In this document: in pieces, positions 1 to 37,034 of the stretch
How the letters are laid out: each line of letters begins with the position of its first letter
How positions within the stretch are numbered: the first letter of the stretch is position 1
Assembly: GCA_002011125.2 (NCBI GenBank)
Contig: MTMF02000018.1
Span: forward strand, 1 to 37,034
DNA: 37,034 bases
Direction of reading: 5' to 3'
From: Candidatus Hydrothermarchaeum profundi
GTDB taxonomy: Archaea > Hydrothermarchaeota > Hydrothermarchaeia > Hydrothermarchaeales > Hydrothermarchaeaceae
Notes under the pieces: model-generated
Database searches by the model: none
Seen by the model: the letters and a program-made list of their open reading frames with translations, nothing else
What the model was told of the DNA's origin: nothing
Program-made: the position numbers and the translations under genes

Positions 1-14
1 CTTTTTTTTTTTTT
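1..14 (+). repeat. Left inverted terminal repeat C(T)13
   Basis: Exact reverse complement of 37021-37034. Confidence 0.75.
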
Positions 15-15
15 A

Positions 16-102
16 CTAATGTTTTATAATATTTTCTCTATACTTATAAATTAAGTGTTTTAGTGTAATAGTATTTATTTTATACATTTCCATAAATCCC
101 AT
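16..102 (-). CDS. 28-aa peptide with MGFM N-terminus (not in ORF track)
   Basis: GGTGA SD upstream; MGFMEMYKINTITLKHLIYKYRENIIKH; stop next to the terminal T-run. Confidence 0.45.
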   Translation of the reverse strand: MGFMEMYKINTITLKHLIYKYRENIIKH

Positions 103-103
103 T

Positions 104-331
104 TCAATTCACCTTGGTATCATGTAACCGTGTTCTAAATAATCCAGAAGTAAGTGCGTAAAAGCTGCCGATACCAATGCAAATGCCAGTGAAAACCGCA
201 ATTTCCATCCTGTGGTAATATGATGGCATATTAAAGATAATTGCGATACCGTCAAATATATCGAGTAATACACCAATAAGCCCACTAATCCAGAAAATAT
301 GAAATGGGTTAATGGGTCTGGCATTGTTCAT
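104..331 (-). CDS. Small 2-TM membrane protein (overlaps 109..324 in another frame)
   Basis: ATGA coupling to upstream gene, GAGGA SD, two hydrophobic segments. Confidence 0.5.
   Translation of the reverse strand: MNNARPINPFHIFWISGLIGVLLDIFDGIAIIFNMPSYYHRMEIAVFTGICIGIGSFYALTSGLFRTRLHDTKVN
109..324 (-). CDS. Small membrane protein with YdjM-like His motifs
   Basis: N-terminal PLTH and C-terminal THLLLD flanking two TM segments. Confidence 0.55.
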   Translation of the reverse strand: MPDPLTHFIFSGLVGLLVYYSIYLTVSQLSLICHHITTGWKLRFSLAFALVSAAFTHLLLDYLEHGYMIPR

Positions 332-609
332 GATTCCTCCTCGATTTCATTCATCGCATCTTCTCCTATTTCTTCTGCTTTCCTCAAGCAGTATATTAAG
401 AAGTTTGCACCTATTTCTTCTGGAGATACTCCTTCTGGTGCTGTTGTATACATTTCTACAAAATTTTTAATTACATCGGTCGCGTTGTCTGCCCATTTCT
501 GGTAGAACATCTTTAGCATTTTTTCTGTGATTTCTTTTGGTTGTGCGTTTAAGTCTGCTAGTCTTTCTACTACTTCGTCTTCTATTTCAAATTCTATACT
601 TATTTTCAT
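328..609 (-). CDS. Hypothetical acidic protein
   Basis: GGTGA SD, operon packing. Confidence 0.75.
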   Translation of the reverse strand: MKISIEFEIEDEVVERLADLNAQPKEITEKMLKMFYQKWADNATDVIKNFVEMYTTAPEGVSPEEIGANFLIYCLRKAEEIGEDAMNEIEEES

Positions 610-615
610 ATAGCA

Positions 616-810
616 TCACCTTGTTTCTAATGATTCTTTTAATCGTTTTAATTCTGATTCTGTATATACTGTTTCCCCTCCTACTATTTTATATAATTTT
701 TCTCCGAATATATTTTTTCCTATATATCTGTATCTGTCTTGAAACTTTACACCTGTAATTTCATATTGTATCTTCATTCTCTTTTTTATTTTCTTATCCA
801 TGAATCCCAT
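616..810 (-). CDS. Basic 64-aa protein with MGFM N-terminus
   Basis: GGTGA SD places start at ATG 810 (MGFMDKKIKKR). Confidence 0.75.
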   Translation of the reverse strand: MGFMDKKIKKRMKIQYEITGVKFQDRYRYIGKNIFGEKLYKIVGGETVYTESELKRLKESLETR

Positions 811-838
811 TTTACTCACCTTGCTAAGTATTTTTATT

Positions 839-1051
839 TCACCTTTCTTTTTCCATGTAACATTCCCATTCTTCGGTTATCGTATTTAGGTTACACTTTA
901 TTACTGCGTCGCATTTTTCACATATATATTTTTTGTAGTCCCACTCATCATCCCAGAGTTCTATTTTGCCTCCGCATATTGGACACTCTGTATAAGGCCA
1001 TGGAGGAACTTTTATTGGTCTTTTCTTTTTCTTCATGTCCATGAAACTCAT
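839..1051 (-). CDS. Zinc-ribbon protein with MSFM N-terminus
   Basis: CPIC...CEKC; GAGGTGA SD. Confidence 0.8.
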   Translation of the reverse strand: MSFMDMKKKKRPIKVPPWPYTECPICGGKIELWDDEWDYKKYICEKCDAVIKCNLNTITEEWECYMEKER

Positions 1052-1057
1052 TTTGTG

Positions 1058-1255
1058 TCACCTCACAACCTTTTCTTTTTCAAGTATTACATATGCTATA
1101 CCGTTATTGTTTAACTCGTTTAGTATGTATTCATCTGGTTCTTTTACTGTAACACCGTATTTACTTATTATTACCTGTTTGCTGTGTTGTGTGATTGTCA
1201 TTATTGGTAAATCCCAATAATTTGCTGACTTGATTCTGATAAGCATGTTGGACAC
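1058..1255 (-). CDS. Hypothetical protein
   Basis: GGAG SD, operon packing. Confidence 0.65.
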   Translation of the reverse strand: MSNMLIRIKSANYWDLPIMTITQHSKQVIISKYGVTVKEPDEYILNELNNNGIAYVILEKEKVVR

Positions 1256-1743
1256 TCTCCTATATACATATAATCGGTATATTTTGATTCAACCACGTAT
1301 TCTTCAATACTGTCTGTCGTTAGTACTGCGTTGTTATCGAATACGTAGTATGCATTTTTCCTGTCACAGTAGAAGAATGTTACTATATGTGCTATCGGAG
1401 TATCGTTATACATAATCATCATTGATGGTTCTATACCTATATATGCTAAAAGACTTGCAGATAGCACGCTTAAGTCTTTACAGTCTCCATATCCTCTTTT
1501 TAGTGTAAGTTCAGGTGACTTTATGTCGTCTACTGTATCTTTTCTGTATTCAATTTGAGTCATTACATCCATGACGTCTTGTAGTGACTGTACTCCAAGT
1601 AGTTTACCTACAGATGGGTCTATGCTGTGATATGCTGTTATTAGTATGTATTTTAGTTCAGCTTCTTTAGTTTGTTTCGATGGGACAAGTATTTTGTATG
1701 TTGCATAAGATAGTATTGCTAGTGTAGCCAGTGTAAATAACAC
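1201..1743 (-). CDS. Membrane-anchored transglutaminase-like cysteine protease
   Basis: N-terminal TM; GDCKD...AHIV...VFD Cys-His-Asp triad. Confidence 0.8.
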   Translation of the reverse strand: MLFTLATLAILSYATYKILVPSKQTKEAELKYILITAYHSIDPSVGKLLGVQSLQDVMDVMTQIEYRKDTVDDIKSPELTLKRGYGDCKDLSVLSASLLAYIGIEPSMMIMYNDTPIAHIVTFFYCDRKNAYYVFDNNAVLTTDSIEEYVVESKYTDYMYIGECPTCLSESSQQIIGIYQ

Positions 1744-1747
1744 TATT

Positions 1748-1915
1748 TCACCTCCATAGTTTACCTATAACTAATCCTATGGCAAACCATGTTAGTTTTC
1801 TAATTGCTTCACTTTCTTCGTATGCACGTCTATACTCTTCTGCTGCTGTTTTTGTGGTTGTTACTACTTCAGCTGCTATTGGTTTAGCCAGTTTTTTCAT
1901 TTTCATAAAGCCCAT
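1748..1915 (-). CDS. 55-aa protein, MGFM N-terminus, C-terminal TM (not in ORF track)
   Basis: MGFMKMKKLAKP...LTWFAIGLVIGKLWR; fills gap exactly. Confidence 0.75.
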   Translation of the reverse strand: MGFMKMKKLAKPIAAEVVTTTKTAAEEYRRAYEESEAIRKLTWFAIGLVIGKLWR

Positions 1916-1918
1916 TTT

Positions 1919-2245
1919 TTACAACCCCCTTAGCATTTTTTCTAACCTATTAAATTCTGCTTTTAACTCTTCCAGTGTTCTCTTTTTTAGTGGTACTATT
2001 ACTCCAGTAGGTGCTATAAAGTATGATGTTTCTGGGTGAGTTTCTTCGTACTCTTGTATGTTCTTCATTACTCTTATTGTTTTCATCACGTCTGCTCTTG
2101 TCATATCACGTAGTTTTTCTTTGCCTGTTACTATTTTTACTAGGTCTATCAGGTCATGGTAGTTCATGTCAAGTGTTCCTGCTATTTCATGCATTACTTG
2201 TTTAAGTTCTTTCTTTGTCATTTTTCTCATATCCATAAATCCCAT
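1919..2245 (-). CDS. Helical protein with MGFM N-terminus
   Basis: GAGGTGA SD; MGFMDMRK. Confidence 0.8.
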   Translation of the reverse strand: MGFMDMRKMTKKELKQVMHEIAGTLDMNYHDLIDLVKIVTGKEKLRDMTRADVMKTIRVMKNIQEYEETHPETSYFIAPTGVIVPLKKRTLEELKAEFNRLEKMLRGL

Positions 2246-2250
2246 TTATA

Positions 2251-2421
2251 TCACCTCTGTTGTTCTATTTTGCCCCATTTAAATATTTCTGTTGTTAACC
2301 ATACAGCTCCTCCAGCTAATACTCCGTAAAATGCTGCATCTGATATTTTTTCATCTTCTTTGAATCCATATAGAGCGCCACCAACCCCAGCAGCTATTAT
2401 TATAGCGTCTCTTAGGTTCAC
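2251..2421 (-). CDS. 56-aa glycine-rich 2-TM protein (not in ORF track)
   Basis: GTG start with GGAGGTG SD; MNLRDAIIIAAGVGGALYG...AFYGVLAGGAVWL. Confidence 0.7.
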   Translation of the reverse strand: MNLRDAIIIAAGVGGALYGFKEDEKISDAAFYGVLAGGAVWLTTEIFKWGKIEQQR

Positions 2422-2949
2422 CTATACCACCTCCGCATAACCTTTTTCTTTTAGTAATTTTTTAAATACTTCATCTGGAGTAAGGTATCTATATTTTGGT
2501 TGTTTTGCTGTTGGTTTGTACCTAGCCCAGTCAACGTTTCTTGTTAAACAGTCTCTTATTGTTGAGTCTGGTATGTTTTCTATTAAGTGTTCGTCATTGT
2601 CAGCTGTAATTAGTTTTATGATTGAGTTACAACATATTTTTGTGTTTCGTGATAATCTTACTCGTCTTGTTGGTTCATCATCTATTTTTTCGAATCTCAT
2701 AGTTTCTTTATTATACATTATTGGTTGTACTACCGCATATACATATCCTCTACTTATTAGTGTTTTTCCTTTTAGTTTTGGGCATACAGGGTGTCTCTGA
2801 CCTTCTCTTATCTCATAGTAGTATTGTAGTTGTTCCTTTAGTTTTTCTATCTTCTTCTTTCTACGCCATTTACTTATTGTTGGGTCGTACATTGTTTCAA
2901 GTATTTTGTCCAGTATTTCGTCAAGTTTTCTATCTGCCCATTCTCTCAC
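2422..2949 (-). CDS. Hypothetical basic protein
   Basis: 175-aa ORF, coupled to neighbours. Confidence 0.75.
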   Translation of the reverse strand: MREWADRKLDEILDKILETMYDPTISKWRRKKKIEKLKEQLQYYYEIREGQRHPVCPKLKGKTLISRGYVYAVVQPIMYNKETMRFEKIDDEPTRRVRLSRNTKICCNSIIKLITADNDEHLIENIPDSTIRDCLTRNVDWARYKPTAKQPKYRYLTPDEVFKKLLKEKGYAEVV

Positions 2950-3413
2950 TTAGTACCACCTTTTCTAAATGCTGGTACAATTAGGTATACCGCTAGTGCT
3001 GTTAAAGTTATATACCCAGCGTATTTTATGTACTGTTGTATTTCTTCTGGTAGTGTCTTTGGTGGAGGTCTGTATGTGGTGTCAAGTGGCACTGTTCTTG
3101 AATCTACTACTTTTTCAGTTAGACATGCAGTTAGTATTTGACCTTCTTTTAGTGTTATTACTGCATACCAGCCACTATTGTAGTTGGTGTAGTAAAGGTC
3201 TGTTGATACAGTGACACATTGCTTTACGTATGTTTCTAGTCCTTCAAATTTATATCTATCTATGATGTTGTCGTCTTCGTCATATATTTCTACTGTTGCC
3301 CATACAGGACATGCTACATCTATTACAGACCTAACATCACATGCTGTTAGCCATACAGTTAATACTCCTGTTCTTTTCACCGAGAATCCTGCTGATTCTA
3401 TATATGCCATCAA
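2946..3413 (-). CDS. Beta-rich protein with C-terminal TM anchor
   Basis: Pro-rich linker, TM, basic tail RKGG. Confidence 0.75.
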   Translation of the reverse strand: MMAYIESAGFSVKRTGVLTVWLTACDVRSVIDVACPVWATVEIYDEDDNIIDRYKFEGLETYVKQCVTVSTDLYYTNYNSGWYAVITLKEGQILTACLTEKVVDSRTVPLDTTYRPPPKTLPEEIQQYIKYAGYITLTALAVYLIVPAFRKGGTK

Positions 3414-4420
3414 TCACCACCCCTTTTAGTAGCTGCTAGTGCTAGTCCTATTATTGCACCAGCTCCGATTAAGTATGGTGTATAGTTTGGTGGTTTTCTT
3501 TCTTCATATCCCGGTATAACTCCGGGTTTTTGGTTAATTACTGTTATGTCTTTCTCGAGTGTTACTGATTCATTTGTTATTGGGTCTATGTATGTAAATT
3601 GTGCAGTTACGACGTCTGATACTATGTCAGCGTCTTGTATTTCTACCTCTGATTGAAGTGATGCTGATTGTTTAGGTTCTAGCATTATATCGTCAAGTCT
3701 GTTTGGAGATACTGAAACTTTTAGTGGGTTGTGTTTTATACGGAAGTATCCCGGTACTGATACGTTACCTGTGTTTGTAGCTCCGATTTGTAGTTGTATT
3801 GGTACGAATGCGACTCCACTTATACTGTCTGGTGCAGATAGTGATACCGAAACTTTTGCTGGTTCTGGAGTTATTGTTTTTATTAAGTTACCTACAATTA
3901 CTTCAAGTGTTTTGCCGCGGTATTCTCCAGATAGTAATACTTTACCCATACCAAGTATTGTTGTTTTGTCTGTTGCTATTAGTTGTCCTTGGTACATAAC
4001 CTGTATGTTTGTTTCACACGGTGGTTTTGTTTGTATAACTATCGCAAAGTCTGTTAGTGTTTTTGATGGTTCTATTTCATAAGTGAAGTCAGTTAGTATG
4101 CATGGTTGAGGTGTTATGTCTTCTGCTAGTGTAAAGCTAGCACATTTTTCAGCTTTAGATGGGTCTGTTATTAGTACATTGCCCATTGATGCACATATAG
4201 TGTAGTTACCAGCTGGGAAGTTCATATATCCACCTATATACTCGTTTACACCTGTAGATAGACTTAATGTTCGTGAGTATGTCTCTATAAGCGTACTATC
4301 TCTGAATAGAGCTATAGATATTGGTGTAACCGTGTTAGATTCGGAGTATATCTCTACTGTAAATGGTACTCCAGCGTATGGAACGTTGTCAGATACTATT
4401 ATTTTTCGTATATAGGGCAT
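3410..4420 (-). CDS. Ig-like multi-domain virion protein with C-terminal TM anchor
   Basis: Beta-sandwich pattern (TNTGNV), TM then KRGG. Confidence 0.75.
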   Translation of the reverse strand: MPYIRKIIVSDNVPYAGVPFTVEIYSESNTVTPISIALFRDSTLIETYSRTLSLSTGVNEYIGGYMNFPAGNYTICASMGNVLITDPSKAEKCASFTLAEDITPQPCILTDFTYEIEPSKTLTDFAIVIQTKPPCETNIQVMYQGQLIATDKTTILGMGKVLLSGEYRGKTLEVIVGNLIKTITPEPAKVSVSLSAPDSISGVAFVPIQLQIGATNTGNVSVPGYFRIKHNPLKVSVSPNRLDDIMLEPKQSASLQSEVEIQDADIVSDVVTAQFTYIDPITNESVTLEKDITVINQKPGVIPGYEERKPPNYTPYLIGAGAIIGLALAATKRGGD

Positions 4421-5454
4421 TACTTCTCACCTCTTTTTGCATACAATATTACTGCACCTGCTACTGCTGCAGCACCAAGTACATACGGTAGTTTCGATGG
4501 CTTCGGTTTTTCTTCTTCTGGTGGAGGAGGCGGTGGAGGTGGAGGCGGCGGTGGTGGCGGTGGAGGAGGCGGTGGAGTTATTATTTCTGGTGGTGTTATT
4601 GTTATTGGCTTACACATTACTGAACCCGGGTATGTTTCCTGTTCGCAGTTGAATATGTTGCCAATACTTACACCTACAATAACTTCTCCACCGCCCATTT
4701 CAACTGTTTCTTTTATCGTTTTAATTGACCAGTCATTATCGTTATAATGGAATGTGAACGTGTTTTTGCCTATATTTATGTCTGGGTACACTAGTTGGTA
4801 TAGTCTACCTAAGTATCCTTTGGTTGGGTGCTTCATTATAAGATTGAATATTTTACTTTCACCGCAGTCTGACTGAACGTCAAACTCGAGGTCGAAAGTA
4901 CCTGCGTCTATGTTCAGGTTTTTGACTCTTATATCGGTTATATATGTCTTACCTGAACATCTTGAGCCAGTAACTATCTTGTCAAGGTACAATGTATCAA
5001 CACCGTCTGTAACCATTATGAGTATAGCAAATTTTTGGTTGATAAATGCTAGGTCATCGTATCGTATTTTGAACTTAAACGATAACACTTTTGTCGCGTG
5101 AGGTGCAAGTATTTCTGTGGTATTAAACGACCATACCTTCCAATCTGATGGGTCAAGTGATACTATTTTTGGGACCTCTCCTCTTGCATTAAAGTAACTA
5201 CGTGCAGTTAAATCGCATATATCAAGTATCCAGTATGATTTTCCATATATGTAATCCGATTCTCTGAAATAGCCCCATACATTTCCTCCTTGACCGCATC
5301 TTCCGTTTGTATGTACATCTCCAGCAGCTACTATACCTTTTATTGTTATTAGTCTTGTTTCATCGCTATCGTTTGTTATTTCGAGTGGTATTGTATTTTC
5401 TATCGGTTCGTATGTTGGTTGTATTATAGTTACTGGCAATATGTTTGCTATCAT
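4420..5454 (-). CDS. Beta-rich virion protein with poly-Pro stalk and C-terminal TM anchor
   Basis: 19 consecutive Pro, TM then KRG. Confidence 0.8.
   Translation of the reverse strand: MIANILPVTIIQPTYEPIENTIPLEITNDSDETRLITIKGIVAAGDVHTNGRCGQGGNVWGYFRESDYIYGKSYWILDICDLTARSYFNARGEVPKIVSLDPSDWKVWSFNTTEILAPHATKVLSFKFKIRYDDLAFINQKFAILIMVTDGVDTLYLDKIVTGSRCSGKTYITDIRVKNLNIDAGTFDLEFDVQSDCGESKIFNLIMKHPTKGYLGRLYQLVYPDINIGKNTFTFHYNDNDWSIKTIKETVEMGGGEVIVGVSIGNIFNCEQETYPGSVMCKPITITPPEIITPPPPPPPPPPPPPPPPPPPEEEKPKPSKLPYVLGAAAVAGAVILYAKRGEK
4519..4575 (-). repeat. Poly-proline codon run (19 x CCD)
   Basis: Mixed CCA/CCG/CCT codons. Confidence 0.95.
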
Positions 5455-5459
5455 CTACA

Positions 5460-5777
5460 TCACCATATCATTCCTAATAGTATTGATAGTACAAATGCAC
5501 TAAACGAGCCAGTTATTGCTCCTATTATAGCGGCTTTAACCTCCGATATATACTCTTTCGTATTTGCTTCGTTTTCTTTATGATAATTTAAATGGCTAAT
5601 TAACGTTTCACTTAAATCGGATACGTTTTCTTCGAGTCTTATTGTTCTCTCAGTATACTCGTTCTGTTTTTTAGACATGTCATGTAGTTTATCTATGATT
5701 ACCTTTGACTTGGCTGATAATTCACCTATTTGTTCTTTTATTTCCATTACCGCATTTATAAGCTGCTCGTTGTCCAT
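5460..5777 (-). CDS. Coiled-coil protein with C-terminal TM
   Basis: Heptad pattern, TIRLEE motif, hydrophobic C-terminus. Confidence 0.75.
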   Translation of the reverse strand: MDNEQLINAVMEIKEQIGELSAKSKVIIDKLHDMSKKQNEYTERTIRLEENVSDLSETLISHLNYHKENEANTKEYISEVKAAIIGAITGSFSAFVLSILLGMIW

Positions 5778-5781
5778 TATA

Positions 5782-6060
5782 CTACCTCACAAGTGCTCTC
5801 TTTAATATCTTTAGTATATTTTCAACCAGTGCAACAAGACCTGCGTACGCTATGAACTGGTTCTGGAAGCTTTCCTCTGTAATAGGTACTCCACTCATGT
5901 GCATTACAGCGCCTACTATTGCTCCAACTACAACTGTCGAAGAGAATTTTACTGTATCGAAATCTTGTGGTTCTTCAGTGTTTATTGCTTTCTTTATGTA
6001 CATTGACATAGAGTACACTATTGCAGCTAGTACTGCAGTTAGTATCGTTTCTACTGCCAT
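5782..6060 (-). CDS. Holin-like 3-TM protein
   Basis: 92 aa, three hydrophobic segments, basic C-terminus. Confidence 0.55.
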   Translation of the reverse strand: MAVETILTAVLAAIVYSMSMYIKKAINTEEPQDFDTVKFSSTVVVGAIVGAVMHMSGVPITEESFQNQFIAYAGLVALVENILKILKRALVR

Positions 6061-6555
6061 TTATATCACCTCCCCTTTTATTATAAATTCGACCGTTTTT
6101 CCTGCATATATTATCAATGCTATTACAAATCCTATGAAATATGCTGGGTATTTTAGTGAGTAGTATATGTTGTCGTATACACCTAAAAATAAACCTTCTA
6201 CCATTGAGTAGAATAAGTTTGCAAATGCAACTATCAGAGAGCCTAGTTCTAGTGGTACAGTATTATTCGTTGGGTATATCCATATCATGAACCATATAAG
6301 TATCATTACTCCAAACGTACCAAGACCGCCTATAAAGTATGCCATTCTATCTGTGACATTGTCGTATGTCCATCCTTTTAAACCGAAGAGGTCTCCATAC
6401 TGAACTATTGCATCGTATCCTTTATAATATGCGTATGCCCAGTGGAAGTATTCGTGTATCTTTGTTGATAGGAATATGAATATGAATACAGTTAGAAGTA
6501 ATGTTATTATTCTTACTGATTTTCGTCTGTATAGTTTCTCATCTAACTCGTTCAT
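6061..6555 (-). CDS. Intramembrane zinc metalloprotease-like (HExxH, M50-like)
   Basis: IHEYFH at end of TM1, further TM segments, FIGG motif. Confidence 0.65.
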   Translation of the reverse strand: MNELDEKLYRRKSVRIITLLLTVFIFIFLSTKIHEYFHWAYAYYKGYDAIVQYGDLFGLKGWTYDNVTDRMAYFIGGLGTFGVMILIWFMIWIYPTNNTVPLELGSLIVAFANLFYSMVEGLFLGVYDNIYYSLKYPAYFIGFVIALIIYAGKTVEFIIKGEVI

Positions 6556-7223
6556 ACATATGCCTCCACTAATGTTCTTACAGTAGGTATGTTAACTGAA
6601 ATATCTATACCTGATAAGTTTGCTATCGATGCGTGGAATAGGTCTGTATCTACACCACTTCCACTTGGTAGATTACTTGTTATACTTCCAATGTAACTAC
6701 CGTTTACATAGAACTTACACTCATTACCCGGTATGAATTCACATTCCAATATATAATCAGTACCACTGACTCTCGTGTCTGCAACTAGTTGTAAGTTGCT
6801 TTGATTTGTTCCATCTCCAACTATGCCATATAACACATAACCAGTTAGTACAAATCCTATATGTTCTGATGTATTATTAGTGCTGGTGTAAGACGATACA
6901 CCACCGTTTACGAGGTATACTATTTGAGATGGAGTCGTGTTATCAACACTTACGTTGACAGAGAAGTAGTGTCTAACTGTCCATGGCGGTGGTACACTGA
7001 CACTTGCTAGCTGACCAAAAGCCATTTTAAATATAGCAGCGTAACTACTTACTGTTGTTCCTGTTGACAATGTAACATAATCTTGAGTCCATGTAACAGA
7101 ACCAGTACCACCAGTAACTGATGTTAGTAAATTACTAGGCCACTCGTTTATAAATAGAAAACTACCTCTAAACTTCTGTATCTCTTTCAGTACGTTAGTC
7201 TTTTTCTTTATAGTCATTGTCAT
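6552..7223 (-). CDS. Lectin/concanavalin-like virion protein
   Basis: Ser/Thr/Gly beta-rich; KFYVNG motif. Confidence 0.6.
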   Translation of the reverse strand: MTMTIKKKTNVLKEIQKFRGSFLFINEWPSNLLTSVTGGTGSVTWTQDYVTLSTGTTVSSYAAIFKMAFGQLASVSVPPPWTVRHYFSVNVSVDNTTPSQIVYLVNGGVSSYTSTNNTSEHIGFVLTGYVLYGIVGDGTNQSNLQLVADTRVSGTDYILECEFIPGNECKFYVNGSYIGSITSNLPSGSGVDTDLFHASIANLSGIDISVNIPTVRTLVEAYV

Positions 7224-7759
7224 ATTTTATCCTCCCACCAAATTATACGTATTGACATATTTGCAGCAGAACCACTTTCGTTGGTATATATAATTAATAA
7301 ATCTGTATCGTTTGGTGGCATAATAACAGACTCACCAACTTCAGCTATATCTCCTGTCGCATGGACTCCTGTTCCACCGGGAGCTACTGTTTCTTGAAAC
7401 AATGTAGCGCCTGTTATATCATACGTACCGCTGTGTTCTACATTAGCTATTGAAGTGTTAGTACTGCCTAGGTTTAAATTTACTGGTGTTATAGTAGTCC
7501 CAGATGATGACACGCTTACACCTGTATATATATCAACAGTTCCTTGTGCTTCGCTGACACATCGTATAAGTATAACGTATATATTTCTACCACTACCTGA
7601 TGGATTCTCGAAGTACATTTCGGCAGTTGAACCACTAGCTACAGCAGTAAATCTTTTAGATGCCATAAATCCGTATCCATCACTAATCTTTTTCAACAAC
7701 CTCTGATTAAATATTCCTGTTCCGTCTGTAAATCTCAATATCGATTTCTGTAACCTCAT
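7220..7759 (-). CDS. Beta-sandwich structural protein
   Basis: FENPSGSG and ITPVNLN motifs, structural block. Confidence 0.6.
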   Translation of the reverse strand: MRLQKSILRFTDGTGIFNQRLLKKISDGYGFMASKRFTAVASGSTAEMYFENPSGSGRNIYVILIRCVSEAQGTVDIYTGVSVSSSGTTITPVNLNLGSTNTSIANVEHSGTYDITGATLFQETVAPGGTGVHATGDIAEVGESVIMPPNDTDLLIIYTNESGSAANMSIRIIWWEDKI

Positions 7760-7760
7760 T

Positions 7761-8057
7761 TCAACCCTCTACGAACCTATATATTATTCTTGCTGATTGT
7801 GAAGTACCGTCTGACTTTAACAAGACAATCGGCTTACCTTTTGTAGTAAATGGTTCATCTTCAAACGTATCTTCAGTTGCTATGTCTATCCACGTTTCAC
7901 CCATATCAAATGAAACGTATAGTGTATCTGTAGTAGATTTGTTTTCTACTATAATACTATAAACTGGTTTGTTGAAAATTACTGTAGTTATCTCTCCTGC
8001 TGTACTTGAAGTAGTTATGTCTTTTTGTTTCGGTACTCCAACTTTCACTTCTACCAT
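7761..8057 (-). CDS. Small beta-sandwich structural protein
   Basis: IIVENKS...LYVSFD pattern, similar to 10880..11194. Confidence 0.6.
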   Translation of the reverse strand: MVEVKVGVPKQKDITTSSTAGEITTVIFNKPVYSIIVENKSTTDTLYVSFDMGETWIDIATEDTFEDEPFTTKGKPIVLLKSDGTSQSARIIYRFVEG

Positions 8058-8734
8058 TAACCTAACACCTCCACAAGAGTTTCTCTACTAATATCAGTTT
8101 TTGTAACATCTGTAAGTGTGCCGTTGTTTTTGTATTGACTTAAATCATACCATGTGCCTGCTGAAGTGTCAATGGTGTTTCCAATTAGCCATAATACTAT
8201 TGAGTCGTAATCTACAGGGTCGTAAGGGTTATGATATATATGACTAATCTCTGAATCAGTGAGTTTTTTGTCATATAATATAGTTTCTAAAATAAAACCG
8301 TTGAGAAATTCAGTAGTAGATGAACCTGCTCCAACTCTAAAAACTGATGGGTCTACACCATCTTTATTTTGTACAGATATTGTAGTTTTGTTTGTATTTA
8401 AAGTTATATCAACAGAATCCCTATTTTTAGATATGACAATAAAGTTCCATTTGCTCGACAACGCATATAAACCTGATGTTGGATTATCCGACGTATTATC
8501 ACTATACTTTATCTGACCTTGTATTTCAAAAGTATTTGGTTCTATCCAGAATCGTGTTGGAACTGTGTTGAATAGCATTAGAGCATTACCAGCTGTATTT
8601 TTACCAGACACTTTAACCCACATTACTACTGTCCATTTAGATGAAATAAAAGTATCGCTAATTGACGATGAATCTGAAATAACAACGATACTACTACTCC
8701 CATTAAAACTACCTGCATAACCGTACTGAATCAT
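8057..8734 (-). CDS. LamG/concanavalin A-like protein 3
   Basis: FNG, TVVMWVK, WNFI, FLNGFI..LYDKKL, WYDLSQYKNNGT. Confidence 0.85.
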   Translation of the reverse strand: MIQYGYAGSFNGSSSIVVISDSSSISDTFISSKWTVVMWVKVSGKNTAGNALMLFNTVPTRFWIEPNTFEIQGQIKYSDNTSDNPTSGLYALSSKWNFIVISKNRDSVDITLNTNKTTISVQNKDGVDPSVFRVGAGSSTTEFLNGFILETILYDKKLTDSEISHIYHNPYDPVDYDSIVLWLIGNTIDTSAGTWYDLSQYKNNGTLTDVTKTDISRETLVEVLG

Positions 8735-9450
8735 CCAACAACCACCTCCTGTTCACGTGCAATGCTTGTCTTTGTCATACCGTATATTGTTCCGTTATTT
8801 TTGTATTGAGATAAGTCATACCATGTACCTGCTGAGGTGTCTATTGTGTTACCAGTTAGCCACAGTACAATTTTGTCTTTTTTAGGTGGGTCGTATGGGT
8901 TGTTATATGCTTTTTTGATTTGAGAGTTAGATAGTATATAATCATTCCAGATAATTACTATCGCAATAAGTCCATTGAAAACATTTATAGAGTTATTAGT
9001 TGGGTTTACTCCTATTCTTAGTGGTGATGTATCAGTATACCACTCACCGATAAGTGTAAATGATTTATCTATCTCACCATTTATATATATACCGTTATTT
9101 GTTACAGTTATACACTGCCATAACATTAGTTGTACATTTGATGACGACTCATTAGCCTCGTACGAAGAGCCATCACCGTGCACAAACAGAATAGTTCCAT
9201 TGGCAGTAACACCTAACCTATAGTTTGCTGTCGGCCATGCAGATGTAGGCGATTTTACAACTATATCTCTTAGTGCATCTCCATAATATTTAGGATAAAT
9301 CCATGCCATTATAGTTATTTTATTAACTAGTCTTAAACTACTATCGTCAGATATGTTTGTATAATCGCTTGTACCATTGAAACTCCCCACATAACCACTG
9401 TAAAATGGTATCTTCTGTTCTCCGTGAACTACTCGTTTTGTCTTTATCAA
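8731..9450 (-). CDS. LamG/concanavalin A-like protein 2
   Basis: ITIMAWIYP, IYINGE, LRIG, FNGLI. Confidence 0.9.
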   Translation of the reverse strand: MIKTKRVVHGEQKIPFYSGYVGSFNGTSDYTNISDDSSLRLVNKITIMAWIYPKYYGDALRDIVVKSPTSAWPTANYRLGVTANGTILFVHGDGSSYEANESSSNVQLMLWQCITVTNNGIYINGEIDKSFTLIGEWYTDTSPLRIGVNPTNNSINVFNGLIAIVIIWNDYILSNSQIKKAYNNPYDPPKKDKIVLWLTGNTIDTSAGTWYDLSQYKNNGTIYGMTKTSIAREQEVVVG

Positions 9451-10133
9451 TATACTGTCACCTCCTCTTGACCAACTGTTTGTAATGTAGCACCGTAATT
9501 TGTACCGTGATTTCCGTTACCTGACAAATCATACCACTTTCCAGCACTTGTGTCAAATGAACCTGCGTCTAACCAGAGTACAAGTCCGTCTGTGATTGGT
9601 GTTCTATTTTTTGTAATCTTACTAACTTCTGAGTCGTTTAACTTTCTATTATATATATATACTTTAGCTATATATCCGTTAAAATACCATGTAAATCCTC
9701 CATTATTACCTATAAACATGTCATTAGCTGTTGATATTAGAGCACCATCTGCTGCTATTGTCTGTACACTACTACCGTCCACATAAAACTTACCACCGTC
9801 GTTCATATTGTATGTTAGTCCAAGGAAATGCCACTCGTTATTTGGCATGTAATATCCTGTATCATTTACTGTCCAGTAATTATTTGTATATAAAGCCCAC
9901 CATACATACCTTGTTGGACCTTTTATTAGTATCTCATAAGCAAATCCTTTTAATAGTAAAGATTCGTGAGCTGCTCCGCTAGCTCCTTTTGAATATGCAA
10001 GAACAAAAACACTCAACTCATCTGTCATACCTAAACTATTGTCGTGTGATACAGACACACGGACAGAACCACCACTAAAAGATGGGACTTGATATGGTAT
10101 TCTACGTAAATATTGTTTAGTTTCGACGTCCAA
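9447..10133 (-). CDS. LamG/concanavalin A-like protein 1
   Basis: WHFLGLTY, FYVDG, FNGYIAKVYIYNRKL, GLVLWLDA, WYDLSGNGNHGT. Confidence 0.9.
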   Translation of the reverse strand: MDVETKQYLRRIPYQVPSFSGGSVRVSVSHDNSLGMTDELSVFVLAYSKGASGAAHESLLLKGFAYEILIKGPTRYVWWALYTNNYWTVNDTGYYMPNNEWHFLGLTYNMNDGGKFYVDGSSVQTIAADGALISTANDMFIGNNGGFTWYFNGYIAKVYIYNRKLNDSEVSKITKNRTPITDGLVLWLDAGSFDTSAGKWYDLSGNGNHGTNYGATLQTVGQEEVTVY

Positions 10134-10163
10134 GTCTATTATAGCGGACAGAGTATCACCTCT

Positions 10164-10646
10164 TTACTGGATTGCTAATGTGTAGCTGTTTTCAGCACCA
10201 GCACCTGCGTTGTTAAATCTTACGTTTGAACCGTCAGAGAATACTAACCCAATACCACCTGCTGATATTAAAGTTACCCATGTAGTACCACCGTCAGTTG
10301 AATACTCAACAGTAGTATTAGCTCCACATCTTACATAGTAAACACCTTCGGATATAACCTGTGTTGAACCTGCTCCAACGTTAACAGTAGTTTCCGATGT
10401 AGCGAGAACAACTTTTATCTGTCTGTATTGTAGTGCGTCATCAGCAAGTGCATCAGCACCTCCGTAAGCATGTCTCGAAGCATGAGAAGATAGCTGTACA
10501 CCACCAGCGTCTTTTACTGAAGTAGTATCTGCTTCCAGTAGTACTGTATTCGTTGTCTCGTTAACTATCTCAACTTCACCACTTGTAGTTTCTCTTAAAG
10601 TAAATTTGTTTCCTGATGCTCCTCCGTCAAAACTTATTTCAGCCAA
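10164..10646 (-). CDS. Fibre/spike protein
   Basis: HASRHAYGGADAL motif typical of viral fibres; beta-rich. Confidence 0.6.
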   Translation of the reverse strand: MAEISFDGGASGNKFTLRETTSGEVEIVNETTNTVLLEADTTSVKDAGGVQLSSHASRHAYGGADALADDALQYRQIKVVLATSETTVNVGAGSTQVISEGVYYVRCGANTTVEYSTDGGTTWVTLISAGGIGLVFSDGSNVRFNNAGAGAENSYTLAIQ

Positions 10647-10883
10647 TTAAATCACCTCCAATTTACCTTTAACATACAAATTTCCTTGAACGTAAACATT
10701 ATCCGGTATTATTAGTTCTTCATAGGATGGTATTTCGTATGTGAAACCAGATACTATAGTTAGCGACGTTCTAAATCCTGATTGTCCTGTTACTCTTTCA
10801 GTGTATACCTTTCCAAGATTACTATTCCATATACTTTCTAATATATCTCTAATCCTGTCAAGTATGCCTCTTTGTCCTGTCAT
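10647..10883 (-). CDS. Small structural protein
   Basis: C-terminal VYVQGNLYVKGKLEV beta repeat. Confidence 0.6.
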   Translation of the reverse strand: MTGQRGILDRIRDILESIWNSNLGKVYTERVTGQSGFRTSLTIVSGFTYEIPSYEELIIPDNVYVQGNLYVKGKLEVI

Positions 10884-11194
10884 ACTCTCACCACATTAAC
10901 TATTCCTCTGTATGAAACTGATGCAGCACCTCCTAATATCCAGAAGAACGCTATTGTACCTTGGTGCGTATGTATACCTAATGGCTCTATTGTTTCGTAT
11001 GTAGATGGAGTAGATTCGTATGAAATGTACAAGTCGTCAGTGGATGATAGATTCTGTATCTTTACGTATGTCATTAGATTACCTGCTGGTGGTGTAACCG
11101 CTACAGGAACAGTGTTATTTGCTGTACCAGAAACTGGATATGGAGTACCTAGTGGTATCATGTATACCCAGTCTGTCTGACTATACATCGTCAT
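10880..11194 (-). CDS. Small beta-sandwich structural protein
   Basis: VKIQNLS...LYISY pattern. Confidence 0.6.
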   Translation of the reverse strand: MTMYSQTDWVYMIPLGTPYPVSGTANNTVPVAVTPPAGNLMTYVKIQNLSSTDDLYISYESTPSTYETIEPLGIHTHQGTIAFFWILGGAASVSYRGIVNVVRV

Positions 11195-11757
11195 ACTGGA
11201 ACACCTCCGTATATTGATATACCACCGACACGTATACCTGTATCTTCATATAACTGCTTTATACTGTCCTTGAACATTTCCTCGTCATCTATTAGTATCA
11301 TAGCCAATGCATAGCCATATACATACGCACTACTGCTGCTTGAAGTTGGTCTTAGCCTTGCTGATATTACCCATTTACTTTTAAATGGTATTGGATACGC
11401 CGGAGAATACACTAATGAATAGTAGTCACTCACTGTACCACTCTGAGTTTCAAATGAGTTTATGTAAGAAGCTACCCATACAGCAAAGTTATTCGGATTA
11501 GTACCTATAGAACTGTTTACAGAGTACGGTGAAAACGTTGTTTCGTTACCATCTATTTCAAAAATTATGTCGAGGTATTTGTCGCTGACAACACCAGTAC
11601 CTCCTAGTACCCATCCCTTACCTTCATCGCTTTTAAGTATCTCTGTTCTATCTGATTTATTTATTGTTTTACCGACATAGCCTTCGTCTATATAATCAAA
11701 TACTTCTGCGTGATACTTCCATCCTTCTAACAGTGGTAGCATTTCAAACAAGTTCAT
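11191..11757 (-). CDS. Jelly-roll-like structural protein
   Basis: Beta-rich; start likely MNLFEM coupled to upstream stop. Confidence 0.5.
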   Translation of the reverse strand: MNLFEMLPLLEGWKYHAEVFDYIDEGYVGKTINKSDRTEILKSDEGKGWVLGGTGVVSDKYLDIIFEIDGNETTFSPYSVNSSIGTNPNNFAVWVASYINSFETQSGTVSDYYSLVYSPAYPIPFKSKWVISARLRPTSSSSSAYVYGYALAMILIDDEEMFKDSIKQLYEDTGIRVGGISIYGGVPV

Positions 11758-11978
11758 AGTTCCACCCAAATACCAACTACAGCGTTCTTTATCTTTCTTG
11801 CTAGTGCATCATTAAATTTTGTACGGTCACTTACTGAAACAGCGCCTTTATCTATCTTTATGCCGTCGTTTTCAGTGACATCCACCGTAAAGTATGTCTC
11901 ATCAGGACCTCTAATTACCAACCTAGCCATACTTTTATCTGTTGCTATAGCGTATCCTACGACTTGATACTTAGTCAT
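11754..11978 (-). CDS. Hypothetical protein (structural block)
   Basis: Operon packing. Confidence 0.65.
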   Translation of the reverse strand: MTKYQVVGYAIATDKSMARLVIRGPDETYFTVDVTENDGIKIDKGAVSVSDRTKFNDALARKIKNAVVGIWVEL

Positions 11979-11983
11979 TTACA

Positions 11984-12310
11984 TCACTGCTCGTAACCAC
12001 CTATTGTTATACTTGAACCGTTTGTGTATGAACTTACCTGAGCAACTACAGAGGTAGCAAACTCAGGACCATTTCTTATGTCAGTAATAGCTTTCGTATC
12101 AGTAGCTGGTACCTGAACAACCAGCATTTTTGTTCCTGTAGCACTAGCACCATCCCATATAGTTACTGTAACTGCAGAACCTTCTTTATTAGCAACGATT
12201 ATATCAGTTAATCTGAACGTCCTACCTGTACTTACCGTATAAACTGTCTTATCGGTATTAGCTGCTGTGAAGTCAGCTTCGGCAGATTTAGGAGCACCAT
12301 CTCTCTTCAT
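11984..12310 (-). CDS. Small beta-sandwich structural protein
   Basis: TVYTV..G.TFRLTDIIVAN pattern. Confidence 0.65.
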   Translation of the reverse strand: MKRDGAPKSAEADFTAANTDKTVYTVSTGRTFRLTDIIVANKEGSAVTVTIWDGASATGTKMLVVQVPATDTKAITDIRNGPEFATSVVAQVSSYTNGSSITIGGYEQ

Positions 12311-12831
12311 TATTGAATCACCCCTATTGGTATGTTAGTATATTTACCCGGTTTTGAGTCAAGTTTATTTAATTTGAACTTGTACCCAAATACCACTACT
12401 CTATTTCTACTTATCGATGACTGAGTTGGGTTGTATATATCTACATATACCTTCTCATCCCTATATGTATAGAATTCTGTACTCTTCAGTGTTTCATCTA
12501 TGAGTTCCGTCATCAATGATACGTTAACAGGTACACCGTACTTAAGAGAACCCCTCTTAAGCTCTTTACCTAGCTGAGCCAATCTGACTTCAATGTCATC
12601 AAGTACTTTCATACGCCATTGAGCCATTTCACTGTCCTGTACATAGACTTCCTGAAACTCGTTACCCCTTGACCAGCTTTCTGACGATATTGTAACTGCA
12701 AAATCCTTTATAATATATCCTACAGGCTCTACATGCGTTACTTCAAAATACCCGTATGTTTTTGTTGAGTCGAATATTCTTACGTTCATTTCAGGCTGAA
12801 CTACCGGTTCAAAGTCTTTCATAAAAGGCAT
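12310..12831 (-). CDS. Candidate second capsid/penton protein (jelly-roll-like)
   Basis: Strong GGAGGTG SD, beta-rich, DIYNPT...VVVFGYKF; begins MPFMK. Confidence 0.45.
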   Translation of the reverse strand: MPFMKDFEPVVQPEMNVRIFDSTKTYGYFEVTHVEPVGYIIKDFAVTISSESWSRGNEFQEVYVQDSEMAQWRMKVLDDIEVRLAQLGKELKRGSLKYGVPVNVSLMTELIDETLKSTEFYTYRDEKVYVDIYNPTQSSISRNRVVVFGYKFKLNKLDSKPGKYTNIPIGVIQ

Positions 12832-12851
12832 AGTCCACCTCCTTTAATTAT

Positions 12852-12893
12852 TTTAAAAGAAAAGTTTTTTACCCTTTCTATCTGTCTCGGGTA
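12852..12893 (-). terminator. Possible terminator after capsid gene cluster
   Basis: TACCC/GGGTA stem followed by TTTTCTTTT on minus strand. Confidence 0.35.
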
Positions 12894-12909
12894 CATTCAC
12901 AACACCTAA

Positions 12910-13146
12910 CTATTCAACTATCTCAACGTCCTCTTTACTCTCAAGTGACTTGATTGGTTTACTGGAATCTACCAGCACGTAGCCCTCAGTAACAACGTAT
13001 GTTAGTATAGGGTCAACTTTACCAGTCTTTTTGTCAACGTTTATCTTAAACTTGTACTTTGGTTTCATTGGGTCATCCTGAGTACCTGAACCAACTGTTG
13101 GTACTTTGTATACAGGCAACTCTATCACCTCAGTATCCAATCGCAA
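12910..13146 (-). CDS. Small protein with GxGTxDDP motif (start uncertain)
   Basis: VGSGTQDDPMKP. Confidence 0.6.
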   Translation of the reverse strand: MRLDTEVIELPVYKVPTVGSGTQDDPMKPKYKFKINVDKKTGKVDPILTYVVTEGYVLVDSSKPIKSLESKEDVEIVE

Positions 13147-13417
13147 TTACTGTAACGTTCTTTGCACTACTTTCAACTGAGTTAGCAGCTGAAGCGTGGT
13201 TAGTTACAACCACCGATACAGTTCCGCTGCTAATTGAAGTTATAGCAGCACTGTTTGTTGGTAAAGAAGTACCGGAGTTTATCACAGTTGCAACTGCATA
13301 ACTTACAGTAGAAAGTCCAGTTGTAACGTTACCAGTCCCTGTAATCGACGTAGTTGTACAAGAAAGCTTGTAAGTTCCTCGTCCTAAAGTCCTTGGCAGA
13401 TTCGCTATCACAGCCAT
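13130..13417 (-). CDS. Small Ser/Thr-rich capsid-associated protein
   Basis: Directly after candidate MCP; beta-rich, ends VIAIGY. Confidence 0.6.
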   Translation of the reverse strand: MAVIANLPRTLGRGTYKLSCTTTSITGTGNVTTGLSTVSYAVATVINSGTSLPTNSAAITSISSGTVSVVVTNHASAANSVESSAKNVTVIAIGY

Positions 13418-13430
13418 TGCACATCACTCC

Positions 13431-14048
13431 TTAAGGACTAGCAGCAATAGTTTCACCGACTTTCTCGCCGATTAGAGCAAATAGTCCAACAAACTTGTCA
13501 GCAGAAGTCTTGAAATTCATTTCAATTTCAATCTTGTCGTTCTGACCGTAGATTATTGCGTATGGCTTGTATGTACCATCCTCTGGGTCATACCTAAATG
13601 CCATTCCTCCAATTTCATCACTGTAAGCGTAGCATTGTTCGACTTCCCAGAAGTCAAGAACTCCAGAGTCACCCCTCTTGAACCTAATCGCAGTCAGGTC
13701 AGAACCTCCGGGAGTCAGGTCGAAGAATCCGAAGAATCCAATAACCTTGTTGTCTGGTACAGTCTCTCCAGCAGTAAGTATCGAGGACAAATCACCTGCA
13801 GTTATGTCGCTGGAATCCTCAGCCCAAAACTCCTGACCAGTTGTTTGTGCAGTTTTGAAAGTTATATCAACGAAGTCAGTAACGTTACTTGCAGTTGGGT
13901 CACCCGGTACCAAGTCTCTTACAACAGCCTCACTGTAGTTTTTAATTATACCACTGTCTTTCATCTTTTCAAGTATAAGCCTCTCACATTCCTGTCTAGC
14001 ATTAAGTTTATATTCCCTTGGCAATTCAGCAAGTGGTACTATAGGCAT
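13431..14048 (-). CDS. Candidate major capsid protein (single jelly-roll-like)
   Basis: 205 aa, N-terminal helix then alternating beta strands, GGAGGTGA SD, near head of late operon; fold is inference. Confidence 0.5.
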   Translation of the reverse strand: MPIVPLAELPREYKLNARQECERLILEKMKDSGIIKNYSEAVVRDLVPGDPTASNVTDFVDITFKTAQTTGQEFWAEDSSDITAGDLSSILTAGETVPDNKVIGFFGFFDLTPGGSDLTAIRFKRGDSGVLDFWEVEQCYAYSDEIGGMAFRYDPEDGTYKPYAIIYGQNDKIEIEMNFKTSADKFVGLFALIGEKVGETIAASP

Positions 14049-14054
14049 TCACAA

Positions 14055-14471
14055 TCACCTCCCAACACTTTTACCTCTCAATGGTAGTCTTTTTCCAATG
14101 CCAGTACTAACCTGACTCTGTACCTTGACAGTCGGTTCTCTTATAATTCTGACTCCACCAACAACCTGACCTAGCTTTTCGTCAGCAAAGTCAGCTATTG
14201 GCATAGCTGCTATAGTAGCGGTAGCAAGTCCACCATATCCGAGTATTTCGGACATAGCACCAGTAGTCTTTTCAGAAGCGTAGTTAGCGAGTGCACTGCC
14301 ACCAAAACCTATACCAAGCTGTATAAGTCTCTGATTCCTCAAATCAGGTGTAACCTTCGAAACAATCGCTGGTAATCTCCTTCCAGCCATGATACCTAAA
14401 GTTATAGCCAGTGCCTCCTTGATGTTAGTATAAGAAATAACTGAATTTATGGTCCTTTTTATGTCAACCAT
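14055..14471 (-). CDS. Virion membrane protein
   Basis: Three Gly/Ala-rich hydrophobic segments, basic tail, precedes candidate MCP. Confidence 0.6.
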   Translation of the reverse strand: MVDIKRTINSVISYTNIKEALAITLGIMAGRRLPAIVSKVTPDLRNQRLIQLGIGFGGSALANYASEKTTGAMSEILGYGGLATATIAAMPIADFADEKLGQVVGGVRIIREPTVKVQSQVSTGIGKRLPLRGKSVGR

Positions 14472-14482
14472 TGGTAGTCACC

Positions 14483-14926
14483 TCAGTATACAGTAGGCAT
14501 CAACTTTGCAGCAGCTACTATCTCTTTAGCCTCTGGCTTAGTCATCAATCCATAGTAGTGAGACGCACTTGCAACTATTTCAGCAATAGTCTTTTCAAGT
14601 CCCTGCTTTGCAGATTTTGTTGGCATTATACCATAACTTCCGTCTAAGTATCTAACAAGAGACACTCCGTAAGTATTTGCATGTTCCTTTGAAATCTTTA
14701 TAGCGTTCTTAAGACCAGATGCTAATGTACCTTTATCTCCTTTATAGTTTTCAGCAATCTTCCAGAATTCGTCTCCCTTTATACCCTTCCAAGGCGCTGC
14801 TTTCCTAATGTAAGTCCTCAACCCAAATCTACCGAATGGGTTGTATGAAACACTGTAGTCTTTGCTAGCCGCTATCTCCATTAATTCTTTAATGGAGAAT
14901 TCTCTTACATTCACAAATAGAGACAC
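14483..14926 (-). CDS. Basic protein, possible DNA-condensing core protein
   Basis: GTG start after GGAGGTG SD; first gene of late operon; Lys/Ala-rich. Confidence 0.5.
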   Translation of the reverse strand: MSLFVNVREFSIKELMEIAASKDYSVSYNPFGRFGLRTYIRKAAPWKGIKGDEFWKIAENYKGDKGTLASGLKNAIKISKEHANTYGVSLVRYLDGSYGIMPTKSAKQGLEKTIAEIVASASHYYGLMTKPEAKEIVAAAKLMPTVY

Positions 14927-14961
14927 TCTCAGACCACCTCCGAACAAATATATGAAAATAG

Positions 14962-15020
14962 AGATATATATAACTTTCTCTCGATTGATATACATCTATG
15001 TATATGATATATATATCAAT
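14962..15020 (-). promoter_or_regulatory. Late promoter with palindromic operator
   Basis: GAAAG-TTATATATA BRE/TATA; TGATATACAT-ct-ATGTATATGA at 14986-15007. Confidence 0.6.
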
Positions 15021-15609
15021 CTTTCTTTTTATATTTCTCATTTATATAATCTACTATATCTAAAGGATTTACACCATATACATTTATAAGTGTATCTATT
15101 AATGACCTCATTTTTTCTACAGACGATTGCTGTTTAAGTGCATATATACGTATAGCTGCTACTGTATACAAAACTCTTATTCCATCTATATTAGGATTAC
15201 CATCTTTTTCATGATAAGTTATAGCACTAAGTAACTCACTACATATACCATAATCATTACGTATAGTTATAATAGATTTAAGTATTTTATCAAACCTACT
15301 ACCATATTTACCAGTAGTATCACCTGTAATCTTAAAATCATATCTATTTAATAAATCATTATACCCAAACTGAAAGTCACCAAAATCAGCAAGTTTTATT
15401 ATACCAGCAGAAATTAAAATAGTTAACGGCTTTATATAATATATATTTTTATACCTATAATATAGTGAACATAACAAACATGGAGCGTTTTTTCTATAAG
15501 CTTTATTAAGCAACAAAGCATTAAGCCCATCTCTATCTACAATATATTCCATCTCTCCAGATATTGGATATAGTATATCAAAAGCTGTTATTTCCTGTTC
15601 TTCCACCAT
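15016..15609 (-). CDS. Hypothetical protein
   Basis: GAGGTGA SD, 197 aa, AT-rich. Confidence 0.75.
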   Translation of the reverse strand: MVEEQEITAFDILYPISGEMEYIVDRDGLNALLLNKAYRKNAPCLLCSLYYRYKNIYYIKPLTILISAGIIKLADFGDFQFGYNDLLNRYDFKITGDTTGKYGSRFDKILKSIITIRNDYGICSELLSAITYHEKDGNPNIDGIRVLYTVAAIRIYALKQQSSVEKMRSLIDTLINVYGVNPLDIVDYINEKYKKKD

Positions 15610-16067
15610 TCGTTAATCACCTCAACTATACTATCAATAAAGTCTTTATCTATACCCTTAAAATGCTTATTAATATCTCTTAAAGCTTTCTCAGTATCGT
15701 TATAATAATTAGCAAGTTTCTCTACTAAAAATAACCTAAACGATATATAGTTAGTAAACACTGCACCTAAATTAAAAGAAAACCTACCAATATTTTCATC
15801 ATGTAAGTCATTAAAACCTTTTGGTATATCACGAATACCTTTACGTGCTATATTAACAACTTCTCTTATCCATGTACTAGGATTATCTATTTCAGGTATA
15901 CTGCTTTCTATATCTTTAGACTTACGAGTTCTTCTCTTTTTACGTGGTTTTTTTGTTATAGTACTAACATCTAATTTACCTTTAGTATCATCAGACTCAT
16001 CAATCTTTAAATCTTTATTATCGTCAATGATTTTCTGCTTATTTTTAAACTTACTTAGTACACCCAT
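15588..16067 (-). CDS. Hypothetical protein with basic patch
   Basis: GGTGA SD; KKPRKKRRTRK. Confidence 0.75.
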   Translation of the reverse strand: MGVLSKFKNKQKIIDDNKDLKIDESDDTKGKLDVSTITKKPRKKRRTRKSKDIESSIPEIDNPSTWIREVVNIARKGIRDIPKGFNDLHDENIGRFSFNLGAVFTNYISFRLFLVEKLANYYNDTEKALRDINKHFKGIDKDFIDSIVEVINEWWKNRK

Positions 16068-16077
16068 ATAATCACCG

Positions 16078-16536
16078 TTATATGACCTTATTTATTATTG
16101 CTATCAAGTCTTCAGCTGTAAGCTCTTTTTTCCTTAATTCCTCTACACTTTTCTTAAACTCACTAACACTCTTTATAGCGTTAGTATACTCAGTCAGCTT
16201 TGCAACCGACTTTGGTTCTTTTTTAATGAGACCATCAATCTTTTCAAGTACTCTTGTCGCCTGTTCAGCAACAGAAATAACATCCTCTGGTCCTCCACCG
16301 GTACTGATTACATAATGTGCCATGCATTTAACTGCAAACTCTGGTACAGTTATACCGTAGCTAGCACATACAGAATCTAATGCCTCTATAGGGTCTACCG
16401 ACATCCTAGGAGCTCTCTTTTTTGTAACTTCTTTATTCAGTGCTTCTTCTACAACACTAAGTATGTCTTCTTTAGTTACTGTCTCCTTTTTTCCATCATC
16501 CTTCTTAAAAAACCTACTCAGTATTGGTATCTTCAT
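16078..16536 (-). CDS. Helical/coiled-coil protein
   Basis: GAGGTG SD, heptads. Confidence 0.75.
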   Translation of the reverse strand: MKIPILSRFFKKDDGKKETVTKEDILSVVEEALNKEVTKKRAPRMSVDPIEALDSVCASYGITVPEFAVKCMAHYVISTGGGPEDVISVAEQATRVLEKIDGLIKKEPKSVAKLTEYTNAIKSVSEFKKSVEELRKKELTAEDLIAIINKVI

Positions 16537-16921
16537 CCTTTACCACCTCTATAGTTAATATACCGTTACTTATATATACATCTATACTACTTTTATCTAC
16601 CCTACCTACATTATATTTATCAACGTTATCATCGTATTTAACGTATATAACACCTTCAGACTCCCTATAAATCACCTCTGGTTCAGTATCTATTCCCACT
16701 TCCTGTATTATCTTTATCTTGTTTCCCTCGTATATCATCTCCTTCATCGGCTTCTTCTCTGGTGCTATCGTCGGAAACTTCAACATTTTCGAGTTCTTCA
16801 TATTCTTCAGTATCTCCGTCTCCTTCGCTATCTTCCACAACTTGTCCGCCTCCGACATTATCACTCCCATCGTCTCCATGTACTCCTTCACTCTCTCCGG
16901 TAGAGACTTCTTCTTGGTCAA
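16514..16921 (-). CDS. Protein with Hsp20/alpha-crystallin-like C-terminus
   Basis: TTG start after GGAGGTGA; VDKSSIDVYISNGILTIEV. Confidence 0.55.
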   Translation of the reverse strand: MTKKKSLPERVKEYMETMGVIMSEADKLWKIAKETEILKNMKNSKMLKFPTIAPEKKPMKEMIYEGNKIKIIQEVGIDTEPEVIYRESEGVIYVKYDDNVDKYNVGRVDKSSIDVYISNGILTIEVVKDEDTNTE

Positions 16922-17459
16922 TATGTTTCACCTCCTCAGCAGCTTTAACTCTATCTTCTAATTCTGCTCTAACCTCATTAAGTAAAACAACCAACTCATC
17001 AGTCGATATTTCAGATAAATTTAAAGTAGGTGGCTCATTACCCTTTTGCTCAGCAATTTTATCAATCGGACTTTTAGTACTATCTACAATATTTTTTAGT
17101 AAACTTACAACAAGACTATCTAATTCTTTATCTATACCAGATTCGTCACCACGAAGTGCATCCCTAACCTCTTTTAGCTCTGTAACAATATCTTTAAGAC
17201 TTCTCTTGTTTCTCATAGCATGTACGTTCAACCTACTTTCGAGTATCTCTTCCATAAGCGGTGAAACGTCTGACTCAGAAACCTCTTTTAGAAGTCTATA
17301 AGCATACAATCCCATAACTGTAGATGGCTCTTCACCGTTCTCCTTACACATTTGAACAAAAACCTTATACATCGGTAGATTTTTCATCTTACCTACTTCA
17401 ACTAGTCTTTCACCAGCTGTTGCTATTAGCATTCCATCTTCGTAGTCCATATCACTCAC
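16683..17459 (-). CDS. Helical protein with acidic tail overlapping next gene
   Basis: 258 aa; last ~80 codons overlap 16514..16921. Confidence 0.7.
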   Translation of the reverse strand: MSDMDYEDGMLIATAGERLVEVGKMKNLPMYKVFVQMCKENGEEPSTVMGLYAYRLLKEVSESDVSPLMEEILESRLNVHAMRNKRSLKDIVTELKEVRDALRGDESGIDKELDSLVVSLLKNIVDSTKSPIDKIAEQKGNEPPTLNLSEISTDELVVLLNEVRAELEDRVKAAEEVKHIDQEEVSTGESEGVHGDDGSDNVGGGQVVEDSEGDGDTEEYEELENVEVSDDSTREEADEGDDIRGKQDKDNTGSGNRY

Positions 17460-17663
17460 CTACCTATAACTGCAGTTTGAATATACAACATAATCCTCAT
17501 CTGTAAACGTACGCGTTGAAGCAGTTTGTGATTCCCACCGCTTCCAAGGTGTTATAGGGTCGACAATCCTAGGCCTGTAATAGTCTCTCTTCTCGTTATT
17601 AGCACACCTACCACATTTAATCGGGTAGCTAGTACACACATCTTTATACCTACACTTTACCAT
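17460..17663 (-). CDS. Small Cys-rich protein
   Basis: C..C..CGRC; GGTGA SD. Confidence 0.65.
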   Translation of the reverse strand: MVKCRYKDVCTSYPIKCGRCANNEKRDYYRPRIVDPITPWKRWESQTASTRTFTDEDYVVYSNCSYR

Positions 17664-17668
17664 TTATA

Positions 17669-17860
17669 TCACCCCATACTAGATATACTTATTGTCACAT
17701 ACGGTACAGGTTTTATCTCACCTGCACTACGACCACACCAAGGACATTTCTTAACCCCGATGGTCATTGGAGCAGTCATACTATATTGACAATAATCCAC
17801 GTCAAACTGGTCAAATTCTCCTCCACAACTTGGACACTTATACCTTGCCATCTTCATCAC
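17669..17860 (-). CDS. Zinc-ribbon protein
   Basis: CPSCGGEF...CPWCG. Confidence 0.75.
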   Translation of the reverse strand: MMKMARYKCPSCGGEFDQFDVDYCQYSMTAPMTIGVKKCPWCGRSAGEIKPVPYVTISISSMG

Positions 17861-18108
17861 CTCTCAACTTTTATATCTAAACGTTTTCTCATGACACCAG
17901 CCATACCTAAACCTCTCCTTGCTGCTCGTTCAATCTTACTTAAATCTTCTCTTGAGTTTGCCTTTATTTTCAAAACAACACTATTATCAAGCTTTATTAC
18001 CTCAACTTCTGTAACACCATACTCATCTCTCATCGTTGTACCTATCCACTGCATTATTCTATCCAGACCAACTAAATTAGCAAGACCTCTAATCATATCC
18101 CCTGCCAT
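17857..18108 (-). CDS. Hypothetical protein
   Basis: Operon packing. Confidence 0.7.
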   Translation of the reverse strand: MAGDMIRGLANLVGLDRIMQWIGTTMRDEYGVTEVEVIKLDNSVVLKIKANSREDLSKIERAARRGLGMAGVMRKRLDIKVER

Positions 18109-18227
18109 TTTTCCATCTCCTCATCAAGTTTTTTCCTTACAAATCTACTTAAGTTAATCGACCTATCAAGTATAAACTTTTCATGCTTCTTTTCGATTAA
18201 CACGCTTTTTTGTATCAGCCTTTTCAC
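18093..18227 (-). CDS. Ribbon-helix-helix DNA-binding protein
   Basis: QKSVLI...SINLSRFVRKKLDE; probable leaderless GTG (or ATG 18236). Confidence 0.75.
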   Translation of the reverse strand: MKRLIQKSVLIEKKHEKFILDRSINLSRFVRKKLDEEMEKWQGI

Positions 18228-18266
18228 ACTATACATGTATGTATAACATATATATATATGTTTCTC
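18228..18266 (-). promoter_or_regulatory. Promoter with TATACAT-N2-ATGTATA operator
   Basis: GAAAC-ATATATATA then palindrome 18230-18245. Confidence 0.55.
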
Positions 18267-18297
18267 CAGAGGACTTTTATAAATTAAAAAATATAAA

Positions 18298-19245
18298 TTA
18301 GGAAATTTTAATTCTTGCCCATATATGTTCGTATCCTGTAGCCTCATCTTCAGGTGTTAACATCGCTACTGCTCTTTCTTCGTCCCACCCAGCTTTATGG
18401 TATCGCGAAAAGTCAACCATGTATACAGTTCCATTGATTTCAACACTTCCCCAAATGTGACCATAGCCTTGCTTGAGTCCAAGATATAACCATACGTTAC
18501 TATATCCTTTCTCTACGAGTATGCGCACTACTAAAGGATTTATGTCATCACAATCTCCTCTCAACTCATTGTGTATAAAGTACGATGGGTTCTGGAACAC
18601 ATCTAACTTATAGAATTGCTCCCTGTCGTCCATATAGATAAATGTCACTTCTTTCCTAGTATCTTTGTATACCAACAAGTATGTTCCATCATCCTGTATT
18701 ACAAAGTCTACTACATTAACGAAGTCGGTGACTAATTGATGGTCTTCCATAAGGAACTTCTTGAATCCTCTTGCGTATTTCATGTAGTCTCCGTCCCAGC
18801 TAACAGGAAATCTCTTTAACTCTACACTATACTTTGACAAGTCTAAAGGTATTTTCTCTGGTTTATTTACTTCAGCTAATAACTCATCATACTTCTCAAC
18901 TAGCCATTGATTTTCCGTTAGTACATCGTTTAACTGTTGCTTAGTTGTATTTAGCTTTTCTTTTGCGTTGTTAAGCTCTAACCTTGTCTGCTCAAGAGTA
19001 ATACTTATCACGTCTATCCTGTTTCTCAGTTCTTGATTTTCTGCAGTCAAATTGTAGTTAATACGCTGTAACTCTACTATAGTTTGTCTGTAACTATTTA
19101 CTTCATCACTCAAGTTATAATAGTCGTACACTAGGTCATTATACTGCCTTACCAACTGGTAGTTTTCGTATGTAACATACACTACTAAAGACACTGCAAC
19201 CAGACACAACGCAATAAATACCTTAGTCCAGCTTTCTTCTTTCAC
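18298..19245 (-). CDS. TM + coiled-coil + transglutaminase-like protease
   Basis: N-terminal TM, ~100-aa heptads, GDCDD...GHIW...MVD triad. Confidence 0.8.
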   Translation of the reverse strand: MKEESWTKVFIALCLVAVSLVVYVTYENYQLVRQYNDLVYDYYNLSDEVNSYRQTIVELQRINYNLTAENQELRNRIDVISITLEQTRLELNNAKEKLNTTKQQLNDVLTENQWLVEKYDELLAEVNKPEKIPLDLSKYSVELKRFPVSWDGDYMKYARGFKKFLMEDHQLVTDFVNVVDFVIQDDGTYLLVYKDTRKEVTFIYMDDREQFYKLDVFQNPSYFIHNELRGDCDDINPLVVRILVEKGYSNVWLYLGLKQGYGHIWGSVEINGTVYMVDFSRYHKAGWDEERAVAMLTPEDEATGYEHIWARIKIS

Positions 19246-19487
19246 TCTATCACCCAGTACCTTTCTCCTATATTTGCTTTGTTAACTAACCATAACCCTC
19301 TTTTATGTGCAGTATCTACATCGTTGCTGTAAACAACCACAATGTAGTCAAACTCATTTATGTACTTTGACTCATATATCTTATACCTAAATGTATCGTC
19401 TTTCTCTGCAATCTCCATTAACTTCAGTGAAGCACTTTCGTAATCTTCTTCAAGTATACCTATACACGTTTTAGCCATATTAATCAC
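19242..19487 (-). CDS. Hypothetical protein
   Basis: Operon packing; likely start MAKT at 19478. Confidence 0.7.
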   Translation of the reverse strand: MINMAKTCIGILEEDYESASLKLMEIAEKDDTFRYKIYESKYINEFDYIVVVYSNDVDTAHKRGLWLVNKANIGERYWVIE

Positions 19488-19620
19488 CCTCGTTATCTAC
19501 CATACCGAAAAGAAATGCTCCAATAAGCCCACCAATAGCAACACCAATAGGTCCAGCAATCACACCACCAATAGCCATTCCAAATATCATACCAGCAAAA
19601 GCACTAGCCTCGTTCATCAT
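19480..19620 (-). CDS. 46-aa glycine-zipper membrane protein (not in ORF track)
   Basis: GMIFGMAIGGVIAGPIGVAIGGLIGAF. Confidence 0.7.
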   Translation of the reverse strand: MMNEASAFAGMIFGMAIGGVIAGPIGVAIGGLIGAFLFGMVDNEGD

Positions 19621-19855
19621 AAACACCTCTATATTTCTGTTGTAGTTTTAATGTACATTTATCACAAAAACCCTGTTGCTCATAGTACTCACAAAAATCG
19701 ATTTCTTCCATACACTCGTTACAGTACATAACCGGTAGTTTAAGCTTTCTAACAGCTCTTTTTATATCATCAGCTATATAGAAGTAATCACCAGTATCCC
19801 TAGACATTTCAAGTGCTTCCATCAACCTCATAGCTATACTAATACTAGTTTTCAT
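19604..19855 (-). CDS. Zinc-finger protein
   Basis: CNEC...CDKC; GGAGG SD. Confidence 0.7.
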   Translation of the reverse strand: MKTSISIAMRLMEALEMSRDTGDYFYIADDIKRAVRKLKLPVMYCNECMEEIDFCEYYEQQGFCDKCTLKLQQKYRGVYDERG

Positions 19856-19861
19856 CTAATA

Positions 19862-20233
19862 TCAATCCTCCTCAAGTATTGTAGGCATACCCAAACAATA
19901 CTCAACATCTTTTCTTACCTTCTCCCACTCCTCTTCTAAATGTGGTACATCTTCGTACGGCATTAATATCATTGCCCGGTTGTCTTTAAGTATACCAACT
20001 ACAATAGCTGTACCTTCTCACCTTGACTTACCAAGTAAATGAGTTGTCATATTTTTTCTCCCCTGAAAAGGTACTAACAATATACACCCACGTAAAGCAC
20101 TTCCATATAAAGACGTCTTTGTATTAATATGCACCGAAATTGGTCTAACGCCTTTCTCTAAAAACCTTGCAGTCTGTTCTACACTTAGCTCATACTTCAT
20201 ACACTTACCCAATATTTTTTTCAACCACCTCAT
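19862..20233 (-). pseudogene. ORF interrupted by one in-frame TGA (20018-20020)
   Basis: 71 codons, TGA, then 51 further open codons in same frame filling the gap. Confidence 0.4.
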
Positions 20234-20246
20234 TTTAACTCAACTC

Positions 20247-20390
20247 CTAAATCGGGATATTATACAACACTGGTACAGCATAAGCTCTAGGCTTACATCT
20301 TTTACCATCTCTTAATCGTATACATCCTATAATAGACGTACTATATCTACCTCGTCTAACCATAGCATAGCAGCAATTTAAACATATCAT
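20247..20390 (-). CDS. Small Cys-rich basic protein
   Basis: MICLNCCY...C...C; GGAGGTG SD. Confidence 0.5.
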   Translation of the reverse strand: MICLNCCYAMVRRGRYSTSIIGCIRLRDGKRCKPRAYAVPVLYNIPI

Positions 20391-20394
20391 CACA

Positions 20395-20799
20395 CTAACA
20401 CCTCCTCTTACCTTTTCTTGCTGGAAAGTTCCAGAATGGTAACCTAAACAGCCAGTCATCATCTAACCTTTCTCTACTATACCACTTACCATTTTTAAAT
20501 TTATAGTCGAACAGTACATCATCAACATAACCAGAAATCCTACTCCTCATCTCTGATAACTCCACTCTTGTTTGGTCATCTCCTAACGCTAGTCTATCAT
20601 ATATATCACTCTTAACTCCTCTAATAATGAGATGATACCCTCTATCAGTTTCATATACCTCCGGTACTTTACCAAACCTATGTATCATATTGAAATAGGT
20701 TTTAATCAACTTAAGTTGTGACTTATTATCCAAATCTATACCTATTTTATTAGATAAACACTCAAACCCATCTAACTTGCTTACCGAATCTCTTTTCAT
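20395..20799 (-). CDS. Minimal AEP (archaeo-eukaryotic primase)-like protein, 134 aa
   Basis: IGIDLD (motif I), ETDRGYHL (motif II), LGDD (candidate motif III); GGAGG SD. Confidence 0.65.
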   Translation of the reverse strand: MKRDSVSKLDGFECLSNKIGIDLDNKSQLKLIKTYFNMIHRFGKVPEVYETDRGYHLIIRGVKSDIYDRLALGDDQTRVELSEMRSRISGYVDDVLFDYKFKNGKWYSRERLDDDWLFRLPFWNFPARKGKRRC

Positions 20800-21496
20800 A
20801 TCCTGACCTCCTTGCCATTTTATTAAACTTTTTACAAGCAGTAGGATAATCATATAAATACTCTGAAGACAATTTAAACTCGTCGTACCATCTCCTTAAT
20901 TCAAGTTTTCTATTATCAGAACCATTATCCCATATCTCCATATACAGCGGAGCTTCCTCATACAGGTCCCAAAACTCATCATAGTCCATCCTTTCAAGCT
21001 CTTCTATACCTGAATACTTAAAATTGGCTGACTCAAGCATTGGAGTGTCATATCCTTTACTCTCTTGATATAAGTACATCAACCTAAGTATAAAATCACC
21101 CATATTATCTATGTCATCGCAAGTTAGTTCACTAATTTTATCAACATCGCCTGTTACACTTCTATCAGAAGGTACCCATATAATACTTCGTATTTCAAAA
21201 TACCTTCTCCTCCAGCTCTCACCAGTTGTAACTAACGATAGTGAAATTAAATATTTAACCATCTCAATTTCTGGTGGTGGAGGTACAACAGGTACAACTC
21301 TTTCGTATCTACCAGCTAGTACATCTCTATATATACTAAACGCTAAAGCTCTGGTTATTCCTAAATCACGCATCAATTTTTCAAATCTATATCCTGAAAT
21401 TTGTCCAGTAGCGTACCTGTATACAGTACGCTCTATATCTCTGAACTTACTTTCATCTACCTCATATCCAGATGAAAAAAACCTTATGACCGCCAC
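20762..21496 (-). CDS. Hypothetical two-domain protein overlapping the AEP-like gene
   Basis: Arg-rich helical N-domain, PVVPPPP linker, Tyr/acidic C-domain. Confidence 0.75.
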   Translation of the reverse strand: MAVIRFFSSGYEVDESKFRDIERTVYRYATGQISGYRFEKLMRDLGITRALAFSIYRDVLAGRYERVVPVVPPPPEIEMVKYLISLSLVTTGESWRRRYFEIRSIIWVPSDRSVTGDVDKISELTCDDIDNMGDFILRLMYLYQESKGYDTPMLESANFKYSGIEELERMDYDEFWDLYEEAPLYMEIWDNGSDNRKLELRRWYDEFKLSSEYLYDYPTACKKFNKMARRSGYEKRFGKQVRWV

Positions 21497-21732
21497 TAAC
21501 TACCACTCTCCTTAATACAGTAAATTACCGATAACGTATATACTACACCGTTTATACATAACACTACTAAACCAGCTACTATAAGCATTATTGGTATTGC
21601 AAGTACATAGTTACCTTTACTTATAACAACGTCTATAAAGTATATAGCAATCCACATGCCCGACAAACTAAGTAATATCAACATAATACCATAAACAAAT
21701 TCACCAAGTAAACTCAGCTTCACTTCATCCAC
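21496..21732 (-). CDS. 2-TM membrane protein
   Basis: Two long hydrophobic segments. Confidence 0.7.
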   Translation of the reverse strand: MDEVKLSLLGEFVYGIMLILLSLSGMWIAIYFIDVVISKGNYVLAIPIMLIVAGLVVLCINGVVYTLSVIYCIKESGS

Positions 21733-22556
21733 CTACCTAATCCTATATTACTAACAGCTTCAGATGGGTCGTAATTCATCCACAAGACCTCAGTAGCAGA
21801 ACGTCTTTCCTCTACAAGACTTGCCTTAACAGTAAAGTCTTTTTCTTCTACATACCAGTCAGACAGCATTTCGTCATACAACTGATTATGGTATCCCGAA
21901 ATCATCACCTTACCTTTAACACTCTTAACCACATTAATCATTCTTATGTGCTGATTAACTGTCATTTCGTGAACATAACCTTTACCACCGGTCCTTGAAC
22001 TCATAACGTACGGCGGGTCTAAATAGAAAAAAGTTTTCTTTGAGTCATACTTAGGTATTACTTCCTCGAAGCTCATATTCTCGATTATCACTGTCCTCAA
22101 TCTGTGTATGACTTCATACAGTCTATCTACCTTATTAGCCCATTTTAACGCTTTCCTATCCGTAGTAGATATTCCAAAAGTGTTTCCGAAAATGCCAGAA
22201 AATGACTGTTGTATTCCAACGAAAAACCTTCTTGCCCTTTCTATGTCGTCTCCTTCATCAGGATTAGTTTTTGCTTCAGTATGCTCATCTCTCGAATACG
22301 GTGTTAGTATCAACTGTTCTATTAGCTTCTCCCTCTTCTCTTCATCCCTTAACACTCTAAAGAAGTTTGCAACTCTTTTATCTATATCATTGTACACCTC
22401 AACCCTGCTTGGATACTTAGCAAATAGAAAAGCACCTGAACCACCGAACACTTCTACGTAACAATCGTGCTCTGGCATATTCTCTATTAACCAATCAGTC
22501 ATATAGCTCTTTCCACCATAATACGTAAATGGTGGTTTTATACCAGTACTACTCAT
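21720..22556 (-). CDS. DNA adenine N6-methyltransferase, Dam/D12 family
   Basis: YYGGKS, VEVFGGSGA, EVYND, DPPY. Confidence 0.95.
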   Translation of the reverse strand: MSSTGIKPPFTYYGGKSYMTDWLIENMPEHDCYVEVFGGSGAFLFAKYPSRVEVYNDIDKRVANFFRVLRDEEKREKLIEQLILTPYSRDEHTEAKTNPDEGDDIERARRFFVGIQQSFSGIFGNTFGISTTDRKALKWANKVDRLYEVIHRLRTVIIENMSFEEVIPKYDSKKTFFYLDPPYVMSSRTGGKGYVHEMTVNQHIRMINVVKSVKGKVMISGYHNQLYDEMLSDWYVEEKDFTVKASLVEERRSATEVLWMNYDPSEAVSNIGLGRWMK

Positions 22557-22863
22557 TTAGGCTACCCCCATTCAAATATAACATGAACTTGTATCCATCG
22601 TACATCATAGCCATATTATACCACTTACCGTGCTCAAGATGCTTAATAGCTCGTTCTACCTCACGCCATGTCAACGCACTCCAATAACAACCACCAGACC
22701 TACGTAGACCACATATCGTACATATGTAGTCTTCTATAACTAGTCCATCGACTGTAAATTCGTCAATTTTAATCATAGTATACTTATCACACCTAGGACA
22801 GTACTCATCGCCAGTTTCTATTATGTCTAATATCCCTTCAAACTCTAAATCATTATCAGTCAT
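22549..22863 (-). CDS. Zinc-ribbon protein
   Basis: CPRC...CTICG. Confidence 0.7.
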   Translation of the reverse strand: MTDNDLEFEGILDIIETGDEYCPRCDKYTMIKIDEFTVDGLVIEDYICTICGLRRSGGCYWSALTWREVERAIKHLEHGKWYNMAMMYDGYKFMLYLNGGSLNE

Positions 22864-23405
22864 ACATCACACTCCTCCCTCACTTTACACCACTTACATT
22901 CCCAACTCCATCGTGGACTTTCCCAATACTCTATAAAAAGTTTAATATCGTCAGTTGTATATGGGTCTGTAACCTCGAACTCTCTATAACTGTATGGACT
23001 GAAATACCATATATATGCCTTCTCCTTGCCAAGTAACCACATATACATCCTCAGTTGCATTTTGTCGTGTTCTCTCGGTGAATCAGGTACCTTCAAAGTA
23101 GTCTTTACTTCTACTAAATCTCCATCGACTATATCTGGAGTACCTGCTATAGTATAGTTACCAGCTCTCTTTTTATAAACTTTTTTCCTTCCACCAAGTA
23201 TAGATTCTATACCTCTATCAACAAGTACACCCAATAACACTCTTGGCTCTTTTAGTGTTTCTTTTACACTTTCCTCTGTAACACCTAGTTCAGCTTTACG
23301 TTTACAGTAGCACAACTGCTTAGCATGTATACTATTTTCTGTCATTTCGTAGTCTTTTCTTACTACAGTATCCGTATATATATCTAAAAATTCATCAAGT
23401 CTCAT
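22860..23405 (-). CDS. cas4: Stand-alone Cas4-like PD-(D/E)xK nuclease
   Basis: YCKRK, GTPD...VEVKT, QLRMY, CKWCKVREEC Fe-S cysteines. Confidence 0.88.
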   Translation of the reverse strand: MRLDEFLDIYTDTVVRKDYEMTENSIHAKQLCYCKRKAELGVTEESVKETLKEPRVLLGVLVDRGIESILGGRKKVYKKRAGNYTIAGTPDIVDGDLVEVKTTLKVPDSPREHDKMQLRMYMWLLGKEKAYIWYFSPYSYREFEVTDPYTTDDIKLFIEYWESPRWSWECKWCKVREECDV

Positions 23406-23407
23406 TC
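23355..23407. repeat. 53-bp direct repeat (second copy 24108-24160)
   Basis: One mismatch; covers 5' end of cas4. Confidence 0.95.
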
Positions 23408-23713
23408 TTCATCCCTCAACGCTTTCTCAACTATAGTGTGCAAAGCATACATTTTATCGTCTGGAATACCTATTGTACATACTGGTACATCTTTATTTAC
23501 TAAACGACCAGACTTTTTTACCGTATCACATATTCTATAGTCTCCCGGATATACATGCAAACCCTCGTTTATAGCATACTTTATACAAGAAATAAAATTA
23601 GCTATATCCGACTCTCTCTCTGGGTATATCACTATTCGTTTACACAACCGTCTTATTACACTATCATCCTCTATAACATACTCCCAAATACTTTCAACCT
23701 CAAATACCTTCAT
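23402..23713 (-). CDS. Hypothetical protein
   Basis: ATGA coupling on both sides. Confidence 0.7.
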   Translation of the reverse strand: MKVFEVESIWEYVIEDDSVIRRLCKRIVIYPERESDIANFISCIKYAINEGLHVYPGDYRICDTVKKSGRLVNKDVPVCTIGIPDDKMYALHTIVEKALRDEE

Positions 23714-23866
23714 TCCTCTACCTCCTCATACAGTCTTACACCACACTTCTCGCAAAAGTTCATATACCTCTCGATTGGATGACCGTTAGGACATCTACTA
23801 GGTTCAACCTTTACAGCGTACATCATTGAACCACACTTGTAGCAATACCTATGCCTAATATATGTT
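23710..23866. repeat. 157-bp perfect direct repeat (second copy 24155-24311)
   Basis: Identical by eye, 445-bp offset. Confidence 0.95.
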
Positions 23867-24072
23867 TTATTACCACACTCAGGACATAGCCAATCGTATT
23901 TATCTTCTATATATATGCTCAATGCCATCATTAAAACACCCAGACTAATAGAAATAGCGAACACTAATCCGTTTTGCATGATACCACCTATAATAGCTCC
24001 TCCACCAAACGCCAATACTCCTAAACAAAATATAATGAATGGATGCCTCCACCACCAACTATTCCTAGTCAT
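23710..24072 (-). CDS. 2-TM protein with double zinc ribbon, copy B
   Basis: CPEC..CYKC..CPNGH..CEKC. Confidence 0.85.
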   Translation of the reverse strand: MTRNSWWWRHPFIIFCLGVLAFGGGAIIGGIMQNGLVFAISISLGVLMMALSIYIEDKYDWLCPECGNKTYIRHRYCYKCGSMMYAVKVEPSRCPNGHPIERYMNFCEKCGVRLYEEVEE

Positions 24073-24158
24073 TTTACGTCACCTCCTTCTATAATACTTA
24101 TCCACCATTTTCTTACTACAGTATCTGTATATATATCTAAAAATTCATCAAGTCTCAT
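24069..24158 (-). pseudogene. 29-codon remnant carrying the first 17 aa of Cas4
   Basis: MRLDEFLDIYTDTVVRK-WWISIIEGGDVK; ATGA-coupled at both ends. Confidence 0.7.
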
Positions 24159-24532
24159 TCCTCTACCTCCTCATACAGTCTTACACCACACTTCTCGCAA
24201 AAGTTCATATACCTCTCGATTGGATGACCGTTAGGACATCTACTAGGTTCAACCTTTACAGCGTACATCATTGAACCACACTTGTAGCAATACCTATGCC
24301 TAATATATGTTCTATAACCGCACTTAGGACATAGCCAATCGTATTCCATAACTATCCACGAAAACACAATGAACCCTCCTCCAATTAGCACCATTACAAC
24401 AAGTGGTATCATCGAGTTCTCTATACCACGCTTCTCAAGTACAAGACTTATAATAGTACCACTAGTAGCTAGCACTAATCCTATACAAAACACAATAGTC
24501 GGATGTCTCCACCACCAACTATTTCTAACCAT
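24155..24532 (-). CDS. 2-TM protein with double zinc ribbon, copy A
   Basis: Paralog of 23710..24072. Confidence 0.85.
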   Translation of the reverse strand: MVRNSWWWRHPTIVFCIGLVLATSGTIISLVLEKRGIENSMIPLVVMVLIGGGFIVFSWIVMEYDWLCPKCGYRTYIRHRYCYKCGSMMYAVKVEPSRCPNGHPIERYMNFCEKCGVRLYEEVEE

Positions 24533-24538
24533 TTTACA

Positions 24539-24673
24539 TCACCTCCTCCTGTAGTATTTATCCACCAACTCCCTCTGCCATTCACTCAAGTCTCCATATT
24601 TTAGTATTCTTGCTTTCAACAACTTATACAACCTTTTTGCTTCTTTTCTTTCGTCGTCAAATTCCAATACCAT
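24539..24673 (-). CDS. 44-aa basic protein (not in ORF track)
   Basis: GGAGGTG SD; MVLEFDDERKEAKRLY... Confidence 0.6.
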   Translation of the reverse strand: MVLEFDDERKEAKRLYKLLKARILKYGDLSEWQRELVDKYYRRR

Positions 24674-24699
24674 CCTTAACACCTCCTAAAACATTTTAC

Positions 24700-24876
24700 C
24701 TAGTCTAACAAATCACCTAAAGCACCAAGTAGCACACCCAACGGAAGTGCAATAAGTATAGATATAGACGCTATTAACCCGAAATACCTTGGAAACATAG
24801 ACACCATAGCATACACAAAAGACACATATCCTATAGCACCCATAAAAAACACAGCCAAACTTTTAACTAATCCCAT
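24700..24876 (-). CDS. 2-TM membrane protein
   Basis: GGAGG SD before MGLVKS. Confidence 0.65.
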   Translation of the reverse strand: MGLVKSLAVFFMGAIGYVSFVYAMVSMFPRYFGLIASISILIALPLGVLLGALGDLLD

Positions 24877-24878
24877 TT

Positions 24879-24989
24879 CTAATCCCTCCTTAACTTCCAA
24901 GTATATACCAAACCTGCAGACACTATTATAGCATACGCTACAACAAATACTAACATATATAACACTACTTCACTTACATCGTACACCAT
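24879..24989 (-). CDS. 36-aa single-TM peptide (not in ORF track)
   Basis: MVYDVSEVVLYMLVFVVAYAIIVSAGLVYTWKLRRD; fills gap. Confidence 0.5.
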   Translation of the reverse strand: MVYDVSEVVLYMLVFVVAYAIIVSAGLVYTWKLRRD

Positions 24990-24993
24990 AGTT

Positions 24994-26484
24994 TCAATTA
25001 TCATCCTCTACCACCTCCACCGCTTCTACAAACCAACTCGGAAACTGACTTTTATATCTAAACAAGAAACCAAAACTTTCATCAAGTATATACGTCTTAC
25101 ACCAATCGTCTTCAGCTCTAACACCTCTACCACAAGCCTGTACCAAATTTTTAATTGCTTGATACCTATACCAGTTCCACGCTTTCCTGTTATTTAGCAA
25201 CTCGTCTACTCTTATATCGTTTAAATCTGGATAAGGTACTTTTGTAATCACTACGTACCTACACATATCATATCTTAAATCAACACCTCTTTCAAATCCA
25301 ACTCCTATAAACACTCCACCGTCTCTAATCCACTCCTTAAACTTATCATTCCTATCAACTGAATTATGTGAAATATATTTAATATTCATCCAGTCAAGCT
25401 CTCTACATATACCTTCTTTCAGTTCATAACTATTGCAGTGTACTATTCCGTTATACCCTTCATTCTCTTTAACTATTTTAGCCACAACCTTTGCAATCTT
25501 ATTGTAGTTATCTTCTCTAACGTCTTTAGTCATCTTACATATAGGCATATAGTAAACTTTCCTATTCTCAACTGGAAATGTATGTGGTACCTTAATCATT
25601 ACCGTATCGTTTGCATCTAAACCCGTTGTTCTGCAAAACATTACTCTATCTATTATAGTAGCTGAACTAACTAACCTATATTCTCCTCTCGACCATATTA
25701 GCTCTTCAATTATCTGACCAGCGTTAACTGGCTTGACAATCAACCTTTTTCCATCTGAAGTAAATACCCAGTTTCTCTTATCTTCACTAACCTTATTTAT
25801 AAACGTAGTCAGTTTTATCTTATACTTAATTAGTTTATTTAAATCCCTTAAATCATCTCTACTAAGTTCATCCTTTTCCTCAATTTCTTTTATAACACCA
25901 CATACCTTCTTATAAGCAGCTTTAGCCCAAACTATAACATCATCAATATCATTAAACCTATTTTTTGTCCTAAACTTAAAGCTACCAAACTCTATTGCCC
26001 AATTTTCCAAATCATCACCTTCATCAACTATTAATAGTTCTCTGTCATCAAACCCTAATCCCTCCGGCACATACCTATCATATATCAAATACGCAAAACT
26101 CATAGCTGCTATAGTATGATACATAGCATCGTACTTCTTCCTCTTATATATACATTCCTCTACACATACATAATTCTTCTTCGTCATACATGGTCCTGTA
26201 GCACAACTTTTACTTTTGTCAGCAAGACATACATAATTACTCCTACCCTTAATAACCGCTATATCAAGTATTGGGTCACTTTCAATCTGATTAAGCAATG
26301 ATACCTGAGGAGTAGTATAAAATACACTACCCATATTCATAGTAAACCATTTAGCTATTACATAATTAACTATACTTTTACCAAATCCTGTAGGTGCATC
26401 AATTAACACGTTAGTATACCCATCTTCATATGCACCTATTACTTTCTGTACCACTTCTTTCTGGTACTTCCTCGGTTTAATCAT
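24994..26484 (-). CDS. SF2 helicase, XPD/Rad3/DinG family with Fe-S cluster
   Basis: PRKYQ, APTGFGKS, KGRSNYVC and Cys cluster, DEGD, SAT, KVPYP, QACGRGVR. Confidence 0.92.
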   Translation of the reverse strand: MIKPRKYQKEVVQKVIGAYEDGYTNVLIDAPTGFGKSIVNYVIAKWFTMNMGSVFYTTPQVSLLNQIESDPILDIAVIKGRSNYVCLADKSKSCATGPCMTKKNYVCVEECIYKRKKYDAMYHTIAAMSFAYLIYDRYVPEGLGFDDRELLIVDEGDDLENWAIEFGSFKFRTKNRFNDIDDVIVWAKAAYKKVCGVIKEIEEKDELSRDDLRDLNKLIKYKIKLTTFINKVSEDKRNWVFTSDGKRLIVKPVNAGQIIEELIWSRGEYRLVSSATIIDRVMFCRTTGLDANDTVMIKVPHTFPVENRKVYYMPICKMTKDVREDNYNKIAKVVAKIVKENEGYNGIVHCNSYELKEGICRELDWMNIKYISHNSVDRNDKFKEWIRDGGVFIGVGFERGVDLRYDMCRYVVITKVPYPDLNDIRVDELLNNRKAWNWYRYQAIKNLVQACGRGVRAEDDWCKTYILDESFGFLFRYKSQFPSWFVEAVEVVEDDN

Positions 26485-26693
26485 AAAGCATATCCCCTAT
26501 CTTCAACTAGCATATTATAAAACTTATCATACTCAGGCTTATTCTTACCGAAACAGCATACATTTCTTTTACCATTACTTTTATGTTCTACAATAATCCT
26601 AACATAACCCCTACCTCGTCTACGCCTCCACGTTAATATACCTTGTCTACCACACCTAGGACAATTAATCATTACTACCATTGTAATCACCAC
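26481..26693 (-). CDS. Zinc-finger protein
   Basis: CPRCG...H...C, Arg-rich. Confidence 0.7.
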   Translation of the reverse strand: MVITMVVMINCPRCGRQGILTWRRRRGRGYVRIIVEHKSNGKRNVCCFGKNKPEYDKFYNMLVEDRGYAL

Positions 26694-27399
26694 CGAACAT
26701 ACTTATAATTTCAACCAACTTTCGTGCCTCCTTTACACCTAAAAAACTTTTCAAATCTTTATCTTTAAGTTTATCACCATCGTATATCCAGTACCACATA
26801 ACTTTTCTTTTCAACGCCTCATAAAGATTACTAACGTATTCCTTAAACCTGTTCTCAACACCTTCAGATGGTATAAGTATAACCTCTGGCAATTTAACAC
26901 CTTCTACATCTTCTACTCTAGTTAGCCCAACTAAATAACACAACCTCAAACACTTTGAACGTGAAAACTCAATTTGTCTCACCAACACACTATTTACCCA
27001 TTCAATAAATTCCCAAGGTAGTCTCGACTGAAACATTCTATCACCAGAACTGAACTCAAATGACACACCTAAATCCTCTCCCATAGGAGCACTACTTATA
27101 ATCTCTAACCTATATAACAATGAATGTATTAAATCAATTTCTTTACCTGCTATATAATGATACAACCTACCTGCACCAAGTATACATACTTTCGAAAACG
27201 CCTTCCATTGAGGCATATTAAATGCACTTCCCAAACTTTTTAAAGAGTCGTATTCCATCCTAGATAACCCCCATATTTTAACGTTCTCCGTATCGCTCCT
27301 AGCTGTCATTTTGTCAAGTTTAGCATATATCACACCTAACTTTCCTCTCCTGCCATCTATCTCAAAGTCTTTCTTAAAATCTTTATACCAATTATCCAA
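26665..27399 (-). CDS. Hypothetical protein, possibly tandem RHH-like DNA binder
   Basis: TTG start after GGAGGT; two strand-helix-helix-like segments. Confidence 0.65.
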   Translation of the reverse strand: MDNWYKDFKKDFEIDGRRGKLGVIYAKLDKMTARSDTENVKIWGLSRMEYDSLKSLGSAFNMPQWKAFSKVCILGAGRLYHYIAGKEIDLIHSLLYRLEIISSAPMGEDLGVSFEFSSGDRMFQSRLPWEFIEWVNSVLVRQIEFSRSKCLRLCYLVGLTRVEDVEGVKLPEVILIPSEGVENRFKEYVSNLYEALKRKVMWYWIYDGDKLKDKDLKSFLGVKEARKLVEIISMFGGDYNGSND

Positions 27400-27497
27400 T
27401 ATAATTTACCTCCTCACGTTGTAGCTGAAAAAAACAATAGAAACATTTATATATCATGAACGATACACTACTCATCGTAGCCCTCCATTTTTATTTT

Positions 27498-27668
27498 TTA
27501 TGAAACACTATCCGATATTGGATATATCTCTATTTTATTATCATCTACCACAACTTTGACTTCTCCATTGATAGTACCATTAAACTGCTTCCTTACCCAC
27601 TTCGTTGGTATCAAAACAGAGACTCCACTCCCAGTCCTTTGAACTCTCTTTCTGTATATCTCCTGCAT
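27498..27668 (-). CDS. AbrB/SpoVT-like transcription regulator
   Basis: RKRVQRTGSGVSVLIPTKW...IEIYP; leaderless ATG ~25 nt after GAAAG-ATTTATATA. Confidence 0.8.
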   Translation of the reverse strand: MQEIYRKRVQRTGSGVSVLIPTKWVRKQFNGTINGEVKVVVDDNKIEIYPISDSVS

Positions 27669-27775
27669 AATAATGTATAATAACGAAGGAGATATATAAA
27701 TCTTTCGACAATCCATTTTTATATTAACACTCATATAAAATCACCATCTTTCTATATATATTAGATATAATATAT

Positions 27776-27819
27776 GTGTACCGGTGTACCGGTGTACCGT
27801 ATAGATACACCGGTACACC
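27776..27819. repeat. 3 x GTGTACCG plus 14-bp inverted repeat; candidate origin or operator
   Basis: GGTGTACCGGTGTA (27783-27796) / TACACCGGTACACC (27806-27819) in AT-rich gap. Confidence 0.8.
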
Positions 27820-27969
27820 ATTTTATTTTCATAATCTTATCAAATATAAATGAAATCATAGGCTCTATTTTAATAAATAAGGAAAATATTAAAATATTCG
27901 ACCACAATTTTTATTTCCAATATGCATTTAATATCACCCTAGTGTAAAAGTATAGTATTTATATTTACA

Positions 27970-28680
27970 TCACTCTACAACGACGTACGGAGCTATCATA
28001 CTTTTAACTTCAAACCTCTCATTACCTGATTCCATCAACATTGGTTTATCGTCAGCAAGATGCAGTGTAACTATGTCTCCAACAACACTACCTAAAGCCT
28101 GTTCTATTAATTTTATCCTATAAGTTGATTTTGCTTCTACCACCTCCTCCATCATTATATCGGTCCTTGGTAACGAAAACTCAATACTGTCATTCCTATC
28201 TCCACGAGCCCAAAATAATATACCCGTCTTATTTACATCTATATGAACAAACTCACTAAGTATGCTACATGCTCTAATAGCAAACCTCAACGACTCTGTA
28301 CTCATTGTAAACCTAGCATTAAGGTCAATACTTGGCATTTTCGGTACCTTAATATCCATAGCTAACAACTTACATGAATAACTTGCCTTCTTCGACTTTA
28401 TCCTAATCTCGTCTTTATCTACCTCAACGTCCAACTTACCTGTCATATGCTTTATACCGTCGCTAATCTTCGTACTATCTATACAAAACTCTCCTCTACC
28501 TTCACATTTGTCTGTCCTAGCACTAACCGTTACCATATACACCTTACCCGAGTCCACGACTGATGAATTTATATACAAACCGTCTACACTGACCTTAATA
28601 TCTCCAACATAGGTCGAGTGTATCACCTTAAAAAAATCAGCAAGTAACTTTCTACTTATACTAAACTTAATCATCTTCAT
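27970..28680 (-). CDS. pcn: PCNA sliding clamp
   Basis: 236 aa; VDSGKVYMV, DDKPMLM, C-terminal MIAP. Confidence 0.88.
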   Translation of the reverse strand: MKMIKFSISRKLLADFFKVIHSTYVGDIKVSVDGLYINSSVVDSGKVYMVTVSARTDKCEGRGEFCIDSTKISDGIKHMTGKLDVEVDKDEIRIKSKKASYSCKLLAMDIKVPKMPSIDLNARFTMSTESLRFAIRACSILSEFVHIDVNKTGILFWARGDRNDSIEFSLPRTDIMMEEVVEAKSTYRIKLIEQALGSVVGDIVTLHLADDKPMLMESGNERFEVKSMIAPYVVVE

Positions 28681-29098
28681 CCCACCCTTTTATCTTACTT
28701 ATGATATTCCTGAAATACATTCCAGACTTTATAGCATCGTCCATCATATCAAGCGCTCTCCATACAGCACCAATAAACGCACCAACATCTATAGCACTCA
28801 TAAGTGATATATTCGTCAGCTTAATAACAGCTATAGCCTTAAGCAACCTATCCGTCGTGTCTCCATCATCAATCCACTCTAAAAACTTATCAGCAGACTT
28901 TACAACGTCTATCTCCTTATCAGCACCTAGTCCGACAAACCCTCCAAACTCCTTGAAATACTTATCCATTTTCTCCATATACTCTTTTCTATCTATACCA
29001 AGTATATCGTATATCATATCAAACACCTTCTTCACCTCCCAACACTTCATCAATAAAGTTAAAATACGCTTCGTGGTTTTCATACCCAAAACTACCAA
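28667..29098 (-). CDS. Hypothetical helical protein (start uncertain)
   Basis: Operon packing. Confidence 0.65.
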   Translation of the reverse strand: MVVLGMKTTKRILTLLMKCWEVKKVFDMIYDILGIDRKEYMEKMDKYFKEFGGFVGLGADKEIDVVKSADKFLEWIDDGDTTDRLLKAIAVIKLTNISLMSAIDVGAFIGAVWRALDMMDDAIKSGMYFRNIISKIKGWDEDD

Positions 29099-29315
29099 GT
29101 ACCTTATAAGATACTTTAGCCACTAACACCTTCATCATTTCTCTACCATATTTATCTGCAAAGCGTAACAAATGGTAATGCTTCGGATAGTAACCACTAC
29201 CCAAGTTAGCACCTAGCTTATAATCTCCCTTCTTTATGTCATAACCACATATAGCACACGTCAAGTCCCTACGAGCTTTCATCACCCTGAACTCCATCCT
29301 CTTCACCTCTCTCAT
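29019..29315 (-). CDS. PARP-type zinc-finger-like protein
   Basis: KARRDLTCAICGYDIKKGD...YH. Confidence 0.6.
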   Translation of the reverse strand: MREVKRMEFRVMKARRDLTCAICGYDIKKGDYKLGANLGSGYYPKHYHLLRFADKYGREMMKVLVAKVSYKVLGSFGYENHEAYFNFIDEVLGGEEGV

Positions 29316-29613
29316 TCAACTCATCAGCTTTGAAAGCCTTATTGAAAGCCTTATACCAATCAAGTTCAGTCTCTTTCACTAACCTCATCACGACATCCCA
29401 TTCTTGCTCATACCTCGTAATATCCACTTTCGAAAGTTTCTTCAGAAAGTCAATGAACTCATCTACCTTTACCTCACCGTATAACTCAAGATTCAGCATC
29501 ACAACAGGTATCTCATCCTCATCTCTAACTGACATCCCTTTAATTCCTACATCCATACCATATACTCTAAAAGATATTGTCAAACCCTCATTCATTTTCT
29601 TCTTCACCTCCAA
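29269..29613 (-). CDS. Hypothetical protein
   Basis: Likely start MNEG after GGAGGTGA. Confidence 0.65.
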   Translation of the reverse strand: MEVKKKMNEGLTISFRVYGMDVGIKGMSVRDEDEIPVVMLNLELYGEVKVDEFIDFLKKLSKVDITRYEQEWDVVMRLVKETELDWYKAFNKAFKADELNERGEEDGVQGDESS

Positions 29614-29803
29614 ATAACCTCTTCTCCTGCTCCAGTATGAGCTTATACAAATCTTCCTCTAACTCACGTATATACCTAGCAGTCTCGACATACCCAGCAA
29701 CAGCAAGTAATTGCCCAGCTTTTGATAGTGTCGCAAGTCCCACAGTTGCAGTAACTAAACCAGCTACTTTTTTAGCAAATTCTTTATCAGTCATATATAC
29801 CAC
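29588..29803 (-). CDS. Hypothetical protein
   Basis: Operon packing. Confidence 0.65.
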   Translation of the reverse strand: MVYMTDKEFAKKVAGLVTATVGLATLSKAGQLLAVAGYVETARYIRELEEDLYKLILEQEKRLFGGEEENE

Positions 29804-29998
29804 CTACATATTTTTTAACTCCCATATCGCAAAGTCTGGTAAAGTTTTAACCTTTCCAATGAAATCACTAAACATCTCTTGACAAGCAGTAACTAAAGGA
29901 CAGAACCTAGTAAAGTCTACCTCTATATCATCCTGCAACTTCTTTTTCGCCCAATCGCAAAACTCTTTAACAGGACACTTATCACAATCAACCTTCAT
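29804..29998 (-). CDS. Small Cys-rich protein
   Basis: CDKCPVKEFC...CPL. Confidence 0.7.
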   Translation of the reverse strand: MKVDCDKCPVKEFCDWAKKKLQDDIEVDFTRFCPLVTACQEMFSDFIGKVKTLPDFAIWELKNM

Positions 29999-30197
29999 CT
30001 ACAATCCACCTCACCTTACCTTTTATTACTTTCTCCAATACCCTACCTATTATCTCTCTACCACAGTTTATACATACCACCATATAATCCCCGAAATGTA
30101 CATACCTATCAAAATCGTCAGCGTAGAACATTCCTCCAACAGCAACACCGTCTTTCACTACAACATTCCCACACTTCTTACATTTAATCCTCAACAA
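29988..30197 (-). CDS. Zinc-ribbon protein
   Basis: CKKCG...CINCG. Confidence 0.7.
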   Translation of the reverse strand: MLRIKCKKCGNVVVKDGVAVGGMFYADDFDRYVHFGDYMVVCINCGREIIGRVLEKVIKGKVRWIVDEG

Positions 30198-30255
30198 CCA
30201 CCACCTCTCTTACCCGCTATGCATTCTCCAAATCTTAACACGCTTAAAACTCACT

Positions 30256-30447
30256 TCAACCACCTGACCTAACAGCAAATACCACCGTGTTACTTGCAAC
30301 AAGATAACTGGCAATCACATCGTACTTCATCAGAACCTCAACAGCCTTTTTTATATCTTCCAGTTCTTCACGCTTAAAATTGCGTATAAGTCTAACACTT
30401 ACAACCAGCTTACTTCCGTCCGAACTTACATTAATTCTCCTATCCAT
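30256..30447 (-). CDS. Hypothetical protein
   Basis: GGAGGTGA SD directly after BHB element 1. Confidence 0.7.
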   Translation of the reverse strand: MDRRINVSSDGSKLVVSVRLIRNFKREELEDIKKAVEVLMKYDVIASYLVASNTVVFAVRSGG

Positions 30448-30462
30448 TTATATCACCTCCTT

Positions 30463-30624
30463 TAGAGCTCTCCCCCACTACCAGACGTACACTCATGCTG
30501 GAACGGGAGGATTTCGCAAACCACCACTATTAGTAAAGCTCACTGACTATCACTCTGGTACAATCATACACTGCGTGGTTCACGCCAGCACCAAGTATAC
30601 ATCTGATAGCGCTTAGGGGCTCTA
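30463..30624 (-). ncRNA. Structured RNA closed by a canonical BHB motif (element 1)
   Basis: UAGAGC-CCCU-AAG-19 bp stem ... stem-GGGG-AGA-GCUCUA; five G-U pairs that work only on the minus strand. Confidence 0.8.
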
Positions 30625-30885
30625 TGCACCTACCACTTCTCTATCAGTTCTTACCTCTACATCGGTAATATATATAACTTCAAGCAAAGCACAATACTTA
30701 ATAATCTTTACCACCTTCGGTCCAAACATACCCTGTAAGCGTTCATCATCTACAATCTTATCTATGTACAACACCCTAACATCGCTAGCATTTGAACGAT
30801 ACTCCTCTACACGTTTAGCTAAACCATCCATAGTAACATCCTTGACTACCTCATACTTTCTTTTTATTTTCTTTCCTACCAACAT
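30622..30885 (-). CDS. Hypothetical protein
   Basis: GGTGA SD before MLVGKK. Confidence 0.7.
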   Translation of the reverse strand: MLVGKKIKRKYEVVKDVTMDGLAKRVEEYRSNASDVRVLYIDKIVDDERLQGMFGPKVVKIIKYCALLEVIYITDVEVRTDREVVGA

Positions 30886-31099
30886 CTTTATCACCACCAT
30901 AAAACATATTAACCCTATACCTCCTCCAAAAAACCTCGAGTACAACCAAAGGACCAAATAGAACTATCATAGCACCCAATAACACCAGCAGTATTGACGA
31001 AACACCTAACCCGTATCCAACAATCATACCGCCGTATGTAAAGCAACACGAAACGCAAACAAACTCTGCATCACGTCTACTCAGACCCACTATCACCAC
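30851..31099 (-). CDS. 2-TM membrane protein
   Basis: Hydrophobic segments, basic tail. Confidence 0.6.
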   Translation of the reverse strand: MVIVGLSRRDAEFVCVSCCFTYGGMIVGYGLGVSSILLVLLGAMIVLFGPLVVLEVFWRRYRVNMFYGGDKDVGRKENKKKV

Positions 31100-31847
31100 C
31101 TACAAACATCTTAACCAGTAATTTATCTACCTCCTTTATCCTAGCATACACATCTTTACCCCTATTCTTTCTTATTATCCCGTACCACCTCTTCTCATTA
31201 TTGCTTATCTCAACTCCCATATCTATGATAGTATCGAACTTCCTGAAAACCGAACTCTCTAATCTTTCCCTTGTCTTAGTATCACCTATCGGATGACTAG
31301 TACATATAAAATTGTATCCCAAATCTACCATATCGTATATAACTTTCAGCAAATCATCGTATAACTTATTATACGACTGCCACGGCAGTGTAAACGTATC
31401 ACTATCCGTTATATTAAACACTTTCTCTCCTATAACATAGTAGCCCTGTGAAATAAACTTACCCTCAAGATACCTCCTATGTAGCTCCATCACCTCGTTA
31501 ACACTATCAAGTACAATCAGGTCAGCATCACTCTTTATAACTTTCTTATAAGCCTGTCTAAACCCACCTCTATACATTCCGTCATCCACTTTCTCTACCT
31601 TACCATCATACCTTGGAGTTATTACCATCGTAATATTAGCTAACGACTCATCACTAATCTTTCCTGACTCATACAACGCAATTATCTCCTTCTGAGTACC
31701 ATACTCAGGGTCAATATATATTACCTTATCTCCTCTCTCTGAACATTTAGATGCTACCATCAAAGCACAATGAGTCTTCCCAGTACCTGTATCTCCTCTC
31801 AACAACACCTTATACTTCAACTGCCTTCGTATCGAATCAATTTTCAT
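31077..31847 (-). CDS. RecA-superfamily ATPase, Sak4/AAA_24-like recombinase
   Basis: GDTGTGKT, YIDPEYG, LIVLDS, CTSH, KNR. Confidence 0.8.
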   Translation of the reverse strand: MKIDSIRRQLKYKVLLRGDTGTGKTHCALMVASKCSERGDKVIYIDPEYGTQKEIIALYESGKISDESLANITMVITPRYDGKVEKVDDGMYRGGFRQAYKKVIKSDADLIVLDSVNEVMELHRRYLEGKFISQGYYVIGEKVFNITDSDTFTLPWQSYNKLYDDLLKVIYDMVDLGYNFICTSHPIGDTKTRERLESSVFRKFDTIIDMGVEISNNEKRWYGIIRKNRGKDVYARIKEVDKLLVKMFVGGDSGSE

Positions 31848-31921
31848 CTAATACCTCCAACAGCTCATAATTACTAGCATAATTCCATCTCCAAACTTCT
31901 AACACTTCATCACACTTACAC

Positions 31922-32317
31922 TTATTCATATGCAACACATCCTAACGTCTTCATTAACATAAGTCTATATCCACTTGGAGTCAGACTAGGACTTCTTTCA
32001 GAATACCTAACAAACATCCTAAATGCCTCATCTTCATCACTAGTTATAGTGCACAAAAACGGCAAACTCGGACCAGTAGGTGGTATCCATACCAGCATAT
32101 ACTTGTACACCACATCGTCAACTGCAATCTTTTTAGTACTTTTAGCACTCTCAATATCTACATAACCCTCAAGTATCTCCTCTAACCTAAGTATCATCTC
32201 TACAACCTGTCTCAACGCCTCAGGACCGCGACTCTCTAAAACTTTACCCATAGCATCATAGTTATCTGCAAAACTTCTCCTAGTATCAAACATACCTCCA
32301 CTCCATTCAACTTTCAT
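31922..32317 (-). CDS. Hypothetical protein (true start MKVEW)
   Basis: GGGGTGA SD, which lies inside BHB element 2. Confidence 0.7.
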   Translation of the reverse strand: MKVEWSGGMFDTRRSFADNYDAMGKVLESRGPEALRQVVEMILRLEEILEGYVDIESAKSTKKIAVDDVVYKYMLVWIPPTGPSLPFLCTITSDEDEAFRMFVRYSERSPSLTPSGYRLMLMKTLGCVAYE

Positions 32318-32322
32318 ATTAT

Positions 32323-32409
32323 CACCCCATACCGCATGGGCAGCAGAAAAGGCACGGAGGGTGAATAAGTATGTATGGCACAATTCAACTGCCCATGTAT
32401 CGGCGGGTA
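32323..32409 (-). ncRNA. Structured RNA closed by a canonical BHB motif (element 2)
   Basis: UACCC-GCCG-AUA-CAUGGGCAG ... CUGCCCAUG-CGGU-AUG-GGGUG. Confidence 0.72.
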
Positions 32410-32410
32410 T

Positions 32411-32440
32411 AAAAAATAAAAGTCCAGCATTAGCTGGACT
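32411..32440 (-). terminator. Hairpin plus U-tract terminator
   Basis: 8-bp stem AGTCCAGC/GCTGGACT over the stop codon then TTTATTTTTT. Confidence 0.6.
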
Positions 32441-32729
32441 TCGGAACTTTCTTAACTGCAATAGCCACTATACCATCTTTCTTGCTGGAAGCAGCTGCCT
32501 TTACCTCAATACCAGCCCTATCACAAGCCTCGACAAGCTTCACTTTAGAGTAGTAGTCCTTGTATTTTATATCGCTACCACTGTGAAACTCCATTATCTC
32601 TTCAAATGTAAAGTGGTATGTCCCGGGGCTGGTTACGTGCTCCTTGACATAGGAAACAAGCCCATCCATATCCCAAGCTCCTCTAGCCTTCAACTCAATT
32701 TTCAATTCGTCAGATACCTTCTTAGGCAT
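32430..32729 (-). CDS. Hypothetical protein
   Basis: GGAGGTG SD. Confidence 0.75.
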   Translation of the reverse strand: MPKKVSDELKIELKARGAWDMDGLVSYVKEHVTSPGTYHFTFEEIMEFHSGSDIKYKDYYSKVKLVEACDRAGIEVKAAASSKKDGIVAIAVKKVPKSS

Positions 32730-32740
32730 TTATACACCTC

Positions 32741-33247
32741 CTATAGTTCTATATCCAGTTCTTCAGCTTCAACAACACCAGCAAGCTTTTCCTCAATATC
32801 TGGTCTACCGGTGGTCCTATATGTCTTCACTTTCTTACCTCTCTCTCTGTACTCTGCAGGAGCGTCTTTCCACTCAACTCCTGCAATTGTAAACACTCTA
32901 CCTACAAGGTCAGATAAATCATTGAACTCTTTACCGTAGTCTCTCTTCAGTGCCACTACCATTCCCTGAGCAATTGTCTTGCTTATAAATAAATCAAAAT
33001 CGACGTCACTAACTTTACCGTCTTCAACTACATTTACCTTACAAACCCAGCTCTTCTCTATACCTCTCTCCTTCAGAGCATCAGCCTCAATCTTCTGTGG
33101 CTCGCTAGCAATTCTAACTGTCACAGCCTGTCCTATACCGGGCAACTGCAGTCTTCCACCAGCAGACGCCTTAACACTTGCCATCTTATTTAGTTTCTCC
33201 TCATCTCCCAAATCAAACTCCTCAATAAAGTCTTTCAAACCTGCCAT
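32741..33247 (-). CDS. Putative OB-fold single-stranded DNA-binding protein
   Basis: Beta-barrel pattern, LVGRVFTI, acidic C-terminus, near Sak4-like gene. Confidence 0.55.
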   Translation of the reverse strand: MAGLKDFIEEFDLGDEEKLNKMASVKASAGGRLQLPGIGQAVTVRIASEPQKIEADALKERGIEKSWVCKVNVVEDGKVSDVDFDLFISKTIAQGMVVALKRDYGKEFNDLSDLVGRVFTIAGVEWKDAPAEYRERGKKVKTYRTTGRPDIEEKLAGVVEAEELDIEL

Positions 33248-33259
33248 ACATACATCACC

Positions 33260-33571
33260 TCACTTCACCTGTACTATCCTTTCTATACAGTACCTATCAA
33301 CACCTTTACTACTTAAATATGCACTGACAACACTGAAGACAGCATCGTCCATAGTTCTAAACCCAAGTTCCGCTTTAATCAACGATAGTGCCTGATGCAC
33401 ATCGTCATGAACATGAATCGTCCTAACTGGTTGTCCCCTATTCACCGAAGAATCAAACAACTCTCTCCTAACACCGAAATATTGCACTGCATCCCTGACA
33501 ACATCTGCATACTTCTTTCCAAAAATTCGCATCACCCTGTATGTCGCATCACTCACAACTATAGACTTCAT
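33260..33571 (-). CDS. Tandem ribbon-helix-helix regulator
   Basis: KSIVVSDATY...ADVVRDAV and RTIHVHDDVHQAL...TMDDAV. Confidence 0.75.
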   Translation of the reverse strand: MKSIVVSDATYRVMRIFGKKYADVVRDAVQYFGVRRELFDSSVNRGQPVRTIHVHDDVHQALSLIKAELGFRTMDDAVFSVVSAYLSSKGVDRYCIERIVQVK

Positions 33572-33573
33572 CC

Positions 33574-33612
33574 TGATATACATCATGTATATCATATATA
33601 TATCTTTTTCGC
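33574..33612 (-). promoter_or_regulatory. Promoter with perfect palindromic operator
   Basis: GAAAAAG-ATATATATA then TGATATACAT-N-ATGTATATCA (33574-33594) just before the ATG. Confidence 0.65.
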
Positions 33613-33651
33613 TTTTGTATTTTTATAAAAATAATAGAATTATAAATTTCA

Positions 33652-33861
33652 TCACTGACTTTCCTTGCCATTATCTATAACCCATTTCTGTCCACATGAC
33701 GGGCATTCATCAGTCTCAAGCTCAGCATCCTCATGCGATTCATCCATGAAAAATTCAAACCCGCACATACGACACCTTGCAACAACAACGCGTTTCTCAA
33801 ATATCTCAATTCCGACATGCCTAGGCGGTTCAGGAATCTCTCCCGGCAATTTCTTCGCCAT
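33652..33861 (-). CDS. Zinc-ribbon protein
   Basis: CRMCGFEF...CPSCG. Confidence 0.7.
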   Translation of the reverse strand: MAKKLPGEIPEPPRHVGIEIFEKRVVVARCRMCGFEFFMDESHEDAELETDECPSCGQKWVIDNGKESQ

Positions 33862-33900
33862 TTCCCCATCACCTCCTCATTTTTTCAACAGAATTATAAA

Positions 33901-34170
33901 TCACACATAGTCATCGCACCACCTTGCAATACTTAAAGCGTCCGACGCTATAAGCGTCTTCTTTTTCTTACACCATATCCCCTCAGCAACCCTATACGTA
34001 TAATGCTCACAATAGTCATCTGGTTTCTTCTTTATCTTCACTCCTATACCTCGTCTGCACTCCCTTGCGGTCCTATGATAATACTTACACCCCCAGCACA
34101 CTCCAATAGAGTGATATACAAACTTGCTCCCATATCTGCACATAGCACAACTCTTTCTCTCGTCATCCAT
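33901..34170 (-). CDS. Cys-rich protein
   Basis: CAMCRY, CWGCKY, further Cys. Confidence 0.65.
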   Translation of the reverse strand: MDDERKSCAMCRYGSKFVYHSIGVCWGCKYYHRTARECRRGIGVKIKKKPDDYCEHYTYRVAEGIWCKKKKTLIASDALSIARWCDDYV

Positions 34171-34314
34171 TCACTCACCACCTCTAACCAACCTACATTT
34201 CAAGCATTCAACTGGGTCTATCTCTCTCCACCCGCAACATACAACAGCTCTACCATCGTAATTTCTTCCAACCCTAGCCGAACACCACGGCAAATCTTTT
34301 AACTTAACGCTCAC
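34171..34314 (-). CDS. 47-aa Cys-rich protein (not in ORF track)
   Basis: GGTGA SD, GTG start, fills gap. Confidence 0.55.
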   Translation of the reverse strand: MSVKLKDLPWCSARVGRNYDGRAVVCCGWREIDPVECLKCRLVRGGE

Positions 34315-34720
34315 TTTTATCACCTTTATACAAAACTACATCTAGTATAACTCCCTTTAACTTATCCATCTCACTATCATGCCTCTCACTCAACAAACGC
34401 TCAGCTTTATCTAGTACAAAGTCTATATCCTCTCTAGCCCTCTCATGTAACCAATTAATCATTTCCTCATCATTCCAATTTTCCTGATTTAAATGCATCG
34501 TATCCTCCCAAAGCCAATCATCATGTAACCTTAGTCTATGCAACACCTCGTTAACACGCTTAAATACCTCAGCATCTCTAACATACTCAAGAACATAATG
34601 TCTACCAATTTTATTCATCGCCTCACCAAAATGCTTCTTATGGTCTACACAAGCAATCTCATAAGGCACTCCCCTATAAGTATACCTCTTTCTCCAAACT
34701 TCAGACGACATCATTATCAC
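34304..34720 (-). CDS. Hypothetical protein
   Basis: GGAGGTGA SD. Confidence 0.7.
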   Translation of the reverse strand: MIMMSSEVWRKRYTYRGVPYEIACVDHKKHFGEAMNKIGRHYVLEYVRDAEVFKRVNEVLHRLRLHDDWLWEDTMHLNQENWNDEEMINWLHERAREDIDFVLDKAERLLSERHDSEMDKLKGVILDVVLYKGDKSER

Positions 34721-34958
34721 CTCCTACCAACTCATAATCAGCCAACTCTTTTCCAATCATATATACCTTGTCATAATGCGGTAAGTAATACAACCCTGCA
34801 CCAATGCGTTTACCATCATCTGAATCTACTATGTACACCTCCTTATCTCCATCAAAGTAAGGCATAAAAGCTTCATCTACTATATTCACTAACTCTATTA
34901 CTACCCAGACCTCTCCGTATGCTAACACTCTATCTCCTATCCTAAACCTATGATTCAT
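34701..34958 (-). CDS. SH3/KOW-like small protein
   Basis: RFRIGDRV N-terminus. Confidence 0.6.
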   Translation of the reverse strand: MNHRFRIGDRVLAYGEVWVVIELVNIVDEAFMPYFDGDKEVYIVDSDDGKRIGAGLYYLPHYDKVYMIGKELADYELVGGDNDVV

Positions 34959-35437
34959 ACCTCACACTCCGTTACCTTATACTCTCTGCATTCATAGTCT
35001 TCATATACACCAAGCGCCTTCAACACATTAATAACTCTTTTAACCCTATCACGGTGTAACTCTTTTATATCCACTTTATTAAACATTGCATCCCACTTAT
35101 CAGTTCTTACTCTAACAATAGCTTTTTCACCATCAAAAACATAGCACCAAACTTCGTCAATCTCAACGCTCCAACTATCATACTTCTCAACACTGCTAAT
35201 CACCTCTATATCATACTCTAAACCACGTACATATTTAGTCAATTCATCCAGCAACTCCTCTATTTCAACCAGTGGAGTAGTCCTAAATACCTCCTCATCT
35301 TCAAAATACACAACAAGCTCTTTATCATGTATAATACTCTTCGGTATACCAAGTCTCTTAAATAACTCTTCTCTATCTATACTTATACTTATTTTAGTTT
35401 CTATCTCATCCAATACATCCTTAACTCCAACTTCCAT
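34955..35437 (-). CDS. Hypothetical protein
   Basis: 160 aa, SD present. Confidence 0.75.
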   Translation of the reverse strand: MEVGVKDVLDEIETKISISIDREELFKRLGIPKSIIHDKELVVYFEDEEVFRTTPLVEIEELLDELTKYVRGLEYDIEVISSVEKYDSWSVEIDEVWCYVFDGEKAIVRVRTDKWDAMFNKVDIKELHRDRVKRVINVLKALGVYEDYECREYKVTECEV

Positions 35438-35525
35438 TCCTCTTCCACCTCCTTAACTTTCTTTACAATTTCTCTTCTCATCTCCTCAGTAATTGGAGGA
35501 GCTTTAAAATACTCAATATTGAACT

Positions 35526-35645
35526 TCAAAAACCGGACCTCCTCAGCAGTTCCCTTATAACGTCATCAATAGAAGTCATCCTCCATATAACCTTCAACTT
35601 CGTTAAATCCTTATGTACTTCATCGCTCAACCTTACTGTTTTCAT
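35526..35645 (-). CDS. Ribbon-helix-helix protein, 39 aa
   Basis: MKTVRLSDEVHKDL...SIDDVIRELL; GGTGA SD. Confidence 0.75.
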   Translation of the reverse strand: MKTVRLSDEVHKDLTKLKVIWRMTSIDDVIRELLRRSGF

Positions 35646-35800
35646 TTCTATCACCGTCCAAAAATCCATTAACATATCCATTAATCCAAGCCCTAAGCTC
35701 ATCAAATCCCATAGGCTCACTGTAAACATCTACACCTGCACTAGTATACATGTCCCACGCCAGTACTTACATCCAGAAAAAACGCAAACCGCTTTATCAG

Positions 35801-35926
35801 TCATTCTCCATCACCAACCTCATAAGTAATTGGCTCACATTCGATACCACAATTAGGACACAAGCCTAGGACCGCATCCTCTGACTCCCATCCACAGCTT
35901 GGACATCGACCATAATTACCAGTCAT
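35801..35926 (-). CDS. 41-aa zinc ribbon (not in ORF track)
   Basis: CPSCGW...CPNCG; ATGA coupling. Confidence 0.65.
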   Translation of the reverse strand: MTGNYGRCPSCGWESEDAVLGLCPNCGIECEPITYEVGDGE

Positions 35927-36168
35927 TCTCTGTCACCCAAAAAAGGTATCATATCATATATCCTATCCAACTCAAAACTCAGACCCACTAAAAATATCCT
36001 AACTTTCTCATCTCTGCACACATGAACCATGTCATTTATAGCATCTATTAGTATTCTTATCTCCTCAGCAACAACATCATTATCCCTAGCAATAGACTTC
36101 AACCTCTTATACGCTGACCACATTCTTTCAATCCTACTTTTGTCCATTTCTTCACTCATTTTTCTCAT
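35923..36168 (-). CDS. Hypothetical helical protein
   Basis: GGAGG SD buried in RNA element 3. Confidence 0.7.
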   Translation of the reverse strand: MRKMSEEMDKSRIERMWSAYKRLKSIARDNDVVAEEIRILIDAINDMVHVCRDEKVRIFLVGLSFELDRIYDMIPFLGDRE

Positions 36169-36218
36169 CCTCCTGTAGCCTGAGCATCTACTCAGGCTAT
36201 ATCAGTGAATGAGAAAAA
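36159..36218 (-). promoter_or_regulatory. Leader hairpin with relaxed BHB-like motif (element 3)
   Basis: 12-bp outer stem, ACUG/CAGG, AUA bulge, 10-bp inner stem; covers SD and ATG. Confidence 0.55.
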
Positions 36219-36247
36219 CATATACAACAAAAAATATAAAAAAATAT

Positions 36248-36670
36248 TTATTCAATTATTTCAACTTTGTAACCATGTTTCTCAAGGTATGCTATCATTG
36301 CCTCTGACTTCCAGCTAACTTGCTTTCCATAGACTTCTTGAAACACTGTCTTTAATGAACCATTAACCACATTTCCATTTTTGTCTTTAACAACATATTT
36401 CTTTCGTCCGCCACCTGTTGAATTTCTCCGAGTCCTAAATAATGTATCTCTTATAAATTCTGGAATATCATTAAGTTCGTTTTCTCTCTTCTCTTTCAAT
36501 GTCCTAATTTTCTCCTGTAATTTCTGAATCTCTGAATCAATTTTCTTTACTGATTTTATTTTCTGCTCAATGTCATCAATGCTAACATTATTTTTAGCCA
36601 TCTCTACGAGATGGCTTAATGTCAATCCCAATTTTTCCGCTTTCTCTAATGTTTTTATATCTATCTCCAT
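36248..36670 (-). CDS. Coiled-coil basic protein, first gene from right end (start uncertain)
   Basis: GGAGTGTGA SD before MEIDIK; heptads then basic domain. Confidence 0.7.
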   Translation of the reverse strand: MEIDIKTLEKAEKLGLTLSHLVEMAKNNVSIDDIEQKIKSVKKIDSEIQKLQEKIRTLKEKRENELNDIPEFIRDTLFRTRRNSTGGGRKKYVVKDKNGNVVNGSLKTVFQEVYGKQVSWKSEAMIAYLEKHGYKVEIIE

Positions 36671-36761
36671 TTTATCACACTCCATTTTTTTATCTTCATT
36701 AATATGTTGGTCCCATCCGAAACAATATATAAATGTTTCCAACGTTATGTTTTTATCTGAA

Positions 36762-36845
36762 ATGTCTATAACATAGATTTATATGTCTATAACATAGAAT
36801 TACACATAAATAACATAAAATTACATGTCTATAGTACAAATAATT
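36762..36845. repeat. Four 21-bp tandem repeats (ATGTCTATAACATAGA core)
   Basis: Units at 36762, 36783, 36804 (degenerate), 36825 (partial). Confidence 0.8.
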
Positions 36846-37020
36846 AAAAATAAGCTTCTCTATATCCAATAAATTAAATATCTATAACACATTATTAATA
36901 CTATCTATAAAACATCTCAAATATTTCACGCTGTTAAATCTTTCTTAATATAAAACTATCAAAATATTCATATTCCATAAAATAAAAAGATATAAGATTT
37001 TTTATAAGATTATTTTTATA

Positions 37021-37034
37021 AAAAAAAAAAAAAG
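37021..37034 (-). repeat. Right inverted terminal repeat (A)13G
   Basis: Reverse complement of 1-14; A-run is 14 long including 37020. Confidence 0.75.

Follow-up and report, generated by a model that had tools for sequence, protein, structure and literature searches.

The described enzymes that come closest to the protein reported here are the PrimPol-type AEPs (PF09250; pRN1 ORF904, RepB', CAPP and the S-2L PrimPol), which are found on mobile elements that lack a replicative polymerase of their own and in which a motif I DxD and a motif II GxH are accompanied by an N-terminal lobe and by PriCT or helicase domains. Related catalytic lobes occur in PriS, which pairs with the Fe-S domain-bearing PriL, and in the polymerase domain of LigD, which acts in the company of ligase and Ku. 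Linear genomes with inverted terminal reiterations can also be started by an enzyme-partner pair, as in priming of the phi29/adenovirus type, where the enzyme is a family-B polymerase, and in the Tap/Tpg system of Streptomyces. According to PMC3622292, the linear genomes of the SH1-type haloviruses carry inverted terminal repeats (ITRs), come with terminal proteins and encode no polymerase; the start of their DNA synthesis is called possibly protein-primed and an open problem in the relevant parts of PMC3622292 and PMC12643093. Here we describe a gene pair on an entire contig of 37,034 bp (the window) whose smaller member shares features with all of these systems and matches none of them throughout.

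The smaller member, which we refer to as the mini-AEP (P0001), is a 134-aa protein encoded on the minus strand at 20395..20799 (coding positions 20398–20799, ATG at 20799, stop codon at 20395–20397), directly behind a gene for a 244-aa partner (P0002; 20762..21496, minus strand, coding positions 20765–21496, stop codon at 20762–20764). The ORF listing gives a longer frame of 152 aa (20395–20853, minus strand), within which the 134-aa form begins at the ATG at 20799, and an AGGAGG Shine-Dalgarno sequence (20807–20812) lies 7 nt upstream of this ATG, inside the final codons of the partner. The junction that would couple the two genes thus extends over 20762..20812 on the minus strand and comprises this Shine-Dalgarno sequence together with a 38-nt gene overlap. 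The same arrangement recurs elsewhere: a mini-AEP homologue lies directly downstream on the same strand in 17 of 17 metagenomic loci that encode a P0002 homologue, its start codon falling between -2 and +14 nt from the partner stop in every case. A programmed frameshift joining both genes was considered and rejected, since the frame offset varies (1 or 2) among loci and the starts sit at the stop. The translation of P0001 contains IGIDLD (residues 19–24), ETDRGYH (residues 50–56) and LGDD (residues 72–75), contributing D22 and D24 of a DxD, G54 and H56 of a GYH and D74 as putative residues of a catalytic lobe. The two overlapping ORFs and the three motifs are thus as the original prediction had described them, and the motifs are conserved in the family.

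Profile searches gathered 121 representative relatives of the mini-AEP at E≤1e-3 (clusters at 50% identity), mostly of 100–170 aa. D24 and R69 are invariant among 113 aligned relatives, and D22, N37, G54, H56, D74, R78, F97 and K100 are kept in at least 90% of them, a conservation by which the three motifs exceed chance. The family is nevertheless hard to reach from annotated collections. Nothing in Pfam matches P0001 at E≤0.1, the AEP families PF09250, PF01896 and PF21686 included, and PHROG yields no match either; a single one of the 113 members reaches an AEP model in Pfam (PF23162 AEP_C962R, E 0.00099), the other families matched being non-AEP. Searches of PDB sequences by phmmer and hmmsearch with P0001 and with two family alignments (A1 and A4) returned unrelated proteins at best (E 0.25–1.2). 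No match was found by tblastn in a phage collection, queried with P0001 and with the gene pair of a related locus (L022), no relative in IMG/VR scanned with P0001 and with alignments A2 and A4, none in GTDB genome contigs scanned with A4, and none in 40 genomes related to the host scanned with the A1 profile. Identity as an HUH Rep was also examined and rejected: the protein has neither an HUH motif nor a conserved catalytic Tyr, and Rep or origin-binding domains rank below AEPs structurally.

Structural comparison and profile alignment both support an AEP-like identity for P0001. While AF2 on the single sequence performed poorly (pLDDT 47.7), the model built from the family alignment reached a pLDDT of 85.7 and a pTM of 0.76, with about 105 folded residues in the order b-a-b-b-a-a-b-b-b. 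When this model was compared by VIA-align with 48,161 chains, AEPs took ranks 1 to 5: the LigD polymerase domain (2fao_A, Z 6.8, rmsd 4.3, 98 aligned residues), human PRIM1 (Z 5.7), Tetrahymena PriS (5.4), Sulfolobus solfataricus PriS (1zt2_A, 5.2) and the Methanocella NHEJ polymerase (4.7), with CAPP, RepB', Prim-PolC, S-2L PrimPol and ASFV PrimPol in lower rows and the matches to PrimPol-type lobes at Z 3.9–4.7. In a second VIA-align comparison rows 1 to 13 were all AEPs, headed by human PriS (4bpw_A, rmsd 2.9, 92 aligned residues) at Z 7.0, the best value obtained, as against the level of 8 asked for by the tool; across both comparisons 92–106 residues were aligned with AEPs. Foldseek, proposed at the outset as a check for the AEP palm, bore this out in part, since AEPs dominate the top of its list but at E values of 0.2–1, with no PDB match at E≤1e-3. 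In the ESM Atlas the nearest named cluster is the AEP-like PF24387 (0.93), and the structure rows comprise AEP-TOTE, LigD_Prim-Pol and Prim-Pol. Finally, hhalign of alignment A1 against 23 Prim-Pol (PF09250) domains gave a probability of 83.6% (E 8e-6) with the DxD placed on Prim-Pol motif I and the GxH on motif II in the same register, compared with at most 0.5% in 21 controls (the reversed alignment and 20 column-shuffled ones).

The model nonetheless departs from a canonical AEP. IGIDLD falls on strand 18–23, in keeping with the hydrophobic strand ending in DxD/E that marks AEP motif I, and RGYH lies at hairpin 47–60, in keeping with the nucleotide-binding His of the AEP sGxGxH motif, within an RRM-like catalytic lobe that superposes on solved AEPs at Z values up to 7.0. 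The third acidic residue is less clear, as D74 of LGDD reaches Prim-Pol motif III only in low-confidence extensions of the alignment and is placed by the model between helices 66–71 and 76–89, while D94, with which a strand opens, offers an alternative. In addition, no more than 17 residues lie ahead of the strand that bears the DxD, so that the N-terminal (alpha-beta)2 lobe of AEPs is absent and structural alignments begin at about residue 65–167 of the AEP chains. The protein lacks this lobe and, as modelled, is therefore the catalytic half of an AEP and not a canonical AEP, which qualifies the earlier description of a minimal AEP: the catalytic lobe is there and, as had been predicted, no accessory or helicase domain is attached to it, but a lobe counted as part of the AEP core is missing. 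Akin to PrimPol-type AEPs, P0001 carries motifs I and II in register and resides on a mobile element that has no replicative polymerase of its own, but unlike them it has no N-terminal lobe, PriCT or helicase domain, and in contrast to Prim-Pol its region after the His is helical, bears a conserved R69/LGDD/R78 signature and stays below Pfam thresholds.

What P0001 lacks may be supplied by its partner. Residues 1–66 of P0002 are basic (pI 9.5) and HTH-like, a linker at 67–77 holds five Pro, and residues 78–244 form an acidic domain (pI 4.8, 8.4% Tyr) with an invariant ESKGY motif and the C-terminus GKQVRW. This composition is as originally described, except that the Pro linker is missing in most homologues. 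S87, Y143, S146, Y149 and Y213 are invariant in the partner family; among the cysteines C126 is invariant and C221 only near-invariant, so that the four-Cys 4Fe-4S set of PriL is absent. Modelling of the P0001–P0002 complex gave an ipSAE of 0.71 (runs of 0.71, 0.00 and 0.80) against 0.00 for the best of three controls, passing a mark that 58 of 80 solved complexes attain, as do 2 of 110 mismatched pairs; the partner pLDDT is at least 63 and the runs, one of which scored 0.00, have 10% or more of their contacts in common. In other members of the family the mini-AEP is fused to additional sequence. One such fused protein (P0051) aligns with columns 26–183 of the partner profile (probability 70%, E 4e-5), another (P0018) does so weakly (E 0.055), the alignments of P0116 and P0083 are not significant, and a further fused form carries a wHTH. 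The overlapping and conserved gene pair, the fused forms and the predicted complex together support functional coupling of the two proteins, in agreement with the earlier proposal, and P0001 probably needs its partner. Akin to PriS, the mini-AEP thus appears in the model to form a heterodimer with a non-catalytic subunit, yet unlike PriL the partner has no Fe-S domain, and none of the searches linked it to PriL or PriX. Neither Pfam (terminal-protein families included) nor PHROG matched P0002, PDB sequences gave nothing and the ESM Atlas no usable match; its family shows no similarity to the N-lobes of Prim-Pol (hhalign 0.18%) or to SH1 ORF42, HHIV-2 ORF31, AFV2 ORF202 and AFV2 ORF286b, and is not detectable beyond its own virus group.

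The setting of the gene pair is that of a linear-looking virus genome. Both ends of the window carry inverted homopolymer tracts, a C followed by T13 at the left terminus (1..14, plus strand) and a C followed by T14 at the right (37020..37034, minus strand), and a Logan contig of run X1 reaches from position 3 of the window to 37034. T or A runs of at least 11 occur in the 2.19-Mb assembly only at these two termini, apart from one A11. The termini, on which the dC-then-oligo-dT scheme first proposed would rest, are those of assemblies, and their outermost C/G may be left over from an adapter. In all relatives the mini-AEP belongs to a conserved module, represented in the window by a Rad3/XPD-type helicase found by Pfam and PHROG (24994..26484), a Sak4-like AAA_24 ATPase (31077..31847) and a Cas4-like PD-(D/E)XK nuclease (22860..23405), all on the minus strand, as is a PCNA-like sliding clamp (27970..28680; PHROG 947, E 2.6e-10; Pfam PCNA_C, E 0.0012, below the cut-off), which may recruit the host polymerase. 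A Dam-type methylase and the Cas4-like nuclease adjoin the mini-AEP gene. No PolB or pPolB (PF00136, PF03175) is encoded in the window, the single match in the assembly being a host gene on contig C9. The longest ORF of the window has 496 aa, and the non-helicase frames of at least 400 aa in the examined parts of the 17 related loci include three DNA methylases. Much of the genome content set out in the original prediction was therefore found again (linear appearance, clamp, helicase, no polymerase), the exception being the SSB-like gene, none being named among the 50 ORFs scanned. No capsid, portal or terminase was recognised among putative structural genes with Pfam, PHROG or PDB, the sole structural hint being a match to PDB 5wk1_X, 'Capsid Stabilizing Protein' (E 0.013). 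As no spacer or att-like match emerged when the window was compared by blastn-short with the 18 remaining contigs, the link to the host rests on the contig sharing the assembly.

Beyond metagenomic loci, HMM scans placed proteins of cultured archaeal viruses in the mini-AEP family, namely SH1 ORF41 (E 1.8e-16), HHIV-2 ORF30 (E 7.7e-17), HCIV-1 ORF36 (E 3.7e-16), AFV2 ORF116 and SBFV3 ORF44 (ORF44-132), with E values across the named viruses of the order of 1e-16, down to 6e-17; PH1 gp35 is added as a homologue of the SH1, HHIV-2 and HCIV-1 members by a published table. These assignments, which are by sequence and in the case of the five HMM-detected proteins new here, concern proteins that keep the DxD, GxH and GDD motifs, in viruses of differing hosts, virion types and neighbouring genes. 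Upstream of the mini-AEP gene of the haloviruses lies a larger gene (about 400 aa) that overlaps its start by 4 nt, whereas in AFV2 and SBFV3 the neighbour (about 290 aa) lies downstream; neither has detectable similarity to P0002. Rather than residing mostly in circular genomes, homologues in named viruses are found in the opposite setting: all seven named viral genomes with a sequence-level member (AFV2, SBFV3, SH1, HHIV-2, HCIV-1, PH1 and the window) are linear, and a scan of 16,000 of the 16,492 nt of SNJ1, a relative that is circular and encodes RepA, yielded no member at E≤1. In AFV1 no member is found by sequence, ORF144 appearing as a weak structural row (E 0.057). Literature searches found nothing on AFV2 ORF116 or on a 'mini-AEP', and those combining AEP or primase with lipothrixviruses or sphaerolipoviruses found nothing on these ORFs.

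How might such a pair act? We would place about even weight on P0001 and P0002 together being a two-subunit priming enzyme that starts viral DNA replication, with elongation by a host polymerase. P0001 would be an RRM-like beta-alpha-beta-beta-alpha-beta unit equipped with DxD, His and a third Asp, and P0002, translated off the mRNA that also carries P0001, whose start lies at the P0002 stop, would be the obligate second subunit, consisting of an HTH-like DNA-binding head and a domain predicted to dock, through paired strands, against the rear of the catalytic lobe, where it may stand in for the missing N-terminal AEP lobe. The HTH domain would target the heterodimer, which would then begin a short primer de novo. 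The likeliest place for this would be at, or close to, the oligo(dA) tracts with which the 3' strands of the linear genome end. The primer would pass to a replicative polymerase of the host, kept in place by the viral PCNA, while the Rad3 helicase, the Sak4-like ATPase and the Cas4-like nuclease may serve unwinding and recombination. With its HTH-like N-domain and a docking domain that is fused elsewhere, P0002 resembles a primase subunit no less than a terminal protein.

The priming role that the original prediction assigned to the pair was a different one, and it has to be weighed against de novo priming. In its widest form, the mini-AEP would be the initiating enzyme, long sought in vain, of linear-genome archaeal viruses whose ends are masked or capped by protein and which have no polymerase gene (the sphaerolipoviruses SH1, PH1, HHIV-2 and HCIV-1, the deltalipothrixviruses and the group of the window), attaching the first dNMP or dNMPs to a terminal protein (at Ser, Thr or Tyr) opposite the 3' end, for extension by a host polymerase on the viral PCNA; the terminal protein would be P0002 in the window and another protein in SH1-like viruses. 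By analogy, the family members in SH1, HHIV-2, HCIV-1 and PH1 favour protein priming over de novo priming, given the terminal proteins reported for such viruses in the parts of PMC3622292 cited above; the lack of a member in the scanned part of SNJ1, the predicted binding of P0002, its invariant Ser and Tyr residues and the reiterated terminal bases, which would permit sliding-back, are likewise consistent with it. Nevertheless, binding and fusion would be expected of a subunit no less than of a substrate, the partner N-domain resembles a DNA-binding HTH, with a wHTH in another fused form, and no relative of P0002 is detectable in the viruses that carry terminal proteins. To our knowledge no AEP uses a protein hydroxyl as primer. 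The likeness to phi29, adenovirus and Tap/Tpg stops at the linear genome with terminal reiterations, the enzyme-partner pair and the relatives in terminal-protein viruses, for the window has no family-B polymerase, its catalytic protein is from another superfamily and P0002 matches no Pfam family, those of terminal proteins included. Overall, we consider protein priming unlikely, if a serious contender. Still more doubtful, in our estimation, is a transferase that maintains the ends, adding or restoring 3' homopolymer tracts by terminal transfer or slippage in a telomere-like manner while host primase does the ordinary priming. Some PrimPol-type AEPs do show terminal transferase or slippage synthesis, polymerase domains of the LigD type rank first or second among the structural matches, and the homopolymer tracts are almost confined to the termini of the window and are unequal in length (13 versus 14). 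On the other hand, the tracts could be library or assembly artefacts at true ends, and other named member viruses have ordinary ends, AFV2 being without a homopolymer and SH1-type viruses having ITRs of about 300 bp.

Two further readings were weighed. An AEP-like enzyme of non-replicative function, acting for instance in repair, end-joining or counter-defence or in translesion synthesis, would be in line with the AEP domains of NHEJ (LigD), CRISPR-associated and conflict systems and with the methylase and nuclease genes next door, yet the conservation of the module with helicase, ATPase and nuclease in all relatives speaks against it, as do a genome otherwise without initiator, primase or polymerase and, unlike the situation of LigD, the absence of ligase and Ku among the 50 window ORFs scanned; we regard this role as improbable. 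A protein without any AEP kinship, that is, a small RRM-like DNA- or RNA-binding protein in which acidic and His motifs arose convergently, could account for the Z values below 8, for the missing Pfam match and for the RRM-like, ferredoxin-like and origin-binding domains that also appear among the structural matches at Z of about 4. It is hard to reconcile with AEPs in the top ranks of 48,161 chains, with both motifs in register in a profile match far above controls and with the near-invariance of DxD, H and D in 113 sequences, and we consider it very unlikely indeed.

Taken together, these findings point to a widespread, unannotated family (the 121 clusters are without a Pfam or PHROG model) in which a catalytic lobe goes with a separately encoded, co-translated partner, an architecture that is not described in the portions of the AEP survey PMC5862659 concerned with such enzymes, nor in the literature searched. 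Through it, a linear 37-kb virus that lacks a polymerase gene gains a candidate replication initiator, as do the metagenomic relatives, and a 'hypothetical protein' in SH1, HHIV-2, HCIV-1, PH1, AFV2 and SBFV3 is assigned to the mini-AEP family. Should the protein-primed variant prove correct, protein-primed replication would have been invented twice, the second time on a primase scaffold rather than on a family-B polymerase. With SH1 open to both culture and transfection, the way in which these viruses initiate DNA synthesis is directly testable in a halovirus with the small gene pair ORF41/ORF42.

The two overlapping genes that drew attention to this region code for a 134-aa protein, the mini-AEP, with the catalytic lobe of an archaeo-eukaryotic primase (AEP)-type fold, and for P0002, a 244-aa protein whose gene lies directly upstream. 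On the minus strand, the 244-aa ORF spans 20765-21496 (stop codon 20762-20764) and the 134-aa form of the mini-AEP starts with an ATG at 20799, preceded 7 nt upstream by AGGAGG, coordinates that bear out the 38-nt overlap of the original prediction. The translation contains the predicted IGIDLD, ETDRGYH and LGDD motifs, and P0002 has the expected composition, with basic residues 1-66 (pI 9.5), a five-proline linker (missing in most homologues) and an acidic C-domain with 8.4% Tyr. Neither protein matched Pfam or PHROGs. An exhaustive profile-free search returned 121 representative relatives of the mini-AEP at E<=1e-3, nearly all of 100-170 aa. When 113 of them were aligned, D24 and R69 proved invariant and D22, N37, G54, H56, D74, R78, F97 and K100 at least 90% conserved; the three predicted motifs are thus exactly the conserved positions of the family.

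While single-sequence fold prediction of the mini-AEP was poor, the alignment-based model was confident (pLDDT 85.7, pTM 0.76), with the topology strand(DxD)-helix-hairpin(GYH)-two helices-three strands. Foldseek gave no PDB match at E<=1e-3, its best rows being mostly AEPs, and in an all-against-all structural alignment with 48,161 chains ranks 1-5 were all AEPs: LigD polymerase domain (Z 6.8), human PRIM1 (5.7), Tetrahymena PriS (5.4), Sulfolobus PriS (5.2) and archaeal NHEJ polymerase (4.7), with CAPP, RepB', Prim-PolC, S-2L PrimPol and ASFV PrimPol at lower ranks. A second structural comparison likewise placed AEPs in rows 1-13 (best human PriS, Z 7.0, rmsd 2.9, 92 aligned residues). As all these Z-values fall below 8, the tool's level for trusting one structural match alone, we added a sequence profile test, in which the family alignment was compared by hhalign with 23 Prim-Pol (PF09250) domains gathered from genomes. 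The match (probability 83.6%, E 8e-6) pairs DxD with motif I and GxH with motif II, compared with no more than 0.5% for the alignment in reverse and for 20 versions with shuffled columns. In the ESM Atlas, the nearest named cluster is 'AEP-like', and the structural rows include AEP-TOTE, LigD_Prim-Pol and Prim-Pol. The AEP-like nature of the protein is therefore borne out, with the assignment of D74 as third acidic residue being less certain: only low-confidence extensions of the alignment bring it onto Prim-Pol motif III, and the model places it between helices.

The description as a minimal AEP holds for the catalytic lobe only. In canonical AEPs an N-terminal lobe precedes the DxD strand, and every structural alignment starts, in the model, with the DxD strand and, in the AEP chains, only after 67-167 residues. 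As only 17 residues precede this strand in the mini-AEP, the N-terminal lobe of the AEP fold is missing and the protein represents only half an AEP. The protein is thus a catalytic lobe derived from the AEP superfamily and not a canonical AEP domain.

P0002 is a true partner of this lobe. Searching with a profile built on three homologues yielded 21 partner-family proteins, which have in common an HTH-like N-domain, a GKQVRW C-terminus and the invariant residues S87, R98, E101, C126, Y143, E145-Y149, M153, G163, R202, Y213 and W243. In a metagenome scan, a mini-AEP homologue lay immediately downstream on the same strand in 17/17 loci with a partner homologue, its start codon at -2 to +14 nt from the partner stop and its Shine-Dalgarno inside the partner's conserved last codons. 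Since the frame offset between the two genes (1 or 2) varies among these loci, the arrangement is one of translational coupling and no frameshift fusion. At window positions 20800-20812 and the matching junctions of the related loci (L006-L022), the C-terminal codons for …VRW give GTGAGGTGG at many loci; because these codons encode the Shine-Dalgarno, part of the partner's C-terminal conservation may reflect a constraint at the RNA level.

In four family members the mini-AEP forms the C-terminal part of a longer protein, in one case together with a wHTH. For the fused relative P0051, the N-part could be aligned with 158 columns of the partner profile (probability 70%, E 4e-5), and in P0018 the same motifs are weakly visible (E 0.055); the two others were not significant against this profile. 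Complex prediction with both alignments gave a score of 0.71 (runs 0.71, 0.00 and 0.80), compared to 0.00 for the best of three controls; the mark for this score is reached by 58/80 solved complexes and 2/110 mismatched pairs. In the model (partner pLDDT at least 63; 10% or more of the contacts recur between runs), the mini-AEP is contacted at its N-terminal tail (10-15), at helix 77-89 and at strand 95-106 by partner residues 83-119, 159-168 and 183-206, and its DxD/His face stays free. This prediction supports binding of the two proteins but does not demonstrate it. The profile of P0002 has no similarity to Prim-Pol N-lobes, and that it replaces the missing lobe is something we only infer.

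The predicted inverted terminal repeats were found as C+T13 (1-14) and, inverted, C+T14 (37020-37034), although the terminal G/C could be an adapter residue. Within the window T10 occurs only at the ends, a count reached in 0/100 shuffles, and T or A runs of at least 11 in the 2.19-Mb, 19-contig archaeal assembly, of which the window is one entire contig (C18, 37,034 bp), are limited to the two termini and one A11 on contig C9. In an independent assembly of the probable source run the outermost positions are 3 and 37034, but this assembly derives from the same reads, and contig sequences do not reveal where molecules end. The window termini resemble genuine physical ends bearing a homopolymer, which may be telomere-like or an artefact of tailing or adapters at true ends. 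Contigs of run X2 (labelled 'marine metagenome', 2020, under another study code, as against 'subsurface metagenome', 2016, for the probable source run) match 17035-37034 without listed letter differences over the parts covered. The genes show an extreme strand bias, almost all being minus-strand, and the GC skew stays below zero along the whole window, without a switch point and down to -0.58 in the right half; replication or transcription running in a single direction from one end would be consistent with this.

The 17 related loci are syntenic relatives of the window's virus, sharing a Sak4-like ATPase, a Rad3-type helicase (50-58% identity), a Cas4-like nuclease, the gene pair and a block of probable structural genes. 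The window also encodes a PCNA-like protein and a Dam-type methylase; PCNA and helicase are thus present as predicted, whereas no SSB-like gene was found among the 50 window ORFs scanned. The absence of a polymerase was upheld, as the only match to PF00136 and PF03175 is a host gene that lies on a different contig and the longest window ORF is 496 aa. In the covered parts of related loci, frames of at least 400 aa other than helicase homologues include three DNA methylases. In one relative (L018, 11554-13767) a DNA methylase gene (N6_N4_Mtase) is split by an intein with a LAGLIDADG domain. Other minus-strand genes are two double-zinc-ribbon paralogues side by side (23710-24072 and 24155-24532), exactly where the two public run assemblies fragment into small contigs (23378-24311), three tandem Laminin_G_3/ConA-like lectin-domain genes (8057-10133, E 3e-9 to 5e-17), probably for receptor-binding or fibre proteins, and two transglutaminase-like (DUF553/Transglut_core) genes (1201-1743 and 18298-19245, the latter product combining a membrane helix at its N-terminus with a long coiled coil), which could encode lysis or cell-wall enzymes. 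Contigs C1-C17 and C19 hold no CRISPR-spacer-like or att-like match to the window, and host assignment therefore rests only on co-assembly.

Among predicted viral structures, Foldseek ranked uncharacterised proteins of cultured archaeal viruses at the top, AFV2 ORF116 (E 4.7e-4), an HHIV-2 protein (2.2e-3) and SBFV proteins. Running the family HMM over all ORFs of those genomes identified AFV2 ORF116 (29815-30165, record coordinates here and below; E 5.6e-17), SBFV3 ORF44-132 (26245-26643; 1.3e-16), HHIV-2 ORF30 (20755-21228; 7.7e-17), SH1 ORF41 (21085-21576; 1.8e-16) and HCIV-1 ORF36 (22088-22648; 3.7e-16), and no sequence-level member among AFV1 ORFs. PH1 gp35 is a homologue of SH1 ORF41 according to a table in the PH1 paper. 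In each of the three haloviruses scanned, the start of the mini-AEP gene shares 4 nt with a gene of ~400 aa, whose product shows no similarity to P0002 that could be detected. The named viral genomes in which a sequence-level member was identified are all linear and not circular, and the circular, RepA-encoding relative SNJ1 has none at E<=1 in 16,000 of 16,492 nt. A text search of the literature returned no function for these viral ORFs, and the accessible part of an AEP survey (PMC5862659) mentions no minimal or split forms.

We regard the mini-AEP with its coupled partner as a new, unannotated, catalytic-lobe-only variant within the AEP superfamily. The original observation is confirmed and its interpretation partly supported. 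For the pair's role, we see about an even chance that it is a two-subunit priming enzyme, in which the HTH-bearing partner would position the catalytic lobe, the lobe would synthesise a short primer de novo, with the terminal oligo(dA) as a plausible site, and host polymerase on viral PCNA would elongate it. Protein priming as originally proposed, with the mini-AEP nucleotidylating P0002, is the main rival and seems rather unlikely: SH1, PH1 and HHIV-2, described in the accessible part of PMC3622292 as linear genomes with ITRs and terminal proteins, show that the family occurs where such proteins do, and the linear-versus-circular contrast within Halopanivirales points the same way, but predicted binding and fusion fit a subunit equally well and there is no evidence of P0002 attached to DNA. 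Nor do we know of any AEP with protein priming, which leaves this proposal with no precedent. What probability remains falls to an end-tailing role, a non-replicative role or convergence.

The most interesting result, in our view, is the presence of the family in cultured archaeal viruses. The mini-AEP is a mark of several archaeal virus groups with linear, polymerase-less genomes, and is a concrete candidate for solving an open replication problem.

Follow-up and report, generated by a model that had tools for sequence, protein, structure and literature searches.

A virus-like element that was assembled together with an archaeal genome carries RNA structures of the kind that the archaeal splicing enzymes EndA and RtcB act on, and we consider it probable, well short of certain, that these enzymes excise the corresponding RNAs, which lie in viral leaders or between cistrons, and close them into circles. 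The structures are strict bulge-helix-bulge (BHB) elements. Two of them, E1 and E2, lie in the window, by which we mean the whole stretch of 37,034 nucleotides that was analysed, and the third, L013a, lies in a related metagenomic virus fragment. EndA and RtcB are known to splice tRNA, rRNA and cellular mRNA of two kinds. What would be new is the setting, i.e., three strict BHB instances in two related virus-like elements, for a splicing route that is known from cells.

Results

The element and its presumed host

The window is the whole of contig C18 (37,034 bp) in an archaeal assembly of 19 contigs and 2.19 Mb. All of its ORFs of at least 100 aa outside overlaps are on the minus strand, which as the coding strand is rich in purines and poor in C, and the termini consist of a C followed by a T-run at one end and the inverted complement at the other. 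The Pfam matches of the 83 ORFs of the element include a Rad3-type helicase, an AAA_24 ATPase, a Dam-type methylase, zinc ribbons and three concanavalin-like lectin-fold proteins, as well as a weak match to PCNA. In PHROGs, three paralogues weakly match an uncharacterised viral family and a tail protein. Among deposited phages the ATPase had no match, while the helicase was at best 31% identical to proteins of haloarchaeal tailed viruses, and the element proteins that were searched against deposited plasmids had no match there. We regard the window as a virus-like extrachromosomal element that is likely a virus. No family of RNA endonucleases or ligases was matched by any of the 83 ORFs in Pfam, so excision would depend on the host.

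The putative host is tied to the element by shared assembly membership. None of the 110 CRISPR spacers in three arrays has a match to the element along the entire spacer, the best match covering 18 of 37 nt. Two DNA sequencing runs, from which this DNA may derive, yielded the same contigs, free of variants and joints. The host belongs to a small phylum with 38 species genomes, in which a single class makes up the entire phylum. High rRNA GC in a low-GC genome is an indicator of temperature by the GC-temperature rule, and the host, with 60% GC in its 16S fragment and 39% GC in its genome, is read as a thermophile; its rRNA spacer carries tRNA-Ala.

A strict BHB between a stop codon and a Shine-Dalgarno sequence

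E1 and its surroundings are made up of the following features, given in the order in which they would be transcribed, with the basis of each in brackets.

30622-30957, minus: upstream ORF, 111 aa from its longest start (TTG), with no Pfam family (ORF list, Pfam)
30666-30677, minus: TATA-like run UUAUAUAUAUUA, which lies within the upstream ORF at its 3' end (read from the sequence alone)
30463-30624, minus: E1, the whole BHB element from outer helix to outer helix, 162 nt (sequence, MFE fold)
30619-30624, minus: 5' strand of the outer helix, UAGAGC, 6 bp with 30468-30463 (sequence)
30615-30618, minus: 5' strand of the central 4-bp helix, CCCU, with three C-G pairs and one U.G pair (sequence)
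30612-30614, minus: 5' bulge AAG, predicted EndA cut 30613/30612 (geometry; host tRNA-Lys intron)
30585-30611, minus: 5' strand of the inner stem, 19 bp, one unpaired G, 7 bp (sequence, fold)
30502-30584, minus: enclosed core, 83 nt, with an unpaired C-rich patch that includes CCUCC at 30510-30506 (sequence, fold)
30476-30501, minus: 3' strand of the inner stem (sequence, fold)
30472-30475, minus: 3' strand of the central helix, GGGG (sequence)
30469-30471, minus: 3' bulge AGA, predicted EndA cut 30470/30469 (geometry; host tRNA-Lys intron)
30463-30468, minus: 3' strand of the outer helix, GCUCUA (sequence)
30470-30612, minus: predicted excised and circularised RNA, 143 nt (BHB geometry, tRNA-Lys cut sites)
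30445-30460, minus: Shine-Dalgarno sequence (SD) GGAGGUGA at 30460-30453 and AUG at 30447-30445 of the downstream 63-aa ORF (sequence)

The inner stem pairs 30611-30593 with 30494-30476 (19 bp) and 30591-30585 with 30501-30495 (7 bp), 26 bp in total, and seven of the 36 base pairs in E1 overall are G.U. The element fits its gap closely: the UAG with which the outer helix begins terminates the upstream 111-aa ORF, the SD GGAGGUGA starts 2 nt past the other end of the outer helix, at a distance of 8 nt from the predicted 3' cut, and no minus-strand ORF of at least 30 aa crosses E1. The gap is 174 nt long, which places it among the largest of the 14 gaps of at least 70 nt in size, and it is by far the most structured of the 14. 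It is also located at the border between two gene blocks. If the TATA-like run at 30677-30666 is a promoter, transcription would presumably start about 20 nt before E1, given the usual spacing rule for archaeal promoters, and with such a promoter of its own E1 could be a 5'-leader intron instead of a part of the early polycistronic mRNA that the earlier note assumes.

The minimum-energy fold of E1 reproduces the motif at -68.6 kcal/mol (z -5.37), a value that none of 200 shuffles equalled, and the downstream SD is already unpaired in this precursor fold. The plus strand of the same region folds to -42.4 kcal/mol with a z of only -2.0. For the predicted 143-nt circle the circular fold has an energy of -52.2 kcal/mol. 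An earlier note on this DNA had described this anatomy on the minus strand (outer helix of 6 bp, central helix of 4 bp, 3-nt bulges, inner stem of 19+7 bp), with an exact fit from stop codon to SD and with G-U pairs that are valid only in the minus-strand RNA, and on these points our analysis agrees with it throughout. The further hairpins that it placed inside the core could form, but they are not part of the core's minimum-energy fold and were not confirmed by comparison. Structured RNAs show up as GC peaks in AT-rich thermophile genomes, and local GC does peak at both elements in the window, at 0.51 for E1 and 0.48 for E2 compared with a mean of 0.37 and a standard deviation of 0.05.

As a long inverted repeat whose non-coding gap is among the largest, E1 could also function as DNA, be it as an origin of replication, a palindrome bound by proteins or a repeat of transposon type. 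However, 7 of the 36 pairs are G.U pairs, which become A-C mismatches on the other strand, the plus-strand fold is far weaker, E1 is present as a single copy in the assembly, and the same strand asymmetry is seen again in L013a (below). A MITE or DNA palindrome was rejected on the copy number, the seven G.U pairs and the strong strand asymmetry, and we consider a role at the level of DNA extremely improbable.

Chance is a very unlikely explanation for the motif

Strict BHBs were located with a scanner that demands an outer helix of at least 5 bp, a central helix of 4 bp, 3-nt bulges and an inner helix of at least 8 bp within a span of 24-400 nt, with G.U pairs allowed. Hits were ranked by pair strength, and the mirrored geometry served as control. 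On both strands of the 19 contigs there were 172 canonical and 186 mirrored hits. BHB-like arrangements are thus common at loose thresholds, where the canonical geometry is about as frequent as its mirror image and the hits are mostly noise, so that the top scores alone carry weight. The abundance of loose hits is what speaks for a chance hairpin with a chance BHB, but the top scores do not fit this explanation. E1 has the highest score in the 2.19-Mb assembly, 51, with a mirrored maximum of 48. In dinucleotide-preserving shuffles of the viral coding strand, 51 was reached in 0 of 400 and 47, the score of E2, in 1 of 400, and two hits of at least 47 on one strand, as on the real viral strand with its 51 and 47, never occurred (0 of 400). 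Chance is further opposed by the shuffles for L013a (0 of 1000, see below), by the fold of E1 at z -5.37 and by the exact fit of E1 to a non-coding gap from stop codon to SD, and we give it almost no credence.

The scanner also picks up the host tRNA-Lys intron at its correct length of 39 nt. Apart from C9:351435-351770, the other BHB-like hits on the host chromosome fall within long ORFs and fold weakly, and no strong long-range BHB was found for spans of 401-4000 nt.

Host substrates and enzymes

The host genes provide a reference for both the handedness of the motif and the positions of the cuts. In the host tRNA-Lys(UUU), with an intron of 39 nt, the 5' strand runs through an outer helix of 5 bp, a central helix of 4 bp, a 3-nt bulge and the inner helix. 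Cuts after the second nucleotide of both bulges are the only ones that give this tRNA back its 7-nt anticodon loop, which fixes the cut sites. The flanks of the host 16S gene co-fold into a 16-bp helix and a 4-bp helix with AAA bulges, in the same order as in tRNA-Lys. E1 has the handedness of both substrates (5' strand: outer helix, central helix, bulge, inner helix), and because its inner helix is long it resembles the rRNA processing stem more than the tRNA intron. The bulge orientation that the earlier note had called canonical is accordingly that of two host substrates, and its rule of a cut after the second bulge nucleotide, yielding 143 nt from 30612 to 30470, is also what the host tRNA-Lys gene gives.

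The EndA and RtcB route put forward in the same note has both of its enzymes encoded in the assembly. EndA is a single gene (C9:1799005-1799514, 169 aa) with N and C domains, which matches PF01974 at 123.6 bits, and chain 1a79 along its full length. This chain we take to be the homotetrameric EndA of Methanocaldococcus, a type that requires the strict motif. RtcB (C9:573208-574512) is found with PF01139 at 576.8 bits. EndA recognition is independent of sequence, and a strict BHB that is accessible is expected to be cut.

The processing of E1 would then proceed in three steps. Judging from sequence and folding, the viral transcript would fold such that the 26-bp stem presents a strict helix-bulge-helix-bulge-helix. 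EndA would cut at 30613/30612 and 30470/30469, after the second nucleotide of each bulge as in the host tRNA-Lys intron. If the products follow the EndA/RtcB pathway, RtcB would ligate them to a 143-nt circle (30612-30470) and a transcript that joins 30613 to 30469. The 70-nt RNA of E2 and the 150-nt RNA from L013 578-744 would probably be handled like E1. In the published accounts, cleavage by EndA produces 2',3'-cyclic phosphate and 5'-OH ends, and RtcB circularises the intron and joins the exons (PMC7714728, PMC9014305, PMC12558985); circular products of EndA and RtcB are described for Thermococcus (PMC9014305).

It is also conceivable that EndA cuts the transcript without any rejoining. 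E1 would then serve as a site of mRNA processing, at which cistrons are separated and a 5'-OH end is left just ahead of the downstream SD. The 8 nt between the 3' cut and the SD and the position of E1 at the border of two gene blocks would both suit such a site. However, the 6-bp outer helix holds the exon ends, as in the tRNA and rRNA substrates that are ligated by RtcB (PMC9014305), and RtcB is present in the assembly. We regard cutting without ligation as very unlikely.

Two further strict BHB elements

The second element of the window, E2, is located in the gap that precedes the ORF with its start at 32317.

32410-32440, minus: hairpin and U/A-rich run, terminator-like or TATA-like, directly upstream of E2 (sequence)
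32323-32409, minus: E2, second strict BHB element (sequence, scanner score 47, MFE fold shows the motif)

E2 is the second-best scanner hit on the viral strand. It is built from an outer helix of 5 bp, a central helix of 4 bp, the bulges AUA and AUG and an inner stem of 10 bp, and the predicted excised part is 70 nt long (32398-32329). The 3' strand of its outer helix shares nucleotides with the SD of the downstream ORF (start at 32317). Two observations count against excision at this site: the U/A-rich run, if it is a promoter, would put the start of transcription inside E2, and a 38-aa ORF (32430-32314) spans E2 exactly.

Homologues of the element's ATPase, which is encoded nearby, are about 50% identical to it in metagenomes, and three metagenome fragments, L013, L014 and L015, from among the matches listed (at least three), were compared with the window. 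L013 is a 4-kb metagenomic virus fragment with an ATPase that is 52% identical, and it contains a strict BHB, L013a, at positions 578-744 of its coding strand, beginning 1 nt past a stop codon, with an inner stem of 17 bp and an excised part of 150 nt. Its score of 48 was reached in 0 of 1000 shuffles, the maximum among them being 45, and it folds better in sense (z -4.31) than in antisense (z -1.97). Nevertheless it is the weakest of the three BHBs: two of the four central pairs are G.U, and the central helix has a low pairing probability, is not part of the minimum-energy fold and competes with a 7-bp alternative register that is preferred by the thermodynamic ensemble. A strict BHB is missing from both strands of the other two of the three relatives, namely L014 and L015, the latter a distant one (28% identity). 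In other words, one relative of the three compared (L013) has the motif, at another intergenic site than E1 and around an unrelated core.

Architecture recurs, enclosed sequence does not

L013a is flanked by homologues of the window genes 33595-33260 and 33247-32741, which in the window are separated by a spacer of 12 nt. The genes around E1, in turn, have no counterpart in L013 or L014, and the intergenic site homologous to that of E1 is absent from the relatives compared. Between the cores of E1 and L013a there is no significant similarity: 108 of 2000 shuffles do as well as the real pair, and the scores of the reversed and reverse-complement controls are no different. The shared motifs that were first suspected in the two cores were dropped after the shuffle test. 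The consensus fold of the two cores is weak, and the comparison does not justify a covariance model, with MAFFT misaligning stems that covary. No homology is detectable among the enclosed sequences of E1, E2 and L013a, and this lack of conservation across the three weakens the idea of a sequence-specific ncRNA. What recurs is the architecture rather than the content, i.e., a strict BHB, a long GC-rich stem and a length of 70-150 nt, on the coding strand and in a tight intergenic fit. On balance, the earlier note's interpretation of E1 as an excised RNA is partly supported, while its early polycistronic mRNA and its stable ncRNA are conjectural.

Searches further afield were largely negative. 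The DNA of E1 was found in none of three genomes of the same family, and in the class, whose 38 genomes make up the whole phylum, the ATPase gave only weak P-loop hits and its profile found only itself (1 of 38). Viral contigs contained no relatives, neither in single-protein scans nor with the profiles A1, A2 and A3, and the scan of genome contigs for relatives returned two bacterial P-loop hits that are irrelevant. The homologues P0007, P0009 and P0012 are encoded on contigs of 29-30 kb.

Known RNA classes were considered as well. Rfam gave no hit in the whole window at the gathering score, and in E-value mode the regions 30300-32500 of the window and 500-900 of L013 gave noise (E 0.2-1.7). 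A tRNA intron or a split or permuted tRNA was rejected, as ARAGORN predicts no tRNA either in the window or in the circularised excised RNAs, and a processing stem for an rRNA was rejected as no Rfam family matches E1. Box C/D sRNAs, which are often circular in hyperthermophiles, have a C box (RUGAUGA) and a D box (CUGA) near their ends; E1 has no Rfam snoRNA match above noise and no such boxes near its ends by eye, and this class was likewise rejected. When the cores were compared with possible host targets, the only match was between E2 and a nadA-like gene, in antisense over 17 nt (E 0.006), and we regard it as chance unless evidence to the contrary appears.

The lack of a conserved core would also be compatible with another role for E1, that of a stable hairpin which is never cut and acts as an mRNA stabiliser, as a roadblock to ribosomes or exonucleases, or as a pause or termination signal, with the BHB unused. 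Hairpins without a BHB do occur ahead of SDs in this virus group, for example at 36200-36177 in the window and at 755-830 in L013, and the SD downstream of E1 is free with or without the element. However, an uncut hairpin leaves unexplained the ten extra pairs at an exact 7-by-7 offset, which given the long stem and the base composition of the strand have a chance of about 1e-4, and it leaves unexplained that the BHB occurs three times (E1, E2, L013a). Moreover, an accessible strict BHB is expected to be cut where EndA is present. The intron in the leader of HVO_1309 is a case of this kind (PMC7714728). We consider the uncut hairpin unlikely, and excision with circularisation remains the reading that we prefer.

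An unpaired CCUCC patch

In the predicted circles a CCUCC patch is unpaired with a probability of 0.99 (E1) and 1.00 (E2). The motif occurs 12 times on the coding strand of the window, six of these within one coding repeat. In L013 it occurs once, at 797, in the intergenic region of L013a and outside the excised part. Composition-matched shuffles of the three intergenic regions give probabilities of 0.046, 0.105 and 0.227 for CCUCC, and the joint probability of about 0.001 is overstated in its significance, the motif having been chosen after it was seen. On visual inspection, both the patches and the sequence next to them look like the 16S rRNA 3' end of the host. The patch is a lead rather than a finding. 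It could be imagined that this virus group has BHB cassettes which depend on host enzymes, fit into any intergenic gap and make a heat-stable circle of any RNA they enclose, and that an unpaired, anti-SD-like CCUCC then binds ribosome binding sites or factors of the 16S tail and in this way controls translation during infection, a scheme that we judge decidedly unlikely.

Discussion

The elements can be compared with several precedents of archaeal BHB splicing. In the main texts of the open-access literature searched, we found no BHB-bounded excisable RNA of an archaeal virus or plasmid, in line with the earlier note, whose author was not aware of a viral system of this kind.

The nearest precedents for E1 are the 5'-UTR intron of HVO_1309 and the cbf5 intron. 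The former is a 46-nt BHB intron of Haloferax volcanii that is cut by EndA and was recovered as a circle (PMC7714728). This piece of leader is non-coding and bounded by a BHB, as E1 is, and its removal leaves the reading frame unchanged (PMC7714728). It differs in that it is cellular, is conserved in haloarchaea and measures just 46 nt (PMC7714728), whereas E1, E2 and L013a belong to virus-like elements, measure 70-150 nt, have stems of 10-26 bp, variable sites in leaders or intercistronic gaps and unconserved sequences, and are known here from nucleotide sequence only. The BHB intron in the cbf5 pre-mRNA of Crenarchaeota is likewise an instance of EndA-type splicing in the transcript of a protein gene (PMC7714728, PMC2738675). 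It interrupts the coding sequence, however, and must be spliced for the protein to be made, while E1 and E2 lie outside the reading frames.

The stems that process 16S and 23S rRNA also contain BHBs and give circular pre-rRNA intermediates (PMC9014305, PMC12558985). As in E1, a strict BHB closes off a helix of considerable length, which has 26 bp in E1 and 16 bp in the stem of the host 16S, but E1 encloses no rRNA according to Rfam, spans only 143 nt and is borne by a virus. Introns of tRNAs have the same motif with the same predicted cut positions, and a circular tRNA intron can be a functional small RNA, the tRNA-Trp intron being a C/D box sRNA that is found as a circle (PMC12558985). E1 differs from them in having no surrounding tRNA by ARAGORN and no C/D boxes by eye. 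Finally, the omega-RNAs of archaeal IS200/IS605 elements are circular and lack a BHB, and a route independent of EndA has been proposed for them (PMC12558985). E1 is comparable in being a small RNA on a mobile element with a predicted circular form, and unlike these RNAs it has a textbook BHB.

If E1 is spliced, the question is which of the two products matters. Splicing would alter no reading frame and would not free a ribosome binding site, and with no frame changed and the SD already unpaired, the removal of E1 has no obvious benefit. We lean slightly toward the circle, a heat-stable and exonuclease-resistant viral RNA, as the selected product, and away from removal alone being what counts. 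The lean is based on this absence of a benefit for frame or ribosome binding, on stems that are far longer than recognition needs, and on the local GC peaks. The absent conservation of the core and the variable position are compatible equally well with a regulatory intron and with a selfish one.

The prediction is sharp, consisting of exact junction coordinates, and it can be tested cheaply. If it is true, this would be the first archaeal virus to use the tRNA-splicing machinery of its host on its own transcripts, making circular RNAs, and a viral branch would be added to archaeal circRNA biology. The elements would then represent natural, compact circularisation cassettes that function at high temperature, and their existence would raise the question of BHB elements moving between viral intergenic sites.

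The second bulge-helix-bulge element and its neighbours

Besides E1, the main bulge-helix-bulge (BHB) element studied (30463-30624, minus strand), the window contains a second strict one, E2.

32323-32409, minus strand: E2, second strict BHB element, predicted excised part 70 nt

The element is spanned exactly by a 38-aa ORF (32430-32314, minus strand), and is followed directly downstream on the same strand by the ORF starting at 32317, while the stretch immediately upstream (32440-32410, minus strand) holds a hairpin and a U/A-rich run.

Within the E2 core, 17 nt (32345-32361, minus strand) are exactly antisense to positions 592410-592426 of contig C9 in the host assembly G000 (blastn-short E 0.006). 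The host side of this match is the 3′ end of a gene that, judged by its translation, looks like quinolinate synthase (nadA). In the predicted folds, the cores of E1 and E2 each leave a CCUCC unpaired (30506-30510 and 32356-32360 respectively, both minus strand); these patches resemble anti-Shine-Dalgarno sequences, and the sequence flanking them is similar to the 3′-terminal part of 16S rRNA in the host.

Structured intergenic regions in related fragments and in the host

L013, a metagenomic virus fragment related to the window element, has two adjacent structures:

578-744, plus strand: L013a, strict BHB element, inner stem 17 bp, predicted excised part 150 nt
752-835, plus strand: second GC-rich hairpin, just 3′ of L013a, 11-bp stem, z -3.3

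At the intergenic site occupied by L013a, the corresponding spacer in the window is only 12 nt long. The base of the second hairpin is BHB-like, but its 5′ bulge is only 1 nt; the sole CCUCC of the entire L013 coding strand falls within this hairpin.

Two further regions are without a BHB: a 10-bp GC-rich hairpin in the window (36177-36200, minus strand), which lies directly 5′ of a Shine-Dalgarno sequence and has a T/A-rich promoter-like run upstream, and the intergenic region 5′ of the helicase gene in L014, another related fragment (1588-1836, plus strand), with two direct repeats of ~18 nt and a perfect 16-bp palindrome. A host intergenic region (C9:351435-351770, plus strand), which has no ORF longer than 40 aa, takes a BHB shape in its minimum-energy fold, with a span of ~315 nt. 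This shape may be due to chance, because scores as high as its 46 also occur in the mirrored-geometry control, the same scan with reversed handedness.

Other features of the element and its host

The host assembly carries three CRISPR arrays (on C1, C6 and C9), each with a different repeat, the one at C9:770731-789501 being ~19 kb long. None of the 110 spacers read from these arrays matches the window element over the full spacer length. The window begins with a C and a T-run (1-15) and finishes with an A-run and a G (37020-37034), either a short inverted terminal repeat or a homopolymer assembly artefact.

8057-10133, minus strand: three adjacent paralogous ORFs, concanavalin-like lectin fold (Laminin_G_3)

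These paralogues match a single PHROG, itself uncharacterised, and have a weak match to a tail protein; they are candidates for receptor binding.

Follow-up and report, generated by a model that had tools for sequence, protein, structure and literature searches.

An 87-nt hairpin, E2, lies in the intergenic spacer RNA between two cistrons of a putatively virus-like archaeal contig (32409..32323, minus strand, i.e., the coding strand), and both the sequence and its RNAfold models indicate that it is a genuine canonical hBHBh' motif. The window analysed here is this whole contig (C18; 37,034 bp). Based on the modeled structure, we predict that E2 is a BHB cassette processed by EndA, a reading to which we assign about an even chance. 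More broadly, an archaeal virus group might use the EndA and RtcB of its host for mRNA processing. Intergenic BHB cassettes would then be cut from the transcript of the replication operon, yielding heat-stable circular small RNAs and giving the following cistron a new 5' end or leader, and they would represent the first viral EndA substrates. We advance this wider proposal tentatively and with less than even confidence.

E2 is located between a gene taken from the ORF list that encodes 99 amino acids (32430..32729, minus; TAA stop at 32432-32430) and a gene encoding 131 amino acids (31922..32317, minus; start codon ATG at 32317). Neither gene has a match in Pfam or PHROGs, and the C-terminal part of the 99-aa protein has a weak homolog in the metagenomic locus L004. 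Archaeal transcription stops at oligo-T tracts, and a terminator-like hairpin with the stop codon in its loop, followed by a T-run, occupies 32411..32442 (minus) as the sole such site in 30300-33700. The hairpin and T-run end 2 nt upstream of E2, and the 3' end of the T-run doubles as a TATA-like tract. Judged by sequence alone, E2 follows a terminator-like site, as the original prediction had stated.

Read 5' to 3' on the minus strand, E2 begins with the 5' strand of the outer helix (UACCC, 32405..32409), followed by the 5' strand of the central 4-bp helix (GCCG, 32401..32404), the 5' bulge AUA (32398..32400) and the 5' strand of the inner helix (32388..32397), which contains CAUGGGCAG (32397-32389). 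A largely unpaired loop (32345..32387) of 43 nt, or 45 nt if the U-G pair of the inner helix is not counted, leads to the 3' strand of the inner helix (32335..32344) with CUGCCCAUG (32343-32335). The inner helix comprises nine Watson-Crick pairs in addition to this U-G pair. The central helix is completed by CGGU (32331..32334), the 3' bulge is AUG (32328..32330), and GGGUG (32323..32327) closes the outer helix and at the same time forms the core of the SD of the 131-aa gene. This SD (GGGGUGA, 32328-32322) starts with G32328, the third nucleotide of the 3' bulge, continues through the outer helix and is followed after 5 nt by the start codon. The loop harbors the anti-SD-like stretch UCACCCUCC (32364-32356). 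Sequence, geometry, SD overlap and anti-SD-like stretch hence read exactly as originally described.

The BHB is the minimum free energy (MFE) fold of the 87-nt RNA (-31.3 kcal/mol, z = -2.63; matched in stability by 4 of 200 shuffles), and the same fold is obtained in a 111-nt context (z = -2.32). Imposing the full BHB on E2 costs nothing relative to the MFE fold (-31.3 vs -31.3), and the cost for the sister BHB in the same contig, element 1, is 0.2 kcal/mol. The two bulges lie on opposite strands, are unpaired in both MFE and centroid folds and are separated by exactly 4 bp, consisting of three G-C pairs and one G-U pair, with an outer helix of 5 bp and an inner helix of 9-10 bp. Furthermore, the strand topology is that of pre-tRNA, with helix, 4-bp helix, bulge and helix in 5'-to-3' order. 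At 37 C and with 0-200 nt of flanking sequence, the 4-bp helix forms with pair probabilities of 0.75-0.94 and the inner helix with 0.88-0.99. Less stable is the outer helix (minimum pair probability 0.09-0.46 under the same conditions); in the MFE fold of a longer context it gains four A-U pairs beyond a 1-nt bulge, and pairing of the SD region extends to within 3 nt of the AUG. When 150 geometries were tested (bulge sizes of 1-5 combined with central helices of 2-7 bp), the three best loci of the window were all compatible with 3-4-3, and E2 fits 3-4-3 only.

According to the canonical BHB rule, EndA cuts after the second bulge nucleotide, and this rule agrees with the introns at position 37/38 of the host tRNAs. 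Applied to E2, it places the predicted cuts at 32399|32398 and 32329|32328, and the geometry yields a predicted excised RNA of 70 nt (32398..32329, minus). The base following the second cut would be the first base of the SD.

The rarity of such structures was assessed with a descriptor that requires a 3-4-3 arrangement, an outer helix of at least 4 bp, an inner helix of at least 6 bp and a span of at most 300 nt on either strand. Among 2183 hits across the assembly, element 1 ranks first (25.5) and E2 (20.5) is tied for ranks 5-7. Scores of at least 20.5 are reached by three hits in the 37-kb contig vs four in the remaining 2,149,247 bp. In dinucleotide-shuffled versions of the window (n = 300, both strands), 20.5 is reached in 3/300 and 25.5 in 0/300, and the chance expectation at 20.5 is a mean of 0.013 hits per shuffled window. 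The assertion that recurrence of this geometry is unlikely to be due to chance is in line with these numbers. As a control, the scanner recovers an anticodon-stem BHB in four of the six intron-containing tRNAs called by ARAGORN (Ser-cga, Lys-ttt, Ser-gga, and Gly-ccc); none is detected in tRNA-Trp or in a doubtful 'His' call. The two host tRNA introns that pass the genome-wide filter, Gly-ccc (19.0) and Lys-ttt (17.5), both score below E2 and element 1. E2 and element 1 are also alike in position, as both occupy coding-strand intergenic spacers; such spacers account for about 6% of the contig.

The third hit in the window (12089-12278, plus strand) relies on a 4-bp helix that is absent from the MFE fold, showing that the descriptor alone over-calls. 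None of the four host loci that reach the score of E2 is known as an EndA substrate. One spans the Pyl UAG of mtbB (PYLIS region) inside the coding sequence, a second falls within a 592-aa ORF, the third is an inverted repeat next to tRNA-Trp whose fold is not a BHB, and the last is AT-rich; these loci resemble false positives or have no clear meaning. Together with the hit at 12089-12278, they demonstrate that a score by itself is no proof of function. A scan of the window for long-range BHBs with arms 300-4000 nt apart gave a best score of 18.0, which equals noise.

Element 1 (30463..30624, minus) shares the geometry of E2 and is the stronger BHB by score and fold z-value. Its outer helix of 6 bp, inner helix of 20 bp and loop of 96 nt surround a central helix CCCU/GGGG and bulges AAG and AGA. 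The MFE fold (-70.3, z = -3.17, none of 200 shuffles as stable) adopts 3-4-3, and a 4-4-4 register scores about equally. The predicted product of 143 nt (30612..30470, minus) would begin with the upstream stop codon UAG, and its last base would adjoin the SD of the next gene, which lies just outside the outer helix. Upstream of element 1 there is neither a T-run nor a TATA. Both elements are GC-rich (0.529 for E2 and 0.494 for element 1 vs 0.368 for the contig), which places them in the top 0.4-0.6% of contig stretches of the same length.

The recurrence is one of shape, as had been claimed. The local alignment score of E2 with element 1 is matched or exceeded in 792/1000 shuffles, that of E2 with the L004 element in 960/1000 and that of element 1 with the L004 element in 659/1000; blastn yields no cross-hits among the three, and their predicted architectures beyond the BHB differ. 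E2 and element 1 are therefore not members of one homologous RNA family. The motifs 'UGAAUUGU.CC' and 'CCUCCCGU', seen by eye in all three elements, were rejected because the alignments are no better than those of shuffles. No second copy of E2 or element 1 was found in the assembly by blastn. Rfam 15 gives no match at the gathering score in the whole window and none at E <= 1 in 29580-33347, and ARAGORN detects no tRNA gene in the window. A permuted or split tRNA and a C/D-box or H/ACA RNA, whose box motifs were sought by eye, were dismissed for lack of support from ARAGORN or Rfam.

The contig has a GC content of about 0.367-0.368, and essentially all of its long ORFs are on the minus strand, which is strongly purine-rich (GC skew). 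Its last 14 bases are the reverse complement of its first 14. Pfam and PHROGs searches of the contig ORFs identify a Sak4-like AAA_24 ATPase (31077-31847), a helicase, a PCNA-like protein, a DNA methyltransferase, three Laminin_G_3 proteins and transglutaminase-like proteins; a Cas4-like nuclease is indicated by a weak match (E 7e-4) below the Pfam cut-off, and the remaining ORFs mostly lack a family match in these two collections. We interpret the contig as a novel linear archaeal element of virus-like character, whose replication module consists of the Sak4-like ATPase, helicase, PCNA-like protein and methyltransferase. Contigs from two DNA runs are identical to the window, with no variants and no joints.

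The basis for assigning the contig to its host is binning only. The archaeal assembly comprises 2.19 Mb in 19 contigs, and about 25 scattered exact-match sites of 17-20 nt are shared between the contig and the rest of it. A CRISPR-type link was rejected because these matches are far shorter than a typical CRISPR spacer. Outside the contig, the assembly encodes 49 tRNAs including tRNA-Pyl (ARAGORN) and an mtbB gene with a PYLIS element. The mean GC of the tRNAs (0.63) and that of the partial 16S gene, which ends at a contig edge (0.60), compared with 0.39 for the genome, suggest that the host is a thermophile. A single EndA is encoded as a 172-aa ORF (C9:1799026-1799487) in which PF01974 and PF02778, representing N- and C-terminal domains, both match; with one short subunit, it is presumably a strict homotetrameric enzyme. 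An RtcB ligase is found at C9:573208-574512. As the assembly encodes both EndA and RtcB, the host enzymes that an EndA substrate calls for are present.

Related contigs were approached via the ATPase, for which 12 homologs with 46-54% identity occur in metagenomes, some on contigs of about 30 kb (P0007, P0009, and P0012). At least three metagenome loci were compared with the window (L004, L005, and L006). L004 (4,023 bp), a relative with roughly 50% identity, contains a BHB-compatible hairpin at 578-744, one base past the stop codon of the ortholog of a 111-aa gene and before the ortholog of an SSB-like gene (45% identity). The spacer between these two genes measures 12 nt in the window vs 294 nt in L004, so that, as judged by comparison of the two loci, the hairpin is a presence/absence difference (gain or loss) at an orthologous gene junction. 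The intergenic region of L004 is highly structured (z = -5.1); its BHB register is 3.8 kcal/mol less favorable than the MFE fold, and an equal score is obtained for a 4-2-4 register. The L004 element hence lends weak support to BHB cassettes. With the same descriptor, L005 and L006 show no BHB above noise, and no homologous copy of E2 was found in the collections, the assembly or L004-L006. Searches of a viral-contig collection with the ATPase, the 131-aa protein, the helicase and alignments of the ATPase and the SSB-like protein retrieved no relative, and tblastn against a phage collection gave no match. The ATPase is present in one of 38 species genomes of the phylum, namely that of the window itself, and a search within the family gave one weak hit. 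Two matches to genome contigs in bacteria were discarded as spurious P-loop hits.

Under the reading of E2 as an EndA-processed cassette, transcripts that read through the upstream T-run would carry both arms of E2. Host EndA would cut in the two 3-nt bulges and release the 70-nt RNA, which RtcB would circularise. The flanking mRNA might be re-ligated, making E2 an intron of an untranslated region, or it might persist as two separate mRNAs, making E2 an intercistronic processing site and an archaeal counterpart of the RNase III sites of phage T7. E2, element 1 and the L004 element would then be BHB cassettes of unrelated sequence that this virus group acquires and loses between its genes. We infer, rather than observe, that both arms are transcribed, that the RNA is cut and circularised, and that translation is affected in any way. 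Because the T-run and possible TATA lie directly upstream, the BHB would form only on RNA that reads through or starts further upstream. The presence of the 5' arm on the transcript is thus the main uncertainty of the EndA reading and the basis of its chief rival.

This rival holds that the BHB shape of E2 is coincidental and that EndA plays no part: the hairpin would be an ordinary structured leader or intergenic structure. The T-run would end the upstream transcript, the TATA-like tract (about 32417-32408) would start a new RNA at about 32385 inside E2, and the 131-aa gene would be regulated via pairing between the loop anti-SD and the SD, or its mRNA would merely be stabilised. The terminator-like hairpin directly upstream speaks for such an arrangement, as does the resemblance by eye of the T-rich tract to a TATA-like sequence ahead of the leaderless first gene of the operon. 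Moreover, the MFE fold without the 5' arm pairs UCACCC with the SD, which is then about as occluded as in the full hairpin, and the four host loci that equal E2's descriptor score include no known EndA substrate. However, omitting the 5' arm gives folds whose stability does not exceed that of shuffled sequences (z = -0.28 and +0.59), 0.013 hits are expected by chance per shuffled window, and a coincidental shape leaves unexplained why the GC-rich 5' arm pairs perfectly with the 3' arm in an exact 3-4-3 arrangement. Nor does it account for the same geometry in element 1, which lacks an upstream T-run or TATA. We consider this explanation rather unlikely, albeit to be taken seriously. Far less probable is a function of E2 at the level of DNA, be it as an origin, a recombination site or an inverted repeat bound by protein. 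The 9-bp core arms do form a perfect inverted repeat, and E2 has an antisense fold almost as stable as its sense fold (-27.1 vs -31.3), but the arms are 45 nt apart, the three G-U pairs of E2 can form on the sense strand only, and E2 is placed exactly between the stop-codon region and the SD. Element 1 and the L004 element contain 12 G-U pairs each, and their antisense folds are 21-26 kcal/mol less stable (-68.6/-42.4 and -82.7/-61.3 for sense/antisense, respectively); such strand-specific folds argue for structure in RNA rather than DNA.

Two further readings accept cleavage and differ in its purpose. The original prediction proposed translation gated by EndA, in which the cut in the 3' bulge creates a new mRNA 5' end, exposes the SD there and thereby turns on the 131-aa gene. 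The position of the SD in the 3' bulge and outer helix fits this idea, and so do partition-function models at 37 C, in which the mean probability of the SD being unpaired rises from 0.33 in the unprocessed RNA to 0.90 in the unligated 3' fragment. After excision and exon ligation, however, the value is 0.37, because the outer helix remains, now as a 5-bp hairpin that closes a loop of 7 nt. It is likewise 0.37 after the 5' cut alone or with transcription starting inside the loop, since without the 5' arm the loop sequence UCACCCU pairs with the SD. The ranking of SD accessibility is unchanged at 60 and 75 C, and the GC content of rRNA and tRNA points to high temperatures, at which the outer helix itself would be weak. 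In these models, the SD is freed only without re-ligation; gating would therefore need cleavage minus the exon ligation usual for RtcB. Furthermore, element 1 has its SD just outside the helix, and in L004 the BHB element stops 126 nt short of the next start, so neither covers an SD and SD burial is particular to E2. The gating idea is thus conditionally supported. A point in its favor is that expression of HVO_1309 in Haloferax falls when EndA is repressed (PMC7714728). On balance, EndA-gated translation appears improbable.

Alternatively, the excised RNA might itself be the product, with E2 and element 1 representing small-RNA genes embedded in an operon and matured in an rRNA-like manner, by way of a processing stem that contains a BHB. 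The stable circles of 70 and 143 nt would act in trans, e.g., through the 43-nt loop or the anti-SD-like CCUCC stretch of E2. Long basal stems (10, 20, and 17 bp) that enclose structured or open interiors, comparable to rRNA processing stems, are consistent with this possibility, as are the GC-rich interiors and the mostly unpaired loop of E2. In addition, archaea are well known to contain circular RNAs derived from BHBs (PMC7714728). Rfam, however, offers no match even at E <= 1, and the three elements lack conserved sequence or architecture. The sole candidate target, a 17-nt perfect complement between the loop and stem of E2 and the 3' end of a host nadA-like ORF, is not significant: 52 of 5000 E2 shuffles match likewise, and 44/37018 contig 17-mer positions also occur in the host. 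We regard maturation of operon-embedded small RNAs as doubtful too.

As a predicted EndA substrate, E2 has the same 3-4-3 geometry and strand topology as tRNA introns and the processing stems of 16S and 23S rRNA, and element 1 and the L004 element resemble the latter in their long basal stems. Unlike these substrates, there is no tRNA or rRNA body at E2 (ARAGORN 0, Rfam 0). The RNase III sites of phage T7 are sequence-diverse intercistronic hairpins that a host nuclease of rRNA processing recognises by shape, and some of them influence downstream translation. The BHB set resembles them in consisting of sequence-diverse intercistronic hairpins of a putatively viral polycistronic RNA, but enzyme, structure and domain of life differ, and EndA products can be re-ligated or circularised by RtcB. 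In the splicing of HAC1/XBP1 mRNA by Ire1 and tRNA ligase, a structure-specific, non-spliceosomal excision lifts a translational block, and RtcB or tRNA ligase joins the exons. That system differs from E2 in being eukaryotic, in serving stress-signalling control and in using stem-loop sites instead of a BHB.

E2 most closely resembles the 46-nt BHB intron in the 5' UTR of HVO_1309 from Haloferax volcanii, a precedent for the EndA reading: EndA cleaves this intron in vitro, the intron occurs as a circular RNA in vivo, and HVO_1309 is down-regulated upon knock-down or repression of EndA (PMC7714728). Both are BHB-bounded segments in an untranslated part of an mRNA. The HVO_1309 intron is chromosomal, monocistronic, and conserved in haloarchaea, whereas E2 is situated between cistrons of a virus-like element, measures 70 nt as a predicted product, overlaps an SD and is not conserved in L004-L006. 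The BHB intron in the cbf5 pre-mRNA of Crenarchaeota undergoes EndA-type splicing and is sporadically gained and lost among relatives (PMC2738675, cited in PMC7714728). It thus shares with the predicted E2 cassette a protein-coding transcript as EndA substrate, along with sporadic gain and loss. The cbf5 intron interrupts a coding sequence and has to be removed and the exons ligated for protein to be made, while E2 lies outside any coding sequence. Beyond tRNA and rRNA, very few EndA substrates are known, namely the cbf5 mRNA and one haloarchaeal 5' UTR (PMC7714728). Searches of openly accessible full texts for BHBs or splicing endonuclease in connection with viruses yielded no description of BHB motifs in transcripts of archaeal viruses; the nearest item concerns unproven 12-bp 'introns' of a rudivirus (PMC2738675).

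If the cassettes are cut as the EndA reading predicts, archaeal viruses would exploit the splicing machinery of their host and would provide a natural source of circular RNAs made from BHBs. The gain and loss of BHB introns could then be compared directly at orthologous gene junctions, and a simple shape descriptor could be used to find further cases in metagenomic viral contigs. The possibility that splicing of E2 fuses the flanking genes into one protein was rejected, since the upstream stop codon sits in the 5' exon. As a side observation, both genes flanking E2 share a reading frame after splicing, which, worked out by hand, is a one-in-three coincidence.

When both strands of the assembly are searched with the strict 3-4-3 BHB descriptor, the top score of the entire assembly belongs to element 1 (window 30463-30624, minus strand). 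Its first bases are UAG, the stop codon of the upstream ORF, and its last base lies 1 nt short of the SD of the following gene. The RNA excised from element 1 is predicted to be 143 nt long, with a predicted fold that is rod-like except for the 13-nt unpaired stretch AAAUCCUCCCGUU.

In L004, a metagenome relative with a BHB-compatible hairpin in another intergenic slot, that hairpin is followed immediately by another strong one (about 751-823, within 745-870, plus strand), and the complete 294-nt spacer has a fold z of -5.1 relative to shuffled sequences. A protein is conserved between the window (32741-33247, minus strand; 168 aa) and L004 (871-1383, plus strand; 170 aa). As judged by eye, its C-terminus forms an acidic tail (…DIEL), an end likewise seen in SSB proteins; Pfam and PHROG returned no family match.

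The third descriptor match in the window (12089-12278, plus strand; score 20.5) is on the non-coding strand, antisense to the ORF at 11984-12310. Its inner helix comprises 14 bp and its 4-bp central helix is absent from the MFE fold; the match may be due to chance or may represent an antisense RNA. The intergenic gap at 35730-35922 (-) is GC-rich (0.46) and moderately structured (z = -1.97), and contains no BHB. All long ORFs of the window lie on a single strand and GC skew falls to -0.58 in places. The window is bounded by a 14-nt inverted terminal repeat (1-14 and 37021-37034), and GC content is only 0.17 over its extremely AT-rich final ~290 nt.

Within the loop and stem of the second minus-strand BHB, the 17 nt at 32342-32358 (minus strand) are perfectly complementary to a nadA-like host ORF at its 3' end (G000:C9:592410-592426). 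This match is not significant, as 44 of the 37018 17-mer positions of the contig match the host exactly.

In the host, ARAGORN assigns a 23-nt intron to tRNA-Trp (G000:C9:1510197-1510292, minus strand), at which the strict 3-4-3 scanner found no BHB; the motif may be relaxed there, or the intron call may be misplaced. An intergenic 255-nt inverted repeat with an unstructured, pyrimidine-rich interior adjoins this tRNA gene (G000:C9:1509917-1510171, plus strand; L018 1018-1272). Its BHB score is 21.5, yet its fold contains a symmetric internal loop.

BHB-shaped matches also occur within host coding sequence. The hairpin in mtbB (G000:C9:1879781-1879912, plus strand; L010 982-1113) carries the in-frame UAG (Pyl) codon between its arms, its 3' arm overlaps an Rfam PYLIS_2 match (88.4 bits) and its would-be excised piece measures 117 nt, or 39 codons. 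The descriptor has probably given a false positive here, albeit a curious one. Another BHB resides on the sense strand of a 592-aa ORF (G000:C9:6592-6647, minus strand; L017 993-1048), with Watson-Crick pairs throughout its outer 9-bp, central 4-bp and inner 6-bp helices and a would-be intron of 31 nt.
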